From the NCBI GenBank assembly GCA_016176685.1, contig JACOWS010000001.1, positions 78,113 through 142,112 of the forward strand: a stretch of 64,000 nucleotides of DNA, given 5' to 3'. The DNA is from Patescibacteria group bacterium (GTDB lineage Bacteria > Patescibacteriota > Minisyncoccia > Phycocordibacterales > SBAW01). The notes under the pieces were generated by a model, which searched no databases, had not been told where the DNA came from, and saw nothing but the letters and a program-made list of their open reading frames with translations. Positions 1-64,000 of this stretch are shown here, in pieces (the stretch's first letter is position 1; each line of letters opens with the position of its first letter). The translations under genes and the position numbers were made by a program.

Positions 1-265
1 CGCCTCGCTTCGCTCGGCGACTAATTCGTATTCAACTTTGGGGGTAAAAACGAATTCACGGTTTCGCATTTTGGGGGAAGAAAATTTTTTAATCCAATAC
101 TGAAACTCAGAAAAGGCCCTAAAATAGGGGTTTTTTCTGTTTGACTTGACTTCCAAGCCCGTATATGCTATGCTGTTTGTGTCATCGGAATTCCAAAAAC
201 CCGCTGATCTCTGCCGTATGAGTGCGGCTGAGAACAGCACATTCCCAAAGGAAGGAGTAACGACC

Positions 266-421
266 ATGAACAAGAAGGGTTTCGTTCTTTTCGGCAAGGC
301 CGTGGCGCTCGTTTGCTCGATGGCTGGCCTCGTATTCACAATTACGGGGCAGTACCACGAGTCCTCGATCGCATGGAACGGTGCGGCGATAGCTCTCTGG
401 GCCGTTTCGTTCGCCGCATAG
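266..421 (+). CDS. small two-TM membrane protein (hypothetical)
   Basis: ATG at 266 preceded by GGAAGGAG RBS; translation MNKKGFVLFGKAVALVCSMAGLVFTITG... has two hydrophobic helices. Confidence 0.3.
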   Translation: MNKKGFVLFGKAVALVCSMAGLVFTITGQYHESSIAWNGAAIALWAVSFAA

Positions 422-869
422 CCTGCGCTTCGCCTCGACCTCATCGCCGCGCTATTCTCCGGAGTAGCGCGGCTTTCTATTTTTATTGAAAAATTATTTG
501 ATTTCATATAAGATTCGGCTGGTATTCGCTTCGAGAATTTTTGGATTGAATGCCGCCAAAGAAAAACTTGAAATTGTCAGCGGTGCGGCTCCCCGCCTGC
601 GCCGAGGCTTCGGCGGGCAGGCGCCGCCTTTCCGAATTTTCGCGGGCCTTCGCCTCGCCGAAGCGGCTTCGGCCACGCAGGCGGGGGATTTTTTCGGAAA
701 AATGCGTTCGGACTAATTCAAGAATACTGCACCAGTTTGCCAGGGTGGCACATTTTCCAGTCTTAACCAGTCTCGCCCGCATTGTCGGTTTGAGCGGGCT
801 CAAGCGAGCTTGCGCATGTACCACATTGTGATACAATCTGGGCATATTGGATAACCACACGAGTCTATG

Positions 870-1148
870 ATGACCAAGCAGGAAATGGTGCGCGCACGCG
901 TCGAGGCGGCGACGAAGAAGAAAGCTGAGACGATCTTGAAGCGCCTGGGCCTCAGTCACAGCGCGTTCATCAACATGAGCTACCACGCCGTGATCGAGAT
1001 GGGGGGCATTCCCTTTTCGACACGCATTCTGAATGCCGAGACAAAGGCAGCGATCGCGGAAGGCCGTCACGAGCATGAGCGCGGTACGCTCACCTCGTAC
1101 GCGTCAACAGCGAAATTGATCAAAGACGCACTGAGTGAATCTGACTGA
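870..1148 (+). CDS. dinJ: type II antitoxin, RelB/DinJ family
   Basis: VRARVEAATKKKAETILKRLGLSHSAFINMSYHAVIEMGGIPF aligns with E. coli DinJ N-terminal ribbon-helix-helix region; immediately upstream of a YafQ-like toxin. Confidence 0.8.
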   Translation: MTKQEMVRARVEAATKKKAETILKRLGLSHSAFINMSYHAVIEMGGIPFSTRILNAETKAAIAEGRHEHERGTLTSYASTAKLIKDALSESD

Positions 1149-1156
1149 CCGGCTCT

Positions 1157-1426
1157 ATGCGCCTTCGCCAGCAGACCAACAAATTCAAGAAGGACCTCAG
1201 GCGCATGGTGCGCCGGGGTGCACGGGTCGACGACCTCGCTGCCGTAATCGATATTCTTGCCGCTGATACGGCCTTGCCCAAGGCGTGCCGCCCACACAAA
1301 TTGGTAGGTGACTATGCCGATCTCTGGGAGTGCCACATCGCGCCTGACTGGCTCCTTATCTATGAATTGCCGGAGGGAGTCGTACTGCTCCATCGCACCG
1401 GTACACATGCCGACCTATTTGACTGA
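1157..1426 (+). CDS. yafQ: type II toxin, YafQ/RelE family mRNA interferase
   Basis: C-terminal HIAPDWLLIYELPEGVVLLHRTGTHADLF matches YafQ HVEPDWILIYKLTDKLLRFERTGTHAALF; 8-bp gap after the antitoxin gene. Confidence 0.8.
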   Translation: MRLRQQTNKFKKDLRRMVRRGARVDDLAAVIDILAADTALPKACRPHKLVGDYADLWECHIAPDWLLIYELPEGVVLLHRTGTHADLFD

Positions 1427-1610
1427 TAGTCACAATTTCCCCCCCCATCACGATTTTCGACCTGTGTGGTACTGTATCCCTTGATGATCTCCTTCACGAA
1501 CGACTCCAACCGAAATGTTCGATTCTTGTCCCGGGTGGGGGCACCAAGATAGCGAGAATAAATAGACGTTAAGGGGAATAAAAAATTAATCATATAATCT
1601 AAATTATTTT

Positions 1611-2021
1611 ATGGAACAAGAATCACGAATATATAAATTTTTTATGACCTTGCCTTTTTGGTGGATACTGTTAACAGCTATCTATGTTGGTCTAACATTT
1701 TCAGGCTGGTTGTATGCGGCAGCATTACTGGGTCTGTTCGTTCCTATCGGGGTGTGGGATATGCTATTCTTTAGATTCGCAATTTCAGGATACCCCGTCG
1801 GAGGAATTGGCCTATGGGACTTTGCCATTGGTTTTGTGTTAGTCTTGCTGACTATTTTTGGTGGGGAATGGCTTATTCGTAAGATCAAATTATCTCCTGC
1901 CATGAAAATTTTTGTTATTCTTGGCATACTTTTTGCGCTAACTATTGTGGTTGATTTTGTTCTCTGGGGGAACTGGCAGACGCTAGAACTTCTTAAAGTA
2001 GGTGGCGAGATAACGATATAA
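1611..2021 (+). CDS. hypothetical polytopic membrane protein
   Basis: low-GC ORF, 4 predicted TM helices, Trp-rich; first gene of the low-GC island. Confidence 0.45.
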   Translation: MEQESRIYKFFMTLPFWWILLTAIYVGLTFSGWLYAAALLGLFVPIGVWDMLFFRFAISGYPVGGIGLWDFAIGFVLVLLTIFGGEWLIRKIKLSPAMKIFVILGILFALTIVVDFVLWGNWQTLELLKVGGEITI

Positions 2022-2035
2022 TTATGCTAAATCTG

Positions 2036-2500
2036 CTATGTTTTGTTCAAATTCTCGTAATAGTTTCTTAGAGCTTCCTCTTGTATTTTATGTAAATGTA
2101 TACTCGGCCTTTTAGATGCAATTAAATCAATTGCTTCCTTTGGTTTATACCCTCTTTGTATCAAATAAGCCGATACCAATGTGGGCGCACGCCCATGACC
2201 GTTTTTGCAATGTACATAGATCTTTCTATTTTGAGATACGAGTTTTTGTATTGACTCCGCGCCGAAAGAAAGTTGGTCTTGAGTGGGAGCCATTTGATCA
2301 ACCACTGGAATCCAAACATATATATCGACGCCAAATGGAACATCGAGACGGTTTTCTTCGAGTGATATATCGGCAGTTATGTTTTCTTTCTTCAACACGT
2401 CGGCAAGACCCATGACACAACACTGATTGGTGCCGATATAGATGCCATCGGTAATGTAACTATATTCCAGTATCGGCGTTTTCGGGTGAGTATGATCCAT
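2036..2500 (-). CDS. dual-specificity / protein-tyrosine phosphatase
   Basis: VHCKNGHGRAPT = HCxxGxxR(S/T) catalytic P-loop of the Cys-based phosphatase family. Confidence 0.7.
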   Translation of the reverse strand: MDHTHPKTPILEYSYITDGIYIGTNQCCVMGLADVLKKENITADISLEENRLDVPFGVDIYVWIPVVDQMAPTQDQLSFGAESIQKLVSQNRKIYVHCKNGHGRAPTLVSAYLIQRGYKPKEAIDLIASKRPSIHLHKIQEEALRNYYENLNKT

Positions 2501-2528
2501 ACTAATATTCGATTAAACCGTTTAAATC

Positions 2529-3953
2529 TTACCCAAAAAGCCGAAATAACATGCGCAAAAGTTTTTTTGAACGCGGGTTTAATGCACGCCCTTGGTATGT
2601 TTGAGCGGCCCGCTTATTGATTCTTGCGGCGGTCGGGTACGGATAAATCTTAGCAAATAAATCGGCAAGAGACAGGTGGTGTGTCTGCGCCAATATAAGT
2701 TCCTGTATAAGTTCACCGGCATGTGGAGCAATCATCGTCCCGCCCAATATGTTCCCTTTCTTTGAAACATAAATATTTAACAGGCCATCGCGATAATCGT
2801 CTGTGATGGCGCGATCATCATGAGAGAAATGTTCTGTAACTGTTTCGTACTGGACACCGCGCTCTTTAAGCTCCTCGGTGGAAATGCCGAATGTTGCAAT
2901 TTCCGGGTCGGTGAATGTAACCCAAGACAGGTTGTCGTTAACGAGCTTCTGTTTAAACGGGGAAAACCAATTATGGATGATGGTACTGGCATGAAGTTCG
3001 GCTGCGTGCGTAAATTGATATTGTCCGGCGACATCACCGCACACGACAATATTTTTATTGGTTGTGCGCAGGTACTGGTCGACTTTCAGTTTCTGCCCGC
3101 TTTCCTCAAGTTCGATATGAGCCTTTCCCAGATCAAGGCCTTCAATAGCAAGCTGCCTGCCAATACCTACAAATAATGAGTCCACCGGAAGCGACAGTTC
3201 ACGCCCCAAAACTTCCACGACGAGCTCTCTGCCCTCTCGTATATTTTTTGCCCGAGCATGGAAAAGGATATTCATTCCTTCGCCCACCAGTCGCTTATAC
3301 AAAATATCGGTAATATCTTTATCCTCTTTTGGAAGAAATTTTTCTCCTTGTTCAAGAATGGTAACCTGTGAACCCAGGCGTTGAAACGCTTGTCCGAGCT
3401 CTATACCGATAGGGCCCCCGCCTATGACGACAAGATTTTTAGGAAGAAAATCTATGTTGAAGATATTTTCATTGTTAAAGACCCGCGTATGCTCTATTCC
3501 CGGCAATGATATAGCGCGTGGTCGCGACCCCGTTGCCAACACAATACGCTTGCCTTCATACGCCACGCCTCCGACCATAACCTTATTTTGACTAATAAAT
3601 TTAGCTTCCCCCAGAACGACCGACATACCGCTTTTCCGAAACCAATCGGCATTTTCATGCTCGCGGATGATATCCTGCCTACTTTTCACATACGCCATAA
3701 CCGCCCGCATGTCCACCGTACCGGTATGGGTAATCCCAAATTTTTTAATGGTATGTCCCGCATGTACCGCGCGAGCGACATGAATAAGCGCTTTGCTTGG
3801 TACACAACCAAAATTCAAACAATCGCCGCCGATGCTCTTATCACTTTTATCAATGAGCAGGGTTGACAATCCTATGCGGTTTGCAAAAGCGGCGATATTC
3901 AACCCTCCGGAACCGGCGCCGATGACCATAACATCAAATATTTTATTTTTCAT
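2529..3953 (-). CDS. FAD-dependent pyridine nucleotide-disulfide oxidoreductase (Lpd/MerA-like, no C-terminal Cys pair)
   Basis: N-terminal VMVIGAGSGG FAD fold; redox-active GGDCLNFGCVPSK disulfide; second NAD(P) Rossmann VVIGGGPIGIELG. Confidence 0.8.
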   Translation of the reverse strand: MKNKIFDVMVIGAGSGGLNIAAFANRIGLSTLLIDKSDKSIGGDCLNFGCVPSKALIHVARAVHAGHTIKKFGITHTGTVDMRAVMAYVKSRQDIIREHENADWFRKSGMSVVLGEAKFISQNKVMVGGVAYEGKRIVLATGSRPRAISLPGIEHTRVFNNENIFNIDFLPKNLVVIGGGPIGIELGQAFQRLGSQVTILEQGEKFLPKEDKDITDILYKRLVGEGMNILFHARAKNIREGRELVVEVLGRELSLPVDSLFVGIGRQLAIEGLDLGKAHIELEESGQKLKVDQYLRTTNKNIVVCGDVAGQYQFTHAAELHASTIIHNWFSPFKQKLVNDNLSWVTFTDPEIATFGISTEELKERGVQYETVTEHFSHDDRAITDDYRDGLLNIYVSKKGNILGGTMIAPHAGELIQELILAQTHHLSLADLFAKIYPYPTAARINKRAAQTYQGRALNPRSKKLLRMLFRLFG

Positions 3954-3957
3954 GTTT

Positions 3958-4620
3958 TTACCTTGATGCTATCCTCGTACTTACATACCAGCTTATAAAA
4001 ATTACGGCTGCGGCAAGAAAAACCAGCGGTTGCAACCACACAGGCAGTGTTCCCGCGTACGCAAATACAAAGGCAAATGGCGTGACCCCGATTACCGTAG
4101 CAAAAAAATATGAACGACTCCCTATATTAGAAAAAAGGCCAATGGCATATGACAATATATCAACCGGTATGAGCATCCTAAGAAAAACAATCGTCCAAAA
4201 CATGTTTTGTGTTGAGAATCGTTCCTCAAATCTGTTTAGCTTATCAATGGAAACAAGTTTTTCCACCAGTGGTTTGCCAAAATATCGCGCAATATGAAGA
4301 GCTATTTGAGCGCCGATTGACCAGCCGATAATAGAAAGTATGGCGGCCGCAACCCACCCCCATAGACCAGCGGCCACGGGGATAAGCGGGATGGTTGAAA
4401 TTGGCGCGACCACTACCGCAAGTATGGTGATAAAAACATAGGCTGCCATGCCAAATGCCCCGCCGCGTTCCGCAAGCATGTTTATTTCACTCGCATATAT
4501 TGTTGCCATAAATGATAAAAAAACAAAAAGGGCGAGCACGAGCGCCAGGCTAAATACTGATGCAACGGCATTTTTATTAAAAATATGATTGGCGCTTTTC
4601 TCCATATATTTATTCAACAA
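3958..4620 (-). CDS. DedA/TVP38-TMEM64 family membrane protein
   Basis: polytopic membrane protein with the DedA-like core FLRMLIPVDILSYAIG. Confidence 0.5.
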   Translation of the reverse strand: MLNKYMEKSANHIFNKNAVASVFSLALVLALFVFLSFMATIYASEINMLAERGGAFGMAAYVFITILAVVVAPISTIPLIPVAAGLWGWVAAAILSIIGWSIGAQIALHIARYFGKPLVEKLVSIDKLNRFEERFSTQNMFWTIVFLRMLIPVDILSYAIGLFSNIGSRSYFFATVIGVTPFAFVFAYAGTLPVWLQPLVFLAAAVIFISWYVSTRIASR

Positions 4621-5545
4621 TCACATCTATTTTGCTTCCAAAAACTTTTGAAGCTTTTTCCGTATAGAGCGCTATATTATCTTTAAAATACGGCGGGTGC
4701 TGTTTTTGAATTTGTGCGACAATATAATAACCAATGGCCATCATAGCGGCGTACCCGGCATCTTTTGGAAGCGGTATAGAAAGTCTCCTATCTGGCTCGC
4801 CCCACATAGTATTTTCCTCGCCAAAGCTCACAAAAAGCTCGTTCGAAGGCACTACGGTTACCGCATGTTTCATATATTCGCTGGTTTCCACATCGCGAGC
4901 AATCTTTCTTCCGAAAAGCTCAATGAACTTTACTTCAAGCATTCGTACAATACCTGAAAACCTTGGAGGAACGATGAAAAAATAGGAATCATACTGCGAA
5001 AAGTCTGGGAAGATAATGGTGTCTATCTGTTCTTTAATAAATTCCTGTATTTTCTCCGGGTCTTCGTTCGTTTTCCCTAAAATCATTCCCAAATAGGTAG
5101 AGGTATTATAGGTATACGGCTCGCGATTTTTTGGAAATATAAATATATCGCCAGACTCGACAAATTCTTTTACGGGCGCATCAGAATTGTTGGTAATGAG
5201 AGTAACTTTCTTGCCGAGCTCTTTCGCCCGCTTTGCTATAATCGGCGCGTGTTTCCCGCCGGACGCGGAGATAAGAATTACACCGTCAATATCGGGGATG
5301 TACTTTAGTTTACTTTCAAAATTACTCTCTGAAGCGAAGACTGCGTCTGTGTCTTCAAAAATAATTCTCCCGGTTGCTTCAGCATTACCAGACCCGACCA
5401 CGAGCGGGCGTTTATACTTTAAAATATCTAATTTCGGCAATGCTTGTTTTTGAAAAAGTTCAAGTGCGCCCAAGACCGCCACATCCAAGTCGGGAATGGT
5501 GTTTAAAGTAAATGTATTAAGAATATCAATGTTTTTATGATTCAT
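4610..5545 (-). CDS. SIS-domain-like protein, possibly phosphoglucose/phosphomannose isomerase type (uncertain)
   Basis: two Gly/Ser-rich nucleotide/sugar-phosphate binding-like segments (PLVVGSGNAEATGRI, GVILISASGGKHAPII); co-directional and immediately downstream of zwf-gnd. Confidence 0.3.
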   Translation of the reverse strand: MNHKNIDILNTFTLNTIPDLDVAVLGALELFQKQALPKLDILKYKRPLVVGSGNAEATGRIIFEDTDAVFASESNFESKLKYIPDIDGVILISASGGKHAPIIAKRAKELGKKVTLITNNSDAPVKEFVESGDIFIFPKNREPYTYNTSTYLGMILGKTNEDPEKIQEFIKEQIDTIIFPDFSQYDSYFFIVPPRFSGIVRMLEVKFIELFGRKIARDVETSEYMKHAVTVVPSNELFVSFGEENTMWGEPDRRLSIPLPKDAGYAAMMAIGYYIVAQIQKQHPPYFKDNIALYTEKASKVFGSKIDVIVE

Positions 5546-5556
5546 AATTTTAAGTA

Positions 5557-7956
5557 CTATATTTTATGTCCGCCAAAAACAGCGCGAAGCATGGAAAGAA
5601 TTTTTCCCGTAAATGTCGGGTTCTTTTTTGAGCGTACACGGAAGAGATACGAATCTTTTATGACAGGAGCAGAAACGTCGAGCTCTTTTGCAGTCTGTAC
5701 CGTCCATTCTCCCTCGCCGGTATGAGCCACGGTACTGGATGCTTTTTTCAAGTCATCGCCATACTCTTTAAACCCCTCTTCCAGCCACCCGGTAAGTCGT
5801 GAGGTAATAATGCTGTTTTGATTGTACACATTGGCAACCTCTCGCAGACGAAACTTAAACGGCGCTTTTTGAAGTATTGCAAACCCTTCCGAGAGCGCCT
5901 GCATCATCCCATACTCAATGCCGTTATGAACCATTTTTGCGAAGTGTCCCGCTCCAGCCGCTCCCATATGTCCAGAAGTCGTATCAGACATCGCGTCAAA
6001 AATTGATTTACTGTTCTCATATATTTTTTTATCTCCCCCCACCATAATGGCAAATTTTCCAAGGGCGATAGAGACTGGTCCGCCGGAGACGCCCACATCG
6101 AGAAAATGGATTCCTTTTGCTTTCAATCGCTTTCCTCGACGAACAGAGTCTTTATAGAAAGAATTACCACCGTCAATTACGGTGTCGTCTCTTTTGAGTA
6201 ATTGTGAAAGGCCATTTTGCTTCATCCCGGGCGAAGTCGATTGACCAAAGAGTATCTCGTCCACCGGTTTCCCGGCCGGGACCATAAGCCATATGGTTCG
6301 CGGAGGGGAAAGTTTTTCCACAAATTCCGAAAGAGAATATGCGCCGACCACGCCTTCTTTCTCAAGCTCTTTTGTGGCTTCAGGCGGCGTGTTGAATCCA
6401 ACAACCCTCCATTTTTTTATACTTAGGCGTCTTGCAAGATTGGCACCCATTTTCCCTAAACCGATAATGCCAATCTCTCCGATGTGGTTGCCTACTTCTT
6501 TATCTGCACTGTCTGACAATTCTCTCGTGAAAGACGGGCCGGGGGTACTGTCGGGTTTATATTCGGTCAAAGGCACGAGATTTTGCCTCCATCCCTCTAC
6601 TACCGGATCGGTAAATTTCCAAGATACCAGCACCTCATCGGAAGAGATAAACAAGGTTTGGTCACCTCCCATGGCAGTATTGATAATTTTTGAATACTCT
6701 TCTATATACTGAACTTTTGTCTCTTTTTCATACAAAAAGAAAGAGAAAACGCGTTCTTCTATGGCTTTTTCAAAACCTGGTTTTTTTGTCCAAAAATGTA
6801 TGATGACTTCATCGTTTGGTTCAAGACGAAACACAATTCTGTTTGGAGCATGCGGCCTTTGTGCACACAGAAGACATATTTTTGGGTGCCTAAGCGTCAA
6901 TACTATTTCTTTACGGGCTTCTCCCATGCGCTTCCCAGCTTCCATATATATGGGAATCCCGCTCCAACGAGGATGCAGGAGCTCTGTTTTTAGAGCGAAG
7001 TATGTTTCCGTCTCCGAATTTTGAGCTACCCCCTTTATATCTTTGTAGTTACGGTACTGTGATCTGAAAGTTTCTTTCCGCAGGGTTTCCTCTGTCCACG
7101 GTTTAAGCGTTTCCAAAATAGTTGCTCTGTTTTTCCGTATCCCGCCAGCATTCATATCGGCAGGGTACTCCATAGTAATCGCGGCCAGCATGGTAAGAAT
7201 ATGGTTTTGTCCGACATCACGAAGCGCTCCGACTGAATCATAAAAACCTCCTCTGTCTTCTACCCCAATAGATTCAAGCAGGCGGATATCAATCCGCTCA
7301 ATCATGGTGTTGTCCCAAGCATTCTCAAAAAGATTATTTGAGAAACGAAAGTTTTCTATTCCCTGAATAATTTCCTTGTATAAGTAATGGTCGATTCTAT
7401 ACATTTGCTCTTCTTTGAAATAAGTGGAGAGGAGCGATTGCAGTTTTTTGGCGCTTGACAGATCCGTCCCGAATGGTTTTTCAATCAAAATACGGCTCCA
7501 CCCCATATCTCCTCCGCAGGGCAAGTTAAGTTTTGCTAGAGCGAGATTTTTGAAGATTCGCTCATACGAAGACGGCGGTACGGCAAGATAAAAAAGTTTA
7601 TTGGCGCATATACCCCAACCGTTTTCTATCTCTGCAATGCGGTCTGATAAAGATTGAAACGCTCCCACGTCCTCGAATGTTCCTGCGTGATAGGTGAAGA
7701 GTTCAAAGAAACGGTCAATCTTTTTATCTTCTATTTTTGAATCTGCATGTTTTTTTACCGCTTGGAGAATCAGATTTTTAAACTCTTTATCCGAAAACTC
7801 TCTTCGTGAAAACCCTATGACAGACAAGCGTTCCGGCAAGCGACCATGCTGAAATAGGTGCCAAAGGGACGGTATAATCTTTTTGGCGGCCAAATCTCCC
7901 GTTACACCAAAAATAGTGAAGATGGAAGGCGTATTTTTTATGTTTTCACTACTCAT
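5557..7956 (-). CDS. zwf: fused glucose-6-phosphate dehydrogenase / 6-phosphogluconate dehydrogenase (Zwf-Gnd)
   Basis: N-terminal half has G6PD signatures (FGVTGDLAAKKIIPSL NADP site; EKPFGTDL; C-terminal YKPDSTPGP). C-terminal about 300 aa is a short-type 6PGDH (IGIIGLGKMGANLARRL Rossmann, GHFAKMVHNGIEYGMMQ). Start taken at MSSENIK (7956). Confidence 0.8.
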   Translation of the reverse strand: MSSENIKNTPSIFTIFGVTGDLAAKKIIPSLWHLFQHGRLPERLSVIGFSRREFSDKEFKNLILQAVKKHADSKIEDKKIDRFFELFTYHAGTFEDVGAFQSLSDRIAEIENGWGICANKLFYLAVPPSSYERIFKNLALAKLNLPCGGDMGWSRILIEKPFGTDLSSAKKLQSLLSTYFKEEQMYRIDHYLYKEIIQGIENFRFSNNLFENAWDNTMIERIDIRLLESIGVEDRGGFYDSVGALRDVGQNHILTMLAAITMEYPADMNAGGIRKNRATILETLKPWTEETLRKETFRSQYRNYKDIKGVAQNSETETYFALKTELLHPRWSGIPIYMEAGKRMGEARKEIVLTLRHPKICLLCAQRPHAPNRIVFRLEPNDEVIIHFWTKKPGFEKAIEERVFSFFLYEKETKVQYIEEYSKIINTAMGGDQTLFISSDEVLVSWKFTDPVVEGWRQNLVPLTEYKPDSTPGPSFTRELSDSADKEVGNHIGEIGIIGLGKMGANLARRLSIKKWRVVGFNTPPEATKELEKEGVVGAYSLSEFVEKLSPPRTIWLMVPAGKPVDEILFGQSTSPGMKQNGLSQLLKRDDTVIDGGNSFYKDSVRRGKRLKAKGIHFLDVGVSGGPVSIALGKFAIMVGGDKKIYENSKSIFDAMSDTTSGHMGAAGAGHFAKMVHNGIEYGMMQALSEGFAILQKAPFKFRLREVANVYNQNSIITSRLTGWLEEGFKEYGDDLKKASSTVAHTGEGEWTVQTAKELDVSAPVIKDSYLFRVRSKKNPTFTGKILSMLRAVFGGHKI

Positions 7957-7972
7957 TGTCTTTATGTTGCCA

Positions 7973-8188
7973 TTATGCAAGCAACCCCATAACCTGAAAG
8001 ATATACCCGACAATGATTAACATGATACCCGCAATCCCCATGATTCGCTCCGTCCCCATTTCTTTTACGACACGAGAATCAATCGCGTGCTCTTTACGCG
8101 CACGATCGTGCACCTGAAGAACGGTATAGGCAATCAGAACGGTTCCGATGACATCAAGAGTAATTCCGATAATTAAGAAGGCTGTCAT
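7973..8188 (-). CDS. small membrane protein (hypothetical)
   Basis: 71-aa ORF with two TM helices, co-directional in island operon. Confidence 0.35.
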   Translation of the reverse strand: MTAFLIIGITLDVIGTVLIAYTVLQVHDRARKEHAIDSRVVKEMGTERIMGIAGIMLIIVGYIFQVMGLLA

Positions 8189-8613
8189 ACAAATATTTTT
8201 TTAGTAAGATACATTGAAAGAGGCAGTAAGAAAGTCATTTGAAGAATCGGGGTAAGGCCGACCTTTAGATACGGAATAATCGGCATACCCTCCGCATAAG
8301 CCCATCGCTCGAACAGCAAGGCGCGCCATTCAATCCCTACGGCTATTAAGAATCCAATGACGGCAAAAACGGCAAAATCTTTTTTGTTTAGCGTAGAAAT
8401 CCAATTACGGTCATTTTTTAATAACGCGACAATAAAATAAACAAATAAGGTAACGGCGACATCGCCTATGGTGCCAACTACACATATCGGGAAATGCAAA
8501 GAAAAAGATGCATACCCTTGGTACAAAGGCGCTTGCATATTCTCCCAGACGACATGCAGAACAAACGCAATAAGAGATAAAAAAATAATTTGTTTTCCTA
8601 CTTTCATATACAA
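8185..8613 (-). CDS. membrane protein (hypothetical)
   Basis: 142 aa, 4 TM helices, immediately downstream of merA-like gene, 4-nt overlap. Confidence 0.45.
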   Translation of the reverse strand: MYMKVGKQIIFLSLIAFVLHVVWENMQAPLYQGYASFSLHFPICVVGTIGDVAVTLFVYFIVALLKNDRNWISTLNKKDFAVFAVIGFLIAVGIEWRALLFERWAYAEGMPIIPYLKVGLTPILQMTFLLPLSMYLTKKIFV

Positions 8614-10031
8614 CAGCTTAGTTTAGAAATATCTTTCGTAAATGAAAGTGCGACAATCTTTATCGCCTCCGATAGAGTAGGAAACATCGGGAGCGAATTG
8701 ACCACATCGTCAATCGTATTTTTGTTTTTTATGAGCATCATCGCCTCGGCAATCAGCTCGCTCGCATTTGGAGCGAGAATATGAACGCCTAAGATTTGTT
8801 TTGTGTGCGGATGGATCGCCATTTTTATCATTCCCTCGGTGCGATGAGTAATGATCGCTTTCGGTACATCGGCAAGCGAAACGGTGCGGCAGGCGCACAC
8901 CCCCATTTGCTTCATCTGCTCGTCCTCGGTGAAGCCGACACCGGCGAGTTGTGGGTCGGTAAAAATAGCGTAAGGGACAGTGTGATAGTCAATAAACAAT
9001 TGCGCGTCTTTGAGGGCGTTTTCAGCGGCGAGCGTGCCCTCGCGTCCGGCGGTTGACTCCAGCCGCAAGGGTCCGCTCGTAACATCGCCGACCGCAAAAA
9101 TATTTTTGTTGGAAGTTTGAAAATTTTGATTAACGATAACCGCCTGCCGCTTATCTACTTCAACGCCGGCCAAATCAAGTCCCAGTCCTTGCGTGTTGGG
9201 TGTTTTGCCCGCCGCCAAAAGTATTTCATCTCCCGATACTTCTTCCGATTTTCCATTTACGAGATACGAGATTATCTTTTTATCGTTTTCTTTTCGCGCG
9301 CTTTTCACCTCGACATTGGTCTTGATGGTAATTCCTTCTTTTGACAACACTTCGGCGAGTCGGTCGGTGAGCGTTTTTTCAGAGTGCGGAAAAATTGAAT
9401 CGCCGCGTTGTAAAATAGTTACCTTTGTGCCAAAACGGCTGAACATTTGGGCAAATTCCAAGCCAAGCGGGCCCGCGCCGATGATAACCAATTCTTTCGG
9501 CTGACGCGGAAGGCGCAGTGCCTCAATATGCGAGACAAATCCTACTTCTTTAATTCCTTCAATCTCCGGAACATTGGCGGTCGAGCCGGCAGCGATAATA
9601 AATTTTTCCGCGCTCAACTTTTCGCCGGCTTGCCCCGAGCTTGTCGAGCGGGTCACTTCCACCTCGTTTTCGGAAACAAATGTTGCTTTTCCCTCAACGA
9701 GCGTTACATACTCTAGACTTTTCAGTACCTTCTCGTATTTTTCTTGACGCAATTTGTCCACAAGCGAGAGTTCATCTTGCACGACTTTTTGAAAATCAAA
9801 ACTTTTTACTTCAAGCTCAACACCGGCGACGCCGTGATGTTTGGCGTGGTGCAAAATTTCTCCGGCCCAGAGAAGCGTCTTTGACGGTACGCACCCGACA
9901 TTGACGCAAGTGCCGCCGAGCGGAAGCCCGTCATTGATGATCGCCGTTTTCGCCTTCAGTTCGTTGGCACGGATAGCGGAGGCAAATGCGCCTGCGCCGC
10001 CGCCGATGATGATTAGGTTAAATTCTTGCAT
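8604..10031 (-). CDS. merA: mercuric reductase-like flavoprotein (MerA core, no N-terminal metal-binding domain)
   Basis: IIIGGGAGAF FAD site; GGTCVNVGCVPSK redox disulfide; C-terminus ...KDISKLSCCI matches MerA C-terminal vicinal Cys pair (Tn501 ...KDVKQLSCCAG). Confidence 0.75.
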   Translation of the reverse strand: MQEFNLIIIGGGAGAFASAIRANELKAKTAIINDGLPLGGTCVNVGCVPSKTLLWAGEILHHAKHHGVAGVELEVKSFDFQKVVQDELSLVDKLRQEKYEKVLKSLEYVTLVEGKATFVSENEVEVTRSTSSGQAGEKLSAEKFIIAAGSTANVPEIEGIKEVGFVSHIEALRLPRQPKELVIIGAGPLGLEFAQMFSRFGTKVTILQRGDSIFPHSEKTLTDRLAEVLSKEGITIKTNVEVKSARKENDKKIISYLVNGKSEEVSGDEILLAAGKTPNTQGLGLDLAGVEVDKRQAVIVNQNFQTSNKNIFAVGDVTSGPLRLESTAGREGTLAAENALKDAQLFIDYHTVPYAIFTDPQLAGVGFTEDEQMKQMGVCACRTVSLADVPKAIITHRTEGMIKMAIHPHTKQILGVHILAPNASELIAEAMMLIKNKNTIDDVVNSLPMFPTLSEAIKIVALSFTKDISKLSCCI

Positions 10032-10090
10032 AAAGTTATGCGGGAAGACGCTCCTTGAGCATATCAGCAACGGCGGAAAATGTATATTGA

Positions 10091-10849
10091 TTAAAGGTAA
10101 TCCAACAGACAGTCATAATTTATAAATTGGAATAATTGATAGCCGTAGGAGATAAGCAGTCCGATTTTCCCGGAGACCAAAAGTATGCCGAGGAACACCA
10201 GGAAGATACCGCCGATAATTGAAATAGCGTTAAGATATTTAGAAATATTTTTGATGTAGCGGGAAGCCGAACCGATGCCAATGGCAATGAGCAAAAACGG
10301 AATTGCCAAACCGGCGGAAAAAACGGTAAGCAGCAGTCCGCCCTGCAGGGCGCTGCCGGAGGTAGACGCTAAAAGTAAAACGGAGCCCAATATCGGCCCA
10401 ACACACGGAGTCCAACCGAAAGAGAAAGCCGATCCGAGGATAAAAGAGTTTATCGGTTTTCCCTGCTTAAAAAGAGCCGGGACTTTCAACTGCTTTTCTC
10501 GCATTAAAAACGGAATTTTCAACACATTCAACATGAACAGCCCGAAGATGATGACAAAAACTCCCCCAATTCTCCCAAGCCACAATCGATACGGGGCGAG
10601 AAACGAGGCCGCGATAAAGCCAACGAGCGTTCCCATAATAATAAAGACTGCACTGAACCCAAGCATAAAGAAGAGACCATTGAGTAAAATTTTCCAGCGC
10701 GCGCGCTTCGCCTTTTCCGGGTCTTTAAGGTCATCCAAGGACGCTCCGCTGATAAACCCTAAATAGCCGGGCACCAACGGGAGAGTGCAGGGCGCCAAAA
10801 AAGTGAGCATACCAGCGATAAAGGCGGGGATGATAAGTGATAAGTCCAT
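10091..10849 (-). CDS. ccdA: cytochrome c biogenesis / thiol-disulfide transporter CcdA (DsbD core) family
   Basis: 6 TM; conserved Cys in TM1 (FLAPCTLPLVPGY) and TM4 (GWTPCVGPILG) diagnostic of CcdA/DsbD-beta. Confidence 0.8.
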   Translation of the reverse strand: MDLSLIIPAFIAGMLTFLAPCTLPLVPGYLGFISGASLDDLKDPEKAKRARWKILLNGLFFMLGFSAVFIIMGTLVGFIAASFLAPYRLWLGRIGGVFVIIFGLFMLNVLKIPFLMREKQLKVPALFKQGKPINSFILGSAFSFGWTPCVGPILGSVLLLASTSGSALQGGLLLTVFSAGLAIPFLLIAIGIGSASRYIKNISKYLNAISIIGGIFLVFLGILLVSGKIGLLISYGYQLFQFINYDCLLDYL

Positions 10850-10864
10850 AATTATTTATCTAAT

Positions 10865-11398
10865 TTATGATGATATTAATTTCTGAATCTTTTGGCGAAT
10901 TTCGTTGATATCCATCGGCCCTCGCTTATGCTCTGCAATGGCGCCGTTCCTGTCAACAAAAATCGTTTCGGGCATTGAAAAACCGCTGATGGCCTGATAA
11001 AACGAATCGCCTTGGTCAAGAAGAAAAATCAAATCATTGCTCGTGCCTTGCATATCGGTGTAACCTTTTGCCACTGCTAGGCTCTCTTGCCTGTTTATCG
11101 CGATAATAACAACTTTGTCGCCGAATTCTTTTTGCGCCGTTACGAAATCCGGAAGTTCTTTTCTGCAAAAAGGGCACCACGCCGCCCAAGCATTGATCAC
11201 CAACGGTTTGCCCGAAAAATCGGCAAGGGTTACTGTTTTTCCATTATAATCTTTCAAGGCAAGATTTTTAATGGATGAATCCAGGCTCACGATGCTTACA
11301 TCGGCGGGTTGACTTGAACTACCGCGCTGGAGAACTATAACGATCACTCCCAAAACAACCGCGACGATCGCAATAGAAATAATTATTTTTGCGTTCAT
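10865..11398 (-). CDS. TlpA/ResA-like thioredoxin-fold thiol-disulfide oxidoreductase, membrane-anchored
   Basis: N-terminal TM anchor; VINAWAAWCPFCRKELP = WCxxC thioredoxin motif. Confidence 0.75.
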   Translation of the reverse strand: MNAKIIISIAIVAVVLGVIVIVLQRGSSSQPADVSIVSLDSSIKNLALKDYNGKTVTLADFSGKPLVINAWAAWCPFCRKELPDFVTAQKEFGDKVVIIAINRQESLAVAKGYTDMQGTSNDLIFLLDQGDSFYQAISGFSMPETIFVDRNGAIAEHKRGPMDINEIRQKIQKLISS

Positions 11399-11423
11399 AG
11401 ATTTTAGAATAGATTATTACAAT

Positions 11424-12452
11424 TCATTGTAATAATTCCGTGTCGGGATGCGCGGCAACCCAGGAAAACCAGAACGAGCCGAACGGATTGATGCGCTCAC
11501 GCGTCCCATCGGCTTTCTTTTCATAGAGGCGAATAGCGTCAATGTCTTTCTCATATTCCGCGATAATTATTTTGCCTTGAAAAGAATCTTCAACTACTCC
11601 AATTTTCTTGACCGCCGTCGGCCAATATGCCTTGGCTTTACCGTCCACCACTATTCCCAAAACAAACTCTTTTTCACTCAGCCGATTATCTTTTTTATCG
11701 ACCGGGAAAAAAGTGCCGGGTGAAGTATAGTAGTCCCCATACGGGTCTTGTCCGTAAAATCTTGCCGCTCCGGTGTCTTGCGAAAGCACCTCGCCATTCG
11801 GATGAAGTTTCCGCCAATCCCCGAATCGAATCTGGTCTGACGGCAAGACTTCAAGCCGCGTTCCGGTCTTTTCTCCAACGATTGCTTCGCCTAAAATCTG
11901 CGACCACAACGAATCGGTTTTGCGGTCATACATTACCAAGTTGGAATTCCAAAGCTTGCCGGATGTGCCGAATTCCACTCGTTCTCCGTCCACCATTGGG
12001 GCAAAAACAATTCCCGACAAACACAGCGGGCAGTAGGTAACGAGCACTCGCCGGCCGTTAATAGTATCGTTGACGATTTCGTGCCACACCAAAATTTGAA
12101 ATGGATAAAAACGGCTCACGTTGTCCATTTCAAGCGCCAGACCGGGCTCGGTGTCTTGCAACTGCTTGCTCGCCTCACTGATAGAAATAAATTTTGGACG
12201 GTCAATGGAGGGAATGCCGTCTTTTGCGGGACCGCCGCCCAGGATAGAATCCAAGGGAACACTATGTTTTACTCCGTTTGTAACCATAATTTCTTTATTT
12301 ACTTCACCGCCGTTGTCTAGAATCGTGATTGTTTCTTCTTTGGCTTCTCCACCTTTCGGCAAAGAAAAATCGTCTCTTATAAATCGCTGCCACAATATAA
12401 CGGCAATCGTCGCGATAAAAATAACTATAATTATTGCGCTACTTTTTTTCAT
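11424..12452 (-). CDS. DUF3179-family exported protein
   Basis: N-terminal anchor; GGGPAKDGIPSIDRPKF and YCPLC segments characteristic of DUF3179. Confidence 0.55.
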   Translation of the reverse strand: MKKSSAIIIVIFIATIAVILWQRFIRDDFSLPKGGEAKEETITILDNGGEVNKEIMVTNGVKHSVPLDSILGGGPAKDGIPSIDRPKFISISEASKQLQDTEPGLALEMDNVSRFYPFQILVWHEIVNDTINGRRVLVTYCPLCLSGIVFAPMVDGERVEFGTSGKLWNSNLVMYDRKTDSLWSQILGEAIVGEKTGTRLEVLPSDQIRFGDWRKLHPNGEVLSQDTGAARFYGQDPYGDYYTSPGTFFPVDKKDNRLSEKEFVLGIVVDGKAKAYWPTAVKKIGVVEDSFQGKIIIAEYEKDIDAIRLYEKKADGTRERINPFGSFWFSWVAAHPDTELLQ

Positions 12453-12654
12453 GGATTTTTTCCCAAAGTTCTAACCCTCTTCGGAACAGTCTCCAGTCTT
12501 TGCCAAGACATTTTAAGCAACTCCCAAAACGTTCGCCCGCTTTTAAATATTGTTTATTACCGCAGGGCACGCATATATAAAGACCGTCCTCAGGTACCGT
12601 TGCCCCTACTTTATACGTATCTGCTTGATTTTGTTTTCTTGAAAATAATTTCAT
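12439..12654 (-). CDS. small zinc-ribbon protein
   Basis: CVPC-x14-CLKC four-Cys ribbon; 14-nt overlap with downstream gene. Confidence 0.4.
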   Translation of the reverse strand: MKLFSRKQNQADTYKVGATVPEDGLYICVPCGNKQYLKAGERFGSCLKCLGKDWRLFRRGLELWEKIHEKK

Positions 12655-12666
12655 TGATGTATAGGT

Positions 12667-13173
12667 TTAATTGATAAGCGAGGTAATATCTGATTCCTGG
12701 ATATCTCCGGGAATAGTACGAACAAGGTTACCGTTTATATCTATCAGAAGATGGGTATTGGTGTACTGAATGCCGAAAGCGCGCGAGATGCGGCCGCTAG
12801 GATCAAGCGCGATGGGGAACGTAATGCCTTTTGTTGCGATAAATTTTTCTATGGTTGACTCTGATTCCTGAAGATTAACCCCGACAACCTCCACCTTATC
12901 CTTGTATTTTTCATAAAAACGATTAAGGTTCGGCATATCGCGGCGGCAGTTTGGACACCACGAAGCCCAAAAATCAACCACGACTGGTTTCTTTCCCCTA
13001 AACTCCGCGAGTGTTATCGTGCCACCACCCAACTTCTGTAGCGTAAAATCCGAAACGGCGGCAGTATGCACTGAAGCGGTACCGGGAGTGGCATTGCTAC
13101 TGGAGAATTTGCCGAACACCAAAAGACCTACCACAACCACCACTACGCCCACGATAAGAAATTTTGTACTCAT
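12667..13173 (-). CDS. TlpA/ResA-like thioredoxin-fold thiol-disulfide oxidoreductase, membrane-anchored (second copy)
   Basis: N-terminal TM; VVDFWASWCPNCRRDMP WCxxC motif. Confidence 0.75.
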   Translation of the reverse strand: MSTKFLIVGVVVVVVGLLVFGKFSSSNATPGTASVHTAAVSDFTLQKLGGGTITLAEFRGKKPVVVDFWASWCPNCRRDMPNLNRFYEKYKDKVEVVGVNLQESESTIEKFIATKGITFPIALDPSGRISRAFGIQYTNTHLLIDINGNLVRTIPGDIQESDITSLIN

Positions 13174-13184
13174 ATGCTTGGACT

Positions 13185-13421
13185 TTACGTAATCCCCAAA
13201 AGCTTTCGAAGTTTTGGCTCGTCAAAACCCGTTACCATCTCATTATCGACCAAAATGACCGGTACGCCCATTTGGCCACTTTTTTGAATCATTTCATCAC
13301 GTCTCGCAGAATCTTCCGAAACGTCATAGTCAGTGAACGCAATAGTGTGTTCCTTGAAAAATTCTTTAGTCGCATGACAGAAGTGACACGTTGGCGTTGA
13401 ATACATAATTACGTTTTTCAT
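13185..13421 (-). CDS. glutaredoxin/NrdH-like redoxin
   Basis: MYSTPTCHFCHATKEFF CxxC at the N-terminus of a ~78-aa thioredoxin fold; GVPVILVDNE motif. Confidence 0.7.
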   Translation of the reverse strand: MKNVIMYSTPTCHFCHATKEFFKEHTIAFTDYDVSEDSARRDEMIQKSGQMGVPVILVDNEMVTGFDEPKLRKLLGIT

Positions 13422-13466
13422 AGTGTTTTTAAGTTATTTTTTAATTACATTACTTTGATAATTCTT

Positions 13467-14057
13467 TTACTCACGGGCCTTTTTCAATGCTCGTGCCCAC
13501 CACAAAAGCTGGGTGATCATGGTTTCTGCTTTCTTTGACTGCGAAGCAAATAGGTCTTTAGCTTCCGTCTTGCCGAATACCACTGGAAAATACTGTTCAC
13601 CCGGAATGTGTACGGCCGCTCGGATAGGTGCCATTTGAAGCTCGATGGCATTCATGCGCAACTGTTCAATGGCGCGCGCACCTCCGGCGCTACCATAACT
13701 CACAAAGGCAACCGTCTTGTTATTCCATTCCGGATACACCCAATCCAGCGCGTTTTTTAGCACGCCGGATGTTCCGTGGTTGTATTCGGGCGTGACGATG
13801 ACAAAAGCATCGCCTTCTTCTATTTTTTTGGTAAAACGCGCGACCGCTTCGTTTTTATATGGTTCTTGTTTGAATGACGGACTTACTGCTTCATTAAAAA
13901 ATGGCATTTCGTAGTCGCGCAAGTCAAGCACTTCAACCACGACCCCTTCCTGTTTCCCGATTTCTTCGGCAATCCACAGAGCAGCCTTGTCACTAAATCG
14001 ACCCTCACGAGTGCTACCGGCAATTACTTTAATAGTAAGTGATGCGTTGTTTTTCAT
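13467..14057 (-). CDS. NADPH-dependent FMN reductase family protein
   Basis: IKVIAGSTREGRFS and VIVTPEYNHGTSGVLKNALDW are signature segments of the FMN_red (ArsH/ChrR/YieF) family. Confidence 0.75.
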   Translation of the reverse strand: MKNNASLTIKVIAGSTREGRFSDKAALWIAEEIGKQEGVVVEVLDLRDYEMPFFNEAVSPSFKQEPYKNEAVARFTKKIEEGDAFVIVTPEYNHGTSGVLKNALDWVYPEWNNKTVAFVSYGSAGGARAIEQLRMNAIELQMAPIRAAVHIPGEQYFPVVFGKTEAKDLFASQSKKAETMITQLLWWARALKKARE

Positions 14058-14064
14058 ATTACTT

Positions 14065-14373
14065 TTACATTACACTGATAATCTTCTTAATTTTTGGGTC
14101 CTCTATCTTTGGCCTGTAGCACATCATCTGCCCCATCTTTTCGCCCTCGATCATTCTCGACATCTCAAGTATCCGCAGGTGTTGCGATACTGCCGATACT
14201 GAAATATCCAGGACATTGGCAAGGTCGGTGACACACAATTCCCCTTGTTCGATAAGAAGTTTTATAATAAGAAAGCGATTCTGGTCTCCAAGCAAACCAA
14301 ACACATCGACCAAAGAAGTGCTTTGTGCCTTAAGGGTTTCCTTAATTTTTGATATTTGCGCTGGTTCTAACAT
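14065..14373 (-). CDS. ArsR/SmtB-family metalloregulatory transcription factor
   Basis: winged HTH LIIKLLIEQGELCVTDLANVLDISVSAVSQHLRILE; first gene of the minus-strand redox operon. Confidence 0.75.
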   Translation of the reverse strand: MLEPAQISKIKETLKAQSTSLVDVFGLLGDQNRFLIIKLLIEQGELCVTDLANVLDISVSAVSQHLRILEMSRMIEGEKMGQMMCYRPKIEDPKIKKIISVM

Positions 14374-14473
14374 ATTTAAGTATTTGCGTTAATGCTTAAA
14401 TATTACTCCCACCCATAACAATAGTCAAATCCATCATGTGGATAACCGAACCGTACCATTCGCTTCGCTACTA

Positions 14474-14545
14474 TCCTCTCGGCAGGAATCGAACCTGCAT
14501 CGCCTCCTTCGGAGGGAGGTATCTTATCCATTAGACTACGAGAGG
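14474..14545 (-). tRNA. tRNA-Arg (anticodon CCG)
   Basis: reverse complement folds as CCTCTCG/CGAGAGG acceptor, D-arm GTCT..AGAT, anticodon stem CCTCC/GGAGG with loop CTCCGAA, T-arm GCAGG-TTCGATT-CCTGC; CCA not encoded. Confidence 0.85.
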
Positions 14546-14585
14546 TCTCTGCGTAAGAGTACCTACGCCTTGAGTCAGCCCACAG

Positions 14586-14825
14586 CTAGGCAAGCATCCG
14601 CGCTACCTTGGCCTTGCGGCGGGCGGCGGTGTTCTTCTTTATGATGCCTCGCTTCTGCGCTTTGTCTATCGCTTTGTAGGCAGCGGCGAGCGCCGCTGTG
14701 TCGCCCTGCTTTGCGCTGCGCGCCGCTTTGAGCGCGGCGCGCAGCGCGTCTTTGCGCGCATCATTAAACACCTTGCGGCGCAAACTTTGGCGGTAGGCTT
14801 TTTTAGCTGACGATGTAATTGCCAT
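14586..14825 (-). CDS. rpsT: 30S ribosomal protein bS20
   Basis: MAITSSAKKAYRQSLRRKVFN...GIIKKNTAARRKAKVARM aligns with S20 (SAKKR..HKN.AAR.K). Confidence 0.85.
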   Translation of the reverse strand: MAITSSAKKAYRQSLRRKVFNDARKDALRAALKAARSAKQGDTAALAAAYKAIDKAQKRGIIKKNTAARRKAKVARMLA

Positions 14826-14901
14826 GAGCCCATACAGTACCCCATAAAGATGCCGAGGGCAAGAAAGTGACGTTTTGCGCAGGACAACCTATAGTGGAGG
14901 G

Positions 14902-15489
14902 ATGATAGGCAAGCTCACCGGGATATTCTGCGGCACCACCCCCGAGGGGGCTGCCATTGTAGAGGTGGGCGGAGTTGGCTACGCGGTGCGGGTGCCGCTT
15001 GCGACGCTGAACAGTATGCACGCAGACCGCAAAACCTTTTCTCTTTTTATACATACCGCGGTGCGCGAAGACGCGATAGACCTCTATGGCTTCCCCACCG
15101 AAGAGGAGTTGGCATTTTTTAAAGAGCTCTTGGGAGTGTCGTCCATCGGCCCCAAAACGGCGCTCGGCATACTCAACATAGCCGACGTCGCGACATTAAA
15201 GCGCGGCATCGCCGCGGGCGATGCCGCCATACTTACCAAAGTGTACGGCATCGGCAAAAAAAGCGCGGAGCGCATTGTGGTGGAATTGCGCGACAAGCTC
15301 GCGAACGAAAGCAGGGCCCGCGGCGAAAAGGTTGGCACGAGCGAAGATGCCGAGGTCATAGAGGCCTTATTGGCGCTTGGTTACGGCGCGGCCGAAAGCC
15401 GCCAGGCGCTAAAAAAAGTCGATCAAGAGCTTGTCGGGGTGCGCGAGCGCCTTTCGGCGACGCTCAAAAAGCTCGGCTCGGCCTCATAG
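14902..15489 (+). CDS. ruvA: Holliday junction DNA helicase RuvA
   Basis: MIGKLTGIF...VGGVGYAVRVP...DLYGFPTEEELAFFKELLGVSSIGPKTALGIL...LTKVYGIGKKSAERIVVEL matches RuvA domains I-III. Confidence 0.85.
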   Translation: MIGKLTGIFCGTTPEGAAIVEVGGVGYAVRVPLATLNSMHADRKTFSLFIHTAVREDAIDLYGFPTEEELAFFKELLGVSSIGPKTALGILNIADVATLKRGIAAGDAAILTKVYGIGKKSAERIVVELRDKLANESRARGEKVGTSEDAEVIEALLALGYGAAESRQALKKVDQELVGVRERLSATLKKLGSAS

Positions 15490-15494
15490 GCGAT

Positions 15495-16781
15495 ATGCTG
15501 AAAGAACTGGTAAAAAAACTCATACCGACCCCGCTACTGGAGCGATACCACTACGCACTCGCGGTGTTGGGGACACTCGTGTATCGCAACCCGTCGCACA
15601 AACTGATGGTCATAGCGGTCACCGGCACCAAGGGCAAGTCAACGGTGGTTGAGCTTATCCGGGCGATATTTACCGAGGCCGGCTACACCGTGGCAGTGGC
15701 AAACACTATCCGATTTGCCATAGGGGGCGAGAGCGAGCCGAACCTTTTTAAAATGACCATGCCGGGGCGCTTTTACTTGCAAAAGTTTTTACACAAGGCG
15801 GTTGCGGCAGGCGCCACGCATGCGGTTATAGAAATGACCTCGGAGGGGGCGCGCCAACATCGGCATGTCGGCATAGAGCTCGACGCACTGGTGTTTTTGA
15901 ACCTGCAACGCGAGCATATAGAGTCGCACGGCAGCATGGAGCAGTATGCGGAGGCAAAATTATCCTTGGCGCGGCATCTTGAGACCTCTAGCAAGCGGCC
16001 GCGGTTTATTATCGCCAATGCCGACGACCCCTCTGCCAAACGTTTTCTGGAAGCAGAGGTCGAGGTACGCGCACCCTTTTCGCTTAAAGATGCCGAGCCA
16101 TACGCCGTTGACGAGCGAAACGTGCGCTTTGTGTGGCGGCCCACCGCTTCCAGCGGGGCCCCGCCAACGGCGGTGGGCGGCGAGCTGTTTGCGGTGCCAT
16201 TGCCCGGGCTCTTCAACCTCTACAACATGCTGGCGGCCATAACCCTGGCAAGCGAGCTGGGTATACCCGTGGCAGTTATTAAAAAAGCGCTGGAGCACAT
16301 AGGCCCCATCCCCGGCCGAGCCGAGCGGGTAGAGAAGGGACAGAAGTTTGCGGTCGTGGTTGATTACGCACACACGCCGGACTCTTTGCACGCTTTGTAC
16401 GAAACATATAAAGAGAGTCGCATCATCGCGGTCTTGGGTTCAACCGGCGGCGGCCGCGATACCTGGAAGCGCCCGGAGATGGGCACGTTGGCCGACGAGT
16501 ATGCCGCGGTGGCGATACTTACCAACGAGGACCCGTACGACGAAGACCCGCAAAAAATCGTGCAAGAAATTGCTAAAGGGTTTAGCAAGAAAAAGCCGCA
16601 CATCATACTCAACCGGCGCGCCGCCGTGCGAGAGGCACTGCGCGAGGCCCATGCAGGCGACGCCGTTTTAATAACCGGCAAGGGCACGGACCCCTACATC
16701 ATGGGGCCGCGAGGCGCTAAAGAGCCCTGGAGCGATAAAAAAGTGGTGGAGGAAGAGTTGGCAAAACTGGGGTATCATTAG
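15495..16781 (+). CDS. murE: Mur ligase family protein, probably UDP-MurNAc-tripeptide synthetase MurE
   Basis: VTGTKGKST P-loop, DYAHTPDSL motif, C-terminal LITGKG; shorter (428 aa) than typical MurE. Confidence 0.65.
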   Translation: MLKELVKKLIPTPLLERYHYALAVLGTLVYRNPSHKLMVIAVTGTKGKSTVVELIRAIFTEAGYTVAVANTIRFAIGGESEPNLFKMTMPGRFYLQKFLHKAVAAGATHAVIEMTSEGARQHRHVGIELDALVFLNLQREHIESHGSMEQYAEAKLSLARHLETSSKRPRFIIANADDPSAKRFLEAEVEVRAPFSLKDAEPYAVDERNVRFVWRPTASSGAPPTAVGGELFAVPLPGLFNLYNMLAAITLASELGIPVAVIKKALEHIGPIPGRAERVEKGQKFAVVVDYAHTPDSLHALYETYKESRIIAVLGSTGGGRDTWKRPEMGTLADEYAAVAILTNEDPYDEDPQKIVQEIAKGFSKKKPHIILNRRAAVREALREAHAGDAVLITGKGTDPYIMGPRGAKEPWSDKKVVEEELAKLGYH

Positions 16782-16786
16782 CATAT

Positions 16787-17185
16787 ATGTTGAGCGACTT
16801 CCCACAACTTTTGGCGTACGGGTTTTTTGCACCCACGCTCCTGCGCGCGGCGGCGGCGTTTGTGTTTTTTTACCTGGCGTACTACCACTTTAAGCATAAA
16901 GAGCAGATAGCCCACACCCGCTTCCCTGTGGTGGGTGAAGGGGTTTGGATAGCGTGGTTTGCCGTTGCGGTTGAGTTTTCCCTCGCGGCGGCACTGCTTC
17001 TGGGCTGGCATACACAAGTAGCATCGGCGTTTGGTGTCGTTGTGGCATTTAAACAGCTATTTTGGCACGGGAAGTATCCAGGCTTTTTTGTGTTTTCGCG
17101 CTCCACATCATTCCTCCTCTTGGCCGTCTGCGCCTCGCTTTTGGTAAGCGGCGCCGGCGCGCTTGCGCAAGACCTGCCGCTGTAA
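16787..17185 (+). CDS. DoxX-like small membrane protein
   Basis: 132 aa, 4 TM helices. Confidence 0.4.
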   Translation: MLSDFPQLLAYGFFAPTLLRAAAAFVFFYLAYYHFKHKEQIAHTRFPVVGEGVWIAWFAVAVEFSLAAALLLGWHTQVASAFGVVVAFKQLFWHGKYPGFFVFSRSTSFLLLAVCASLLVSGAGALAQDLPL

Positions 17186-17282
17186 AACGGATGGGAAATG
17201 CGAGCAGGCCGAAAAAAAGTGAGTAGGACTTGGCCTAGCGGCCCGGAGTGCTCACTTTTTCTGGCCTGTCCGCCCTTTCCAC

Positions 17283-17783
17283 ATGATTTTAATTCTCCAC
17301 AACATACGTAGTGTCCATAATGTTGGTTCTATATTCCGCACGGCGGATGCCGCCCTCGGCCGTAGCCATACGGGCGAGGCGGGAGCTTCTAAAATAATTT
17401 TGAGCGGCTACACGCCGGGACCCACCGACCGCTTTGGCTACCCAAGAAAAGACTTCACAAAAGTGTCGCTTGGCGCGGAAAATATGGTGGCTTGGGAACA
17501 AACAAAAACGCTTGGCGCGGCAATAAAAAAACTTAAAAAAGAAAACTGCTACGTGGTTGCTGTCGAGCAGGACAAAAGCGCCACTTCCCTCTTTACCTAC
17601 AAGCCGCCTAAAAATAAAAAACTTGCGCTTGTTTTAGGCAACGAGGTCCGCGGCCTTTCCAAAAGTGCGCTTAACCTGTGCGACGCAATTGTAGAAATCC
17701 CCATGCGCGGCAGCAAGGAGTCTTTAAATGTTTCCGTCGCCGCCGGTGTGGCGATGTTTGCACTGATACATTTGACAACTTAG
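17283..17783 (+). CDS. SpoU/TrmH-family (SPOUT) RNA 2'-O-methyltransferase
   Basis: LVLGNEVRGLS ... SLNVSVAAGVAMFAL trefoil-knot SAM-binding motifs. Confidence 0.8.
   Translation: MILILHNIRSVHNVGSIFRTADAALGRSHTGEAGASKIILSGYTPGPTDRFGYPRKDFTKVSLGAENMVAWEQTKTLGAAIKKLKKENCYVVAVEQDKSATSLFTYKPPKNKKLALVLGNEVRGLSKSALNLCDAIVEIPMRGSKESLNVSVAAGVAMFALIHLTT
17721..17765 (+). repeat. direct repeat copy 1 (15 codons SLNVSVAAGVAMFAL, 3' end of trmH-like gene)
   Basis: 45 nt repeated at 18423-18467 with only synonymous differences (tta/ctc, aat/aac, gtt/gtc). Confidence 0.8.
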
Positions 17784-17799
17784 CATATTACTGTACAAT
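17772..17799 (+). promoter_or_regulatory. sigma-70-like promoter (TTGACA-16-TACAAT)
   Basis: TTGACA 17772-17777 and TACAAT 17794-17799, 16-nt spacer, about 40 nt upstream of ATG 17840 with GGAGGGGG RBS. Confidence 0.4.
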
Positions 17800-17839
17800 A
17801 CTTCATTGGTTGAACATGAACAAACCCTTGGAGGGGGCC

Positions 17840-18371
17840 ATGACCAAGCAGCCGACGAAAGACATCCGAGTGGAGGTAAGTGTGCGTAATAATCTCCTTC
17901 TCACCGCGATGGAGGAGAGGGGGATCAAAAGTGTAAAAGAGCTATGGCGACAGCTTGGGGTGCCTGCTTCATACAGTCAGCTCGCCCTGCTCGCCGCGAT
18001 GAAGATCGCGGCTCGTAAAAACAACGGCGATTGGCTGGGCATAGCCCATAGGCTGGCAGATTTTTTCCGATGCTTGCCTGAGGACCTCTTTAGTGAACCT
18101 CAGCAATATGAGGCACTGAAAAAGAACCGCGCGAGAGCGCGTCATTCGTTTGCGCTTTGGATTTGAAACCGGGGAAGGAAAAACCCTGCAAGAAATCGGG
18201 GAAAAGATGGGGTTGTCCCCTTCCCGCGTAGCCCAAATAGAGCACGAAGCTCTGCGAAAGCTTAAAGGTGGTGCCGGGTACAGAAACCTTTTAATGGCGG
18301 GACTGAAGGAAGTTCGCCGCTCCGGATACCGAACCCTTAGGCCAGATGATGAGGTGCTCAAAGCCCTCTAA
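17840..18371 (+). pseudogene. frameshifted gene for a small protein with C-terminal sigma-70 region-4 HTH
   Basis: frame 1 (17840-18166) ends ...RARHSFALWI*; overlapping frame 2 (from 18150) reads RFGFETGEGKTLQEIGEKMGLSPSRVAQIEHEALRKLK, the canonical LRFG...TL.EIG....S.ERVRQIE.KALRKL region 4.2; a 1-nt frameshift near 18150-18166 separates them. Confidence 0.5.
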
Positions 18372-18389
18372 GAGTCGGTAAGATTCGAA

Positions 18390-18424
18390 ACTCGCTACCA
18401 ACAAATGGTAGCGAGTCTTTTTTC
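18390..18424 (+). terminator. rho-independent terminator
   Basis: ACTCGCTACCA-ACAA-ATGGTAGCGAGT hairpin followed by CTTTTTTCTCTC. Confidence 0.55.
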
Positions 18425-18467
18425 TCTCAACGTCTCCGTCGCCGCCGGTGTGGCGATGTTTGCACTA
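18423..18467 (+). repeat. direct repeat copy 2 (encodes the same 15 aa then LN-stop)
   Basis: see copy 1; lies just after the cassette terminator and 95 nt before tRNA-Lys. Confidence 0.8.
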
Positions 18468-18561
18468 CTAAACTAACATTAGCCCTCTCCAGTACAGAAA
18501 AGAAGGAGGTTGAAGCGTGGGGTGGCGACTCGAACCTGTGTCTGGTATAATATTACGGTAA

Positions 18562-18634
18562 CCGCCCGTAGCTCAGTTGGTAGAGCAGGAACCTTTTAAG
18601 TTCAAGGTCGCAGGTTCGATCCCTGCCGGGCGGA
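18562..18634 (+). tRNA. tRNA-Lys (anticodon TTT)
   Basis: CCGCCCG/CGGGCGG acceptor, GCTC-AGTTGGTA-GAGC D-arm, anticodon loop CTTTTAA, GCAGG-TTCGATC-CCTGC T-arm; close to E. coli tRNA-Lys body. Confidence 0.85.
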
Positions 18635-18635
18635 C

Positions 18636-19469
18636 ATGGAAAGTTTTAAGCATAGATGCGTTGTGCTACGGAAACAAGATTACTCTCTCTTGGAAATAGC
18701 TAGGATAACCGGTAGGCCGAAGTCATCAGTGTATTTCCATATCCGCAACATACCGCTCAGCCCTAGGAAATATCAAAAAATACACGCACTCAATATACAA
18801 CACCTTCTTCGGGTTGCCCGATCTAGAAAAGGAAAGAGTATAAGGGAGTTTAAAAAAATCTACCGATGGAACCCGGAGAATGTATCGCTAGTTGCCCACC
18901 TTCTTTTCGATGGCGAAATAAAACGAAGTGGTTGTGTATACAATAACCGCAACAAAATATTGTTAAAAAAGGTCGAGGTGAGTATGAAGAAGATGTATCG
19001 TTTTTCTCCAACACGCTATTACAACCCAAACACCGGTGTCTCACGAATAAGTTATTTTAACGTGGCACTAGGAAATTACATGGAGCAAAAAGCAAAAGAA
19101 CTGTGGCAGTGTCTTGGGGAATTACCTCTTGAGACTAAAAGGTCTTTTCTTCGGGCCTTTTTCGACGATGAGGGGTGCATCGATTTTAGACCAAAAACAA
19201 ATTCTAGAAGGATACGCGGCTACCAAAAAGATATCGCAATACTGGAACACGTTTCGCAAGCGTTGCGTAATTTTGGCATTACATCAAGAATCCAAAAACC
19301 AAATGAGGTGGTTATTACCGGCCGCAATAATTTGATCATGTTTCAAAAAGAGATAGGGTTTACCGCTGGAGTGTATATCAACGGGAACCGATCAAATAGT
19401 ATCTGGAAAAAACATCTAGAGAAGCGAGAAATCCTCGCCAGAGCAATTCACTCATATATTAAAGTGTGA
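18636..19469 (+). CDS. LAGLIDADG-family homing endonuclease (double-motif, free-standing)
   Basis: two LAGLIDADG-type motifs LVAHLLFDGEI and LRAFFDDEGCI about 100 aa apart; N-terminal HTH-like LLEIARITGRPKSSVYFHI; GC about 38% versus about 60% in flanks; starts 2 nt after tRNA-Lys. Confidence 0.75.
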   Translation: MESFKHRCVVLRKQDYSLLEIARITGRPKSSVYFHIRNIPLSPRKYQKIHALNIQHLLRVARSRKGKSIREFKKIYRWNPENVSLVAHLLFDGEIKRSGCVYNNRNKILLKKVEVSMKKMYRFSPTRYYNPNTGVSRISYFNVALGNYMEQKAKELWQCLGELPLETKRSFLRAFFDDEGCIDFRPKTNSRRIRGYQKDIAILEHVSQALRNFGITSRIQKPNEVVITGRNNLIMFQKEIGFTAGVYINGNRSNSIWKKHLEKREILARAIHSYIKV

Positions 19470-20040
19470 GTGCGAAACGCTCCAAAAGGAGTTCTAGGTC
19501 GCCCAAGCCGCGGTGGGAGTCGTGGTACATCCACACAATCTGCCGCGAGAGTGCCGCATCTTTCATGGCCCTGGCCTTCCAGGCCAACAAACCGGCAAGG
19601 GCCTCGGGCTTCTCCCCCGCGCGCAGTGCCGCCGTGAGCCCCAACCATAGTTTTTTCTTGTCGCGCGCGCCCAATGCCGCGGCAAGTCCAAACCGGTCAA
19701 ATGTGAACTCTTCTTTTTTTGGCTTCTCAATTTTTTCTATTGTTGCCCCTGCTTTGGCAAGCGCGTCGGTTTCTTTTTTTAAAAGTTTTTCTTCTTCAAA
19801 GATAAAGGTGTGGGGCGAGCCAGCAAGCTCTTTTGCCATGTCTATAAACTCCTCCCTGCGCGCACCGGCAAGCGCCCCCACCAGCACAAAAATGCGCGCG
19901 CCGCCAAACAAAGCTTGTGTTGTTGCAAGTGCCACTACTTCCTCTAACGAAATTACTTCCCACTTTATTTCTTCGCTTCCCTTGGGTCGCCTTTTTTGTC
20001 CAACAATTACGGTAATCATAACGGTTTCATTTCTCCCCAA
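19459..20040 (-). CDS. hypothetical protein, possibly short DNA polymerase III delta (HolA)-like
   Basis: weak resemblance to HolA domains I-II (FGGARIFVLVGA...; ...TFIFEEEKL...AKAGATIEKIEKP); immediately upstream and co-directional with polA; overlaps the 3' end of the homing-endonuclease gene by 11 nt. Confidence 0.35.
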   Translation of the reverse strand: MGRNETVMITVIVGQKRRPKGSEEIKWEVISLEEVVALATTQALFGGARIFVLVGALAGARREEFIDMAKELAGSPHTFIFEEEKLLKKETDALAKAGATIEKIEKPKKEEFTFDRFGLAAALGARDKKKLWLGLTAALRAGEKPEALAGLLAWKARAMKDAALSRQIVWMYHDSHRGLGDLELLLERFALTL

Positions 20041-22457
20041 TTTTTTCCCGCCTTACCTTCGGCGATAAACGGTATCCCCTGGCGCTCCTTTTCACTCATC
20101 ACCTGCTCCATAATATGTTTTATTTTGGGGGCAAGCGCCGCAACCCGCTCCTCCTCTATCTCAAAAACCAACTCGTCGTGTACCTGCAAAAGCAGGTGCG
20201 CCTTGTCGCCATGATTTTCTTTTGTAAATAGTTCGTCCACTTGTATCATCGCGAGCTTCACCAGGTCGGCTTGGGTCCCCTGCATCGGGGCGTTGACCGC
20301 CATGCGCTCGGCCGCCGCGCGCACGTAGGGTATAGGCGAGTGTATGCCCTCAAAGTACCGCCGCCGGCCAAAGTAGGTTTGCGTGTAGCCCTCGCGAGCC
20401 GCCTGTCCTTTTACCTCATCCACATACCGCGCCAAGCGCGGAAAAACTTCGAAGTACTTGTTGTAAAACTCCTGCGCCTCGGCCCGCGAGGTGCCGAGCG
20501 ACTCTTTTAAGGCGTTCACCCCCATGCCGTAGAGAATGCCGAAGTTGATAACCTTGGCGCGGCGACGCTGCTCATACGTTACCTCCTCTGGTTTTATTTT
20601 AAATACGCGCGCCGCCACCTCGGCATGCGCATCCCGACCGCTCTTAAAAATCCCCATGAGCCATGGGTCTTTGGAGAGCAGAGCCGCAATGCGCAACTCT
20701 ATCTGGCTATAATCAAAAGCAACCAGTGCATACCCCTCTGCGGCGACAAACGCGCGGCGTATCGCGCGCCCAAGCTCTGTCTTGATAGGAATGTTCTGCA
20801 GGTTGGGGTTTTGCGAGGCAAGCCGGCCTGTTGAAGTGCCGGTCTGCACAAAAGTGGTGTGCAGGCGGTCTTTTTTGTCGAGCAACATTGGTATTGCGTC
20901 GATGTAGGTGGAAAGGAGTTTGGACAACTCGCGGTATAGAAGTACGTCGGCAATCACCGGGTGCACACCCTGCAGTTTTACCAGCTCGGACTCGCGGGTG
21001 GAACGCGCGCCGCCGGCCGTCTTCTTCTGGTTTTTTGCCGAGAGCCCGAGCTTATCAAACAGCACCTCGCCCAACTGTTTGGGCGAGGAAATGTTAAACT
21101 CGCCGCCCGCCGCCCGGTAAATGCGCCCGGCTATTTTATCGAGCTCGCCGTGGTATTCTGTGGAAAGTTTTTTCAAAAAAGCTCGGTCTATAGAGATGCC
21201 GCGTCGCTCCATCTTGCGCAAAATCGGTATGAGCGGGCGCTCTATCTTCTCGTACACGAAGGTCAGCCCTCTTTTTTCTATCTCCACGAGTATATTTTTT
21301 TTTGCCTCGGCAAAGTCGTGGCTCTTCCCTGCGCGGTAGAGGTCGTCAAGGGTCGGCTCGGTAACGGATGAGTCGAGCAACCACACGGCAACCGCCAGTT
21401 GCTGAAACTCTTCGTCGTCTATAGACGGGGTGCCGGCGGGGCTGCTAGGGTTTTCCGCCAAAACTCCCACTGAAAAAGTCCTCGGTGTCCTCGCGTTGCT
21501 CAAAGCAACGCTTGCGCCAGACTTTTCCAATGGGAGTTTTGGCTCTAAAAGCTCCCGCACGCGCGGTATGAGCGAGCGAAATTCAAGCTCCGACAAAAGG
21601 TCAAGTAAGGGCGTGGGGTTGGCGCTCTCGCGCCAGGTCTTAGCAGGCAGAGTAAAATCTATAGGAACGTCGCGATGTATGGTGGCCAGCTCTTTTGAAA
21701 GCTCGGCCTCTTCCCTCCCCTCTTTTATCTTTTCAAATGTGGCGCCCTTCACCCCGGCCGCCGCAAGCCAATCCGGATGTTTTTCAACCGCATCGTAAAT
21801 TTTTTCAAGCCCCCCGAACTGCGACACCAACGATGTTGCCGTTTTCTCGCCGATGCCTTTAATACCCGGGATATTGTCGGATGGGTCGCCGCGCAACCCT
21901 TTGTAGTCCGGCAACAGTTCAGGACCGAAGCCAAACCGCTCCCTCACCCCCGCCTCGTCGTAAAGCACCGTTTCCGAAAGACCTTTCTTAAGCGTGTAGA
22001 CCCGCACCCGGTCGTCATCCACCAGCTGGAGCGTGTCCATGTCGCCGGACGCGATGATAATGTCAACATTATTCTGATGTTTGAGTTTTTTCACCACAGT
22101 ACCCAACACATCGTCTGCCTCAAAACCCTGCTTCTCGTACCGCGGGATGCCAAAGGCGTCCAAAACATCGCGCGAGCGCTTAATCTGCGCAATTAAATCA
22201 TCCTCGGCCTTGGGGCGGGTCGCTTTGTACTCTTTAAACGCGGCGTGGCGGTAGGTGGGGCCCGGCAGGTCAAACGCCGCGGCAAGGTAGTCTGGCTTCA
22301 GCTCGGCAATAATACGCACCAACATAGAGATGAGCCCGTACAATGCGCCGGTTGGTTCGCCTTTAGAGGAAGAAAAGTCCGGCAGTGCGTGGTACGCACG
22401 GTGCAGTATCGCGTGGGTGTCTAGCAACACTAACCGCTTTCTTTTTTTGGTATCCAT
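20016..22457 (-). CDS. polA: DNA polymerase I (5'-3' exonuclease plus polymerase domains)
   Basis: N-terminal 5' nuclease motifs (LVLLDTHAILHRAYHAL, FDLPGPTYRH), polymerase motifs RRRAKVINFGILYGMG and LLQVHDELVFE; start taken at MDTKKRK. Confidence 0.9.
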   Translation of the reverse strand: MDTKKRKRLVLLDTHAILHRAYHALPDFSSSKGEPTGALYGLISMLVRIIAELKPDYLAAAFDLPGPTYRHAAFKEYKATRPKAEDDLIAQIKRSRDVLDAFGIPRYEKQGFEADDVLGTVVKKLKHQNNVDIIIASGDMDTLQLVDDDRVRVYTLKKGLSETVLYDEAGVRERFGFGPELLPDYKGLRGDPSDNIPGIKGIGEKTATSLVSQFGGLEKIYDAVEKHPDWLAAAGVKGATFEKIKEGREEAELSKELATIHRDVPIDFTLPAKTWRESANPTPLLDLLSELEFRSLIPRVRELLEPKLPLEKSGASVALSNARTPRTFSVGVLAENPSSPAGTPSIDDEEFQQLAVAVWLLDSSVTEPTLDDLYRAGKSHDFAEAKKNILVEIEKRGLTFVYEKIERPLIPILRKMERRGISIDRAFLKKLSTEYHGELDKIAGRIYRAAGGEFNISSPKQLGEVLFDKLGLSAKNQKKTAGGARSTRESELVKLQGVHPVIADVLLYRELSKLLSTYIDAIPMLLDKKDRLHTTFVQTGTSTGRLASQNPNLQNIPIKTELGRAIRRAFVAAEGYALVAFDYSQIELRIAALLSKDPWLMGIFKSGRDAHAEVAARVFKIKPEEVTYEQRRRAKVINFGILYGMGVNALKESLGTSRAEAQEFYNKYFEVFPRLARYVDEVKGQAAREGYTQTYFGRRRYFEGIHSPIPYVRAAAERMAVNAPMQGTQADLVKLAMIQVDELFTKENHGDKAHLLLQVHDELVFEIEEERVAALAPKIKHIMEQVMSEKERQGIPFIAEGKAGKNWGEMKPL
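21467..21551. repeat. 85-bp nested palindromic element (family B), inside polA coding sequence
   Basis: outer inverted repeat CCAAAACTCCCACTG/CAATGGGAGTTTTGG flanking core AAAAAGTCCTCGGTGTCCTCGCGTTGC-TCAAA-GCAACGCTTGCGCCAGACTTTT; same core at 58648-58732. Confidence 0.75.
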
Positions 22458-22464
22458 AGATTCT

Positions 22465-22499
22465 GGGACTTCGTAAGTCCTCGGGGACTTACGAAGTCC
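22465..22499. repeat. perfect 15-bp-arm palindrome spanning tsaE stop and polA 5' leader
   Basis: GGACTTCGTAAGTCC-TCGG-GGACTTACGAAGTCC; right arm encodes tsaE C-terminal RTS-stop, left arm lies 8 nt upstream of polA ATG. Confidence 0.65.
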
Positions 22500-22944
22500 T
22501 AATATCAATATACCGCTCTTTCTCCCCTGCATTTTCGGACGAGAATTGTAGCGTCATATCGGGTACGGGGAGTGCACCCCCGACCCGCTCCGGCCACTCG
22601 ATGCACACCAGGTTGTGCGGGTCTTCTAAAAACCGCTCGGGCCGCAGAGCCGCAAACTCCTTAGCGCCCTCCAAACGGTAGGCATCTATGTGTATGAGGC
22701 GCGCAAAGCGCGGATGGTGCGGTATGTGGTAGCTCTTCATCAATACATAGGTAGGGCTTTGTATAGTGTCTGCTATACCAAGCTCTTTTGCGAGTGCCTG
22801 CACAAACGTGGTCTTCCCGGCTCCCAAGTCGCCCAGCAAGGCAATTATGGTCGCTTTGTTGCCTTGCAAATCCTTGGCGAAGTTTGGACCAGCCAACAGT
22901 CTGTGTACAAAATCTCCGAGCCTCTTCAGCAGCACTTTTTCCAT
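22489..22944 (-). CDS. tsaE: tRNA threonylcarbamoyladenosine biosynthesis protein TsaE
   Basis: ALLGDLGAGKTTFVQALAK Walker A and IQSPTYVLMKSY segment typical of YjeE/TsaE. Confidence 0.8.
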   Translation of the reverse strand: MEKVLLKRLGDFVHRLLAGPNFAKDLQGNKATIIALLGDLGAGKTTFVQALAKELGIADTIQSPTYVLMKSYHIPHHPRFARLIHIDAYRLEGAKEFAALRPERFLEDPHNLVCIEWPERVGGALPVPDMTLQFSSENAGEKERYIDIRTS

Positions 22945-23014
22945 ACGCGCAGTATACCAAGGCGACACCTTCCAAAGCTAAGGAGTCGCCTTAAAACTGC
23001 TACAATACACAGGT

Positions 23015-24697
23015 ATGGTCCAGTTTAGAGATGCCGAGGAACAAAAACATTTAGACTTTCTGCGCAAGCGCGAGGAAGAAGATCTCGCGCAAATGCTCGC
23101 ACAAAAATATGGAGTAGCGTATGTCGACCTTACGCTGGTTGCTATAAACGCAGATGCCTTGCGGTTGATAACAGAAGCAGACGCCCGCAACGCCGAGGCG
23201 GCGACCTTTGGCCGTGTCGGCAAGCACGTGTCTCTTGCCGCACGCTCACCGGAAAACCCCAAAGTCAAAGCGCTGGTTGAGAAACTAAAAGAGCTTGGAT
23301 ATCAGGTGGTGGTCTTCATCACTTCAAGCGAGTCGCTCAAGCGCGCGTTTGAGCGCTATGCCGACCTTTCCTATGCAACCGAAACAAAGGCCGGGGTGTT
23401 TGAACTCTCCAACCAAGAGCTTGAGGATCTGTTGGGTAAGGTCGAGAAATTGGAGGACGTTAGTACACTCATCAACGAAGCCATAGAGCTTAAAAAAGCC
23501 TATCGCATTACTCGTATACTGGAAGTTGTTCTTGCAGGAGGCCTTTCCACCGGGGCCTCGGATGTACATTTTGAGCCGGAGGAAAAGTCGGTGCGCCTGC
23601 GCTACCGGCTAGACGGCGTCTTGACCGATGTAACCATGTTCGACCACGAGACCTACGGCTTAGTTTTGAGCCGGCTTAAACTGCTCTCCGGGCTCAAACT
23701 AAATGTCGAGCACGAGGCGCAGGACGGACGTTTTTCCGTAAAAATAAAAGAGAGCGAGATAGAACTGCGCACCAGTGTTTTGCCCGGCAACTATGCCGAG
23801 ACTTTGGTGATGCGTATCCTTAACCCCACTACCATCGGGGTGCAGCTTGAAGCGCTCGGCCTTGAGGAAAAGTTGCGTATGCGGATAGAAAAAGAGCTGG
23901 AAAAACCAAACGGTATGATACTCACCACCGGTCCCACCGGTTCCGGCAAAACTACGACGCTCTACGCCTTTTTGCGCAAGGTTAACAAGCCGGGGAATAA
24001 AATTATCACCATTGAAGACCCTATCGAGTACCACCTGGACGGCATTGTGCAGACACAGGTTGATATAAAAAAATACAGCTTTGCCCAAGGGCTACGCTCG
24101 GCACTTCGGCAAGACCCGGACATCATTATGGTGGGCGAGATACGCGACGGAGAGGTTGCCGAGGTGGCTATCAACGCGGCGCTCACCGGACACCTGGTGT
24201 TCTCAACACTCCACACCAACGACGCGGCGGGGTCGTTCCCCCGGCTTATTGACCTTGGCGTCAGCGAAAAAGTGCTTTCCTCCGCCATTAACGTAGCGAT
24301 TGCACAGCGGCTGGTACGCACCCTGTGCACACAATGTAAAAAGGGGCGGACGGCGACTCCAGAGGAGCAAAAAATTATAAACGACACGCTCGCTGGAGTA
24401 ACCGACCAGTCGCTGGTGCCACAGGATAACACAAAGGTATATGATGCAGGCAAGGAAGGATGCGGTGCGTGCCATGGGCGCGGCTACAAAGGGCGCATTG
24501 GCATATTTGAGGCGATATTTATGGATAGTGCCATAGAAACAATTTTGCGCGAAAAGCCCAGCGAGCGCGAGGTCGCCGCCGCGGCCAAGCCGCAAGGCAT
24601 CCCCACCATACAGCAGGACGGCATTATCAAGGTCTTGCGCGGCATTACCTCGCTTGAGGAGTTAGCGCGCGTGGCAGACCTACACACTGCCAATTGA
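23015..24697 (+). CDS. pilB: type IV pilus / type II secretion assembly ATPase (PilB/GspE family)
   Basis: GPTGSGKTTT Walker A, DPDIIMVGEIRD Walker B/Asp box, C-terminal tetra-Cys CTQC...CGAC zinc site. Confidence 0.85.
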   Translation: MVQFRDAEEQKHLDFLRKREEEDLAQMLAQKYGVAYVDLTLVAINADALRLITEADARNAEAATFGRVGKHVSLAARSPENPKVKALVEKLKELGYQVVVFITSSESLKRAFERYADLSYATETKAGVFELSNQELEDLLGKVEKLEDVSTLINEAIELKKAYRITRILEVVLAGGLSTGASDVHFEPEEKSVRLRYRLDGVLTDVTMFDHETYGLVLSRLKLLSGLKLNVEHEAQDGRFSVKIKESEIELRTSVLPGNYAETLVMRILNPTTIGVQLEALGLEEKLRMRIEKELEKPNGMILTTGPTGSGKTTTLYAFLRKVNKPGNKIITIEDPIEYHLDGIVQTQVDIKKYSFAQGLRSALRQDPDIIMVGEIRDGEVAEVAINAALTGHLVFSTLHTNDAAGSFPRLIDLGVSEKVLSSAINVAIAQRLVRTLCTQCKKGRTATPEEQKIINDTLAGVTDQSLVPQDNTKVYDAGKEGCGACHGRGYKGRIGIFEAIFMDSAIETILREKPSEREVAAAAKPQGIPTIQQDGIIKVLRGITSLEELARVADLHTAN

Positions 24698-24987
24698 AAA
24701 AGCTTCCGGGTCAATGTTGCACATGGACTCCCGCACGGTAGAGTGGAGTGGGAAGAATTTCAGCTCTTTTATGAGAAAAATCGGGAATGTACACCTCCAA
24801 GCAACAACCTTATCGAGCGTGTCGAAAAGCGAAAACCAACATTGGGGATGGCCCCCGCGCTACTCCACAAGGGGATAGGCCGGAGCGTCCCTACGTCGGT
24901 TCCGAAACCTGCGAGAGGCCGCATTGTTTGGAGGTGTACGCACCCGAAGAAAAATCGCTAGTAAAAGCCTAGCATACTTAAAAAAAT

Positions 24988-26049
24988 ATGTCAAGCGCCC
25001 CAAAACACCCAAGAAAAAAATCTGACGTTGCAGGGGCCGGGGGAGAACCTCTTGCCGCGGCGCCGCAGGACTCGTTTTTGGACCAAACATTGCGCCCCGC
25101 CTCGTGGGACGAGTACGTCGGCCAGGAAAGTATCAAAAACAACCTGCATATACTGATACGCGCGGCAAAAGAGCGCGCCGCGCCGCCGGAACATATTTTG
25201 TTTTACGGCCCGCCCGGGCTTGGCAAGACCACGCTCGCCCACCTTATTGCACGCGAGCTCGGCGGTACCCTGCGCGCAACCTCGGGGCCCGCTATAGAGC
25301 GCGTCGGCGACCTGGCCGCTCTTCTTTCCAACCTATCGCCCGGCGACATTCTGTTTATAGACGAGATACACCGCCTAGCCCGCACTATAGAAGAGGTGCT
25401 TTACCCGGCCATGGAGTCGGGCGTCCTCAACATTATCATCGGCAAGGGGCCCTCGGCCCGCACCCTGGAGCTCCCGCTCCCGCCCTTTACACTCATAGCC
25501 GCTACCACACGCGTGGCCGACCTCTCGGCACCATTGCGTAGCCGTTTTGGCGGTGGAGTTTTCCGGCTTGAGTTTTATTCAGAAAAAGATATCGCGCAGA
25601 TTGTTCACCGCTCGGCAAATATACTAGGTGTAGTGGTAAAAGATGATGGTGTTGCTGAAATTGCCAAGAGGAGCCGGGCCACACCGCGCACCGCCAACTA
25701 TCTGCTCAAGCGCGTGCGCGACTACGCACAGCTTAAACGCACCGCGCTTACCCGCGAAGCGGTAGAGACAGCGCTGGGTATGCTCGAGGTCGACCTGTTG
25801 GGGCTCACGCCTCTTGATAGAAAACTGTTAGAGGTGTTGATAGAGCGATTTGGCGGCGGCCCCGCGGGGGTCAACGCGCTGGCGGCCGCACTGAGCGAGG
25901 AGCCAAACACCATTTCGGAAGTGCACGAGCCGTTTCTGCTCCAGATAGGGCTCATCGAGCGCACTCCGCGCGGCCGCGTGGCCACCAGGGCGGCCTACCT
26001 GCACTTGGGCAAAGTGCCACCCCAAGGATTGAACGAAAAACTCCTGTAG
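24988..26049 (+). CDS. ruvB: Holliday junction DNA helicase RuvB
   Basis: [19 protein letters not shown] Walker [11 protein letters not shown] Walker B, winged-helix C-terminus. Confidence 0.9.
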
Positions 26050-26064
26050 TGTAAAACTGTATCT

Positions 26065-26592
26065 ATGGCGGGACACAGTAAATGGGCGAAGTTGAAGCAT
26101 GTTAAGGGTAAAACCGATGCGCAAAAGAGCAAGGTCTTTTCCAAACTCGTGCGCTTTATCTCGGTTGAGGCAAAAAAGTCTAAGGGTGACCGCTCTGCCC
26201 CCGGGTTGCGCGCGGCGGTTGAGAAGGCGCGCGCGGCAAACATGCCGCAGGAAAACATAGACCGCGCGATAGACAAAGCATCAACGTCCGGAGAGCTAGA
26301 GCCGGTGGTATATGAGGCATACGGCCCCGGCGGCGTGGCGCTCATAATCGACGGGTACACCGACTCGCGCAACCGCACCGCGCAGGAAATAAAGCACCTT
26401 CTTTTGCTCCACGGCTCCTCATTGGCAACCCCGGGCGCAGCCAGCTGGGCGTTTAGCAAAAATGCGGAAGGAGCGCTTGAGCCCATGACTGCGGTCGAAA
26501 TTTCCGAAGAAGACGGGCAGAAGCTCGCCGAGCTCGTTGACGCGCTGGAAGAGCACGACGATATCAACAATGTATACACCAATGCGGCGTAA
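26065..26592 (+). CDS. yebC: YebC/PmpR-family transcriptional regulator (short form)
   Basis: MAGHSKWAKLKHVKG N-terminus diagnostic of the YebC (DUF28) family. Confidence 0.75.
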   Translation: MAGHSKWAKLKHVKGKTDAQKSKVFSKLVRFISVEAKKSKGDRSAPGLRAAVEKARAANMPQENIDRAIDKASTSGELEPVVYEAYGPGGVALIIDGYTDSRNRTAQEIKHLLLLHGSSLATPGAASWAFSKNAEGALEPMTAVEISEEDGQKLAELVDALEEHDDINNVYTNAA

Positions 26593-26633
26593 AGGTTCGA
26601 CCTTGAAGAGCCTGGGTGTTAAGGTCGAACCTT
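26592..26633. repeat. 42-bp palindromic element (family A) copy 1
   Basis: AAGGTTCGACCTT-16 nt-AAGGTCGAACCTT; first A's overlap yebC TAA stop; lies just before ruvC start. Confidence 0.75.
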
Positions 26634-26641
26634 GGAGAGTT

Positions 26642-27118
26642 TTGGCGTGCGACCCCGGTTTTGAGCGGCTGGGTGTTGCGGTGCTAGAAAAAAATTATTC
26701 TACAAACTCAAAGCAAGAAAAATTCTTATACTCCGACTGCATCCGCACTGATGCAGCGCTTCCATTCCACAGGCGGCTACAGATTATTGGTTCTGCGGTC
26801 GAACTTCTTTTAAAAGAGTGGCGGCCGGATGCGGTGGCGCTTGAGGATGTGTACTTTGCTAAAAACGAAAAGACCGCGATGAAGATAGCCGAGGTGCGGG
26901 GCATGTTGACCTACCTTGCCGTGTTGCAGGGTCTGCCATTGTTTGAGTACTCGCCCGCCGAGGTTAAGGCCGCTGTCACCGGGTACGGCAAGGGTGACAA
27001 GCGGGCGGTAGCCGTCATGGTGCCCAAGCTCATTGCACTGCCGCAAAAAAAGCGCCTGGATGACGAGCTTGACGCCATTGCGGTGGGCCTTACCTGCCTG
27101 GCCTCGGCAAGATTTTAG
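26642..27118 (+). CDS. ruvC: crossover junction endodeoxyribonuclease RuvC
   Basis: VLACDPGFERLGVAVLE matches RuvC N-terminal ILGIDPG..TG motif; start uncertain (TTG at 26642 chosen to avoid overlap with yebC and the repeat). Confidence 0.7.
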   Translation: MACDPGFERLGVAVLEKNYSTNSKQEKFLYSDCIRTDAALPFHRRLQIIGSAVELLLKEWRPDAVALEDVYFAKNEKTAMKIAEVRGMLTYLAVLQGLPLFEYSPAEVKAAVTGYGKGDKRAVAVMVPKLIALPQKKRLDDELDAIAVGLTCLASARF

Positions 27119-27247
27119 CTACGCTAGGATTGGCCGCAGGGTAATAACCGGCAGATATCCACAGGCACTACTGATACTGATTGCAAAATTAGGCAGGTTT
27201 GGTACAAACTGGTCATTGGGCTAATTATCAACCGTAGCATTGCTTGT

Positions 27248-27382
27248 ATGTATATGCGCGAGGAGTTTGAACTAGAGGATCCCCTGCTCGATGAGATGGG
27301 TGACGATGCAGAAACGGATGACAAGGCGGAGGAAGAGGAGGATGCGGACGAAGAAGAGGCGGCTGATAGCGAAGAAGTGTAG
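27248..27382 (+). CDS. small highly acidic peptide (44 aa), hypothetical
   Basis: ATG-initiated ORF MYMREEFELEDPLLDEMGDDAETDDKAEEEEDADEEEAADSEEV ending 5 nt before a strong terminator hairpin. Confidence 0.2.
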   Translation: MYMREEFELEDPLLDEMGDDAETDDKAEEEEDADEEEAADSEEV

Positions 27383-27386
27383 GGTA

Positions 27387-27430
27387 AAAACAAAACCCCC
27401 TCCGCCAACTGGCGGAGGGGGTTTTGTTTT
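27387..27430. terminator. bidirectional rho-independent terminator
   Basis: perfect 20-bp arms AAAACAAAACCCCCTCCGCC-AACT-GGCGGAGGGGGTTTTGTTTT between convergent genes. Confidence 0.6.
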
Positions 27431-27431
27431 T

Positions 27432-27473
27432 AAGGTTCGACCTTGGAGAGCCCTGATTTTAAGGTCGAACCTT
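27432..27473. repeat. 42-bp palindromic element (family A) copy 2
   Basis: AAGGTTCGACCTT-GGAGAGCCCTGATTTT-AAGGTCGAACCTT; right arm encodes tyrS C-terminal KVRP-stop. Confidence 0.75.
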
Positions 27474-28631
27474 AATTCGTACAAATCGGTGCTTGCCGAT
27501 CTTGAGTGTCGCACTCGTAAGCTCGGCTTCAATACTCGCCACTTTTTCTCCGCCAGCTACCTCTACGGCGCCGGCGGCCACCAGCCGGCGCAGTTCTCCT
27601 ATAGAAAGACCGAGGGTCCCCGCTGTATCGCGCAGCTTGGTACCATGGGGAACTACGACCTCCTCTGCGTCGTCCGGCTTCATAAATCCGGCGGCCGCCT
27701 TTTCTGCCGCATCTTTGCCGTGGTAGAGCGTAACAATTTCTTTTGCCAAGCGCATCTTTGCCTCCTTGGGGTGCAGGGCCATTATTTCTTCAATAGCTTC
27801 CGTGGGTACGCGAGTGCAGAGTGTGAAGTATCTCTCAACCAGTTCGTCTTTGACTGACATAATCTTCCCGTACATATCATTTGGCTTGTCGAGGACATTT
27901 ACTACATTACCCCACGACGAACTCATCTTTCGTCCGTCAGTTCCTTCAAGGAGTTCCAGCGTCATGATATCCTGCGGCTCCTGGTTATAAAGCTTTTGAA
28001 TATTTCTTCCAGCCAAAAGGTTGAAGCGCTGGTCCGTGCCGCCAAGTTCGACGTTCGCACGCACGGCGACAGAATCATAACCTTGCATGAGCGGATACAA
28101 CAGTTCATGGAAAGATACCCGCTGTCCCGCATCCATCCTTTTTGAGATGAGCTCGCGGGACGCAAACTCGTTGAGCCCAAACAAGCTCGCCATTTTGGTG
28201 AGTTCGAGAAATCCCAGCTTGTCGAGCCATTTGGAGTTGTAATGAGTCTCGGTCTTTTGCGGGTCGAGTATTTTGAATGCCTGATCAAAATAGGTCTTCA
28301 TGTTTTTCCCGACCCTCTCTTGGGTGAGCATTGGCCTTTCTGCCTCCTTGTCGGAAGTGTCCCCCACGACTCCTGTCGCGTCGCCAACAATAAAGACCGC
28401 CGTGTGACCGAGGTCTTGAAACGCTCTAAGTTTCCAAAGTGCTACCGCGCGGCCGATGTGGAGGTCGGGAGAGGTTGGGTCGATGCCGAGCTTTACGCGT
28501 AGTCGCTCGCCGGAAAGAAGCCGCTTGCGCAGTGAGTCTTTGACAATCACCTCGGTAACCCCGCGGGTCAAGAGCTCGTCCACCTTTTTTTCGTCTGTGA
28601 TAACCCTGGGGTGTCGCGTAAACAGCCGCAT
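27459..28631 (-). CDS. tyrS: tyrosyl-tRNA synthetase
   Basis: class I aaRS: GIDPTSPDLHIGRAV (HIGH) and KMSSS (KMSKS) motifs; C-terminal S4-like domain. Confidence 0.9.
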   Translation of the reverse strand: MRLFTRHPRVITDEKKVDELLTRGVTEVIVKDSLRKRLLSGERLRVKLGIDPTSPDLHIGRAVALWKLRAFQDLGHTAVFIVGDATGVVGDTSDKEAERPMLTQERVGKNMKTYFDQAFKILDPQKTETHYNSKWLDKLGFLELTKMASLFGLNEFASRELISKRMDAGQRVSFHELLYPLMQGYDSVAVRANVELGGTDQRFNLLAGRNIQKLYNQEPQDIMTLELLEGTDGRKMSSSWGNVVNVLDKPNDMYGKIMSVKDELVERYFTLCTRVPTEAIEEIMALHPKEAKMRLAKEIVTLYHGKDAAEKAAAGFMKPDDAEEVVVPHGTKLRDTAGTLGLSIGELRRLVAAGAVEVAGGEKVASIEAELTSATLKIGKHRFVRIKVRP

Positions 28632-28676
28632 ACGCTAGCTACTGTAACATATCCCCGACATGGTAAAATTGCCCGT

Positions 28677-30911
28677 ATGCATTTCTCCAAAAACCACACG
28701 GAGAGCGCGCGGCGCGCCGCAAGAGAAGCCCGCAAAAACTGGCGTACGTTGGCCACGTGGGCTTTGGGCGGTTGTTTTCTTTTTGGCGGGCTGGTGTTTG
28801 TCTGGGCGGCAACCTTGCGCATCCCCGACCTCTCCTCGCTTGAAAACAGAAAGGTTGAGCAGTCGGCAAAAATCTATGATCGCACCGGCACCGTGGTACT
28901 CTATGACCTCAACCAGGACGTGTCGCGCACGCTGGTGCCGCTAGCGTCTATCACTGCCGACCTACAGCACGGAATTATTGCCATAGAAGATCCGAGCTTT
29001 TATCGGCACGGCGGTATTGAGCCGAGGGCTATTTTACGCGCCATACTTGCAGACATCACCCCCGGCGGGGTGACCCAAGGGGGCTCCACTATTACCCAAC
29101 AGGTGGTAAAGAGCACCATACTTACCGGCGACAAAACTATTACGCGAAAACTCAAAGAGTGGATACTCGCAATAAAACTTGAGCGGGTGCTCCCTAAAGA
29201 TCAAATACTGGAGCTCTACCTCAACCAGGTGCCTATGGGTGGCAGTATGTACGGGGTTGAAGAAGCATCGGGAACTTTTTTCAACAAACACGCACAAGAT
29301 GTCACGCTGGCCGAAGCGGCCTACCTGGCGGCTATACTTCCCGCCCCCACCTACTACTCTCCCTATGGTAGTCACAAGGCGGCACTGGACGCGCGCAAAA
29401 ACTTGGTGCTCGACAAAATGTATGAGCATGGATATGTCACGGAGGAGGAGCGCGACCAGGCCAAGGTGGCGCGGGTTGTTTTTGAGCCGCAACGCGCCTC
29501 TTCGATACAGGCGCCGCACTTTGTGTTTTTTGTACGGCAATATCTGGAAGACAAGTATGGCCAGAGTGAGCTACAGGAAAACGGGTGGAAGATAACAACC
29601 ACACTTGATGCCGACCTGCAGGTGCGCGCGGAAGAGATAGTGCGGCGCAACGCTTTGGAAAATACCGACAAATTTAACGCGAGCAATGCGGGGCTCGTGG
29701 CTATTAACCCGCAGACGGGCGAAATTTTGTCCATGGTCGGCTCACGTTATTACTTTGACACGCAGATAGACGGCGCGTTCAATGTCACCGCGTCGGCGCC
29801 TGGGCGGCAACCCGGTTCGGCCTTTAAACCTTTTGCCTATGCCGAGGCATTTATCAAAGGGTATACGCCCGACACCGCGCTGTTTGACCTCCGCACCCAG
29901 TTCCAAACCACCTGCCCGCCCGACAATATGACCAGTGTGGGCGACTGCTACTCGCCCGTTAACTACGACGACCAGTTCCGCGGGCCGATGACCATGCGCG
30001 AGGCGCTGGCGCAGTCTATCAATGTGCCGTCGGTCAAGGTGTTGTACCTTGCGGGTATTTCGGACACCTTACGGCTTGCAAAAGCTATGGGTATTACCAC
30101 GCTCGGCGACCCTAACCAGTACGGACTTACGCTGGTGCTGGGAGGCGGTGAAGTAACCCCACTTGATATAACGAGTGCCTACGGCGTGTTTGCCAACAAC
30201 GGCGTGCGGCTAGACCCTATTGTCGTACTGCGAGTAGAAAATCCCGACGGCAGCGTGGTCGAGGACAACTCCAGGCGCCAAGGCACGCAAGTACTACCAA
30301 AAGAGGTTGCAGAAAAAATAAACGATATACTCTCCGACCCCGTTGCAAGGGCCCCTTTGGGAGAAAACCAGTATCTCTCCTTCCCCGGCCGTGACGTGGC
30401 GGTCAAAACCGGCACCACCAACAACTACCGCGATGCGTGGACCATCGGCTACACGCCAAACCTGGCTATGGGTATCTGGGTGGGCAACAACAACAACACG
30501 TCTATGGTTAAAAAAGTATCTGGGTTTATTGTGGGGCCGATGTGGCATGAGTTTATGCAGTATGCGCTTTCCAAAGTGCCGGCGCAGTCTTTTACCCGCA
30601 ACGAATACAGTAGTGCGGGGCAGAAGCCGGTTTTGCGCGGCGTATGGCAGGGCGAAGATAGCTATGTGCAAAACGGCATAGAGTTTGTAACACGCTCGGT
30701 CCACTCAATACTCAATTGGGTCGACAAAAACAACCCTAATGGTCCGTTACCGCAAGACCCCGGGCAGGACCCACAGTATGAGCGGTGGGAGTATCCGGTG
30801 CGCCTGTGGGCACAGCAAAACAACTACGTTGACGGTGTACCGGTCCCGGTTGGCCCCGCACCAACCACAACCCCCAGCCCTTTTCCTCTCCTACTCACTC
30901 CAGCGCAGTAG
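28677..30911 (+). CDS. mrcA: class A penicillin-binding protein (bifunctional glycosyltransferase/transpeptidase)
   Basis: N-terminal TM; GT51 motifs EDPSFYRHGG, GGSTITQQVVK; transpeptidase SAFKPF (SxxK), SxN and KTGT motifs; start at MHFSK. Confidence 0.85.
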   Translation: MHFSKNHTESARRAAREARKNWRTLATWALGGCFLFGGLVFVWAATLRIPDLSSLENRKVEQSAKIYDRTGTVVLYDLNQDVSRTLVPLASITADLQHGIIAIEDPSFYRHGGIEPRAILRAILADITPGGVTQGGSTITQQVVKSTILTGDKTITRKLKEWILAIKLERVLPKDQILELYLNQVPMGGSMYGVEEASGTFFNKHAQDVTLAEAAYLAAILPAPTYYSPYGSHKAALDARKNLVLDKMYEHGYVTEEERDQAKVARVVFEPQRASSIQAPHFVFFVRQYLEDKYGQSELQENGWKITTTLDADLQVRAEEIVRRNALENTDKFNASNAGLVAINPQTGEILSMVGSRYYFDTQIDGAFNVTASAPGRQPGSAFKPFAYAEAFIKGYTPDTALFDLRTQFQTTCPPDNMTSVGDCYSPVNYDDQFRGPMTMREALAQSINVPSVKVLYLAGISDTLRLAKAMGITTLGDPNQYGLTLVLGGGEVTPLDITSAYGVFANNGVRLDPIVVLRVENPDGSVVEDNSRRQGTQVLPKEVAEKINDILSDPVARAPLGENQYLSFPGRDVAVKTGTTNNYRDAWTIGYTPNLAMGIWVGNNNNTSMVKKVSGFIVGPMWHEFMQYALSKVPAQSFTRNEYSSAGQKPVLRGVWQGEDSYVQNGIEFVTRSVHSILNWVDKNNPNGPLPQDPGQDPQYERWEYPVRLWAQQNNYVDGVPVPVGPAPTTTPSPFPLLLTPAQ

Positions 30912-30932
30912 GTTACATATCCAATATTGAAA

Positions 30933-31550
30933 CTATACTTGGTAGCCATAATTTAAAAGCACGGCCCTAAATGATTGATAATCTTTGTATTGTTGGCCAT
31001 TAAACCCAGCCTTATTTGAATTCTGTATGTTTTCATCACGATCATCCCAATACATAATTTCTCCCTTCTCAAATATATTGTATTTTTCTTTAATCCTTTG
31101 ATATATCTTTTCTAAACCTTCAAGGCTGTGTTTGTATACACCCAGACTAGCAGAACAGAATATTTCATCAAAAACCTTACTGTAGGAATATTTGCGCACT
31201 AAATATTGATTTCGATATTTTTCTTGGTTAGTTGCCACACAAACAACCAACCCTTGTTTTTTAAGTTTAGCGATTGACGCGTAAACATCTTCATACAACA
31301 CATTACCAACCGCAAACCAATACTGCATCAGTTCATCGACCGTGCCTTTCCATTTCCATATTTCTACCACTTGTGCAAGTTCCTCTCTGAGGTCTGCTTT
31401 ACCTGTTAGACATTTTTTAAACGGTCCGTCGAAGAAAGGCATCATGGTGGTAAGGTCCACACCAAACTCTTTTGAGTATTGATCACTAAAACGGCCACCG
31501 TGAATTATCATGCCATCATTGTCATAAATTATTACTTTTGGCTTTTTCAT
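30933..31550 (-). CDS. HAD-superfamily hydrolase
   Basis: N-terminal IIYDNDGM (DxDG motif I), low GC. Confidence 0.55.
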   Translation of the reverse strand: MKKPKVIIYDNDGMIIHGGRFSDQYSKEFGVDLTTMMPFFDGPFKKCLTGKADLREELAQVVEIWKWKGTVDELMQYWFAVGNVLYEDVYASIAKLKKQGLVVCVATNQEKYRNQYLVRKYSYSKVFDEIFCSASLGVYKHSLEGLEKIYQRIKEKYNIFEKGEIMYWDDRDENIQNSNKAGFNGQQYKDYQSFRAVLLNYGYQV

Positions 31551-31591
31551 AAAACTTGATTTGCTAGCTGCGCGAGGCAGTATCGATAACA

Positions 31592-32002
31592 TCAATCAAA
31601 AGGGTTAATTCCTTTCTTGAGGTAGTTACGAATAGGGAGAAAAAGTGGTGAGGGAAGGTCGTCCCATACAAACCATTCCCAACACTCGCACTTTTCTGGC
31701 TCTCTTAACTCAACATTTCCAGACTTCCAATCCGCAACAACAAAAATGGTAACGTAGTGTTTTTTATCCTTTTCAAATAGGTCATTTGTATAGGTACTCT
31801 GTTTTATATTTTTTATTTTTATACCAACTTCCTCTTCAACTTCCCTTGCCGCACATTCTTCAACACTTTCCCAAAATTCAAGATGTCCGCCAGCAAAACA
31901 CCAGGATCCTTCACCGTGAGCATTTTTCCTTTTTCCCAAAAGCACTTTATTGTCTTTTTTAACAATTACTCCGACTCCTACTTTTGGTCTTTGATTTTCC
32001 AT
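31592..32002 (-). CDS. NUDIX hydrolase
   Basis: Nudix box GGHLEFWESVEECAAREVEEEVG (GX5EX7REUXEEXGU). Confidence 0.75.
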   Translation of the reverse strand: MENQRPKVGVGVIVKKDNKVLLGKRKNAHGEGSWCFAGGHLEFWESVEECAAREVEEEVGIKIKNIKQSTYTNDLFEKDKKHYVTIFVVADWKSGNVELREPEKCECWEWFVWDDLPSPLFLPIRNYLKKGINPFD

Positions 32003-32012
32003 TTTATAAAAC

Positions 32013-33110
32013 CTACCGGTTCATGGGCATGGCGAGGTAGAGGAAGGACTCGTCGGAGGAGTCTCTTACCAAAAGCGGTTTGCCGGGGCCGTTAGTCTGT
32101 AGGCGGACACTGTCGCCCACAATAGATTGTAAGCTGTCTGACAGGTAACGACTGTTAAAGTTCATGGTAGCCATTTCGCCGGAAATAGTGGCTTGTATAG
32201 TGGTGGTTTGCTCGCCGACATCCGGGTTGCGCGAGGAAAGGAGTATGGATTTTTTTGAAGGTTCAAAAGTAAGCGACACCTGAGAAAATTTGTCGGAAAA
32301 TATGGAGAGTGATTTAAGCGCCTGTGCAACATCCTCCCTAAGTACAATGGCTTCTGTGGTAAACGTTTTTGGTATTATTTGTTTATAGTTTGGGAATGCA
32401 CCGTCTATAATCCTACTGGTGTAATATACATTCCCCACCTGTGTGGATATCTGATTTTCGTTGTAATAGAGCACGGTTTCTCCTCCCACCACTTCCAAAA
32501 TACGCACCAGTTCTGCAACATTTCTAGATGGTATGAGTAATTGCGGTACATTTCCACCAGACCGCAGTGCTATGGTTTTTTCAGCAAGACGGAAGGAGTC
32601 TGTGGCGGCGGATATGATTTTTCCTCCCTCACCATACACCAAAACGCTTTGAAGTTCCGGTTTTATTGTTGATGTTGAGGTACTATACATCACACTACGC
32701 AGTAGTTTCACAAAATCTGCTGATTTTATTGAAAAAGATGCTGTTGCTGACACGCGCGGCAGTGCCGGAAAGTCTTCATGTGGAATTGTTTTTATTGAAG
32801 CCGTAGAGCGTTCTGTTTCTAATTTACACATCTCTCCCACTAAAGTAACCGAGGTTGTTTTACCGCGCGCATTACTCAAAAAACCGGCTAATATGGAACC
32901 TGGTATGGCAACAGTTCCTTTTTCATTAACTTTTGCCGGTATAGAAATCTCTACACCACACTCAAGATTTGTTGCGTGCAATACTACCCGACCTCCATCC
33001 GCAGTCACAAGGATACTGGAGAGTACCGGTAAGTTTGCTCGCCGTTCAATAAACCTAACCACGGTAGCAACAGCAGTACTAAACTCTTGCGTATTACAAT
33101 TAAACTTCAT
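32013..33110 (-). CDS. dnaN: DNA polymerase III beta sliding clamp
   Basis: 365 aa, three-domain beta-clamp pattern starting MKFNCNTQEFSTAV...; immediately downstream of dnaA. Confidence 0.85.
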   Translation of the reverse strand: MKFNCNTQEFSTAVATVVRFIERRANLPVLSSILVTADGGRVVLHATNLECGVEISIPAKVNEKGTVAIPGSILAGFLSNARGKTTSVTLVGEMCKLETERSTASIKTIPHEDFPALPRVSATASFSIKSADFVKLLRSVMYSTSTSTIKPELQSVLVYGEGGKIISAATDSFRLAEKTIALRSGGNVPQLLIPSRNVAELVRILEVVGGETVLYYNENQISTQVGNVYYTSRIIDGAFPNYKQIIPKTFTTEAIVLREDVAQALKSLSIFSDKFSQVSLTFEPSKKSILLSSRNPDVGEQTTTIQATISGEMATMNFNSRYLSDSLQSIVGDSVRLQTNGPGKPLLVRDSSDESFLYLAMPMNR

Positions 33111-33319
33111 AACTTTCTAATTATTTTCTTATATATAAAAGATTAGTGCTATTAGGGTTGTGTATAGCCTTAATAACCTTAATAAATGTTGTTATATATA
33201 GTAATATAGGGAAAAAACTAGACGTATAGGTTGGTGATTGTGTCTCATAAGTTTGTATATAATTCTGTAAAAATATTTTTTTGTTTTTTATTTTCATACA
33301 TTTCCCTACTATATACACA
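33111..33319. other. AT-rich dnaA-dnaN intergenic region, candidate oriC/DNA unwinding element
   Basis: 209 bp at roughly 25% GC with A/T tracts between dnaA stop and dnaN start; degenerate DnaA-box-like 9-mers (TGTGTATAG, TATACACAC). Confidence 0.35.
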
Positions 33320-34654
33320 CTATTTCAACATAAGGCGTATTTGATGCACCTCTTGCCCTAATAAACTGTCGGTTATGATATCTCTTTTTACTTTGTCACA
33401 TGAGTGTATAACGGTGGTATGATCTCGACCACCCATTTTGTCTCCTATTGATGGGAAAGAGATATGAAAATCTTCACGTAAAATATACATAATAACCTGT
33501 CGCGGCCGCACTATCTCCTTTCGACGTGTTTTTTCGTAAATACTATTTTCATCAATACCGTAGAAGTCTGCAATAGTTTTTACCACCTCTTGTACCGACA
33601 CCACTTTTTTAGGGCTGCCTGCGCCACGCAGTAATACCTTTGCATCGGCGAGGGTTAGTTCGCGCCCGCGCATCTCAAAGTTTATAAGAAGAGTATTAAG
33701 CGCACCCTCAAGCTCACGCACATTCCCTTCCACAGTACTGGCAAGGTATTCAAGCACCTCGTCTGGGAGTATAAAGTTGTGTTGTATTGCTTTGGTTCGC
33801 ACAATAGCGAGCCGCGATTCGTGGTCCGGTGCGGTTATTGAAACGATCATACCCGCGTTGAAACGAGACTTTATTCTGTCTTCGAGATTTTGTATAAGGT
33901 TGGGATGCTGGTCTGAAGAAAAGACCAATTGTTTGTTACTGTCATGCAGGAAGTTAAAAAGGTGAAAAAATTCTTCCTTCGTTTTTTCCATTTTTGCCAA
34001 AAACTGCACATCGTCCATTATTAAAAGATCATATTGCCGGTATTTTTCCTTAAACCACTGCATCTTGCCCGACTGTACCGAGGACACATAGTCCATAGCG
34101 AACTTTTCAGACGTGAGGTAATGTACTTTTCGATCCGGAGTGCTCACTCTAAAATGGTTTCCTATTGCCTGTATAAGGTGTGTTTTACCCAAACCGGTTG
34201 GTCCGTACACTAAAAGCGGATTGTAGGCGATACCCGGACTACGTATAACGGCTTGCGCGGCCGCATGTGCCAGCTCGTTAAAAGGCCCCACCACAAATGA
34301 GGAAAAGGAAAAACGCGGGTTAAGGTTTGTTTTTGTATGGACCGCTTCGAGTTGGAGCTCGGTGGGTGCCGCGGGCGGCCGCATCTCCTCGATTGCCTTT
34401 TTGGGCCCGCGGGAGATAACATACTCCACATTGCGTATAGAGTCGGAAAGATTGCGTAAAGAGCCGAGAATATCTTTATGAAATTTAGTAGAGAGCCAAT
34501 CGCGGGCAAATTGTGATGGCACACCAAGGTGCACCACGCCGTCGTCTACCCGTAGTATGTGTGTATCTTTAAACCAGGTATTAAAATTAGGCCGCGAGAT
34601 AGAAATTTCAAGCTCCACTAATGCGTTTTCCCAAAGTTCTTTCGTGGTAGTCAT
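33320..34654 (-). CDS. dnaA: chromosomal replication initiator DnaA
   Basis: AAA+ Walker [11 protein letters not shown], Walker [11 protein letters not shown]-terminal DNA-binding domain (..[13 protein letters not shown]); start taken at [12 protein letters not shown]. Confidence 0.9.
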
Positions 34655-34768
34655 ACGGGTGTGCGGTACGACAAGGATACGCGAGCGAACCCAATGCGTC
34701 AAAAATCGTTCCATTACCTTTTTTGTGCACAAGTTGTGGAGAATTGGTGGATATCGTATAGTAGACAG

Positions 34769-34903
34769 ATGTCGCAAACATACCAACCTAAAAAAAGAAA
34801 AAGAGCCCGCACGCACGGGTTTCTTAAGCGCTCCAAGAGCACCAGCGGCCGCAGGACCCTTGCTCGCCGCCGTCGCAAGGGGCGGGCGCGCATTGCAGTG
34901 TAA
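34769..34903 (+). CDS. rpmH: 50S ribosomal protein bL34
   Basis: [44 protein letters not shown] matches L34 consensus. Confidence 0.85.
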
Positions 34904-34918
34904 GGTTATAGTGGCACT

Positions 34919-35182
34919 ATGCTCTCAAAACAGAGACGCTTACGTGCAAAAGAGGTGCAAACAGTGCTTAGAGAGGGCCGCTCTATGCGCTGCGGACCCT
35001 ACCGGGCCAAATTCTTTGCCATAGAGGCGCCACTGCGTATTGCAGTAGTCGTTTCAAAAAAAGTGGCCCGTTTGTCAGTAGAAAGGAGCAAGCTGCGCCG
35101 CCAAGCGTACCAAGCCACTACCGCCCTCCCCTTACCCCACACGGGCCAAATAGTCTTATTTGTTGATCGTGTACAATCGTAA
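34919..35182 (+). CDS. rnpA: RNase P protein component
   Basis: position between rpmH and yidC; basic 87-aa protein with RLRAKEVQTVLREGRS...RIAVVVSKKV RnpA-like segments; start may lie upstream at a non-ATG codon. Confidence 0.7.
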   Translation: MLSKQRRLRAKEVQTVLREGRSMRCGPYRAKFFAIEAPLRIAVVVSKKVARLSVERSKLRRQAYQATTALPLPHTGQIVLFVDRVQS

Positions 35183-35185
35183 TAC

Positions 35186-35902
35186 ATGTTCCAGACATAC
35201 TTAGTTGAGCCGCTCTATAATATGTTTATATTCCTCATCGGCGTTATGCCGGGCGGCGATGTGGGGCTGGCTATTATCGCACTCACCCTTATGGTGCGTA
35301 TTGTGTTTTACCCGGCATTTACCGCCTCTATCCGCACCCAAATGGGCATGCAGGCCGTGCAGGGCGAGCTTGATGAAATAAACAAACTATACAAAAACAA
35401 TGCAGAGGAGCGCGGCCGGCGCACCATGGCCCTGTTTAAAGAGCACAAGGTCCGGCCTTTTGCCAGTATTGTTGCCCTTATGGTGCAAATACCCATCTTT
35501 CTCGCACTATACTTTACTTTTTTGCGGGAGGGGCTCCCCAACATATCGACCAACCTCCTCTACTCGTTCGTGCAGGTACCATCCACTATTAATGTAGAGT
35601 TTTTAGGAATACTCAACCTCCTTTCCGCGCACGTTATTCCTCTTGCTCTGGTGGTTGGCGGCTTGCAGTATTTGGTGGCGCGCTACTCTTTGGCGCGCGC
35701 ACCACAGCCGAACGTGGCCAAAGAGCGCACTGCGGCGCACCATATGCAGCAGCGCATGCTGCTCTACTTTTTACCGGCGGTGATAGCGGTGGTTTCCTAC
35801 ACTCTGCCAGCGGCGGCGGGGCTCTACTTCACCGCCGGCAACCTTATTTCGCTCGGCCAGGAGTGGCTTATCAGGCGGAATGTTGGGGTTAAAACGCCAT
35901 AA
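35186..35902 (+). CDS. yidC: membrane protein insertase YidC (short form)
   Basis: 5 TM helices, conserved PFASIVALMVQIPIFLALYFTF region. Confidence 0.85.
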   Translation: MFQTYLVEPLYNMFIFLIGVMPGGDVGLAIIALTLMVRIVFYPAFTASIRTQMGMQAVQGELDEINKLYKNNAEERGRRTMALFKEHKVRPFASIVALMVQIPIFLALYFTFLREGLPNISTNLLYSFVQVPSTINVEFLGILNLLSAHVIPLALVVGGLQYLVARYSLARAPQPNVAKERTAAHHMQQRMLLYFLPAVIAVVSYTLPAAAGLYFTAGNLISLGQEWLIRRNVGVKTP

Positions 35903-35940
35903 CGTTGCAAAGAGCGGGTGCTCTGGGGTATGGTGTCCTC

Positions 35941-36387
35941 ATGAGCTCTCAACTCCTTATCGAAACCGTTTCCACCCTCCTCTCGCTCCTGGGGCTTGAT
36001 GTGGAAGATATAGCCGTGTCCGAGGGTCACCGCACCGTGGTTGCCGTGACCTCCAAGGACCACCAACACCTCATTGGGCCGCGCGGCGAGCACCTGCGCG
36101 CGCTCAACACCGTGGCGCGCCGACTGGTGGAGACAAAACACGGCGAGGGCGCGGCGGCTTTTCTTATAGACATCAACGGCTACCATGAAGAGAAAATGGA
36201 GGTGGTGCGCCAAAACGCGCGCATGCTGGCCCAGCGCGCGCGGCTTTTTAAACACGATGTAGAAATGGGCCCTATGAGCTCATACGAGCGTTTGGTTGTA
36301 CACGAATTATTTGCAGACGACCCAGAGATAAAAACCGAGTCCGCGGGCGAAGGTAAGCACCGCCATGTGGTGCTGAAGTGCAGGTAG
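35941..36387 (+). CDS. jag: Jag/KhpB RNA-binding protein (KH plus R3H domains)
   Basis: canonical position after yidC; R3H-like ...MSSYERLVVHELFADDPEIKTESAGEGKHRHVVL. Confidence 0.75.
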   Translation: MSSQLLIETVSTLLSLLGLDVEDIAVSEGHRTVVAVTSKDHQHLIGPRGEHLRALNTVARRLVETKHGEGAAAFLIDINGYHEEKMEVVRQNARMLAQRARLFKHDVEMGPMSSYERLVVHELFADDPEIKTESAGEGKHRHVVLKCR

Positions 36388-36396
36388 AGGTTTCGC

Positions 36397-36492
36397 AAAA
36401 AACAGGCGTGGGGGAGAGCGGGAATTTCCTGCTGATAAATTCCCTCGCCTCGGCGCCGTCGCGCCTCAGACTCTCCCCCACGCCTGTTTTTT
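36397..36492. repeat. long nested inverted repeat / bidirectional terminator-like structure
   Basis: AAAAAACAGGCGTGGGGGAGAG ... CTCTCCCCCACGCCTGTTTTTT (22-bp arms) enclosing inner GGGAATTT..AAATTCCC hairpin; between convergent jag and T4SS-locus terminal gene. Confidence 0.45.
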
Positions 36493-36499
36493 GCTTTCT

Positions 36500-37735
36500 C
36501 TACTGCGTTAACCTAACTCCCCACAGGGCTTGGTTGCCTTGCGCGACAAACACCAGATAGCGGTCGTCCGACGATAGTGCAAAAGTTTCTATAGCCCCCA
36601 CGACCCCGCCGTCTTTTGAGCCGGGCAGTGCCGCAAGGTTGCTCAAACCGGTAGACACGCTGAACGAAAGGACACTCTCCGCCACACTCCCCAACCCTTG
36701 GTGCCAGAGGTCAAGGTAGTTGCTTTGGGTAAACTGGAGCGGTGCGGCACAGTACAGCAGGTCGGTTTTTGCCGCGCTCCAGACGCATTTCTCCGGGAAC
36801 GGGTCGAAGGAAAGCGCAATATCTGTCCCGCTTCCCACATTGCGCACATAGGTGGGGTGTACGTCTCCCGCCGCAGATGTTTTTTGATATACCACGTGAG
36901 AAAAGGTGTTGTCAGCCAGCGCGGTGAGCCCCGCCGCATACAAGAGCGGCACCACCGAGCCGCTTTTAACCCCGATAGAAAACAACATGCCTGGTACGCC
37001 GGCCGCAGATTTAGTCTGTACCAGTAAAGTGTTTAGCGAGGGCCACGAAAGCAAAAGCTCGGTAAGCGGAAGAGAAAATAACTTTTTACTGCCGGTGCCA
37101 TCTGCTTTTGCGGTATACCCGTCGGCCCCACGTGCGGTAACAAGCAGGTACGCAACCTGTGTGCCGTCGGGCGAGGCGGCGATACTCGCTATGTTGTCCG
37201 GCAAAAACTGGATACGTATCGGTGCTGGTGTGCTTGAGGTGGTGGTTGCGGGCGGGAGCGACACATGCACGCTTTTGAGCACGCCGCTGTCAAAGTATTG
37301 GAAGACCACCCCCTCTCCCCCCTCGGTCCATAGTGTGCGCACCACACCGGGGATAGTGGTGTTTGACACGGCGCGCGGTACCGAGCCGGGCGAGTCGAGC
37401 GGGAGGTCGAATATATGCCCGTTGCTTGCGAGCACGTAGCGGGCCATGGTGGTGGTGGGGTGGAGTGTTTGAACCAAGGTGGCGCCAGCAACAGGTCCTG
37501 TGGCCACCAAAAATATCTTCTGTGTGCTCGCTTGGCCGGCGATGGGCTGCAGGTTGTTGGTGTCGCTGCCGCCACTGCCAGTGCCAACGGTAGAAACATT
37601 ACTCCCGGTGCCAAAAGCCGGGCCGTTTGTGGATGTGGGGAGTGCGGCTGGCGCGCGGAAAAAGAAAAACCACGCGGCAAATACCAAAATACTGATGCCA
37701 ACAACTCCCATCACTATTTGTGTTGCTTTGGTCAT
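36500..37735 (-). CDS. hypothetical exported protein with N-terminal TM anchor (last gene of T4SS-like locus)
   Basis: MTKATQIVMGVVGISILVFAAWFFFF anchor followed by Thr/Gly-rich linker and about 330-aa beta-rich domain. Confidence 0.5.
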   Translation of the reverse strand: MTKATQIVMGVVGISILVFAAWFFFFRAPAALPTSTNGPAFGTGSNVSTVGTGSGGSDTNNLQPIAGQASTQKIFLVATGPVAGATLVQTLHPTTTMARYVLASNGHIFDLPLDSPGSVPRAVSNTTIPGVVRTLWTEGGEGVVFQYFDSGVLKSVHVSLPPATTTSSTPAPIRIQFLPDNIASIAASPDGTQVAYLLVTARGADGYTAKADGTGSKKLFSLPLTELLLSWPSLNTLLVQTKSAAGVPGMLFSIGVKSGSVVPLLYAAGLTALADNTFSHVVYQKTSAAGDVHPTYVRNVGSGTDIALSFDPFPEKCVWSAAKTDLLYCAAPLQFTQSNYLDLWHQGLGSVAESVLSFSVSTGLSNLAALPGSKDGGVVGAIETFALSSDDRYLVFVAQGNQALWGVRLTQ

Positions 37736-37738
37736 AAT

Positions 37739-38653
37739 TTATTTTACACACTCATAAGTATCACGCGTAAAATTTTCCTCCACGGAAGAACCCTTTTTAC
37801 TAACTGATCCAGCACACTTACTCGTAAAACTTTGCAGTAGCGCGCTACCGCTTTGGTCATTGCTTTTGATGGTTATAACCCCTGAACTTTCAACTGTTGT
37901 ATTTGACGTGCTATTCGTTTGGGTAGCACTGGTGTTAGTTGTGGCCGCGCCACCCGCGTTACCAGAGGGGCCAAAGTTAAAGTTAAGCAGTTGAGGGTTG
38001 ATGGTTTGTAATATAAGCACCGAAGAAATAAGTATCAAAAGCCCCCACAGTGCGCCACTAATTCGTTTACGGGCCTGCTCCTTTTTGTCGGCTATATCGG
38101 AAACCATGTAGGTAATACCGCCTATAACCAAAGCAAGCACCGCCACCAACCCACCGAGCGAAATAAGAATACGGAACACTCCGTTTAGCAAACTCCCAAA
38201 ACTCCCCGGCTTCCCCGACTCGTCAATATTGCCCGGCAATGGCTCAAGCGGCGTGTAGCACAGCTCCCCCGCCGGCGTCCCCGGCGGGCAAGTGGTTCGT
38301 GTGGTTTGTGTGGAAGGCGCGGAAGGGGTAGAGGGTGTCTGAGGCACAGTAGTTATGTTGCCACTCCGGCTACATTGCAGGCTAGCGGGTCTAATAAGAA
38401 AGCCAGGCGTTTCTTCACAAGAATATCCTGAAGGCACGCCAGTACAGACCCAGGAACCACTAATAACCTTACAGTTGTTTGGTAGTGGAGGTTTTTCTGC
38501 TGGCGGTGTGCAAAGCCAATCCGAATCAACAAAACCGCTCTCTTTGCACGAAAAACTCATTTCCGCAGCGTAGAGTGGTAATGGAGATAAGATTCCTCCA
38601 GCAACAATGGCGAATGCCACAACTGCAAATAGGTTGATGAAAATATTTCTCAT
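37739..38653 (-). CDS. exported Cys-rich protein with C-terminal two-helix membrane hairpin (VirB2/TrbC-pilin-like candidate)
   Basis: signal peptide, 8-Cys domain, Thr/Pro linker, then ILISLGGLVAVLALVIGGITYMV / ALWGLLILISSVLILQ hydrophobic pair as in conjugative pilins. Confidence 0.4.
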   Translation of the reverse strand: MRNIFINLFAVVAFAIVAGGILSPLPLYAAEMSFSCKESGFVDSDWLCTPPAEKPPLPNNCKVISGSWVCTGVPSGYSCEETPGFLIRPASLQCSRSGNITTVPQTPSTPSAPSTQTTRTTCPPGTPAGELCYTPLEPLPGNIDESGKPGSFGSLLNGVFRILISLGGLVAVLALVIGGITYMVSDIADKKEQARKRISGALWGLLILISSVLILQTINPQLLNFNFGPSGNAGGAATTNTSATQTNSTSNTTVESSGVITIKSNDQSGSALLQSFTSKCAGSVSKKGSSVEENFTRDTYECVK

Positions 38654-39690
38654 AAGCCAAAGAAGGAACTTAGGGTATTGCCAGTTTGCTCGCCAAAGAC
38701 TATGCGGAGAGCCGTGGAGGCAGACTGCACAAACTTGCTCGGGTCGTTGTTTTGTAGTGTTACGCCAAGTATGGCGCTCCCTACCCCGCTCCCCGTTTGC
38801 CGGAGTGTCAAAAGCCCGCGCGCGCTGTCGGGCCCGCTGGTTGGCGTACCGTTAAGCGTCCAGGCGTAGGTAGCCGCGCCGCTTGCCACACTGTCGGTCG
38901 AAAAAAAGTACGGCACGGCCTGGAGAGTCAGCTCTTTGCTGCCAAGCGCAATGCCGCTTGGCACCGCCTGGCCGTATAGCACGCCTCTAAGCGGGTCGCG
39001 TGCATATAGTACGAGCTGCGGGTCCTCGGATGGGATTACTATCTCTGCGTGCCCGACTTTTACCTCGCTTAGGTATACATCCACCCCCACCGCCTCGGCG
39101 CTTCGCAGCTGCGAGCCGACAAAGGTAAAGGTGTCGCGCCCCTTGCCCGAGGATTGCGGCACCGGCTCGCCATTTTGCTGCCACTGAAAAGAAAGGTTGT
39201 TGGAAGAAATGGTAGTGCCGTTTGCCACCACCGTGGGGAATGCCGTTACGCTAACTTGAGAGCCGGCGCTGTAGAGGGCCTTACCGGCATAGCGTGGCGG
39301 CACCGAGGTGTCGGCCTCCCACAGCAAGTTTATTGCCGATGGTATAAAAACAAAGTCGCGCACAAAGGTGCCGTTGGTCGGCGAGTTTACCACCACGTGC
39401 ACGCGGGTGGAGACCCCAAGCCCCCCGGCTGTAAAGGAAAAAACTCTCTCCCCCACGCCGGAAAGTGCCGTGGCGCCGTTTTTTTGCCAGGTAATGGTAG
39501 CGTTGCCAAGGAAGGTACCCACCCCTTGTACCTGTATCACCACCTGCTCCCCCGGGCCGGGCAACTCCGGCGCTATCACAAATTGTATGGGGTCCGGCTG
39601 GCTCCCAAGCGTTTGCGCGTGTACTGCCGCGCCAGCCGCCAAGGCGACACCGGCGAGAAACAGCGCGATTATTTTAGGTAGTCGCTTCAT
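38650..39690 (-). CDS. secreted repeat-containing (Ig-like) protein, hypothetical
   Basis: signal peptide MKRLPKIIALFLAGVALAAGAAVHA; internal approx. 90-aa repeats (..WQKNG..PV..SSGKGRDTFTF..). Confidence 0.5.
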   Translation of the reverse strand: MKRLPKIIALFLAGVALAAGAAVHAQTLGSQPDPIQFVIAPELPGPGEQVVIQVQGVGTFLGNATITWQKNGATALSGVGERVFSFTAGGLGVSTRVHVVVNSPTNGTFVRDFVFIPSAINLLWEADTSVPPRYAGKALYSAGSQVSVTAFPTVVANGTTISSNNLSFQWQQNGEPVPQSSGKGRDTFTFVGSQLRSAEAVGVDVYLSEVKVGHAEIVIPSEDPQLVLYARDPLRGVLYGQAVPSGIALGSKELTLQAVPYFFSTDSVASGAATYAWTLNGTPTSGPDSARGLLTLRQTGSGVGSAILGVTLQNNDPSKFVQSASTALRIVFGEQTGNTLSSFFGL

Positions 39691-40111
39691 GTAATTGTGT
39701 TTCCTGCCCATCCGCTTTTTTATATGTTTGAACTGCCCGCTCCTCTTCCTTGACTTTTTTATACGCGCAGCGATAGGCAAGTATGGTCCAACTTGGTGCA
39801 AGGTTTATAAGCGGCAGAGCCTCTCCTAAATAAGTAGCAAAAACAGCGCCCGGGTAAAACATCTTGCCATGTATGAGAAGGGCTGTCAGCAAAACTCCGC
39901 CACCCAGGCCGATACAGACTTCAAATACGTAGCCCAGTATCATTCCAATTGGGATGGTTACAGTGCTTGCTAGCGTCCCTACTACCGGTATAGCTCCAAT
40001 GCCAAAAATAATGCCCGAAAGCGCTAAACCAACCCCAATTTGCAAACCGTCGATAACAGCCCCTACGACTATGTACAGAAATCCTTTTTTTAATGCTTTG
40101 GCAAATAGCAT
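39674..40111 (-). CDS. small polytopic membrane protein, hypothetical
   Basis: 145 aa, 4 TM, directly downstream of VirB4-like ATPase. Confidence 0.45.
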   Translation of the reverse strand: MLFAKALKKGFLYIVVGAVIDGLQIGVGLALSGIIFGIGAIPVVGTLASTVTIPIGMILGYVFEVCIGLGGGVLLTALLIHGKMFYPGAVFATYLGEALPLINLAPSWTILAYRCAYKKVKEEERAVQTYKKADGQETQLHEATT

Positions 40112-40119
40112 ATATGGTA

Positions 40120-41925
40120 TTACGTCTGTTGGCGCTGTTTGCGCAGGGCGAGTACTTGGCTTGGGTCGGAGGTGATTATCTGGTCTTCAGTGTAGGAAGC
40201 GATGACTTTAATGGCCACGTGCTTCATGCCAGCAAAAAAGATACCCTCCCCTACGTCTGATTCTAGCAACAAATACTTTTCTTCGTCGGAGAGGTTAAAG
40301 GTTTTTTGGAGCGTGTCTATCGTGGTCGGCGACTGTTTAAGCAAGAGTTGGATAGATGAGTTGGTTATCATCGGCAAGCCGTACGGCGACTTTAAAAAGT
40401 CGTCCACGTCTTGCGTGATGGTCGCCAGCCCCAGGTAGTACTTGCGGCCGCGCTTGGCCATGCTGTAAAGGAAGGAGGCGGTGTCCTCCGACTTCATCAT
40501 CCACCACGCCTCGTCTATAACGAGCAGGCGTTTTTTAAGGTTTTTGCGCACCGCGTTCCAAATGTAGTGGGTAATCAGGTACATCGCCACCGGCTTTAGG
40601 TCGTCTTCCATATCGCGGACGGAAAAGACGACAAACTTTTTGTTGAGGTCCACGTTGGTGGCGCGGTTGATAAAACCGGCCCACGTGCCCTTGGTGTACT
40701 TGGAGAGCCGCTGGACCAACGACTCGCTCCCCTGCATCCCCGAGAGCACCAGCTCAAAGTCGGAGAGGAGCGGCGGCTCCACCTGGGAAAAGTCGGAGTC
40801 CACGGTAATATCTTTAAGCGCGTAGGTCTCGGTAATCGCTTTGTCTATGAGCGCATCCTCCTCCGGGGTAAGGCCGCCGAGCATGATGCGGAACATCCCC
40901 ACCAGCGCCACAATGTTGCTACGCAGGATGTCGGCGGGGTTTTCGTCTTCCCTCGGGGGGGCAAGGTCAAACGGGTTTATGTGGTGCTCGGAGTTGAGAG
41001 AAATGTTGAAGTACCGCCCGCCTACCGCTTGGGAGAGGAACTCATATTCCCGCTCCGGGTCTATCACTATTACCTCGGCATCAAACATCAACGTGCGCAA
41101 AATTTCAAGCTTGGTGGCATAGCTTTTGCCGGAGCCCGACTTGGCAAAGATAACCGAGTTGTAGTTTTCCAAAGAAAAGCGGTCAAACAACACCAAGGAG
41201 GCATTGTGTCGGTTGACGCCATAGAGTATCCCGCGGTCGGAGGTGAGGTCGAAGGAAACGAATGGAAAAATGGAGGAGAGCGGGCTGGAGTTGAGCTTGG
41301 AATTGACATTCAGCTCGTCCTTCCCCAACGGCAAGACCGACTTAAAGCCCTGCTCCTGCTGGAAGAGCGCCGGTTTTACATACACCAGGCGGCTCTCGAG
41401 CATCGACTTTATCTCGCTCTCCGTTTTGTCGAGCTCTTCTGTTGATGCACCGTATAGGGTGATGTACACGCCCACGTCAAAAATGCGTTCTTGCGCCTGC
41501 TGGAGCTGGTCGCGCAGGTCCTCCAGGTCGCGGTACGCGGTGTCGAGCATCGGGTCGCGGACCATGCCCTTTTCCTCCCGCGCCATAATCTGGCTTTGCA
41601 CCTCGGCTACTTTTTTTTGAAACTTTTTGAGTATCTCGGCGGAGTCTATCGGGTGGATAAAAACAGAGATGTCGAGCACGCGGTCGAGATTGATAATGGG
41701 GGCAAACCACGAGTCGGTAAGCACCCGGGGGTAGGACATCACAAAAAAAGTGCGCGCAATTTTGTCGCCCAAGTTTATTTCGCGCGGGGTAATTTTGAGC
41801 GCGGAGGGCGCTATGACATCCTGGAGCTCCAAGACCCCCTGCTTGTATATCTGCTCGGGCATAATAGGCGCCACCGGGGTGGTTTGCGAGAGCTTTTTTG
41901 GTTTTAGAAAGTCGAGTAATGCCAT
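40120..41925 (-). CDS. virB4: type IV secretion VirB4/TrbE/TraC-family ATPase, C-terminal (ATPase) part
   Basis: Walker A FAKSGSGKSY and the family-specific Walker B RLLVIDEAWWMM (DEAW) plus LGLATITQDV. Confidence 0.8.
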   Translation of the reverse strand: MALLDFLKPKKLSQTTPVAPIMPEQIYKQGVLELQDVIAPSALKITPREINLGDKIARTFFVMSYPRVLTDSWFAPIINLDRVLDISVFIHPIDSAEILKKFQKKVAEVQSQIMAREEKGMVRDPMLDTAYRDLEDLRDQLQQAQERIFDVGVYITLYGASTEELDKTESEIKSMLESRLVYVKPALFQQEQGFKSVLPLGKDELNVNSKLNSSPLSSIFPFVSFDLTSDRGILYGVNRHNASLVLFDRFSLENYNSVIFAKSGSGKSYATKLEILRTLMFDAEVIVIDPEREYEFLSQAVGGRYFNISLNSEHHINPFDLAPPREDENPADILRSNIVALVGMFRIMLGGLTPEEDALIDKAITETYALKDITVDSDFSQVEPPLLSDFELVLSGMQGSESLVQRLSKYTKGTWAGFINRATNVDLNKKFVVFSVRDMEDDLKPVAMYLITHYIWNAVRKNLKKRLLVIDEAWWMMKSEDTASFLYSMAKRGRKYYLGLATITQDVDDFLKSPYGLPMITNSSIQLLLKQSPTTIDTLQKTFNLSDEEKYLLLESDVGEGIFFAGMKHVAIKVIASYTEDQIITSDPSQVLALRKQRQQT

Positions 41926-41933
41926 ACCGTTAT

Positions 41934-42608
41934 TTATTTTACCGCTTCGGCCATCTTGGTGACTTGGAGCGGCTTCTCGAGCTCGCCGGGGTTGAATAGT
42001 TTGTAAAACAGCTCGATAACCTCCTCGGTGCCGAGCTTTACCACGCGCACGCCGGTGCGCACCAGCCCCTGCTCGATAACCGCCACGCGCTGCTCCAGCT
42101 GGGTGCGATACTGCTCAAACTGCAGATCGGTGGGGGCAACCGCACTGCTACCACCCGACGGCAAAAGCGAGGAGAGCGAGCCCATGACCCCGCCGCCGCG
42201 GACAAAGAGCGCCGGGTCGTACGGCACTACAATGAAGAAGTTTTTGGTCATGATGTTTGCCCGCTCGGTGAAGTCTTTTATAAAGGCGATGTACTCGCGT
42301 ATCTGTATCTTCATCAGGTCGTCCAGCTCGGCGGCATAGCGCTCTTCGAGGAGCGCTATGTAGGGGCGGATGTCGAGCTCGCGGCTTTCGATAAAAAATT
42401 GCACGGTAAACTCCAGCGAGTTAAGAAAGTTTTGAAACTGGCTGACAATGGCCTGCTGCTCGTCTTGCGACTTAAGCGCCAGGTTTATTGATGAGGCCAT
42501 AAGGAGCGCGCGCAGGCTCCCGTCTTTGAGTATCACCAAGCCATCCCGCACCTCTTTGAGTGGGACAAATTCCTGCGTACCTTTTGTTTTTACACCTCCT
42601 TCGTCCAT
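41934..42608 (-). CDS. VirB4-family N-terminal domain protein (separate ORF)
   Basis: TQEFVPLKEVRDGLVILKDGSLRALLMASSINLALKSQDEQQAIVSQFQNFLNSLEFTVQF resembles the N-terminal region of Gram-positive-type VirB4 (TrsE/PrgJ); stop at 41934-36, downstream ATG at 41925. Confidence 0.6.
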   Translation of the reverse strand: MDEGGVKTKGTQEFVPLKEVRDGLVILKDGSLRALLMASSINLALKSQDEQQAIVSQFQNFLNSLEFTVQFFIESRELDIRPYIALLEERYAAELDDLMKIQIREYIAFIKDFTERANIMTKNFFIVVPYDPALFVRGGGVMGSLSSLLPSGGSSAVAPTDLQFEQYRTQLEQRVAVIEQGLVRTGVRVVKLGTEEVIELFYKLFNPGELEKPLQVTKMAEAVK

Positions 42609-42618
42609 AATTTGTATC

Positions 42619-43074
42619 TCAAATTTCAAACCCGGTGCGTACTTTGTTTTCCGTAACGCCCATGGTGGTACGGTCTTTGATGTTGAGCGACCACGCAAGG
42701 TCTTTGAGCCGGCTCTCCGACAGCTTGGGGACCGGCAATAGCGGTCCCGGCGGTTTGGCTGTGGCCCCAGCCGCTTCTCGCGCAGGGGCCGCGGTATGCG
42801 GCTTCCATAGGTACAGCTTGTTGCCCAAGAGATACCCAAAGGCGTGCTCCAAGACCACTATAAAGGGCCGGCCATTAACCTCGTAAAAGGCAAGCGCGGC
42901 CGCAAAAACCATAACCGGTATGATAAAAATCACCGCAAGCCAGAGCGGCAAGAGCGTAAAGAAAGCGAGAGAAAGTCCGCCGCCGCCGGCAAGGTAGATA
43001 AATTGTTTAAAGGTCAAAGGCCCAAAGATCTTGTCCTCGACCTCTATAAACTGCGGGACTTGGTACCGAGCCAT
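42619..43074 (-). CDS. VirB3/TcpE-like small membrane protein
   Basis: MARYQVPQFIEVEDKIFGPLTFKQFIYLAGGGGL followed by two adjacent TM helices, the architecture of TcpE/PrgI-type VirB3 homologs that precede VirB4. Confidence 0.5.
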   Translation of the reverse strand: MARYQVPQFIEVEDKIFGPLTFKQFIYLAGGGGLSLAFFTLLPLWLAVIFIIPVMVFAAALAFYEVNGRPFIVVLEHAFGYLLGNKLYLWKPHTAAPAREAAGATAKPPGPLLPVPKLSESRLKDLAWSLNIKDRTTMGVTENKVRTGFEI

Positions 43075-43097
43075 CGCTCATAAGTATATCGCACCTT

Positions 43098-43673
43098 TTA
43101 CTCTACCGGCTCGCGGTAGGGGTCGGCTTTGTAATTTTGCGGCTTGGGCGGCTGTTGGTTGCCGGTTGTTTGTTGTTTGTGGTCAGTGGTTGGTTGCGGT
43201 ACCGGAGTCACGCTCGCTGTTTTTTGCGTGAGCATCAAGTCGGCCGAGTGCATCTCTGCTGGTTTTGGCGTAAGTAGTGGTGCCGTCACAGGGGCTGAAA
43301 CTGGCGTGGGGGTTACTGGTGTAGAGGAAATCGGCGACACACTTCCCAACTCGGCCACTTTTTTCATAGAGTCGCGGATTTTTAAAAAAAGCATATCATT
43401 TACATCTCGGGCAACTGCGCCGGCTTTTGCTTGGTCAATTTGCAGGACCTCTGCCACGTGGGTGACAAAATCATTTGGCTTGGTAAAACCAATCATCACA
43501 TCGACCGCCTCTGCCTCCAGCACTCCCATTTGGTCAATATGCAACGTGTGTTTGGCACCAATCTGGCGGATAATCGAATCCATATCTGCGCTATAAATAA
43601 TATTTCGTATATCCTCCGGTAGCGACTCAAGCCGCCGTCCAACCTCTTCTGGTGTGTGTAATTCTCGTACCAT
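43098..43673 (-). CDS. hypothetical protein with Pro/Thr-rich tail
   Basis: 191 aa, soluble N-domain then TPVTPTPVSAPVTAP low-complexity. Confidence 0.4.
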   Translation of the reverse strand: MVRELHTPEEVGRRLESLPEDIRNIIYSADMDSIIRQIGAKHTLHIDQMGVLEAEAVDVMIGFTKPNDFVTHVAEVLQIDQAKAGAVARDVNDMLFLKIRDSMKKVAELGSVSPISSTPVTPTPVSAPVTAPLLTPKPAEMHSADLMLTQKTASVTPVPQPTTDHKQQTTGNQQPPKPQNYKADPYREPVE

Positions 43674-43692
43674 AAATAAATTGTAACACTAG

Positions 43693-45942
43693 CTAAATAA
43701 TCTCGGTACGCACCGGTGTTGCTGGGTTAGGAGTATTTTTCATCTCAACTTTTACCCGATACTCTCCGGCTGTCTTTGTGTCGCTTACCGCCGATGGTAT
43801 TTTTTTAGTCTCATCAGCGAGCTTGTTCAGAGAATTTTTTACTTCTTGGAGGCGTGCGGCGTTTTGCCCGGCAATAACCCGATCTTTTTTGGAAAGGTCA
43901 GTATCACGGCTCTTGAAGTTTTCTGCGGCAACCTTATCGTTTATCTCTACAATCATTTCTTTTACAGATGCAGAATTTATCAGCGCTCTCTCGGCAGTAT
44001 GTGCAGAAAGTTTTTCAAGAGATACCCCGCGCGCTTTAAGTTCTTCGCGCACCTTCTGCAGCTCGCGTACTATCTTTTGTGTTTGTTGGCGCGGAGCATC
44101 GCCTGATTGCTCGTGCCATACTTTTTCGAGATTCTCTTTTTGTTTATCGGAGATTTTGTCGAGTTCTTTAATAGCCGCCATTTGTTTCTCGCTTACGTGT
44201 TCAATCACACCGTTCAACTGCTTATAGTCCATCTGTCCTAACTGGTTTTTAGAAAGGTTCCTGATCCTCTCTTTGTCTCGCGGGGAGGGTGCGCGGCCCT
44301 TCGCTACAGCGTGAACCGTACTCGGGGCGCCCAAGTCAAGAGGGAGGGACCCGTACTTGGCGTAAGCCGCCCCGGCGGCAACCTCTGGGATCTTCGTAAC
44401 ACCCGGCACCGCGCGCACATCATAGGTCCTATTTTGGAGAAAGCTCCCCACCCCCGCAGCTCCGGCTCGGCTCAGTCGAGTAACTACTCCATCTGTCGCT
44501 GTGCTGGCCGAACCTAACCTCCTTAGGCCCCCTCCCACCGCTGTGCCAAAAGTAAGTCTGCCAAGCCCGGCCACTGCCCCAAGTCCTGCCCCAAATACTT
44601 TCCCTTGGAACGAGCGCGCCCAACCAGAACCGGCTTTCACTATCATGTCCGCGCCGGAGAGCGCTACGTACATCATCGCAATAACAAACCCCATGCGGAT
44701 AGCCACGCTTGCTATTGCTACACCTACCGTTGCAACAAAGGACTCGTTGTTTGGCGTTTGGCCCGCCGCCCAGATACCATTGACCAAGTTGCCGCTTTGC
44801 GCCATTTCTTTCATAAATGTGGTAAGGATGAAGAACAAAAAGAGGTATATCGCCGGGTAGAACGAGTACTTAACAAGCGCCTCAAGCCACTGGTCGTACA
44901 GTTTTTTTGTGGCCGGCACATTGAGCGCGCGGCCAATGAGTGCAAGCGGCGCGGCGATGATAACGATCCACAGCCCGACCACCCGCATCACAAACTTTGC
45001 CCCCGCAAAGAGGAACGACCCCGCCAAGAGCGCAAACATAATCCCTACCGCCACATACACCAGCGATAGGGTGATAACTGTGTACAGAAACCCGTTGACC
45101 CCGCTGCCTGCTTCACTTTTGTTGTACAGCTGAAAACTTGGGGTATTAAAAATATTGTCAATGCGAACCGCGCTCATAATGCTATAGGTTAGGTCTTTGT
45201 ATTGACCGCCGGCAAAGCTGGTGACCACATTGGGGCCCGGCAGGGTGTTGGTGCTGTTGCTTACCCCGATGGGGTGGTACTCTATGAGGTTGTAAAACTG
45301 TATTGCCAGCACATTGCCGCCATCTATCACCACCCGGGTGAGGAAGAAGCTAAAGTTGATAACCAATGCCACCACAATGACGCCGGCGAGCATCTTCATC
45401 GTGCCCCCGGTTTCGGCCTTGAGCATCACGGTAAAGGCGATGTAGATGAGGATAAATATGAATGCCATGTTGGCGAGGTCGCGCGTGGTTTCCCAGCTGG
45501 TGTTGAGGAAGCTTAGCGCATAGGCGGTGCTGTCGAGAGAAAGTTGCACGGCAAAGCTAAAAAAGTATGCGGCAATGTAGGCAAAGGAGCCAAAGAGCCC
45601 CACCATAACGTAGTAGACGATGTTGGAGATGCAGAAGGCGAACCAATTATTGCCGCTAAAATTCAAGCAGCCGGAATTGTCTTCTGTGCCAAAGTCGGTC
45701 TTAGCAGCTTTATTGGACTCCTGTGCCGCGGGGTTGGCTGTTGCAGTGGTGTTTGGGGTGGTGGATAGCGGGTCTGCTTTGCCCGCGGTGTTGACGGTTT
45801 GGGGGTCGGCAGGCTCAATCGCTTGTGTTAGGGAAATTGACTGCACCAGTGGCGAGAATGCGAGCACCACCATAATTCCCGTGAGCAAGGTTTTTGCCCC
45901 CATGCGCAAAATGTTTTTCTTTATGTTATAGGCCAAAGGCAT
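43693..45942 (-). CDS. VirB6/TrbL-like polytopic membrane protein with long C-terminal coiled-coil extension
   Basis: N-terminal signal, periplasmic segment, about 6-8 TM helices across residues 100-450, then about 280-aa charged coiled-coil tail; position upstream of VirB3/VirB4. Confidence 0.5.
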   Translation of the reverse strand: MPLAYNIKKNILRMGAKTLLTGIMVVLAFSPLVQSISLTQAIEPADPQTVNTAGKADPLSTTPNTTATANPAAQESNKAAKTDFGTEDNSGCLNFSGNNWFAFCISNIVYYVMVGLFGSFAYIAAYFFSFAVQLSLDSTAYALSFLNTSWETTRDLANMAFIFILIYIAFTVMLKAETGGTMKMLAGVIVVALVINFSFFLTRVVIDGGNVLAIQFYNLIEYHPIGVSNSTNTLPGPNVVTSFAGGQYKDLTYSIMSAVRIDNIFNTPSFQLYNKSEAGSGVNGFLYTVITLSLVYVAVGIMFALLAGSFLFAGAKFVMRVVGLWIVIIAAPLALIGRALNVPATKKLYDQWLEALVKYSFYPAIYLFLFFILTTFMKEMAQSGNLVNGIWAAGQTPNNESFVATVGVAIASVAIRMGFVIAMMYVALSGADMIVKAGSGWARSFQGKVFGAGLGAVAGLGRLTFGTAVGGGLRRLGSASTATDGVVTRLSRAGAAGVGSFLQNRTYDVRAVPGVTKIPEVAAGAAYAKYGSLPLDLGAPSTVHAVAKGRAPSPRDKERIRNLSKNQLGQMDYKQLNGVIEHVSEKQMAAIKELDKISDKQKENLEKVWHEQSGDAPRQQTQKIVRELQKVREELKARGVSLEKLSAHTAERALINSASVKEMIVEINDKVAAENFKSRDTDLSKKDRVIAGQNAARLQEVKNSLNKLADETKKIPSAVSDTKTAGEYRVKVEMKNTPNPATPVRTEII

Positions 45943-47842
45943 AGCATTGTGTCAACTCCGCATTGGTTGCTTGGTTTTGTGCCGCCAGCTGTGCTTGCAG
46001 GGTGGTGCGGTCTTGGAGCGCGGTGGTAACGTCGTTTTGCGTAATGAGCTCGCCTAGGGCTTCTGCCGCGGCAAACTGGGCATCCGCCGCCCGCACCTCT
46101 TTGAGCGTGCGCGCGGCAAGTGCCGCGGTTTGTATCTCTTGCACCGCGACAATAGCGGCGTTAGCGCGGGTAATCCCCGTGTTGTATGAGGCAACCTGCA
46201 CCTCCAGCGCTTGCACCGCCGCGTCTGCCGCCGCAACACCGGCGAGCGCCTGCGCTTGCTGCGATGCGGTCAGGCCGGTCGAGGAGGCGGCCGTGCTCCA
46301 GCAGTTTTGCAACCCCACCAGCTGTGCTTGGGCGTTTTGTATGTCGGCAATGCTTCCCTGCTTGGTGGTACCGTACTGCTGGGCCACCCCCACCGCGCTT
46401 TGGAGTTTGGTAAGGAGAGATTCCGCCGCAATTTGTGCTTGCACATCTTGCGCGCTCGAAAAGTTGCCCGCGTAGCCGTTTTGCCCGCTTAGGTTGGCAA
46501 GCCCCTGGTAGAGCACGCGGGTCATCAGCTGGTTGATGAGCGCGCTTATAATTTCGTCAAAATTGTCGGCAAGGTTGAGTGAGTCTATGTTGGTGCCAAG
46601 CGTTTTATGCAGCTCGGCCTCTATGGTTTGGCCGGGGGTCACTATCTTGCACGACGTTTGTTTGCCGTAGTTTGGAGTGCCTGGCACCGTGTTTATAGGG
46701 CCATCACATTTTTCCTGCGAGAGAAATCCGCCGGGAGATATTTTGAGTCCGGCATCCCTGCTGTCTTTAAGTATCTTATTGTTAAGCGCTATCTGCCCAT
46801 ACATGTACGCGCCGTAGGGGTTGTTGGTCGGCTCGGTGGTAACGGCCAAAAGTCCGCCCCACCCACCGCTTGAAAAGCCGTTGTTGAGAAAATCGTCCAC
46901 ATTGGTTACCGCCTTCGAGAGTGTGCAAGAGGTTGCGGCGGCATTGCTCCCGCTCCTTTGGTGTGCATAGCTCTGTGCTATGGCGATGCGCACCTGGAGC
47001 TTAAACGGACTGCACAAAAAGGCCAGGTCGCTCCCTTGGATAAACTCGCCCGCGGCCCTGTCGGCCACGTTGGTAAAAAATTGCTTGTAATCTTGTACAA
47101 ACGCCGGCTTGCCGTCAAAGCCGGAGTTTATCCAGTCAACCACGCTCGCGGTTACCTGCTGTATCACCGAGCGGGCTATGCCTCGCGCAATGCAGTTAAG
47201 GAAGTTGTCCCGCACCGTGTTGGATGCGTCGACAGCATTTTGCACCGGCGCATTTACCGTCACCGCAACAAAACTAAGCGCCGCGCTTATGCCAGTACCC
47301 CCCACGGCGCCGCTTAGGAGCCCGGGCGTGCAGGCAATTGCTCCAGCCACCCCCGTCCCAACAAGTGTTTCAAGCAGCCCGGGTCCGCTTAGCCCTTTAG
47401 CGTTATTGAAGTATCCTGTCCCGTTGATGCCCACATTGTTTATTTGGTTTATAGGCGTCGGGGTAAAGGTTTTGGTGCTTCCCGTGCCGCCACCACTACC
47501 GTCTAGCCAGGTAACATCAGTGACGGTAGTGGTGGTAACGGTAATGGTAATTGGCGGCGACACTCCGCCCGTTGGCCCTCCTCCCGTGTATGTTGGTAGA
47601 GGGGTTTGTATATTGGCCGAGCCCCCTCCTCCTGCAGATATACTGTTTTGACCAAAGGGTGTTTGTTGGTTGCCGCCGCTCAAAGTGCCGGAGCCCGGAG
47701 TGCCCGTACTGCTTGCCGTGTTAAAAAAACCAAAATCTTCCGGTGTTTTTGGACCTTGGCCGAAGAACCAAAACCATACAAAAATGATAAGCCCCAGCAC
47801 CACCAGAGCCCCCACGATGATAAAAATAAGTTTGCGTTTCAT
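45926..47842 (-). CDS. large exported protein, N-terminal TM anchor, Gly/Thr-rich stalk (hypothetical T4SS surface component)
   Basis: MKRKLIFIIVGALVVLGLIIFVWFWFF anchor; TITVTTTTVTDVT stalk; C-terminal Ala/Gln-rich coiled-coil; 17-nt overlap with next gene. Confidence 0.5.
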   Translation of the reverse strand: MKRKLIFIIVGALVVLGLIIFVWFWFFGQGPKTPEDFGFFNTASSTGTPGSGTLSGGNQQTPFGQNSISAGGGGSANIQTPLPTYTGGGPTGGVSPPITITVTTTTVTDVTWLDGSGGGTGSTKTFTPTPINQINNVGINGTGYFNNAKGLSGPGLLETLVGTGVAGAIACTPGLLSGAVGGTGISAALSFVAVTVNAPVQNAVDASNTVRDNFLNCIARGIARSVIQQVTASVVDWINSGFDGKPAFVQDYKQFFTNVADRAAGEFIQGSDLAFLCSPFKLQVRIAIAQSYAHQRSGSNAAATSCTLSKAVTNVDDFLNNGFSSGGWGGLLAVTTEPTNNPYGAYMYGQIALNNKILKDSRDAGLKISPGGFLSQEKCDGPINTVPGTPNYGKQTSCKIVTPGQTIEAELHKTLGTNIDSLNLADNFDEIISALINQLMTRVLYQGLANLSGQNGYAGNFSSAQDVQAQIAAESLLTKLQSAVGVAQQYGTTKQGSIADIQNAQAQLVGLQNCWSTAASSTGLTASQQAQALAGVAAADAAVQALEVQVASYNTGITRANAAIVAVQEIQTAALAARTLKEVRAADAQFAAAEALGELITQNDVTTALQDRTTLQAQLAAQNQATNAELTQCYAFGL

Positions 47843-48738
47843 TGTGGCAATGGCAACAGCGCGCTCCAGGCAGCCCCCGGCTCGCTCTTGTCAAAAAGTA
47901 TAGCGTTTTTGGCCAGTTGCTGTGCGATGTTTGTCAACACGCGCTCCGTTTCTTGCACCAAAGACTGGTAGAGCTGTATCCCGGAGAGCCCGCGCAAAGG
48001 GTCCCCTATCACCGCCGCCATGTCGGGGTAAGTTTCCGCCATGCGCGCGAAGTTGTTTACCACCTGCAAGTGCAGCGGCGCCAGCGTTTGCGGTACCAAA
48101 AGCGCCGCAAGCTCATCGGCTATCGCCTGATACTCGGCCCCAATGGCGGCAAGCGGCGCAAGCGGAGCCGGATCGTTACTGTCGGTGGCGCGCCCCACGG
48201 CAATCAAGGTGTCCACATAGCTCGCCTTGGGACGGTTTTGTACCACCGCGATAACCGCATTGCCGTAGGCGTGCAGTGTATCTGGCGTTGTGGATATTGG
48301 GTTTAGGTCGGCGGCCGTGTACACGCCGGCACCCCTGTTTTGGCTTACCTGCGAGAGAGCGTCGGCAATGAGCGCGTCTTGGGTGGGTATGTCGTCGCCA
48401 AGTCCCTGCGCCTTAGCGTCTGACAATTTTATAAAAAGACTGCGGCCTATGGTGTTGGTTAGGTTCTCGCTCTGCGCCGCCCCAAGGAGGTTTAAGACGC
48501 TGTCTTTGTTGGGGCTTTGCGGCAAGCCGGCACTGCTTTGTGCCTGTATGTCGTGCAAGGTTGTAAGCCAATTGTCTCCCGCCTGGTTGGTGGTAGATAC
48601 GGCGACCCCTCCCGGCGCCTTTCCCGCATCTCTACCGGTTAGGTAGTCTGCCGCAAACACCAACCCTGCCGAAAGCGCCACTGCGCCCACCATGAATGCA
48701 AACTGCGCACTGGGCAGGTACTCCCGTATACTCATCAT
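47839..48738 (-). CDS. membrane-anchored hypothetical protein (first gene of T4SS-like operon)
   Basis: N-terminal TM FAFMVGAVALSAGLVFAA; 4-nt overlap with downstream gene. Confidence 0.5.
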   Translation of the reverse strand: MMSIREYLPSAQFAFMVGAVALSAGLVFAADYLTGRDAGKAPGGVAVSTTNQAGDNWLTTLHDIQAQSSAGLPQSPNKDSVLNLLGAAQSENLTNTIGRSLFIKLSDAKAQGLGDDIPTQDALIADALSQVSQNRGAGVYTAADLNPISTTPDTLHAYGNAVIAVVQNRPKASYVDTLIAVGRATDSNDPAPLAPLAAIGAEYQAIADELAALLVPQTLAPLHLQVVNNFARMAETYPDMAAVIGDPLRGLSGIQLYQSLVQETERVLTNIAQQLAKNAILFDKSEPGAAWSALLPLPQ

Positions 48739-48778
48739 CGTTTAGTATACAAGAGATTCTGTACGGTATACTGTCTTT

Positions 48779-49129
48779 ATGGTTTCTTTTAAGAAAATGT
48801 TTGTGCTCGCCGCACTTATTGGTGTAATGAGTGCTCCGCTTGTTGCATCGGCATTCGGTACTTCTTTCGGTGGGCGGATACTATCTGTTATTCCCTGCTC
48901 CGGCGGGATGCGTCACGTAACTATTATTCCGGCGGGTGTCTTCCCCATATCCTACATATGGACCCCGTTTACCATTACCTACTCGGTCGGAGCGCCACGG
49001 CGTCCGGGCCAGCAGATACTCGGAGTGGCGGACATCCCGTTTGTCTGTTTTGTAGGCGGTGGCGGATTCTTCTCCTCCCCAGTACCGCTCCACGGTTTGC
49101 GGATGCAGATAGTCGGCACCAGCCCCTAA
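48779..49129 (+). CDS. small secreted protein, hypothetical
   Basis: signal peptide MVSFKKMFVLAALIGVMSAPLVASA; divergent from T4SS-like operon. Confidence 0.3.
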   Translation: MVSFKKMFVLAALIGVMSAPLVASAFGTSFGGRILSVIPCSGGMRHVTIIPAGVFPISYIWTPFTITYSVGAPRRPGQQILGVADIPFVCFVGGGGFFSSPVPLHGLRMQIVGTSP

Positions 49130-49929
49130 TCGCCGCCCGCCAGGTCTATGGCGCTTAAACGTACCCACTGCTCTAAATGCACATCCTCCGCCCGCGCTTT
49201 TTCCGATATTCCAATATTCTGCAGAATATGAGAATAGTTTTTGCCGAGCATGGGCTCGAGGTTGCGGGCAAGCAGTTTGCGTTTTTTTGCAAAACCCGCG
49301 CGCACCAGCGCAAAAAATCTCTCCTCTTGTTTTGCAGTAGCAAAATGTGCGCGTGAAATGTTTTTTATAACCAATACCGCGGAGTCTACAGCGGGCGGCG
49401 GGGCAAACGCGCCGCGCGGCACGGTGCAGACATAGGTTGGGTCGCCATACGCTTTTACGGAAAGAGAGAGTATTGACTCTTTTTTACTGCAAGCAATACG
49501 CTCGGCGACCTCTTTTTGCAGCAGCAGTACCATCTGCATGGGCTGGCGCGCTCCGGTCAGCAGTTTTTTTAACAGCGCGCCGGTGATGTAGTACGGGATG
49601 TTTGCCGCCACTTTGTATCCCAAAGGACCGTCCTTAGACACATCAAACTTTGCTATAGCAAAGCGGAGAATGTCACCTTCTACTATGTGTAACTTTTCCT
49701 CGCCTATTTCTTTTGAAAATTTTTCTTTCAAAACAGGGATAAGCCGGCGGTCTTTCTCTACCGCAACCACGGTTGCCCCACGCGCAAGTAGTTCGCGCGT
49801 TAATGCCCCTTCGCCCGGCCCAACCTCGAGCACCAAGTCGCCTGCCGCAAGCTCGGCCGCGTCGGCAATTTTTGCAAGGTAATGCTTCGAGTGTAAAAAG
49901 TGCTGTCCAAGCGATTTTTTCTTTTCCAT
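49126..49929 (-). CDS. rsmA: 16S rRNA (adenine1518/1519-N6)-dimethyltransferase RsmA/KsgA
   Basis: LGQHFL N-terminus, SAM motif LEVGPGEGALT, NIPYYIT. Confidence 0.85.
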   Translation of the reverse strand: MEKKKSLGQHFLHSKHYLAKIADAAELAAGDLVLEVGPGEGALTRELLARGATVVAVEKDRRLIPVLKEKFSKEIGEEKLHIVEGDILRFAIAKFDVSKDGPLGYKVAANIPYYITGALLKKLLTGARQPMQMVLLLQKEVAERIACSKKESILSLSVKAYGDPTYVCTVPRGAFAPPPAVDSAVLVIKNISRAHFATAKQEERFFALVRAGFAKKRKLLARNLEPMLGKNYSHILQNIGISEKARAEDVHLEQWVRLSAIDLAGGD

Positions 49930-49956
49930 AGGGTACTGGTAGTTAATGTAGACGAA

Positions 49957-51936
49957 CTAATCGAGATAGATTGTCTTGCCCAGGCGCTCTGGTGCCTCCA
50001 GTTCAAGCAGGTGCTCGGGGATGTCGGAAAGAAACTGCGAGGGCAGAGTGGCCTGCTTAGAGCCAAAAATAGTGCGGTAGGCGGCATAGGTCAAGTACAC
50101 TTCGAGCTTGGCGCGCGTAAGCGCCACATACATAAGCCGCCGCTCCTCCTCTTTGTCGGCACCCTCGTCAGCTTCCCTTGCATAGGGGAAGAGTCCTTCC
50201 TCAAGCCCGGTGATAAACACCACGGGGAACTCAAGACCCTTGGCTGCATGCACGGTCATAAGCCGCACGGCATTTTTTTCTTCTTTTAGCTCGTCTTGGT
50301 CGCTCGCAAGCGCCGCATACTCCAACAATGATTCAACCCCCTCTAAGTTAGTGAGTACTCGCCCCGAGCCCGTCGAGGGGTCGTAGCGCGCCGCAAGCGA
50401 GGCTAGCTCGCGCACATTTTCCAACCGCTCGACGCCCTCCAATTTGTCGTCTTTGAGCATGCATTCGATGCCGCTCTCCACAACCACGTATTGCACCAGT
50501 TTAGACGGCGGCAATTTTTTGGCGGCGTCTTTTATGCGCGCAAGCAGTGCACGAAATGCCGCAACCTTATCGCGCATAGCGCCGCCGAGCTCCCCTTCTC
50601 TCCCCGTAAGTATTTTTAAGAGTGTGACCTTCCCTATCCCGCGCGCAGGGACATTGGCCACCCGCGCAATGTCGGGCCGGGTGTCGTAGAGCGCGGCGCG
50701 GACAAGTGCAAGCACATCTTTAACTTCCTTGCGCTCAAAAAAGCGCGTCCCCACCACTTGGTAGGGTACCTCGGCCGCAAGAAATGCTTCTTCCAGCGCA
50801 CGCGACTGGAAGTTAGCGCGGTACAGTATGGCGCAGTCTCTTGGTTGGCGACCGAGCGCCACATGCTCCAAAACTTTCCGCACGACAAATGCGGCTTCGT
50901 CCACCTCGTCAAACGCCTGGTAGAGCGACAGCTCCTTGCCATCCTGGTTTTTGGTAAACAAGTTTTTTTCTTGGCGGAATACATTTTTAGCTATCACGTC
51001 ATTTGCCGCGGCAAGAATATTTTTGGTCGAGCGATAATTTTCTTCGAGCAGGACAATGCGCGCACCCGGATAGGTCTTTTCGAACTCGAGCATGTTTGCT
51101 ATCTTGGCGCCGCGCCAGCTGTAAATGGTCTGGTCGATGTCGCCCACCGCGCATATATTTTTTTGCGGGCCCACCAACAACCCTGCCAATTGCGCCTGCA
51201 CGTGGTTGGTGTCCTGGTACTCATCTATATGCACATAGCGCCAGCGCGCAAGGTAGCGTTCTCGCGCGGCAGTATCTGTACGCAAAAAATGCATGGCGCG
51301 CAGAAGCAGGTCGTCGAAGTCCAGCGCGCCTTCGGCGCGCAGCGACTTTTCATAAGTAAGCCATGCGAGCGAAATCGCGCGGTCGCGTCCGTTCGGTGCA
51401 TCCTCGGCGCACGCGTCGGCAGTTACCCCATCTCCTTTGTGGCGAGACATAAACGAAAGTGCCGCACGCGCATCGATGTCTTCCACGCCAACGCTCTTGA
51501 GCGCCGCCTTCATCGCGCGCAACGAGTCGGCTCGGTCGTATATTGCCGGCGCGCGGGCAAACCCAAGCGCCTTGGCATTTTCTTTTATAATAGCGAGCCC
51601 CAGTGAGTGGAAGGTGGACACAAACGGCGTGTTAAGGCGACGCCCTGAAGAGCCCTTGCCTCCCGCGTCGCCTTGGGTCTGCAACAAATGCATCACACGC
51701 TCCCGCATCTCCCGCGCCGCCTTGTTGGTAAAGGTAACCGCCAAAACCTCCTCGGGGGCGGTTCCGCCCCGCACTATCTCCAGTATCCGGTGGGTAATAA
51801 CCTTGGTTTTTCCCGCTCCGGCTCCTGCAAGTATAAGAAGCGGTCCTTCTGTGTGGAGCACTGCCACTCTTTGAACATCATTGAGATTTCCTAAATGTTC
51901 CGACACCCACCTATAGTATGGCAAATCGCTGTCCAC
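49957..51936 (-). CDS. pcrA: ATP-dependent DNA helicase PcrA/UvrD
   Basis: SF1 motifs: AGAGAGKTKVITHRI (Ia), VTFTNKAAREMRERV, VDEYQDTN (DEXQD), VGDIDQTIYSWRGA, TVHAAKGLEF. Confidence 0.9.
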   Translation of the reverse strand: MDSDLPYYRWVSEHLGNLNDVQRVAVLHTEGPLLILAGAGAGKTKVITHRILEIVRGGTAPEEVLAVTFTNKAAREMRERVMHLLQTQGDAGGKGSSGRRLNTPFVSTFHSLGLAIIKENAKALGFARAPAIYDRADSLRAMKAALKSVGVEDIDARAALSFMSRHKGDGVTADACAEDAPNGRDRAISLAWLTYEKSLRAEGALDFDDLLLRAMHFLRTDTAARERYLARWRYVHIDEYQDTNHVQAQLAGLLVGPQKNICAVGDIDQTIYSWRGAKIANMLEFEKTYPGARIVLLEENYRSTKNILAAANDVIAKNVFRQEKNLFTKNQDGKELSLYQAFDEVDEAAFVVRKVLEHVALGRQPRDCAILYRANFQSRALEEAFLAAEVPYQVVGTRFFERKEVKDVLALVRAALYDTRPDIARVANVPARGIGKVTLLKILTGREGELGGAMRDKVAAFRALLARIKDAAKKLPPSKLVQYVVVESGIECMLKDDKLEGVERLENVRELASLAARYDPSTGSGRVLTNLEGVESLLEYAALASDQDELKEEKNAVRLMTVHAAKGLEFPVVFITGLEEGLFPYAREADEGADKEEERRLMYVALTRAKLEVYLTYAAYRTIFGSKQATLPSQFLSDIPEHLLELEAPERLGKTIYLD

Positions 51937-51954
51937 ACCAGGTTCACAACGTAG

Positions 51955-51982
51955 TTGACGGCAAGTGCTATGGCAGTATAGT
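51955..51982 (+). promoter_or_regulatory. sigma-70-like promoter (TTGACG-16-TATAGT) with about 250-nt leader
   Basis: TTGACG 51955-51960, TATAGT 51977-51982; oriented toward the M23 peptidase gene. Confidence 0.35.
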
Positions 51983-52232
51983 GGATAAGTACAGGGTCAG
52001 GCCGTTGTGAAAATGGCTCTGTTAAGCCACCGATTGGAAAAAACGACCATGGCTTGCTCGATTTAGGCTTATAAACTCCCCTAAAACAGACCCTTCTCCT
52101 GCGGTTGAGCCGTATTCTGCAGAGAAGGCTAAAAAGCCGTTATTTCACAAGCTCTTCATAGAGGTTGCTCCTGTTCTTTTATCTATTACGCCTCTTTTTA
52201 TACCCGCAGGCATCCTCTCCTTCTTTCACGGA

Positions 52233-53192
52233 TTGTTTGCGCCACCCGCACAAGCGGCGGCTACCCAAGCATTAGCACTCAACTCCCAAACACTTCCCCT
52301 ACTTGCACCGGCGATAAACCTCGACCCAAACCCAGCAAAAGGAGGCGGCGGCATCACCGTGGTTGACGGCACGGCGCTTTTGCCGGCAGAAGGTCCGTCA
52401 GGCACCGCAGCCGACATAGAAGAGTGGCCGACCTCCTCGCAGGTGTCGGTGTATACCGTGCGGCCAGGCGACACCCTGTCGCAGATTGCAGAGATGTACA
52501 ACGTTTCCATCAACACCATCATTTGGTCAAACGACATTGCGGGTGGGGTGATCCGCCCCGGCGACAGTTTGGTAATACTCCCTATCACGGGAATCAAACA
52601 CACGGTGACCAAGGGTGAAACACTTTCCTCAGTAGCTAAAAAGTTTAATAGCGATGCTACCGAAATCGCCCAGTACAACGGTCTTGAGGCGGGTGCGCCG
52701 CTTGCGGTGGGGGCCTCTATAATCATCCCCCATGGTGAGATAGCTGCAGCCCCCGCTCCCGCCAAGAGTACTAAAACAAAAGTTCCTTCCGCACCGCTGC
52801 ATGACGCGGGCGGGCCCGACCTCGGCGGCTACTGGGTCTTGCCTATTGCAAGCGGCATTGTCACCCAAGGGCTCCACGGCTACAATGGCGTTGACATCGG
52901 CGCGCCAAAAGGAACCGATATTTATGCTGCGGCTGGCGGCATTGTGCTGGTTGCACGCTCTAGCGGATGGAACGGCGGCTACGGCATCTACCTGGTTATC
53001 CAGCACGACAACGGCACGCAAACACTCTACTCGCACGCAAGCAAGATACTGGTCTCCGCGGGAGACCGTGTCGCGCAAGGACAAACTATAGCGCTGGTCG
53101 GCGCAACCGGCCTTGCAACCGGCAACCACCTCCACTTCGAAGTCCGTGGCGCCAAAAACCCGCTCGGCAACTTACCAGTCGGCACGCGGTAG
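52233..53192 (+). CDS. LysM-domain M23-family peptidoglycan endopeptidase
   Basis: two LysM repeats (YTVRPGDTLSQIAEMY; HTVTKGETLSSVAKKF) and M23 catalytic motifs (HGYNGVDIG, GNHLHFEV); annotated from a TTG start, but see finding on upstream in-frame signal-like extension. Confidence 0.8.
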   Translation: MFAPPAQAAATQALALNSQTLPLLAPAINLDPNPAKGGGGITVVDGTALLPAEGPSGTAADIEEWPTSSQVSVYTVRPGDTLSQIAEMYNVSINTIIWSNDIAGGVIRPGDSLVILPITGIKHTVTKGETLSSVAKKFNSDATEIAQYNGLEAGAPLAVGASIIIPHGEIAAAPAPAKSTKTKVPSAPLHDAGGPDLGGYWVLPIASGIVTQGLHGYNGVDIGAPKGTDIYAAAGGIVLVARSSGWNGGYGIYLVIQHDNGTQTLYSHASKILVSAGDRVAQGQTIALVGATGLATGNHLHFEVRGAKNPLGNLPVGTR

Positions 53193-53204
53193 TAACCCTC
53201 TCTA

Positions 53205-53241
53205 GAAAAAACCGCCGGCCCCAAAAGGCCGGCGGTTTTTA
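53205..53241. terminator. bidirectional rho-independent terminator
   Basis: AAAAAACCGCCGGCC-CCAAAA-GGCCGGCGGTTTTT. Confidence 0.6.
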
Positions 53242-53269
53242 TAAGACTATCTTCAGGATAGGAGTCCTG

Positions 53270-53542
53270 CTATTTCTTAACTTTCCCCAACACATAGATT
53301 GTGCGGAGGACGTTAGAAGGGTCGGATTGAACATGCAGAATCGTGTATTTTCCAGTCTTCAATAGGGTATTAACTTTATTAGGACCGTTTCTGTCAGTCT
53401 CGGTAACTATTTCGTAAATCACACGGCTCTTGTGCCAGGCCACAACAGAAACAACAATGGCCGCAAAGCTCAGGATTAAAGGTGTGTACTGTAGAATGCT
53501 TCCACCCATTGTGATTATGCGATTTATCAGTTCGTATTCCAA
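53270..53542 (-). CDS. small membrane protein, hypothetical (low GC)
   Basis: 90 aa, one to two TM helices, GC about 40%. Confidence 0.4.
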   Translation of the reverse strand: MEYELINRIITMGGSILQYTPLILSFAAIVVSVVAWHKSRVIYEIVTETDRNGPNKVNTLLKTGKYTILHVQSDPSNVLRTIYVLGKVKK

Positions 53543-53581
53543 AATATAGACTTATTATAGCCTTTTCTATAAGGTTATTCT

Positions 53582-55039
53582 ATGGAAGACGACGAGATGA
53601 AAAAACGATATAGGCAACATGTTGATTCGATAATCAAAAGAGCCCAACTGGTAGCATTTGAAAACTATACACAAATGTTCCCTTGGTTTATCCGAGCTTT
53701 AAGATTGTCTAGAATCCCTTTCTTAAAGAGAAATCATTTTTGGGTCGGAGTGCTCCAGTTAGGCATGTTGAGGAACCTTCCTCGGTTTCAAGGCTGGCTT
53801 AGAGAAACACGAGTAAAGTTAGAGGGCGATGTACTCGGTGCTAAAGAGAGGGAGCATTTAGAACACGTCGCTCTCATTCAACAAGAGTGGATAAGGATAT
53901 ACCAGACCATCATTGACGGAGTTGTGTGGCGTGTTTTAAATTTTAATCGGCCAGTACTTCGTTTGTTGTCGGAGAATGAGGGTCCAGGACATATCCACCC
54001 TCCCTACGCTGATATTTTAAGAAAGTTTATTGACAGCTCTGACACAGTCCTAATCAATGACCTGTCCAGGTATCTTCGCATTGGTGATTTAACAAGGGTC
54101 ACCAAAGAAGGAAAGATACTTTTATATGAGCTTAAGAAAAGTGGCCGTGTTGTTAGTGGTATGTCGGACATCTTCAAAGAGGCGAGAAAGCATGGCTCAG
54201 GCAGTATAAGTAAACAAAGGCATAGACACTGGACAGCTCAAATGAGCATAGCCAGTCAATCAATAAACATCCCTGTTATTTCTGGGGACATGGTTAGAGA
54301 GGATCACCGAGCCGACATAGTTGATTCTAGTATAAAAATCTTCCATCATTTCAAAGCTATAAAAGATCTTATCAAAAAAGCAGACAGAACTGGATTTGAA
54401 CAAAAAGAAGTTGAGGAAGGTTACTTCATCGAGGTTACTGCATTCGATACGATACTTGCTTCGGTCAAGGAAGATGATGTAGAAAAAAATCCGATGATGC
54501 AAAGGAAACTTCATGCTGAAGAACAAAGACCGGAGTGGCTTAAAGCTAAAGCGGCACGGACCATAGATTTATCCAGTCTTGAGTCTTTTGTGTATGAAGG
54601 AACTCAGTTTCCAAGAAATTTCACTCCCCAGTCTGTGTTGCCTTTTTCATCAAGAAACTGTGTCCGTCTAATGATGGGACATCTAGAGATAAGGGTTTAC
54701 TACAACATAGAGTTTTTAAAAAAACGACTCCAAGAGAGGGGTTGGCAAGTTAGAGAAGTAGAGCGTCTCGCGGAGCCGATGAGAGAAAGGACGCTCACTG
54801 GCGAGTTTCTACCCGAGCTACCGAGTGAAGATTTTCTCGATTTGTCTAAACGGGATGGCGACGGAGAGTATCATACAATCGTCCCCCTAACTCTTATTTT
54901 GATTGCTCTTTCCTCTTACTATGCAACAGACTTTCTTCTGAATGCTATAGAAGACGGCTTCGAAAGAAGCAGAATCGAAAGACCTTCGGGCAGACAAGTC
55001 ACGATTAACTTTACTCAGGAGCATGCAGTTTTGGTGTAA
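53582..55039 (+). CDS. hypothetical protein of low-GC islet; possible PD-(D/E)xK nuclease-like core
   Basis: 485 aa, no family recognised; mid-protein IGDLTRVTKEGKILLYELKKS fits a D-x14-E-x-K nuclease-like spacing; GC about 40% versus about 60% in flanks. Confidence 0.5.
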   Translation: MEDDEMKKRYRQHVDSIIKRAQLVAFENYTQMFPWFIRALRLSRIPFLKRNHFWVGVLQLGMLRNLPRFQGWLRETRVKLEGDVLGAKEREHLEHVALIQQEWIRIYQTIIDGVVWRVLNFNRPVLRLLSENEGPGHIHPPYADILRKFIDSSDTVLINDLSRYLRIGDLTRVTKEGKILLYELKKSGRVVSGMSDIFKEARKHGSGSISKQRHRHWTAQMSIASQSINIPVISGDMVREDHRADIVDSSIKIFHHFKAIKDLIKKADRTGFEQKEVEEGYFIEVTAFDTILASVKEDDVEKNPMMQRKLHAEEQRPEWLKAKAARTIDLSSLESFVYEGTQFPRNFTPQSVLPFSSRNCVRLMMGHLEIRVYYNIEFLKKRLQERGWQVREVERLAEPMRERTLTGEFLPELPSEDFLDLSKRDGDGEYHTIVPLTLILIALSSYYATDFLLNAIEDGFERSRIERPSGRQVTINFTQEHAVLV

Positions 55040-55138
55040 GTGGTGCTGTATGCCCCCACGTTCACGTCTCGTGAATGTTTGGTGCCTAGTTGGTGGTATC
55101 TACCATCTCTCAAACCAAGGTTTTCGGGACGCAAAGGA

Positions 55139-55579
55139 TCAACTAATGATTCCCTTGTTCCATGACAAGACAAATTCTGGGTGGAACTTGTGGCCAGACA
55201 CCATCATCTTTGCGATTGTCTCAAATGAAAAAAATTCCACCCTCTCAACTTCTGTGGGGTCTAGGGTAAACGGACCGTTGTGATGAGTTCTGTATATCCA
55301 CAGTTCTGTCTCTCGCGTAACAGATGGCTTCCAAGCCGGATAGGTGTAGTTTTCTTCGGTTACAAACTCAATATCTATTTTGACTCCAAGCTCCTCAAAT
55401 AACTCTCTTTCTGCAGAGGCCTTCTCGGCTTCTCCAGGGTCAATACCACCACCAGCAGAAAAATCCCAGTGTGATGGAAACGAGTCATCATGAGCGGCGC
55501 GCAACTGTAGAGCCAACTCGCCCTTATCATTGAAAACCATTATTGCTGAGCTTTTCTTATGTTCTATCATGAATATCAC
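55139..55579 (-). CDS. NUDIX hydrolase
   Basis: Nudix box GGGIDPGEAEKASAERELFEELG. Confidence 0.7.
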   Translation of the reverse strand: MIFMIEHKKSSAIMVFNDKGELALQLRAAHDDSFPSHWDFSAGGGIDPGEAEKASAERELFEELGVKIDIEFVTEENYTYPAWKPSVTRETELWIYRTHHNGPFTLDPTEVERVEFFSFETIAKMMVSGHKFHPEFVLSWNKGIIS

Positions 55580-55630
55580 TCTACATCAGTACTTTAAGAG
55601 ATGAAACGTTATTTGTGAGGTGAAACTCAT

Positions 55631-57193
55631 TTATGCTTTGTGCCCTCGGTACTGGAGCGCCTCTAGCACGTGCGGCTCTAAAATCTCCGGAGCTCCCTCG
55701 ATGTCTGCTATGGTGCGCGCCACTTTTATCACTCGGTGGAAGGCGCGCGGAGACAGGCTCAATCGCTCGCCCGCTTTTTCTAGCGTGGAGCGCACCTCGG
55801 GTGCCAATGGCACCAGCAGGTCGAGCTCGCGAGGCGATAGGTCGCTGTTCATCTTTCCTTTGGTATTAAATCTTTTTTCCTGCGCGGCGCGCGCTTTTTG
55901 TACCTGTGCCCGTGCCTTTTTTGTCTCACTCCCCTCTTTGTTGCGGTACCCCAGCGTGCGCAACTCCACCGGCCCCATGGTAACCCACAGGTCTACACGG
56001 TCGGCTATGGGGCCGGAGATTTTGCGGCGATAGCGCTCAAGACTCATAGGGGTACAGATGCACGAGAGGTTTGGGTGCCCCCAGTTGCCGCAGGGGCACG
56101 GATTCATTGCCGCCACCAGGCAAAACCGAGCGGGGAATATTGCCGAGCCGCGCGCGCGAGCAACCGATATTACCCTGTCCTCCAGCGGCTGGCGCAGCGC
56201 CTCGATGACCCTCCGGTCAAACTCGGGGAACTCGTCCAGAAACAAAACTCCTCGGTGCGCCAGCGTGGCCTCGCCCGGGCGCGGGGTGGCGCCGCCGCCA
56301 ACTATAGAAACGTAGGAGGAGGTGTGATGCGGCGCGCGCATAGGCGGCATGGTCAAAAGTTTGCCGCGCAGAGTGCCGGCAACCGAGTGTATACTGTTGA
56401 CCTCGAGCATTTCCTCAAAAGTGAGCGGCGGCAAGACAGAGGCAAGCGCGCGCGCAAGCATGGTTTTGCCGGTACCGGGCGGCCCCTGGAGTCCCAGGTT
56501 GTGCCCGCCGGCCGCGGCTATCACCGCCGCGCGCTTGGCGCTTTCCTGCCCGCGGATGTCTTCAAACGCGAATTGCGTTTCTGTTTCACCCGGCTCCAGC
56601 TTGGTTTGCGGAGTGGGGGTAAGGTTCGACCTTGGAGAGCCTTGGTGTAAGGTCGAACCTTTGGCGCTCGTTTTTTTAGTATCCAAATGCTCAACCACTT
56701 CGCGCAAGGTGGAAACACCAAACACGGTGATGCCGGGCACCAGCGCGGCCTCGTCGGCGTTTTCTTTCGGGACAAATACTTGCCGCTTACCCAACCGCTT
56801 TGCCTCTGCCACTAACGGCAAAATGCCGCGCACGCCGCACACTTCGCCCTTAAGCGAAAGCTCGCCGACAAAAAGACACCGCTCGGGGTCAAAGCGTATG
56901 TCTCCCGCCGCCAGGAGGTAGGAGAGTGCAATAGGCAGGTCAAACATCGGCCCCTCTTTTTTTAGGTCGGCGGGCGCTAGCGAAATGACTATCTTTTGGT
57001 TGCGGCTCTTAGGCGAGTCAAAGCCGGCATGTTTTATTGCCGCGGCCACCCGGTCGCGGCTTTCTTCTACCGCTTTGTCGGGGAGCCCCACCAGGGTAAA
57101 AGCGTGGAGACCGCGCGAGAGGTCTGTCTCTACTGACACCAGGTAGGGAGTCAGCGCCAGCGTTTCGGCCCCGTAGACGCGTGCATACTGCAT
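55631..57193 (-). CDS. comM: YifB/ComM-family Mg-chelatase-like AAA+ ATPase
   Basis: N-terminal Lon-protease-like domain (VETDLSRGLHAFTLVGLPDKAV), AAA+ GPPGTGKTMLA, VLFLDEFPEF, C-terminal Mg-chelatase domain. Confidence 0.85.
   Translation of the reverse strand: MQYARVYGAETLALTPYLVSVETDLSRGLHAFTLVGLPDKAVEESRDRVAAAIKHAGFDSPKSRNQKIVISLAPADLKKEGPMFDLPIALSYLLAAGDIRFDPERCLFVGELSLKGEVCGVRGILPLVAEAKRLGKRQVFVPKENADEAALVPGITVFGVSTLREVVEHLDTKKTSAKGSTLHQGSPRSNLTPTPQTKLEPGETETQFAFEDIRGQESAKRAAVIAAAGGHNLGLQGPPGTGKTMLARALASVLPPLTFEEMLEVNSIHSVAGTLRGKLLTMPPMRAPHHTSSYVSIVGGGATPRPGEATLAHRGVLFLDEFPEFDRRVIEALRQPLEDRVISVARARGSAIFPARFCLVAAMNPCPCGNWGHPNLSCICTPMSLERYRRKISGPIADRVDLWVTMGPVELRTLGYRNKEGSETKKARAQVQKARAAQEKRFNTKGKMNSDLSPRELDLLVPLAPEVRSTLEKAGERLSLSPRAFHRVIKVARTIADIEGAPEILEPHVLEALQYRGHKA
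56621..56661. repeat. 42-bp palindromic element (family A) copy 3, in-frame inside comM
   Basis: AAGGTTCGACCTT-GGAGAGCCTTGGTGT-AAGGTCGAACCTT; on the coding (minus) strand it is translated as ...AKGSTLHQGSPRSNLTP... in the inter-domain linker. Confidence 0.75.
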
Positions 57194-57237
57194 CGCGCTA
57201 TAGTACGCATGAGCGCCATTTAGGCAAGTCTGGCCGG

Positions 57238-57621
57238 TTAGAGCCCTTTCTCCTGTGACAGGTGCTTGAGGCAGGTGCGCGCGGCAGGGTTGGCCATGAG
57301 CCGCGCCTCTTCTATTTCTTCGTCATCCACCTCGCAACGGCCGTAGGTGCCGTCTTCTATCTTTTTTAGTGCACGTTTAACATTGTTGTAGCGAATTTCC
57401 AGCTCGTCTACTATGGCGCGGTTCTCGTTGTACTCTTCTATTTTGTCCGCAGACTCGTTTGGGTCGGCCATAGGGGCCATAACATCCATGTTCTTCTCGG
57501 TCGCTTCCCAGTCATTGGGGTTTGCGGGGTTTTGCCAGCCAATGCCTCTAAGCTCCCTTTCCACCACCCCAAACTCCTCTTCAAGTTTTTTTTTATACTG
57601 CGCGGTGTTGTGTGATGTCAT
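57238..57621 (-). CDS. DksA/TraR-family protein
   Basis: coiled-coil N-terminus and C-terminal ...DGTYGRCEVDDEEIEEARLMANPAARTCLKH resembling the DksA zinc-finger region (only two Cys). Confidence 0.55.
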   Translation of the reverse strand: MTSHNTAQYKKKLEEEFGVVERELRGIGWQNPANPNDWEATEKNMDVMAPMADPNESADKIEEYNENRAIVDELEIRYNNVKRALKKIEDGTYGRCEVDDEEIEEARLMANPAARTCLKHLSQEKGL

Positions 57622-57685
57622 ATAGAAATAGTATCAAGCCGCACAGAGAGCGCAACTGGGAGGATTTGCGGTTAGTGTGGCGTGG

Positions 57686-58900
57686 TTACCGGACCGGTGC
57701 GTTTGAAATGCGGCTGACAATCTCGCGCAGGGTGTACTCGTTGGTGGTGATAAGCAGGGTCGAGCGGTCAAGGAAGGTCCACAGCAAGAGTATGTCGCCG
57801 TACTCGTTTTTTATCACGCGCGCGTCGTGGTTTTCAACCACGACGTCGGTAAACCCGGTGACGATAGCCCTCTGCTCTGGGGTAGAGGTTGCCAAACCCT
57901 CTTCCGGGATGTGCGGCCGCGGCGTGCGGGTAAAGAGGGGTGCCAGGTCGCTTTGCATGGTTGCCTCCCACCCCAACATCCCGGCAAAGGCCTGTTCGTA
58001 CGAGTCAACCGTGAGCATAAGAAACGCTTGGTGGTCGTCAAACACGTGCGCGCCAAACAAGTATGGCGCCGGCTCCACAGTGCGCACCAGTTCTTGTGGC
58101 GCGGTGGGCCCCAAAAGCGCCAAAAGTTTTTGTGCGTCTATAAGCGTGTACACCGCGACGCCGTCGGCATTGGTCGACATGGTGGCGGGATATATGCGCT
58201 CGATAAGTCCGAGCGAGAGCGCGACATTTTTGCGCATATCGTTGAACGCGCCCATGGCTATGGGGCGGGTAAAATCCGCTTCTGCAAAAGCAATCCCCCT
58301 GGTGTCGTCAACCAGTATAAAAGGCGCATCAGCCGCTGTGTTTGGCGGGACGCTTGGCACGGGCCGTAAAAAAAAGTACGCCAGCAGACCCGCCGCCGCC
58401 GCGAAAAAAAACACGCCACCCATAACCATGGCCAACCGGCCCCCAAGCCAATTGAGCCATTCGGTAGCCGGCGCGATGCTTGAAGCTTCGGGTGCCGCGT
58501 GCGGCGTGTGCGAGCGGCGTATCGCCTCTGCCGCGGCAATAGACACCACCGAGAGGTTTTTATTTTGCACCAAACTTTCTATGTCGCCCTGGTAGGTCTC
58601 AATCGGCCGCACCGCCGACTCTTCTTTTTTTTGTGGAACCGACTCTGCAGAACCCCCCGGAGCAAAAGTCCTCGGTGTCCTCGCGTTGCCTTCGGCAACG
58701 CTTGCGCCAGACTTTTGCTCCGGGGGGTTCTGCGCCGTGCCGCCCAGTTTTGCCGAAGTCTCCTGCTCAAGCAAAATGCCGGCGTTTACACGCTCGGTAC
58801 TGGCCGGCACGGCGCCTTCTTTTTTAGGCAGCAGAACGCTTTTAGGGTCTATGAGGAGGCCCCGCTCGCCGCTCGCCGCTGTGTCTTTGTCCGTTTCCAT
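57686..58900 (-). CDS. hypothetical membrane-anchored protein with low-complexity N-terminus
   Basis: start tentatively at METDKD; N-terminal low-complexity region (contains the family B element), single TM (LAMVMGGVFFFAAAAGLLAYFFL), about 230-aa C-terminal domain. Confidence 0.45.
   Translation of the reverse strand: METDKDTAASGERGLLIDPKSVLLPKKEGAVPASTERVNAGILLEQETSAKLGGTAQNPPEQKSGASVAEGNARTPRTFAPGGSAESVPQKKEESAVRPIETYQGDIESLVQNKNLSVVSIAAAEAIRRSHTPHAAPEASSIAPATEWLNWLGGRLAMVMGGVFFFAAAAGLLAYFFLRPVPSVPPNTAADAPFILVDDTRGIAFAEADFTRPIAMGAFNDMRKNVALSLGLIERIYPATMSTNADGVAVYTLIDAQKLLALLGPTAPQELVRTVEPAPYLFGAHVFDDHQAFLMLTVDSYEQAFAGMLGWEATMQSDLAPLFTRTPRPHIPEEGLATSTPEQRAIVTGFTDVVVENHDARVIKNEYGDILLLWTFLDRSTLLITTNEYTLREIVSRISNAPVR
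58648..58732. repeat. 85-bp nested palindromic element (family B) copy 2, inside coding sequence
   Basis: outer perfect inverted repeat CAGAACCCCCCGGAGC/GCTCCGGGGGGTTCTG around the same core as 21467-21551 (loop CTTCG instead of TCAAA); translated as ..PEQKSGASVAEGNARTPRTFAPGGS.. Confidence 0.75.
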
Positions 58901-61070
58901 TAGGGTTTTGTGAGGGTTTGAGCCCGTGGCGTGTCGCGAAGTCCGGGTCAACCGCTTTTATCGAAAGGTTGATGCGGCCTTTCTCATCTATCTCCTTTAT
59001 CATAACCCGCACTTTGTCCCCCACTTTTAAAGCGTCGCCGATTTTGTCGACACGAAACGGCGCAACTTCAGACACATGCACCAACCCCTCGGCATCTTTG
59101 CCGGGGCCAATACGCACAAACGCGCCAAAGTCCATAAGCCGTGTTACCTCGCCCTCGTACACTTCTCCCGCAAGATATTCTTTTACCACGGCCTCTATCA
59201 TTTCTTTTGCTTTCTTCGCGGTGCCGTTTTTGCCGGTGATAAACACGCTGCCGTCGTCTTCAATAGTAATGTCCTCCACGCCCGTGGCGTCTTTGATGCC
59301 GTTTATGGTTTTGCCGCCGCCGCCTATAACCAGGCCGATTTGCTCTTGCTTGACCCTCATGGTTATTATTTCCGGTGCGCGCGGCGAAAGTTGTGCGCGC
59401 GGTGCAGTTATTTCTTTTTCTATCACCGAAAGTATTTCCAGCCGCGCTTTTTTTGCCTGCATAAACGCTTCCGAAAGTGCCGCAAGCGGCACCCCCGCCA
59501 CCTTGACGTCCATCTGTACGGCGGTGACACCGTCACGAGTGCCGGCAACTTTAAAATCCATGTCGCCGTGGTGGTCTTCTGGCCCTTGGATGTCGGTAAG
59601 CACTTTATAGGCGCCGGCTTTAGCGTCCGACATCATGCCCATGGCGATCCCGGCAACCGGTTTGGTAATGGGGACGCCCGCATCCATAAGCGCCAGGGTG
59701 CCTGCACACACCGAGGCCATTGAGGTTGAGCCGTTAGAGGCGAGACTTTCGCACACAATGCGTATCGTGTACGGGAAGAGGTCTTTTGCAGGGATGACCG
59801 CGCGCAATGCTTTTTCGGCCAACGCACCGTGCCCTATCATGCGCCGATTCATGCCGCCCATCCGACCTGTCTCTCCCACTGAAAATGGCGGAAAGTTGTA
59901 GTGCAACATAAAACGCTTGGAGCCGTCCCGGGTTTCAATGGTGTCGACCACTTGCGCCTCGCCGGGGCCGCCCAGGGTGAGTGCGCCGAGTACGTGCGTG
60001 GCACCTCGGTAAAACAGGCCGGTCCCGTGTATCACCGGTGAAATACCGCCGGCTTTTGCATAGAGCGGGCGTATTTCGTCAAACGCGCGACCGTCGACGC
60101 GCTTACCTTCCTTTAGGGCCAGGTCGTGCACATACTCATCGAGCCGCTGCTCAAAGTAGGCATCTATCTGTCCGCCAGCAATATCGGGGATTTTTTCTGC
60201 GGCCTTCACTACCCACTCCTTTTTCATCGCGCCTATGTCGTCTTTGCCAAAAAGCCCGCCATGAATTGCCAGTATTGGCTCGACAATCTCGGCGAATGCA
60301 TCGGTTATTTCCGGGCCGTTTTCTTGCTGTTCAAAGACCGCTTTTGCCACCCCGCGCTCTTTAATTATTTCTTTCTGCCAATCCTGTATCTTTTCTATCT
60401 CTTGCAATGAGCGCGCCAATGCCCGTTCAAGCACATCCTCTCCCACCTCGCGCGCACCAACCTCTAGCATGTTAATAAGCCCGTCTTTGCCGCAGGCGGT
60501 CAGGTCCATGCGAGCCTTGGGCGGGAGGTCCTCATCGCGTTGCCGGTAGGTCGGGTAGACAATGAAATCATCCTCACTGTTACTTTGAGCAGAGTTGACG
60601 GGCTCTTCAAGGCCAAGGCGCACGGCAGAGACAGGGCCATGCCACGGTATGTTAGAGGTCGAAAGTGCGAGAGAAGCGGCTATAACCGCAAGCACATCGG
60701 TGTCATACTCTTCTATGGCAAGCACGGAGAGGATCACCTGCACCTCGCGCTTGAGCCCTTTGGGAAAGAGCGGGCGTATGGTGCGGTCGACAATGCGGCC
60801 GGAAAGCACCGCCTCGTCGCTGGGGCGCCCTTCGCGCCGCATAAAGCGGCTGCCGAGTATAGCCCCCGCAGCGTAAAATTTTTCTTCATACTCGACCGAG
60901 AGCGGAAAGTAGTCTAGTGTCGTTTCCTTAGTGCCCATGACCGCGGTGGCCAACACGGCGGAGTTGCCGTAGCGCACCAAGACCGAGCCGTTTGCCTGGT
61001 CGGCCCAGTCGTTAAACTCGGCGGTTACTGTTTTGCCGCCGATGTCTATCGAATATGTTTTGCTTTGCAT
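58842..61070 (-). CDS. pnp: polynucleotide phosphorylase
   Basis: two RNase PH domains, KH and S1 domains (..GEVYEGEVTRLMDFGAFVRIGPGKDAEGLVHVSEVA..), basic C-terminal tail. Confidence 0.9.
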   Translation of the reverse strand: MQSKTYSIDIGGKTVTAEFNDWADQANGSVLVRYGNSAVLATAVMGTKETTLDYFPLSVEYEEKFYAAGAILGSRFMRREGRPSDEAVLSGRIVDRTIRPLFPKGLKREVQVILSVLAIEEYDTDVLAVIAASLALSTSNIPWHGPVSAVRLGLEEPVNSAQSNSEDDFIVYPTYRQRDEDLPPKARMDLTACGKDGLINMLEVGAREVGEDVLERALARSLQEIEKIQDWQKEIIKERGVAKAVFEQQENGPEITDAFAEIVEPILAIHGGLFGKDDIGAMKKEWVVKAAEKIPDIAGGQIDAYFEQRLDEYVHDLALKEGKRVDGRAFDEIRPLYAKAGGISPVIHGTGLFYRGATHVLGALTLGGPGEAQVVDTIETRDGSKRFMLHYNFPPFSVGETGRMGGMNRRMIGHGALAEKALRAVIPAKDLFPYTIRIVCESLASNGSTSMASVCAGTLALMDAGVPITKPVAGIAMGMMSDAKAGAYKVLTDIQGPEDHHGDMDFKVAGTRDGVTAVQMDVKVAGVPLAALSEAFMQAKKARLEILSVIEKEITAPRAQLSPRAPEIITMRVKQEQIGLVIGGGGKTINGIKDATGVEDITIEDDGSVFITGKNGTAKKAKEMIEAVVKEYLAGEVYEGEVTRLMDFGAFVRIGPGKDAEGLVHVSEVAPFRVDKIGDALKVGDKVRVMIKEIDEKGRINLSIKAVDPDFATRHGLKPSQNPNGNGQRHSGERRAGPPHRP

Positions 61071-61128
61071 TTTGAAACTGTAGCAAAAAAACAGCGTGGG
61101 GGCGAGGATGCCATGCCCTCGCTTGGCA

Positions 61129-61782
61129 CTATATTTCTCCGGACATTTTTATTGCCGGGTCTTCGTCGTCACCAAAGGTACCGGGTGTTTCGGTGGTGTC
61201 GGGCGAGACGTCGGCGCTCTGCGCACGATCGTCGGAGCCGCTGCGGAAAGATGGGATAAACCGTCCGCCGCCGCGGTAACCTATGAGATAGTTTTTTGGA
61301 TTGTCGCACAGGTCGGTAAAGTCGTCGACCGCTTCGCGCAGTTGCCCGCTTGAAGATTTGCCAAACGCAATGACCTCCACTTGGCAGCCTTCGGTAAACC
61401 GCAGGTACTCCACCAGGGGGACAAAGTCACCGTCGCCCGTTGCCAAAATCACCGTGTCGAGTTTGTTGGCCATGGCAATGGCGTCTATAGCCATGCCGAT
61501 GTCCCAGTCTGCCTTTTTGGCGCCGCCGGCAAAAATGCGGATATCTTTTATTTTGGTTTCGATACCGAGTTTGTTGAGCGCTTCGAAAAAGCCCTTCTCG
61601 TCTTCCGACTCGGTGCGTATCACGTATGCCACCGCGCGGATAAGCTGGCGGCCGGCAAGCGCGTCTTTGACCACCTGGCCAAAGTTTACCTTTGCCTTAT
61701 AAAGGTTTTTTGCGCTGTGGTAGAGGTTTTGCGTGTCTATAAAAATGCCGACACGCTGGCTTTTATGTTTGATGATAGCCAT
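61129..61782 (-). CDS. NYN-domain (LabA-like) protein
   Basis: VGIFIDTQNLYHSAKNL ... ILATGDGDFVPLVEYLR = PIN-like NYN core; acidic C-terminal tail. Confidence 0.65.
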   Translation of the reverse strand: MAIIKHKSQRVGIFIDTQNLYHSAKNLYKAKVNFGQVVKDALAGRQLIRAVAYVIRTESEDEKGFFEALNKLGIETKIKDIRIFAGGAKKADWDIGMAIDAIAMANKLDTVILATGDGDFVPLVEYLRFTEGCQVEVIAFGKSSSGQLREAVDDFTDLCDNPKNYLIGYRGGGRFIPSFRSGSDDRAQSADVSPDTTETPGTFGDDEDPAIKMSGEI

Positions 61783-61897
61783 ATAAATGAATGAACGTAC
61801 TTATAAAAAGTGCACTAAAGTACAGAACGGTTGAAGGAAGCTCCTTCAGTATATACGACGCACGAAGAAAAAGGGTGTTACAAAAAAGAAAAAGTGT

Positions 61898-62164
61898 TTA
61901 CTTCTTGAGGCCGAGCTTCTTTACCAGGGCGCTGTAGCGGCGCTTGTGGTTGCCCTCGAGATACTTCAAATGGGTGCGGCGGTCCGCAACCATTTGCAAA
62001 AGCCCGCGGCGGCTGTGCTTGTCCTTGGTGTGCTTCTTCAAATGCGAGGCGAGCTCATCTATACTCTTGGTCAAAAGAGCGACCTGCACCTCGGCCGAGC
62101 CGGTATCCCCCTCGTGGATACCCACCTCTTTCATAGTCTTGGCCTTTTTCTGCTTCGTAAGCAT
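61898..62164 (-). CDS. rpsO: 30S ribosomal protein uS15
   Basis: GDTGSAEVQVALLTKSIDELASHLKKHTKDKHSRRGLLQMVADRRTHLKYL matches S15; start at MLTKQKK. Confidence 0.85.
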   Translation of the reverse strand: MLTKQKKAKTMKEVGIHEGDTGSAEVQVALLTKSIDELASHLKKHTKDKHSRRGLLQMVADRRTHLKYLEGNHKRRYSALVKKLGLKK

Positions 62165-62298
62165 ATATAAATGCAGGGCCATACCAGCGCCCTGCTCCAA
62201 ACACCATATCACAGTGCCCCTTACTTTGCAAGGGGTTTGGTTATGGTATGTGAGAGTGTAGCGATATTGTGCGACGCCTCTGCTACAATAGGCAGAGT

Positions 62299-63225
62299 AT
62301 GGCATCACAAGATCTCAGGGTGCTCAAGACCGAGTTTTTGGAATATTTAGAGATAGAGCGCGGCCGGAGTGTCAAAACGGTCGCGAGTTACGACCGCTAC
62401 CTCACGCGTTTTTTTTCCCATGCAAAAGTAAGCTCTCCTGCCCGCATAACCGAGCCCGCGGTGCGCGAGTTTAGGCTCCACCTCAACCGCGCCCCCTCCG
62501 CCAAGGCTTCCGCGGGCCAGGCAGGCCTTAAGTTAATAACTGTAAACTACTACCTTATAGCTCTGCGCGCGTTCCTTAAGTTTTTGCGCAAGCGGGGTAT
62601 CGAGTCGCTCAACCCCGAGCGCATAGAGCTTGCCAAGGTCGGCGGGCGCGACCTCGACCTCATTTCCTCGGCCGAGCTTGAGCGCCTTATGCAGGGGCCC
62701 TCGGGCGGCTCGCTCCCGGCTTTGCGCGACAAGGCAATTTTGGAGCTCTTCTTCTCTACCGGGTTGCGCGTTTCGGAGCTGTGCGGGCTCAACCGCGACC
62801 TCGACCTCACGCGCGACGAGTTTTCCGTGCGCGGCAAGGGCGAGAAGGTGCGCGTGGTCTTCCTCTCCCCCGTGGCCAAGGCGGCCATCAAAAACTACCT
62901 TGCCAGACGCGCCGACATGGACGAGGCGTTGTTTGTGCAGATGGGCAGGTCCGCCAAAAGCGCAAAAGACTTGCGGCTTACCCCGCGCAGTATTGAAAGG
63001 ATGGTTAAGCACTACGCAATAAAGGCCGGTATCAACCGCAAAGTGACCCCGCATGTTATCCGCCACTCATTTGCCACCGACCTGCTCGAAAATGGGGCCG
63101 ATTTGCGTAGCGTACAGGCTCTGCTCGGCCACCAAAACATTGCAACCACCCAGGTCTACACCCACGTTACCGACAAGCACCACCGCGAGGTGCACCAGGC
63201 CTTCCATGGCAAGAGGAGGAAGTAG
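62299..63225 (+). CDS. xerD: tyrosine site-specific recombinase XerC/XerD
   Basis: N-terminal core-binding domain (FLEYLEIERGRSVKTVASYDRYL) and catalytic R..HxxR..Y: HVIRHSFATDLLENGADLRSVQALLGHQNIATTQVYTHV. Confidence 0.85.
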   Translation: MASQDLRVLKTEFLEYLEIERGRSVKTVASYDRYLTRFFSHAKVSSPARITEPAVREFRLHLNRAPSAKASAGQAGLKLITVNYYLIALRAFLKFLRKRGIESLNPERIELAKVGGRDLDLISSAELERLMQGPSGGSLPALRDKAILELFFSTGLRVSELCGLNRDLDLTRDEFSVRGKGEKVRVVFLSPVAKAAIKNYLARRADMDEALFVQMGRSAKSAKDLRLTPRSIERMVKHYAIKAGINRKVTPHVIRHSFATDLLENGADLRSVQALLGHQNIATTQVYTHVTDKHHREVHQAFHGKRRK

Positions 63226-63233
63226 CAACCTCT

Positions 63234-63262
63234 AGCCCGGCAAGGTTAAACCTTGCCGGGCT
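63234..63262. terminator. bidirectional rho-independent terminator
   Basis: AGCCCGGCAAGG-TTAAA-CCTTGCCGGGCT followed by AAAAATT. Confidence 0.55.
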
Positions 63263-63267
63263 AAAAA

Positions 63268-63981
63268 TTAGAACGAGAAGTTAAACAGCGCCGCGGCGGC
63301 CGCGCCAATGGTGCCGGTGAGGTACTGCCACACCCCTCCTATAAACGACGTGTCAGAAGGGGGTGCCACAGTAACCGTTGCTTTCGGCGTGAGTATCATG
63401 TCGTAGTCTTTAAACTCCATTTCGACGCTCTTGAGCGCGGTCATCTCCCAGTGTACACCGGTAAATCGAGGAACGTAGTCGTCCAAACTCGACGACGTAA
63501 GGTACCCCTTGCTATACCCAACCTGAATCGCCTTTGCAAACATCGGTAAGATGTCTTTATCGATGGTTATCCACTGCATATCCCAGGCGCTCTGGCTCCC
63601 GTAGAAGTCACTGCTGGGAAGGCGATACAACAGTGCGCCGGTGCCTCCGTCTTTTTTGAGCTGGTACGAAATTGTGCGGTAGCGATTGTCATACAGTTTA
63701 ATGATGAAGTAGACCCACTCCCCATACCCAGGCGAGTTTGGGTTTGAGTTAACCAGTCTAAGATTTGCCTGCGCGTGCGCTCCCCCATTTCCTGGGCCGC
63801 CCTGCTCGGCCTTCGTCAACCGGAACGACATGGTGTAGTGCACCGACGCAAGTTGTGAAATAGGGATATCGTCTTCTTCATGCGTCTTGGGTGCCAGACT
63901 AAGGAATCCCTTTACGGGTGACACTGTTCCCAGACGTTGTATATGCGAACCCCAATCGATGGAATTCAGGCCGAGAAGCAC
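63268..63981 (-). CDS. hypothetical protein (C-terminal part; gene likely continues beyond window end)
   Basis: long minus-strand ORF running to the window edge; no recognised motifs. Confidence 0.35.
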   Translation of the reverse strand: MLLGLNSIDWGSHIQRLGTVSPVKGFLSLAPKTHEEDDIPISQLASVHYTMSFRLTKAEQGGPGNGGAHAQANLRLVNSNPNSPGYGEWVYFIIKLYDNRYRTISYQLKKDGGTGALLYRLPSSDFYGSQSAWDMQWITIDKDILPMFAKAIQVGYSKGYLTSSSLDDYVPRFTGVHWEMTALKSVEMEFKDYDMILTPKATVTVAPPSDTSFIGGVWQYLTGTIGAAAAALFNFSF

Positions 63982-64000
63982 GTAGTCGCCGGGGCCTAGT

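What the first reader, a model, noticed from the sequence alone, without database searches (positions are those of the whole stretch)
26592..26633. Second palindromic element family (42 bp, 13-bp terminal inverted repeats AAGGTTCGACCTT / AAGGTCGAACCTT) at gene ends and in-frame inside comM
Three copies share the arms and the start of a 15-16-nt spacer (GRAGAGCCYKGRTKT): 26592-26633, 27432-27473 and 56621-56661. Copy 1 begins inside the yebC stop codon and ends just before ruvC. Copy 2 supplies the last four codons (KVRP) and the stop of tyrS. Copy 3 lies inside comM and is translated as AKGSTLHQGSPRSNLTP in the Lon-like/AAA+ linker. A REP/MITE-like element that both terminates genes and embeds in coding sequence is unusual.
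Basis: seen in the sequence. Interest (0 to 1): 0.7.

Follow-up and report, generated by a model that had tools for sequence, protein, structure and literature searches.

The report
Mini REPIN hairpins written into genes
The three 41-42-bp palindromes are copies of a tiny hairpin-forming mobile repeat of the REP/REPIN kind. It is paired elsewhere with its own RAYT-type transposase, is spread through ultra-small Patescibacteria, and unusually often sits in-frame inside essential genes and inside 23S rRNA loops.

Summary
Three copies with perfect 13-nt inverted arms (AAGGTTCGACCTT / AAGGTCGAACCTT) and related 15-16-nt loops lie at 26592-26633, 27432-27473 and 56621-56661.

Relatives provide empty sites for two copies. 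The tyrS copy is absent from a genome whose TyrS is 91% identical. The yebC-ruvC copy is absent from one at 78%. Neither site shows a target-site duplication.

An arm-pair pattern (11 nt of each arm) recurs in at least 116 stretches from 57 assemblies, nearly all Patescibacteria.
- Of 122 copies, 65 lie in-frame inside long ORFs (LeuRS, DnaG, UvrA, PNPase, SMC, GatB, ComM).
- Three of the remaining copies lie in 23S rRNA hairpin loops.
- Arm pairing is kept by compensatory changes: 97.5% of cells paired, 9 of 13 pairs changed on both sides.

In four Patescibacteria assemblies and one gammaproteobacterial symbiont, a Y1/HUH transposase gene is flanked on both sides by these units. Its best curated match is "REP-associated tyrosine transposase". 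That arrangement is the hallmark of REP/REPIN-RAYT systems.

No such gene lies in the 64-kb window. Mobility is inferred from comparisons, not shown directly.

Verdict: a new variant of a known kind.

The parts
26592..26633 (.). Copy 1 (42 bp). Arms 26592-26604 and 26621-26633, loop GAAGAGCCTGGGTGTT. It lies between the yebC stop codon and the ruvC start codon.
   Evidence: The empty site is in relative L207: 'gcgTAAgcgcgttTTGgcc' there against 'gcgTAA-AGGTTCG...CGAACCTTGGAGA-gttTTGgcg' here, a net gain of 42 nt with no target-site duplication.
27432..27473 (.). Copy 2 (42 bp). Arms 27432-27444 and 27461-27473, loop GGAGAGCCCTGATTTT. It overlaps the 3' end of tyrS on the minus strand and encodes KVRP plus the stop codon.
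   Evidence: It is absent from L206, whose TyrS is 91% identical: '..aaaatagtggtcaagTAAaaacaaaaccc' there, so 9 nt are replaced for a net gain of about 32-33 nt. It is present in a 99%-identical TyrS, P0122.
56621..56661 (.). Copy 3 (41 bp). Arms 56621-56633 and 56649-56661, loop GGAGAGCCTTGGTGT. It lies in-frame in the comM linker (minus strand) and is translated as KGSTLHQGSPRSNL.
   Evidence: DNA comparison with L118 (empty site) and L120 (filled, with one arm mutation) is.
63231..63265 (.). A single-unit relative: tagcccggc-AAGGTTAAACCTT-gccgggcta. It is one mini-palindrome with a centre variant, on its own extended stem (a REP-singlet-like unit).
   Evidence: The same kind of singlet flanks RAYT-like genes and occurs in other genomes. 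Its membership in the family is inferred from the shared AAGGT..ACCTT core.
26065..26592 (+). yebC (host context for copy 1).
   Evidence: ORF. Pfam TACO1_YebC is recorded on the identical contig L001.
26642..27118 (+). ruvC (host context for copy 1). The start TTG 26642 is assigned by homology. A GGAGAG motif at 26634-26639, just after the element, could serve as its ribosome-binding site.
   Evidence: The ribosome-binding role is inference.
27459..28631 (-). tyrS (host of copy 2). Its last four codons and stop codon come from the element.
55631..57193 (-). comM / YifB-type Mg-chelatase-like AAA+ ATPase (host of copy 3).
   Evidence: (Pfam ChlI, Mg_chelatase and Mg_chelatase_C on the orthologs).

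Best explanation
The three palindromes are REPIN-like elements. Each consists of two inverted copies of a 13-nt REP-like mini-palindrome (A/G)AGGT-NNN-ACCT(T/C) around a 12-17-nt loop.

They belong to a repeat family spread through Patescibacteria (mainly Paceibacteria/Parcubacteria lineages).

The most likely mechanism is the one proposed for REP/REPIN-RAYT systems. A RAYT-type HUH/Y1 tyrosine transposase, encoded once elsewhere in the genome and itself flanked by the same units, recognises the hairpin in single-stranded DNA. It cuts and rejoins the DNA, copying or moving the non-autonomous doublet in trans without a target-site duplication.

New copies survive only where a roughly 40-nt hairpin is tolerated:
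- between genes;
- at gene ends;
- in flexible protein linkers and surface turns, where the stop-free arms are simply translated;
- in terminal loops of rRNA helices.

What is shown: the repeat family, its hairpin constraint, empty versus filled sites, the intragenic and rRNA locations, and the physical association with a Y1 transposase gene in other genomes.

What is inferred: that this enzyme moves the elements, the single-stranded-DNA mechanism, and that the window's own genome has or had such a gene.
For: 1. Family size. At least 116 stretches in 57 assemblies match GGTTCGACCTT-N12-20-AAGGTCGAACC.

2. Fixed architecture. The arms occur 127 times in the order TCG..CGA, twice in the opposite order and never as direct repeats.

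3. Hairpin constraint.
- In 162 relaxed matches, 90 changed pairs are compensatory, 19 are wobble pairs and 2 are mismatches.
- On the 28 distinct arm pairs, 97.5% of cells are paired and 9 of 13 pairs change on both sides. None of 500 shuffles reach this, and slid controls reach at most 58%.

4. Insertion events. Empty sites exist for copies 1 and 2 in relatives. Copy 2 arose after a lineage with 91% TyrS identity split off.

5. Lineage enrichment. The window has 3 copies in 64 kb. Eighty comM neighbourhoods from other Patescibacteria have 2 copies in 772 kb. One genome (CAYHEQ01) yielded about 30 copies in the loci fetched, mostly intergenic, in three loop subfamilies.

6. Transposase link.
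- The L043 ORF 2657-3349 matches Pfam Y1_Tnp (E = 2.9e-13, 50.4 bits, cutoff 23).
- Its only NCBIfam hit is NF047646, REP-associated tyrosine transposase (E = 3e-13).
- The HUH motif (NHFH) and a Tyr (SYIHLN) are invariant in 10 homologs.
- Homologs occur in 10 of the 116 element-selected loci against 1 of 80 control loci.
- In L043/L054, L077, L108 and L090 the gene has canonical units within 7-62 nt of both ends and one unit inside it.
- More distant homologs are flanked by their own, different palindromes. This matches known RAYT-REP co-variation (PMC5581495, PMC3116915).
Against: - No RAYT-like ORF lies in the 64-kb window or in about 120 kb from its closest relatives. The rest of that genome could not be read.
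- The RAYT-like protein scores 49.9 bits against a curated cutoff of 80 for NF047646. Its match to solved Y1 transposases is weak (E = 0.11).
- The GTAG/CGTC tag typical of REPs is absent.
- 53% of copies are intragenic, whereas REPs are by definition extragenic.
- At the ComM and LeuRS sites all carriers share the same junction, frame and loop class. Yet they are scattered as single leaves on the gene trees. Simple transposition does not explain this.
- In the five relatives' comM copies, which were retrieved without the DNA pattern, the arms are 81-96% identical to the window's copy. The adjacent, protein-constrained coding DNA is only 70-91% identical. This hints at selection or gene conversion rather than a purely selfish, decaying element.
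- No transposition has been observed directly.
Confidence: 0.7

Rival explanations
1. A host-selected structural signal. The hairpin, as DNA cruciform or RNA stem, would be a binding or processing site for a conserved Patescibacteria factor. It would be kept by purifying selection at fixed sites in housekeeping genes and rRNA, and would no longer be mobile.
For: - Arms are perfect in six LeuRS, four DnaG and two UvrA orthologs whose flanking codons are only about 70% identical.
- In the comM copies retrieved without the pattern, arms are 81-96% identical, loops 47-80% and flanking coding DNA 70-91%.
- Covariation is strong.
- The core is shared across many candidate phyla.
Against: - Most ComM (104 of 120) and LeuRS (about 100 of 120) orthologs do without it.
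- Close relatives have clean empty sites.
- Copies occur in both loop orientations relative to the host gene and in several reading frames, so a strand-specific RNA role is unlikely.
- Copy number varies hugely between genomes.
- The perfect arms were selected by the search pattern itself.
Confidence: 0.15
2. A DNA-uptake-signal-like motif, analogous to Neisseria DUS or Haemophilus USS. Competence machinery would prefer DNA carrying the 13-mer. Alleles carrying it would then spread between lineages by transformation and homologous recombination.
For: - Carriers are scattered on the ComM and LeuRS trees with identical junctions, as expected for allele spread by recombination.
- Many hosts are genome-maintenance genes: comM, ruvC junction, uvrA, dnaG, smc.
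- Inverted pairs at gene ends resemble DUS pairs. This last point is from my own knowledge of DUS biology, not tested here.
Against: - In the window every 13-mer is part of a doublet with a family-specific loop, so the copied unit is the roughly 40-nt element and not the motif.
- Density is about 1 per 20 kb or less, against about 1 per kb for known uptake signals (own knowledge).
- Flanking residues at the ComM site follow each lineage, not the other carriers.
- A transposase association exists.
Confidence: 0.06
3. A classical MITE. It would be a deletion derivative of an insertion sequence whose DDE transposase binds the 13-bp terminal inverted repeats in double-stranded DNA.
For: Perfect terminal inverted repeats, small size, and dispersed copies with subfamilies.
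Against: - Neither empty-site comparison shows a target-site duplication.
- The length of 38-46 bp is below the usual MITE range.
- No IS with matching ends was seen in the roughly 1.8 Mb of fetched DNA surveyed for element copies (about 0.84 Mb of it chosen for carrying them).
- The only gene recurrently flanked by the units is a Y1/HUH transposase.
- Each arm is itself a hairpin, which suits single-stranded-DNA recognition.
Confidence: 0.05
4. Chance similarity or an assembly/adapter artefact.
For: None found.
Against: - 0 of 100 shuffles give the observed count.
- The same copies are present in an independent assembly of another read set (L001).
- Copies occur in 57 assemblies from many studies. 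They are in-frame in genes, show compensatory variants and are restricted by lineage.
Confidence: 0.01

Closest known systems
REP/REPIN-RAYT systems (E. coli REP/BIME with TnpA_REP; Pseudomonas fluorescens REPINs; PMC3116915, PMC3337134, PMC5581495, PMC3479197)
   Same: - The unit is a short imperfect palindrome.
- Units occur mostly as inverted doublets that form a hairpin, and singlets are rarer.
- There are many dispersed copies with subfamilies.
- A Y1/HUH transposase gene is flanked by the units.
- Different transposase clades carry different palindromes.
- No target-site duplication is seen.
   Different: - The unit is much smaller: a 13-nt core and a 38-46-bp doublet, against about 20-40-nt REPs and roughly 100-nt REPINs.
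- There is no GTAG/CGTC tag.
- About half of the copies are inside genes, in-frame, or inside 23S rRNA.
- The same core is shared across many candidate phyla instead of being species- or genus-specific.
- The transposase scores below the curated RAYT threshold.
- I found no report of such a system in Patescibacteria in the searchable literature.
Rickettsia palindromic elements (RPEs)
   Same: Palindromic repeats that insert in-frame into unrelated housekeeping genes and are translated as extra peptide segments at tolerated positions (PMC10969869).
   Different: RPEs are about 100-150 bp, restricted to Rickettsia, unrelated in sequence, and have no known associated transposase. The elements here are about 40 bp, occur in Patescibacteria, and are linked to a RAYT-like gene.
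Bacterial MITEs (Correia/NEMIS, ERIC, QMITE and others)
   Same: Non-autonomous, with terminal inverted repeats, able to fuse to or end ORFs and to be co-transcribed (PMC10969869, PMC5896051).
   Different: MITEs normally have target-site duplications, are 50 bp or longer, and derive from DDE-type insertion sequences. None of this was seen here.
Intervening sequences (IVS) of 23S rRNA in helices 25 and 45 of Salmonella, Campylobacter and others (from my own knowledge, not checked here)
   Same: Extra stem-loops placed in terminal loops of 23S rRNA helices. The L106 copy sits in the loop that aligns with the ...CCGAAG..GGUAGGGGAGCGUUC hairpin (Rfam LSU model near position 1213), which I take to be helix 45.
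   Different: IVSs are longer and are excised by RNase III. Whether these inserts are excised is unknown. Here the insert is a member of a genome-wide repeat family.
DNA uptake sequences (Neisseria DUS, Pasteurellaceae USS)
   Same: A short conserved motif shared by a clade, found inside genes and as inverted pairs at gene ends.
   Different: Density is lower by more than tenfold, and the motif is copied only as part of a roughly 40-nt unit with its loop. No link to uptake has been shown.

Membership tests
REP/REPIN-RAYT | A short imperfect palindrome repeated many times in a genome | tested here: met
   The 13-nt core AAGGT-NNN-ACCTT gives 3 doublets and 1 singlet in the 64-kb window and about 30 copies in the fetched parts of assembly CAYHEQ01. 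At least 116 stretches in 57 assemblies carry it.
REP/REPIN-RAYT | Units arranged as inverted doublets that can form a hairpin (REPIN) | tested here: met
   There are 127 doublets in one fixed order, 2 in the other and 0 direct. Pairing is 97.5% with 9 of 13 pairs covarying. Folding z-scores are -4.7 to -7.8.
REP/REPIN-RAYT | A Y1/HUH (RAYT) gene flanked by the same palindromes | tested here: met
   Met in other genomes. L043/L054, L077, L108 and L090 have units within 7-62 nt of both gene ends. Homologs occur in 10 of 116 element loci against 1 of 80 control loci.
REP/REPIN-RAYT | A RAYT gene present in the same genome as the window's copies | tested here: inconclusive
   A profile search of all 303 window ORFs of 80 aa or more found none. 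The rest of the genome (an NCBI contig of 143,526 nt and others) could not be read.
REP/REPIN-RAYT | The protein belongs to the RAYT family (HUH motif, one catalytic Tyr, curated model) | tested here: inconclusive
   Pfam Y1_Tnp scores 50.4 bits, above its cutoff of 23. The HUH motif and the Tyr are invariant. NCBIfam NF047646 is the only hit, but its 49.9 bits fall below the cutoff of 80.
REP/REPIN-RAYT | A conserved GTAG or CGTC tetranucleotide at the foot of the hairpin (PMC3733652, PMC6006769) | tested here: not met
   Flank logos of 121 copies show only a weak C at -3 and G at +3, and no GTAG or CGTC.
REP/REPIN-RAYT | Extragenic location | tested here: not met
   65 of 122 copies lie inside long ORFs and 8 overlap gene ends. 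At least 3 of the copies scored as intergenic lie in 23S rRNA.
MITE | Terminal inverted repeats | tested here: met
   The 13-bp arms are perfect.
MITE | Target-site duplication flanking each copy | tested here: not met
   Neither empty/filled comparison shows a duplication. Instead 4-9 nt of the target are replaced. Flanks beyond the arms are complementary rather than direct repeats when they match at all.
MITE | A parent IS with the same ends and a DDE transposase | tested here: not met
   None was seen in the roughly 0.84 Mb of element-bearing loci. The recurrent neighbour is a Y1 transposase. Whole genomes were not searchable.
Rickettsia palindromic elements | In-frame insertion of a palindromic repeat into unrelated protein genes | tested here: met
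   Hosts include LeuRS, DnaG, UvrA, PNPase, SMC, GatB and ComM, in several reading frames.
Rickettsia palindromic elements | RPE sequence families of about 100-150 bp in Rickettsia | tested here: not met
   The elements are 38-46 bp and occur in Patescibacteria. Sequence relatedness to RPEs was not compared directly.
DNA uptake sequences | Very high density (about 1 per kb) of the bare motif, mostly as single copies | tested here: not met
   The window has 6 motif copies in 64 kb, all within 3 doublets. Control loci have 2 doublets in 772 kb.
DNA uptake sequences | Preferential uptake of DNA that carries the motif | not testable with these tools
   This needs transformation or uptake assays.
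Intrinsic terminator | A G+C-rich hairpin with a short loop followed by a T-tract | tested here: not met
   The scan found 0 terminator-like sites in 26300-27700. The loops are 15-16 nt and no T-run follows any window copy in the direction of transcription. Some copies in other genomes do sit in CAAAACAA..TTGTTTTG contexts.

The most novel reading that the evidence does not exclude
Patescibacteria would carry an old, largely vertically inherited REPIN-RAYT partnership whose roughly 40-nt hairpins are a recurrent source of the lineage-specific insertions seen in their essential proteins and rRNAs.

On this reading the arms are actively kept intact, by selection or by RAYT-dependent maintenance, because the hairpins have acquired a host-level role. 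One possibility is a role as recombination or uptake signals that let short allele tracts spread between lineages.

This would explain three things together:
- the phylum-wide conserved core;
- the identical junctions at scattered tips of the ComM and LeuRS trees;
- arms that are better conserved than the surrounding coding DNA.
Probability: 0.25. Interest if true: 0.8.

Novelty: new variant of a known kind. Interest (0 to 1): 0.6.

Why it matters
- REP/REPIN-RAYT systems have mainly been described in Proteobacteria and a few other groups, and are defined as extragenic. Here a miniature version appears in the reduced genomes of Patescibacteria. About half of its copies are written in-frame into essential genes, and some into 23S rRNA loops.
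- This offers a concrete, testable source for part of the unusual protein and rRNA insertions reported for this radiation.
- It warns annotators that gene starts, gene ends and "linker" peptides in these MAGs can be element-derived. In this window, a gene caller placed the ruvC start inside the element, and the TyrS C-terminus was rewritten.
- It provides a defined pair for biochemistry: the 13-nt hairpin and a 230-aa Y1 transposase.
- The shared core across many lineages, and in one gammaproteobacterial symbiont, raises questions about how such systems persist or move between hosts.

Tried and rejected
- **Known RNA family.** Rfam at gathering level finds only two tRNAs in the window. Long hairpins give only sub-threshold microRNA-like hits.
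- **Terminator reading.** No terminator-like sites at copies 1 and 2.
- **Viral vector.** The doublet pattern has 0 hits in 2.9 million viral contigs. The three viral relatives of the RAYT-like protein are distant (33-38%) and lack AAGGT-type palindromes.
- **Ordinary IS200 as the mobiliser.** The IS200-type TnpA in L106 (5177-5608) is not flanked by the elements.
- **Target-site duplication or target motif.** None found in flank logos or at the empty sites.
- **Solved-structure link.** The single sequence gave only spurious hits. The 10-sequence profile gave a weak hit to ISDra2 TnpA over the HUH region (E = 0.11).
- **ComM structure.** The aim was to show that the insert lies in a disordered linker. 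The model was poor (mean pLDDT 52.8), so I did not use it. The hypervariable linker in the 121-sequence alignment carries that point instead.
- **Reading beyond the window.** Two look-ups with end-proximal ORFs found nothing on record.
- **Literature.** No paper in the held library contains the 13-mer. Papers containing both 9-mers are unrelated. No paper was found linking Patescibacteria with REP, RAYT or MITE elements.
Full report
**1.

The window has three copies with perfect 13-nt inverted arms AAGGTTCGACCTT / AAGGTCGAACCTT, at 26592-26633, 27432-27473 and 56621-56661. The loops are 16, 16 and 15 nt long and related to one another.

The exact 13-mer occurs six times and only in these three pairs. 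No shuffle of the window approaches the observed count. On either strand each copy folds as single-stranded DNA into the 13-bp hairpin, at -12.4 to -14.8 kcal/mol with z-scores of -4.7 to -7.8.

- Copy 1 begins in the yebC stop codon.
- Copy 2 encodes KVRP and the stop codon of tyrS.
- Copy 3 is translated inside comM.

Each arm is itself a 5+3+5 mini-palindrome (AAGGT-TCG-ACCTT). The element is therefore a doublet of two inverted small palindromes. An identical 7.9-kb contig from an independent assembly carries copies 1 and 2, so they are not assembly artefacts.

**2. A large family restricted by lineage**

By my estimate about 0.6 matches were expected by chance.

Nearly all hits are Patescibacteria. 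The labels include Kaiser-, Adler-, Zambryski-, Vogel-, Lipton- and Lloydbacteria, Paceibacterota, Minisyncoccia and a Microgenomates bin, plus several unlabelled MAGs. One outlier is the gammaproteobacterial symbiont Thiodubiliella.

The arms occur 127 times in the order TCG..CGA, twice in the reverse order and never as direct repeats. Loops are 12-17 nt, asymmetric and fall into subfamilies (GRGAATTCGGRYTT, GGAGAGCCYTGR.., GGAGAAGTTCGAAGCT).

The family is patchy. Eighty comM neighbourhoods from other Patescibacteria metagenome contigs (772 kb) hold two copies, both in one locus. The window holds three in 64 kb, and one assembly (CAYHEQ01) yielded about 30 in the loci fetched. No copy was found in viral contigs.

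**3. The hairpin is maintained**

Among 162 relaxed matches, 90 changed base pairs are compensatory, 19 are wobble-type and 2 are mismatches. Variation concentrates in the outermost pair (AA..TT versus GA..TC) and the central triplet.

On the 28 distinct arm pairs, 97.5% of cells pair and 9 of 13 pairs change on both sides. None of 500 shuffles reach this, and slid controls reach at most 58%.

**4. Evidence of insertion**

- A relative whose TyrS is 91% identical (L206) has '..aaaatagtggtcaagTAAaaacaaaaccc'. The window has '..cgaatt-AAGGTTCG..CGAACCT-TAAaaacaaaaccc' at that place.
- A relative at 78% (L207) has 'gcgTAAgcgcgttTTGgcc' between yebC and ruvC. The window has the element plus GGAGA there, a net gain of 42 nt.
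- Neither site shows a target-site duplication, and a few target bases are replaced.
- TyrS orthologs normally end ..KIVVK*. Here the end reads ..RIKVRP*, a net gain of one residue.
- By homology the ruvC start is TTG 26642. A gene caller chose a TTG inside the element instead.

At the comM site:
- 104 of the 120 closest orthologs lack the segment, and 16 carry G[SPLQ]TL-x5-6-R[SP][ND]L at the same linker position.
- The nearest ortholog without it (87% identical) is 27 nt shorter there.
- In all five relatives' comM genes whose DNA I read at the element site, the peptide comes with the palindromic DNA. Several of these copies have compensated arm variants.

**5. Where copies survive**

Of 122 copies, 65 lie inside long ORFs, 8 overlap gene ends and 49 are intergenic.
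- Hosts include LeuRS, DnaG, UvrA, PNPase, SMC, GatB and ComM.
- Several reading frames are used (GSTL, RFDL or KVRP with RSNL, GRTL or KVEP). Both loop orientations occur, 36 antisense to 17 sense.
- The arms have no stop codon in any frame (read directly from the sequence).
- At least three of the copies scored as intergenic are in 23S rRNA genes, in terminal loops of conserved hairpins. L106 has one near Rfam LSU model position 1213. L079 and L003 have one near position 282.

The element therefore persists where a roughly 40-nt hairpin or a roughly 14-residue hydrophilic loop is tolerated.

**6. The link to a transposase**

Clustering of ORFs around the copies showed a recurrent 220-250-aa protein.
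- The L043 member (2657-3349, minus strand) matches Pfam Y1_Tnp (E = 2.9e-13, above the gathering score).
- Its only NCBIfam hit is NF047646, 'REP-associated tyrosine transposase' (E = 3e-13, but 49.9 bits against a cutoff of 80).
- Ten homologs share invariant YH.YNRG, NHFH (the HUH motif), G.LFQ and SY..LN (Tyr).
- Homologs occur in 10 of the 116 element-selected loci and in 1 of 80 control loci.
- In L043/L054, L077, L108 and the Thiodubiliella locus L090, the gene has canonical units within 7-62 nt of both ends and one more unit inside the ORF.
- More distant homologs are flanked by other palindromes of their own.

A Y1 transposase gene flanked by the dispersed palindromes is the defining arrangement of REP/REPIN-RAYT systems (PMC3116915, PMC3337134, PMC5581495). 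An ordinary IS200 TnpA in L106 is not flanked by the units.

The window itself has no RAYT-like ORF, and the rest of its genome could not be read.

**7. Most likely mechanism**

By analogy with characterised RAYTs (PMC3479197, PMC6006769), the enzyme would recognise the hairpin in single-stranded DNA. It would cut and rejoin the DNA without duplicating the target, moving the doublet in trans. This step is inferred.

Within the window's lineage, the recent tyrS copy and the yebC-ruvC copy carry loops of the same GRAGAGCC class as the older comM copy. The comM copy is shared with a 94%-identical relative, where it has one arm mutation. This fits propagation within the genome.

**8. What remains unexplained**

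- At the ComM and LeuRS sites all carriers share junction, frame, loop orientation and loop-length class, which suggests one origin per site. Yet carriers are scattered as single leaves on neighbour-joining trees. Many losses, short-tract allele transfer or very site-specific re-insertion would each fit.
- The LeuRS site also hosts other insert types, including another back-translated palindrome (VRTSDV..TSDVQ) and a whole hydrolase domain. It is therefore a permissive hot spot.
- In the five relatives' comM copies, which were retrieved without the pattern, the arms are 81-96% identical to the window's copy. The loops are 47-80% identical and the flanking coding DNA 70-91%. This points to constraint, gene conversion or a younger age.

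These points keep a host-function reading and a DUS-like reading alive at low probability.

**9. Comparison and verdict**

In architecture and in its transposase association, the family works like a REPIN-RAYT system. It departs from that kind in several respects:
- size (13-nt unit, 38-46-bp doublet);
- lack of a GTAG/CGTC tag;
- a core shared across a whole radiation;
- frequent in-frame and rRNA locations, a behaviour otherwise known from the much larger Rickettsia RPEs (PMC10969869).

I found no description of it in the searchable literature. I rate it a new variant of a known kind, of moderate to good interest.

Noticed in passing
window 21454-21543, 58644-58733, 36395-36494: A different hairpin family with 24-nt perfect or near-perfect inverted arms 39-52 nt apart. 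Two copies share an 86-nt alignment (77% identical).
   Followed up: no
window 22456-22509: GGACTTCGTAAGTCC, 4 nt, GGACTTACGAAGTCC. This is another doublet of 5+3+5 mini-palindromes with a different core. Doublets with the same GACTTACGAAGTC core occur in locus L102.
   Followed up: partly
window 27385-27432: A perfect 23+23-nt palindrome (TAAAAACAAAACCCCCTCCGCCA / TGGCGGAGGGGGTTTTGTTTTTA) directly abuts copy 2. It is conserved in relative L206 and looks like a bidirectional terminator between a 44-aa ORF and tyrS.
   Followed up: partly
window 52000-56000 (ORF 53582-55039): A lower-GC stretch (0.48 against 0.55-0.58 on either side) holding a 485-aa ORF of no obvious identity, next to comM.
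   Followed up: no
L106 2854-2893; L079 1786-1821; L003 633-667: Family members lie inside 23S rRNA genes, in terminal loops of two conserved hairpins (Rfam LSU model near positions 1213 and 282). They act as expansion segments, and the L106 insert looks nested within a longer palindrome.
   Followed up: yes
LeuRS orthologs P0241-P0360, segment between SEGA.L.F and I.VFTTRPDT: This surface turn is a hot spot for several unrelated inserts. They include the AAGGT family (RFDL..QGRTL), a 'VRTSDV..TSDVQ' type that back-translates to an ACGTCCGACGT/ACGTCGGACGT inverted repeat, 'ISNSQFS' types, and a whole alpha/beta-hydrolase domain.
   Followed up: partly
ComM orthologs P0028, P0034, P0048, P0087, P0119 (linker): A second recurrent linker insert, 'RRSEVGVPTEASGK / RRPEGVGTPTKALGK', sits at the same ComM position. 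It may come from another palindromic element family, but its DNA was not examined.
   Followed up: no
L082 6655-6693; L090 6153-6889: The gammaproteobacterial symbiont Candidatus Thiodubiliella carries TTGAC-AAGGTYSRACCTT-GTCAA units. It also has a RAYT-like gene (37% identical to L043's) flanked by them. This points to horizontal transfer or convergence of the system across phyla.
   Followed up: partly
L043 3141-3160; L077 278-290; L108 1241-1253; L090 6649-6661: The RAYT-like genes themselves contain one unit in-frame at a conserved variable position (for example ..KRQGSTLLELL..). The transposase gene therefore carries its own target-like hairpin.
   Followed up: partly
L076 5410-5438, 5896-5924, 6097-6119; L010 1672-1698, 2173-2203; L084 3881-3901, 4622-4682: More distant RAYT-like genes in other Patescibacteria are flanked by their own palindromes (ACTTGGAGGCT/AGCCTCCAAGT, ACTTGGGGGT/ACCCCCAAGT, TGTGGACGCC/GGCGTCCACA). 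This suggests several parallel REP-RAYT pairs in this radiation.
   Followed up: partly

Follow-up and report, generated by a model that had tools for sequence, protein, structure and literature searches.

A chromosomal, relaxase-less type IV secretion-like locus beside dnaA and ksgA in a Paceibacteria genome

We analysed a 64-kb stretch of DNA (the window) and find in it a type IV secretion system (T4SS)-like gene row. With a probability of roughly 0.85, the locus is the Paceibacteria version of the chromosomal Patescibacteria-clade T4SS: it would descend from monoderm MPF-FATA conjugation systems, have lost the link to relaxase and coupling protein, be inherited vertically and lie beside the genes of the replication origin. 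We infer membership of this clade from the near-identity of its proteins to Paceibacteria MAG proteins. A first-pass annotation had already read the locus as T4SS-like, and this reading is supported: VirB4 and PrgI both score above curated cut-offs, and no conjugative gene set flanks the locus.

The locus type itself is not new and was described in papers from 2023 to 2025. Quinonero-Coronel et al. (2025, PMC12102498) report a Patescibacteria T4SS with TrsD, PrgI, VirB6 and VirB2-like pilins and no relaxase, which in Paceibacteria lies near dnaA, dnaN, ksgA, rnpA and rpmH. The Saccharimonadia counterpart, the Southlakia T4SS, is essential for epibiotic growth according to Wang et al. (2023, PMC10633639).

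Layout of the locus

The ORF listing places 11 genes in a single tight row on the minus strand (36500-48735), as the first-pass annotation had described. The gaps between them (-17 to +23 nt) are compatible with one operon, and judged by this spacing the row is probably one. The interval given earlier, 36500-49129, also holds a twelfth gene that had been overlooked, on the plus strand at 48779-49129. The row encodes a VirB4 ATPase, a TrsD-like N-domain, a PrgI/VirB3 protein, a weakly VirB6/TrbL-like protein and a T4SS_pilin-domain protein, together with six lineage-specific proteins. Topology prediction corrects the earlier count of five large signal-anchored unknowns among the latter: four are exported or signal-anchored, and the other two are a small polytopic membrane protein and a cytoplasmic protein with a DPYRE tail.

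On one side the locus is flanked by ksgA and uvrD, on the other by jag, yidC, rnpA, rpmH, dnaA and dnaN. Its G+C content (0.52-0.57) is similar to that of the flanks. The organism is a Paceibacteria (Parcubacteria) MAG, a member of the ultrasmall CPR/Patescibacteria bacteria. PilB (23015-24697, plus strand) and ComM (55631-57193, minus strand), both noted before, were located in the window, which also encodes PNPase.

Searching every ORF of at least 150 aa in the window, we obtained no profile match to the relaxase, T4CP or VirB11 families, in agreement with the earlier statement that VirD4, VirB11 and relaxase are missing from the 64 kb. Nor did the window yield an oriT, a PrgB-type adhesin, a VirB1-type hydrolase or a VirB8-like protein.

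Motor and core membrane proteins

The 601-aa VirB4 ATPase (40120-41925, minus strand), comprising the middle and C-terminal P-loop domains, is on sequence grounds the motor of the apparatus. It matched the NCBIfam VirB4-like CD1110 family at 393.8 bits (E 1.5e-117; cut-off 325 bits) over model positions 180-734, and Pfam P-loop_TraG and AAA_10 also match. In the alignment with the solved C-domain 4AG5 (E 7.6e-42), Walker A GSGKS and the Walker B DEAW pointed out in the first-pass annotation were both aligned. The scores against the CedB (36 bits; cut-off 700), CedD (17.8 bits; cut-off 600) and TIGR00929 (133.7 bits; cut-off 643) models were below their cut-offs. Relatives of this VirB4 are encoded in at least 592 species-level genomes. 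The best 80 of these, all Patescibacteria or unclassified MAGs with a VirB4 identity of 75-93%, served as the comparison set.

The N-terminal VirB4 domain is a separate TrsD-like protein of 224 aa (41934-42608, minus strand), which matches NCBIfam TrsD/TraD (E 2.7e-9) and, within the VirB4 model of the CD1110 family, positions 2-116; a public gene call has the same 224 aa and is assigned to PF26593 TraC-like. Its gene and that of the ATPase lie in different reading frames with an 8-nt gap. We rejected a frameshift as the origin of this split, because the domain is a separate ORF in 77/77 loci, a conserved TrsD-like arrangement. The corrected start of the gene is 42608, and it therefore has no real overlap with the PrgI gene. 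The latter (42619-43074, minus strand; 151 aa) encodes the two-TM protein that had been called TcpE/VirB3-like. It matched PrgI at 46.9 bits (Pfam gathering score 27) and TcpE weakly, and two hydrophobic segments are predicted.

A 749-aa protein whose C-terminus forms a long, charged helical tail (43693-45942, minus strand) is probably the VirB6-like channel protein, because of sub-threshold TrbL matches, topology and gene position. It is polytopic as first described (about 7-8 predicted hydrophobic segments), with a layout known as 'extended VirB6'; its membership of the VirB6 profile is weak (TrbL 21.1 bits, cut-off 25.9), and TrbL matched weakly in 6/33 orthologues. The tail profile matches coiled-coil proteins only. 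The gene lies upstream of PrgI, as in the PrgH-PrgI-PrgJ order of pCF10.

Between these two genes lies a family marked by its C-terminus (43098-43673, minus strand; 191 aa). Orthologue alignments show a helical N-domain of ~105 aa, a variable P/T-rich linker and a near-invariant terminal DPYRE, and no TM segment is predicted, so this topology marks it as cytoplasmic. In 64 of the 80 loci a single ORF ends in DPY[RH]E, and it usually lies immediately upstream of PrgI. The family comprises 8,676 representative clusters, with this terminus in 148 of its 149 best matches, and has no relative in Pfam, NCBIfam or PDB. A docking or adaptor role may be suggested for it.

We compared this core with the MPF-FATA systems of pCF10 (Prg/Pcf), pGO1/pSK41 (Trs; TrsC-TrsD-TrsE), pIP501 (Tra) and the C. 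difficile CTn (CD1110). These monoderm systems share with the locus CD1110 as the best VirB4 model, the TrsD/TraD N-domain, PrgI and the absence of outer-membrane core components. Plasmid VirB4s are at most 36% identical to the locus VirB4, and the closest all come from monoderms (Firmicutes or Actinobacteria). Unlike the monoderm systems, the locus has no relaxase, T4CP (PcfC/TraJ-type) or oriT and is vertical rather than mobile. It also has a VirB2-like pilin, which Gram-positive systems otherwise lack (PMC12857230).

Inheritance of the locus and its exported proteins

Synteny comparison in the related genomes, which the first-pass annotation had proposed, returned the same housekeeping neighbours around the locus: the order uvrD-ksgA-(locus)-jag-yidC-rnpA-rpmH-dnaA-dnaN is common to the 80 genomes. 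Among loci with enough flank, dnaA was present in 58/61 and ksgA in 50/55. VirB4 identity correlated with the identities of the housekeeping neighbours (Pearson 0.81-0.96). Over 67 distant loci, the median identities were 78% for VirB4, 61% for the N-domain and 50% for PrgI, compared to 54.5% for DnaA, 51% for UvrD, 48.5% for KsgA and 40% for DnaN; the exported parts reached 25-30%. Because the neighbours are fixed and identity tracks them, the locus is, on this comparative evidence, inherited vertically and not mobile.

These data bear on the idea that the locus is a conventional conjugative element (ICE), or a recent remnant of one, with relaxase and coupling protein outside the window. The CD1110 VirB4 family is typical of Firmicutes conjugative elements, and many Patescibacteria genomes have VirD4-like genes at other sites (PMC12102498), while our search covered 64 kb. 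However, across 80 genomes, which span a class, the locus stays between the same genes, its identity and G+C content follow those of the flanks, and no integrase, relaxase or repeat boundary adjoins it, the sole integrase-family gene in the window being XerC/D-like (62 kb). The same source counts relaxases in only 103/3,035 Patescibacteria genomes. We consider an ICE highly improbable.

The exported proteins evolve faster than this core. The 304-aa VirB2-like protein (37739-38653, minus strand) matched Pfam T4SS_pilin at 31 bits (cut-off 26.6), as did 31/33 orthologues, and was found in 67/80 loci. It is predicted to have a signal peptide, an N-terminal 8-Cys ectodomain, a two-helix hairpin and, at the C-terminus, an S/T-rich tail that contains 2 Cys. 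The earlier description of a Cys-rich exported protein with a VirB2-like hairpin thus stands, except that the hairpin lies in the middle of the protein (residues 153-217 of 304) and not at its end. The orthologues range from 134 to 580 aa, with conservation confined to residues ~133-227: the hairpin is conserved and the ectodomains are hypervariable. In cultivated Paceibacterales, T4SS pilins rank among the most strongly expressed genes without an assigned function (PMC10936435).

The gene at 38650-39690 (minus strand; corrected start 39690) encodes a secreted protein of 346 aa plus stop with three tandem Ig-like domains of ~100 residues. Aligned with itself, the orthologue profile pairs 44-219 with 140-330 (E 3e-14), and it matches the T4 Hoc Ig-like domain (E 7e-5). 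The gene is present in 75/80 loci; in three (L004, L007, L010) it forms a fusion with the small membrane protein gene that lies upstream. The latter (39674-40111, minus strand) encodes a Gly-rich polytopic protein of 145 aa without a Pfam or NCBIfam match, whose continuous hydrophobic stretch (residues 11-80) we read as several putative membrane spans. In about half of the loci the interval from VirB4 to the Ig-like gene leaves room for a gene, and the 145-aa protein is a variable accessory.

The 411-aa product of the gene at 36500-37735 (minus strand) has one predicted N-terminal hydrophobic segment that anchors it; a linker rich in S/T/G/P leads to a beta-rich domain with two invariant Cys. 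No Pfam or NCBIfam profile matched it above threshold; weak PD40/TolB hints and weak internal repeats suggest that this domain may be a beta-propeller. Its orthologue HMM matches 66/80 related loci at the same position. Two further N-anchored exported proteins precede the VirB6-like gene. The first (45926-47842, minus strand; 638 aa) consists of a Gly-rich linker, a central 8-Cys domain and a long C-terminal helical bundle. The other, encoded by the first gene of the row (47839-48735, minus strand), is a 298-aa helical-bundle protein 100% identical to NCBI HYS79_00730 (298 aa). Its HMM matches 52/80 loci, of which just 55 have upstream DNA sufficient to show the gene. The AF2 model (mean pLDDT 79.8; bundle 140-280 above 90) gave no Foldseek match in PDB below E 0.4, and the protein therefore has no NTF2/VirB8 fold. 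In the two unknowns with structure models, we found no VirB8- or VirB1-like fold and no specific structural relative.

The twelfth gene (48779-49129, plus strand), transcribed divergently from the row, encodes a small secreted protein of 116 aa with a signal peptide and two invariant Cys. Fifteen aligned orthologues share the motifs FGG, Y(I/V)WTP, GQxLLG, PYxC and MMGSS. The gene holds the same position in 20 loci, divergent in 19/20, and the public Logan record has no gene call there. The protein has no relative in PDB or Pfam. We regard the gene as a candidate accessory gene.

The Southlakia locus (SEML1_0006-0019) has the same MPF-FATA-like VirB4, TrsD-like N-domain, PrgI/VirB3, VirB6-like protein and VirB2-like (PF18895) pilin, in the shared core order VirB6 - x - PrgI - TrsD - VirB4, with VirB6 likewise upstream of PrgI. 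It too is chromosomal, beside dnaA, dnaN, ksgA, rnpA and rpmH, without relaxase or T4CP nearby. Specific to Southlakia are an array of six small pilins, an NTF2-like (VirB8-like) protein and genes for peptidase/lysozyme downstream of virB4, whereas the Paceibacteria locus has one large pilin-domain protein, whose ectodomains are Cys-rich, and the three-Ig, beta-rich anchored, two helical exported and DPYRE-tail proteins. None of these Paceibacteria proteins is named in the accessible portions of PMC12102498 and PMC10633639.

Possible working of the apparatus

VirB4, the N-domain protein, PrgI and VirB6 would together make up the assembly motor and the translocon in the cytoplasmic membrane. 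The pilin hairpin may polymerise into, or line, an extracellular conduit, with the variable Cys-rich ectodomains pointing outward, and the Ig-like, beta-rich and helical exported proteins would supply the cell-wall-spanning and host-contacting parts. Such an apparatus would carry out an essential exchange with the host, importing or exporting macromolecules, and not conjugation.

Import is a tentative candidate: a T4SS working in reverse would supply a nucleotide-auxotrophic cell with DNA, RNA or other macromolecules from its host. H. pylori ComB and Sulfolobales Ced, the model most proposed for Patescibacteria, are powered by VirB4-family proteins, lack a relaxase and serve uptake, not donation. 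The absence of relaxase and T4CP nearby and the extreme conservation of the motor, expected of an essential supply line, are in favour. Import is also favoured in the literature (PMC12102498 and PMC11665869), and for a cultivated relative a 2026 preprint describes feeding on host RNA as well as tubular structures, possibly T4SS pili (10.64898/2026.06.21.733656). ComM, PilB and PNPase share the window, but in a small genome it carries little weight that ComM and PilB occur within the same 64 kb. Against import, the match to CedB is far below cut-off; ComB is a diderm VirB2-4 plus VirB6-10 set, of which VirB7, VirB9 and VirB10 were not found, and Ced uses CedA and CedB. The other parts of the locus showed no homology to ComB or Ced components, and no Patescibacterium has yielded direct evidence on direction or substrate.

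Coupling-protein-independent export of effectors or other proteins into or onto the host, as by Bordetella Ptl and Brucella VirB, appears slightly less probable. In both of these no coupling protein is needed, as would be the case for the locus, but they are diderm MPF-T systems with VirB7-11, another VirB4 subfamily (TIGR00929) and known secreted substrates. T4CP-less translocators do exist (PMC12857230; PMC12102498), and Wang et al. (PMC10633639) propose protein export for Southlakia. The 116-aa Cys protein and the DPYRE-tail protein, both conserved neighbours, could be substrates or adaptors. However, the former would use Sec because it has its own signal peptide, no gene of the locus resembles an effector carrying an identifiable toxin or enzyme domain, and all points for export are inferential.

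It is rather unlikely that the role of VirB4 is confined to driving the assembly of a decorated VirB2-like host-attachment filament, without substrate transport. The frequency, hypervariable ectodomains and high expression of the pilin agree with such an adhesive organelle, as do the surface-type, fast-evolving Ig-like and helical proteins. Yet for attachment these genomes have type IV pili already (PilB in the window; PMC12857230), and both the presence of a VirB6-like channel protein and the very strong constraint on VirB4 point to a function beyond filament assembly.

That the envelope apparatus serves DNA uptake or host contact, not conjugation, is a published hypothesis (PMC12102498, PMC10633639, PMC12857230 and PMC11665869), with which the first-pass suggestion of such a role in a reduced-genome episymbiont agrees. 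To the Patescibacteria-clade T4SS, our analysis makes small additions: the DPYRE family, the three-Ig exported protein, the divergent secreted gene and the lack of a VirB8/VirB1-like fold in two modelled unknowns. The relaxase-less, origin-proximal T4SS cluster to which they belong is carried by nearly all Paceibacteria and is biologically important.

A split VirB4 motor in a row of eleven genes

We find a T4SS-like locus in the window, as the first-pass annotation had proposed, and our analysis supports the way it was read there. It is a row of eleven tightly packed minus-strand genes running from 48735 to 36500, in which neighbours are -17 to +23 nt apart. The VirB4 ATPase is encoded at 40120-41925 (-). 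It matched the NCBIfam CD1110 family over model positions 180-734 (E 1.5e-117; 393.8 bits, cut-off 325), and Pfam P-loop_TraG and AAA_10 matched it as well. The closest solved structure is 4AG5, the Thermoanaerobacter VirB4 C-domain (E 7.6e-42). Both the Walker A GSGKS and the Walker B DEAW align to it, which bears out the earlier assignment to the VirB4 family from the DEAW motif. When compared with the ATPases of Ced DNA import, this VirB4 scored 36.3 bits for CedB (cut-off 700) and 17.8 bits for CedD (cut-off 600).

The N-terminal VirB4 domain had been described as a separate ORF, and we confirm this. The gene at 41934-42608 (-), which precedes the ATPase gene, matched TrsD/TraD (E 2.7e-9) and CD1110 model positions 2-116. 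It supplies the N-terminal ~180 positions of the CD1110 model that are absent from the ATPase gene. A public gene call (224 aa) carries PF26593 'TraC-like', and searching the PDB with this domain returned nothing meaningful. Its score against NCBIfam TrsD/TraD NF041427 is 37.1 bits, below the curated cut-off of 200. Judged from sequence, the protein is TrsD-like in architecture, without membership at the NF041427 cut-off. The domain is a separate ORF in 77/77 related loci; hence the split is genuine, and a frameshift was rejected as its cause. The longer ORFs 41934-42839 and 38650-39801 are start-codon extensions, the true starts being 42608 and 39690.

Performing comparisons beyond the window, we find that the best plasmid VirB4s, all from Firmicutes or Actinobacteria, reach ≤36% identity to the window VirB4. 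Identity to the VirB4s of 80 Paceibacteria MAGs is 75-93%, and the best model is the MPF-FATA-type CD1110. Together these are strong, though indirect, evidence for a probable place of the window VirB4 inside the monophyletic Patescibacteria clade of MPF-FATA.

Pilin, membrane, and exported components

The first-pass annotation had also named VirB3- and VirB6-like membrane proteins. The VirB3 part holds, with the protein at 42619-43074 (-) exceeding the Pfam PrgI cut-off (46.9 bits against 27). The VirB6 part stays below threshold, the polytopic protein at 43693-45942 (-) scoring 21.1 bits for TrbL/VirB6 (cut-off 25.9). TrbL matched 6/33 of its orthologues at E<0.01, and both the polytopic topology and the place upstream of PrgI fit VirB6. 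A T4SS_pilin domain lies at residues 153-217 of the protein at 37739-38653 (-) (31 bits, cut-off 26.6) and was matched by 31/33 orthologues. Conservation among these is confined to residues ~133-227, while the Cys-rich ectodomains and the length (134-580 aa) are highly variable. Family searches gave no match to VirB7, VirB9, or VirB10 (from the ComB VirB7-10 set) among the locus proteins, and six of the row's eleven proteins had no family match in profile searches.

Between VirB6 and PrgI, the gene at 43098-43673 (-) encodes a 191-aa protein with a ~105-aa N-domain, a variable P/T-rich linker, a near-invariant C-terminal DPYRE, and no TM segment. Exactly one DPYRE-ending ORF occurs in 64/80 related loci, usually immediately upstream of PrgI. 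An exhaustive profile search collected 8,676 representative clusters of this family at E≤1e-3, and DPY[RH]E terminates 148/149 of the best matches. The family had no relative in Pfam, NCBIfam, or the PDB, and a literature search for the motif gave nothing relevant. One public gene call shortens the protein to 161 aa, with a start that leaves out the invariant L18 and P19 further upstream.

The secreted 346-aa protein at 38650-39690 (-) has three tandem Ig-like domains, since its profile self-aligns at a ~100-residue shift (E 3e-14) and matches the T4 Hoc Ig domain (E 7e-5). The gene just upstream (39674-40111 (-)) encodes a small polytopic protein, to which the three-Ig protein is fused in three relatives (L004:11863-13566, L007:2229-3929, and L010:11812-13449); about half of the related loci have nothing in this slot. 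The 411-aa protein at 36500-37735 (-) is N-anchored and beta-rich, with weak PD40/TolB hints. A propeller fold would be a guess, and against the PDB the TolB hint was not significant (E 0.37). In profile searches of the PDB with the 411-aa, three-Ig, VirB6-like, DPYRE-tail, and small secreted families, the Ig-like (Hoc) match was the sole usable signal.

AF2 models of the proteins at 45926-47842 (-) and 47839-48735 (-) show confident helical bundles in both (pLDDT 62.9 and 79.8, respectively). Neither model had a specific PDB relative, a VirB8 (NTF2) fold, or a VirB1/lysozyme fold. A peptidoglycan-binding domain is present in a few homologues of 45926-47842. One of the row's proteins matches NCBI HYS79_00730 ('Patescibacteria group bacterium') at 100% identity.

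Divergent from the row, a conserved small secreted protein of 116 aa with two invariant Cys is encoded at 48779-49129 (+), 43 nt from the row's first gene and overlapping the end of ksgA by 4 nt. A counterpart sits in the same place in 20 related loci, and the Logan record L081 has no gene call at this spot. A LysM-LysM-M23 peptidase at 52233-53192 (+), 3.5 kb away, is linked to the locus in only a few related genomes, and PMC12102498 notes M23/LysM domains among VirB1-like matches. Elsewhere in the window, a lower-G+C block at ~2000-14000 (0.43-0.47, against ~0.53-0.57 nearby) carries a thiol/redox gene set: two pyridine-nucleotide disulphide oxidoreductases, a G6PD-6PGD fusion, DsbD_TM, two redoxins, DUF3179, FMN reductase, and a dual-specificity phosphatase. 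This set may bear on the many Cys-rich T4SS proteins that are exported.

Conservation and chromosomal setting

Downstream of the row lie jag/R3H, yidC, rnpA, and rpmH (+ strand), then dnaA and dnaN; upstream are ksgA and uvrD/pcrA. The window also encodes PilB and ComM, both reported at first pass, together with RuvABC, PolA, PNPase, and a XerC/D-type recombinase. PNPase (58842-61070 (-)) and ComM (55631-57193 (-)) lie less than 10 kb from the locus, a proximity that may be coincidental; a 2026 preprint uses PNPase together with VirB4 to mark RNA-based parasitism in the phylum. Two ORFs in the same region had no family match: a 485-aa ORF without a TM segment at 53582-55039 (+), in a low-G+C stretch (0.457), and a 421-aa ORF at 57686-58951 (-), disordered at its N-terminus and with a TM segment in the middle.

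Proximity to the replication origin is read from the gene neighbourhood only, because DnaA boxes are not enriched (15 found, 10.4 expected) and the cumulative GC skew has no turn. Scans for promoters and terminators did no better than chance. Rfam gave two tRNAs and nothing else; a 277-aa LAGLIDADG-domain ORF (18562-19469 (+)) starts immediately after tRNA-Lys(ttt).

Scanning one genome per species, we detected relatives of the window VirB4 in at least 592 genomes. Among the best 80 are a few unclassified MAGs; the others are Patescibacteria MAGs, most of them labelled Paceibacteria/Parcubacteria (VirB4 identity 75-93%). In the synteny comparison that the first-pass annotation had suggested, the order uvrD-ksgA-[eleven genes]-jag-yidC-dnaA-dnaN recurred across the 80 loci. 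We found dnaA in 58/61 loci with enough flank and ksgA in 50/55. HMMs of the accessory families were positive in 52-75 of 80 loci. The two genes furthest upstream have the lowest counts (52 and 55), and they can be seen only in the 55 loci that include 8.5 kb or more of upstream DNA.

We computed median identities over the 67 more distant loci. VirB4 (40120-41925 (-)) was clearly more conserved than the adjoining DnaA (33320-34816 (-)), DnaN, KsgA, UvrD, and YidC (78% against 36-54%). The individual medians were 78% for the VirB4 ATPase, 61% for the VirB4 N-domain, 54.5% for DnaA, 51% for UvrD, 50% for PrgI, 48.5% for KsgA, 40% for DnaN, and 36% for YidC. The Ig-like protein showed 30%, and the other exported or membrane parts showed 25-27%. 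By these values, constraint on the motor exceeds that on the replication initiator, and the surface evolves fast.

A conventional ICE, which would place the locus on a conjugative mobile element, is very unlikely. We looked for relaxase, coupling protein (T4CP), and VirB11 families and found none in any ORF of at least 150 aa in the 64-kb window, in agreement with the first reading; the conjugative MPF-FATA set of relaxase, oriT, and type IV coupling protein was likewise not found over these ORFs. Mobile elements are marked by an integrase, att sites, and a patchy distribution; here the position among housekeeping genes is fixed in the 80 genomes. VirB4 identity co-varies with that of the neighbours (Pearson 0.81-0.96), and the G+C of the locus (0.52-0.57) is similar to that of the flanks. 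An ICE was thus rejected on synteny, identity co-variation, and composition. On sequence comparison the locus is vertically inherited, given the conserved order, the co-variation with neighbours, and plasmid VirB4s reaching only 36%.

Known relatives and a proposed function

This type of locus is already known. The survey of 3,035 Patescibacteria genomes by Quinonero-Coronel et al. 2025 (PMC12102498) describes the Patescibacteria VirB4s as a monophyletic clade nested in MPF-FATA. In that survey TrsD is the most abundant associated component, alongside PrgI/VirB3, VirB6, and VirB2-like pilins; relaxases are almost absent, and the Paceibacteria T4SS lies near dnaA, dnaN, ksgA, rnpA, and rpmH. 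The window locus shares several of these features: it has a separate TrsD-like protein beside virB4, PrgI/VirB3 and a VirB2-like pilin (PF18895/PF04956) near virB4, and a chromosomal place near the same genes, without a relaxase in the 64 kb searched.

The Saccharimonadia counterpart, the Southlakia cluster SEML1_0006-0019, was shown by Wang et al. 2023 (PMC10633639) to be essential for epibiotic growth. The core order VirB6 - x - PrgI - TrsD-like - VirB4 is common to both loci, but the Southlakia cluster has a six-pilin array and an NTF2-like protein. Because the accessory gene sets differ, the Southlakia results may not transfer directly. In reviews (PMC12857230, PMC11665869) the Patescibacteria T4SS counts as a new subgroup whose function is unknown, and in cultivated Paceibacterales the T4SS pilins rank with the most strongly expressed of the function-unknown genes (PMC10936435).

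We propose, as the most likely mechanism, that a membrane motor of VirB4, the TrsD-like protein, PrgI, and the VirB6-like protein, components that are present in the locus, would assemble a pilin-based extracellular structure. This structure would carry the variable host-contact proteins and would serve an essential exchange between cell and host instead of conjugation. What it would do at the host surface has several alternatives. Import of host nucleic acid is one; a 2026 preprint (10.64898/2026.06.21.733656) ties the lineage to host-RNA feeding and describes tubular structures, possibly T4SS pili. Protein export through the apparatus and pure adhesion are the others.

A bolder form of the proposal, to which we give a probability of about one in five, is that the Paceibacteria locus is a distinct class-specific T4SS architecture. 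It would join a motor more conserved than DnaA to families unnamed so far: the cytoplasmic DPYRE-tail adaptor, the three-Ig protein, the beta-rich anchored protein, two helical surface proteins, and the small divergent secreted Cys protein. Together they might form a host-piercing conduit importing host nucleic acids, a conjugation machine turned essential feeding organelle. Docked on VirB4/VirB6, the DPYRE C-terminal peptide would act as a regulator or substrate receptor in place of the missing coupling protein.

As a Paceibacteria example the window locus is clean and typical, and it adds no system of a new kind. A conserved VirB4 with fast-diverging exported parts is the pattern expected of a constrained motor driving a host-adapted surface. 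The DPYRE-tail family, very large, unannotated, and placed between VirB6 and PrgI, offers a concrete candidate for the cytoplasmic adaptor that is missing. Few machines have been demonstrated to be essential to these ultrasmall bacteria as epibionts; the Patescibacteria T4SS is one of them.
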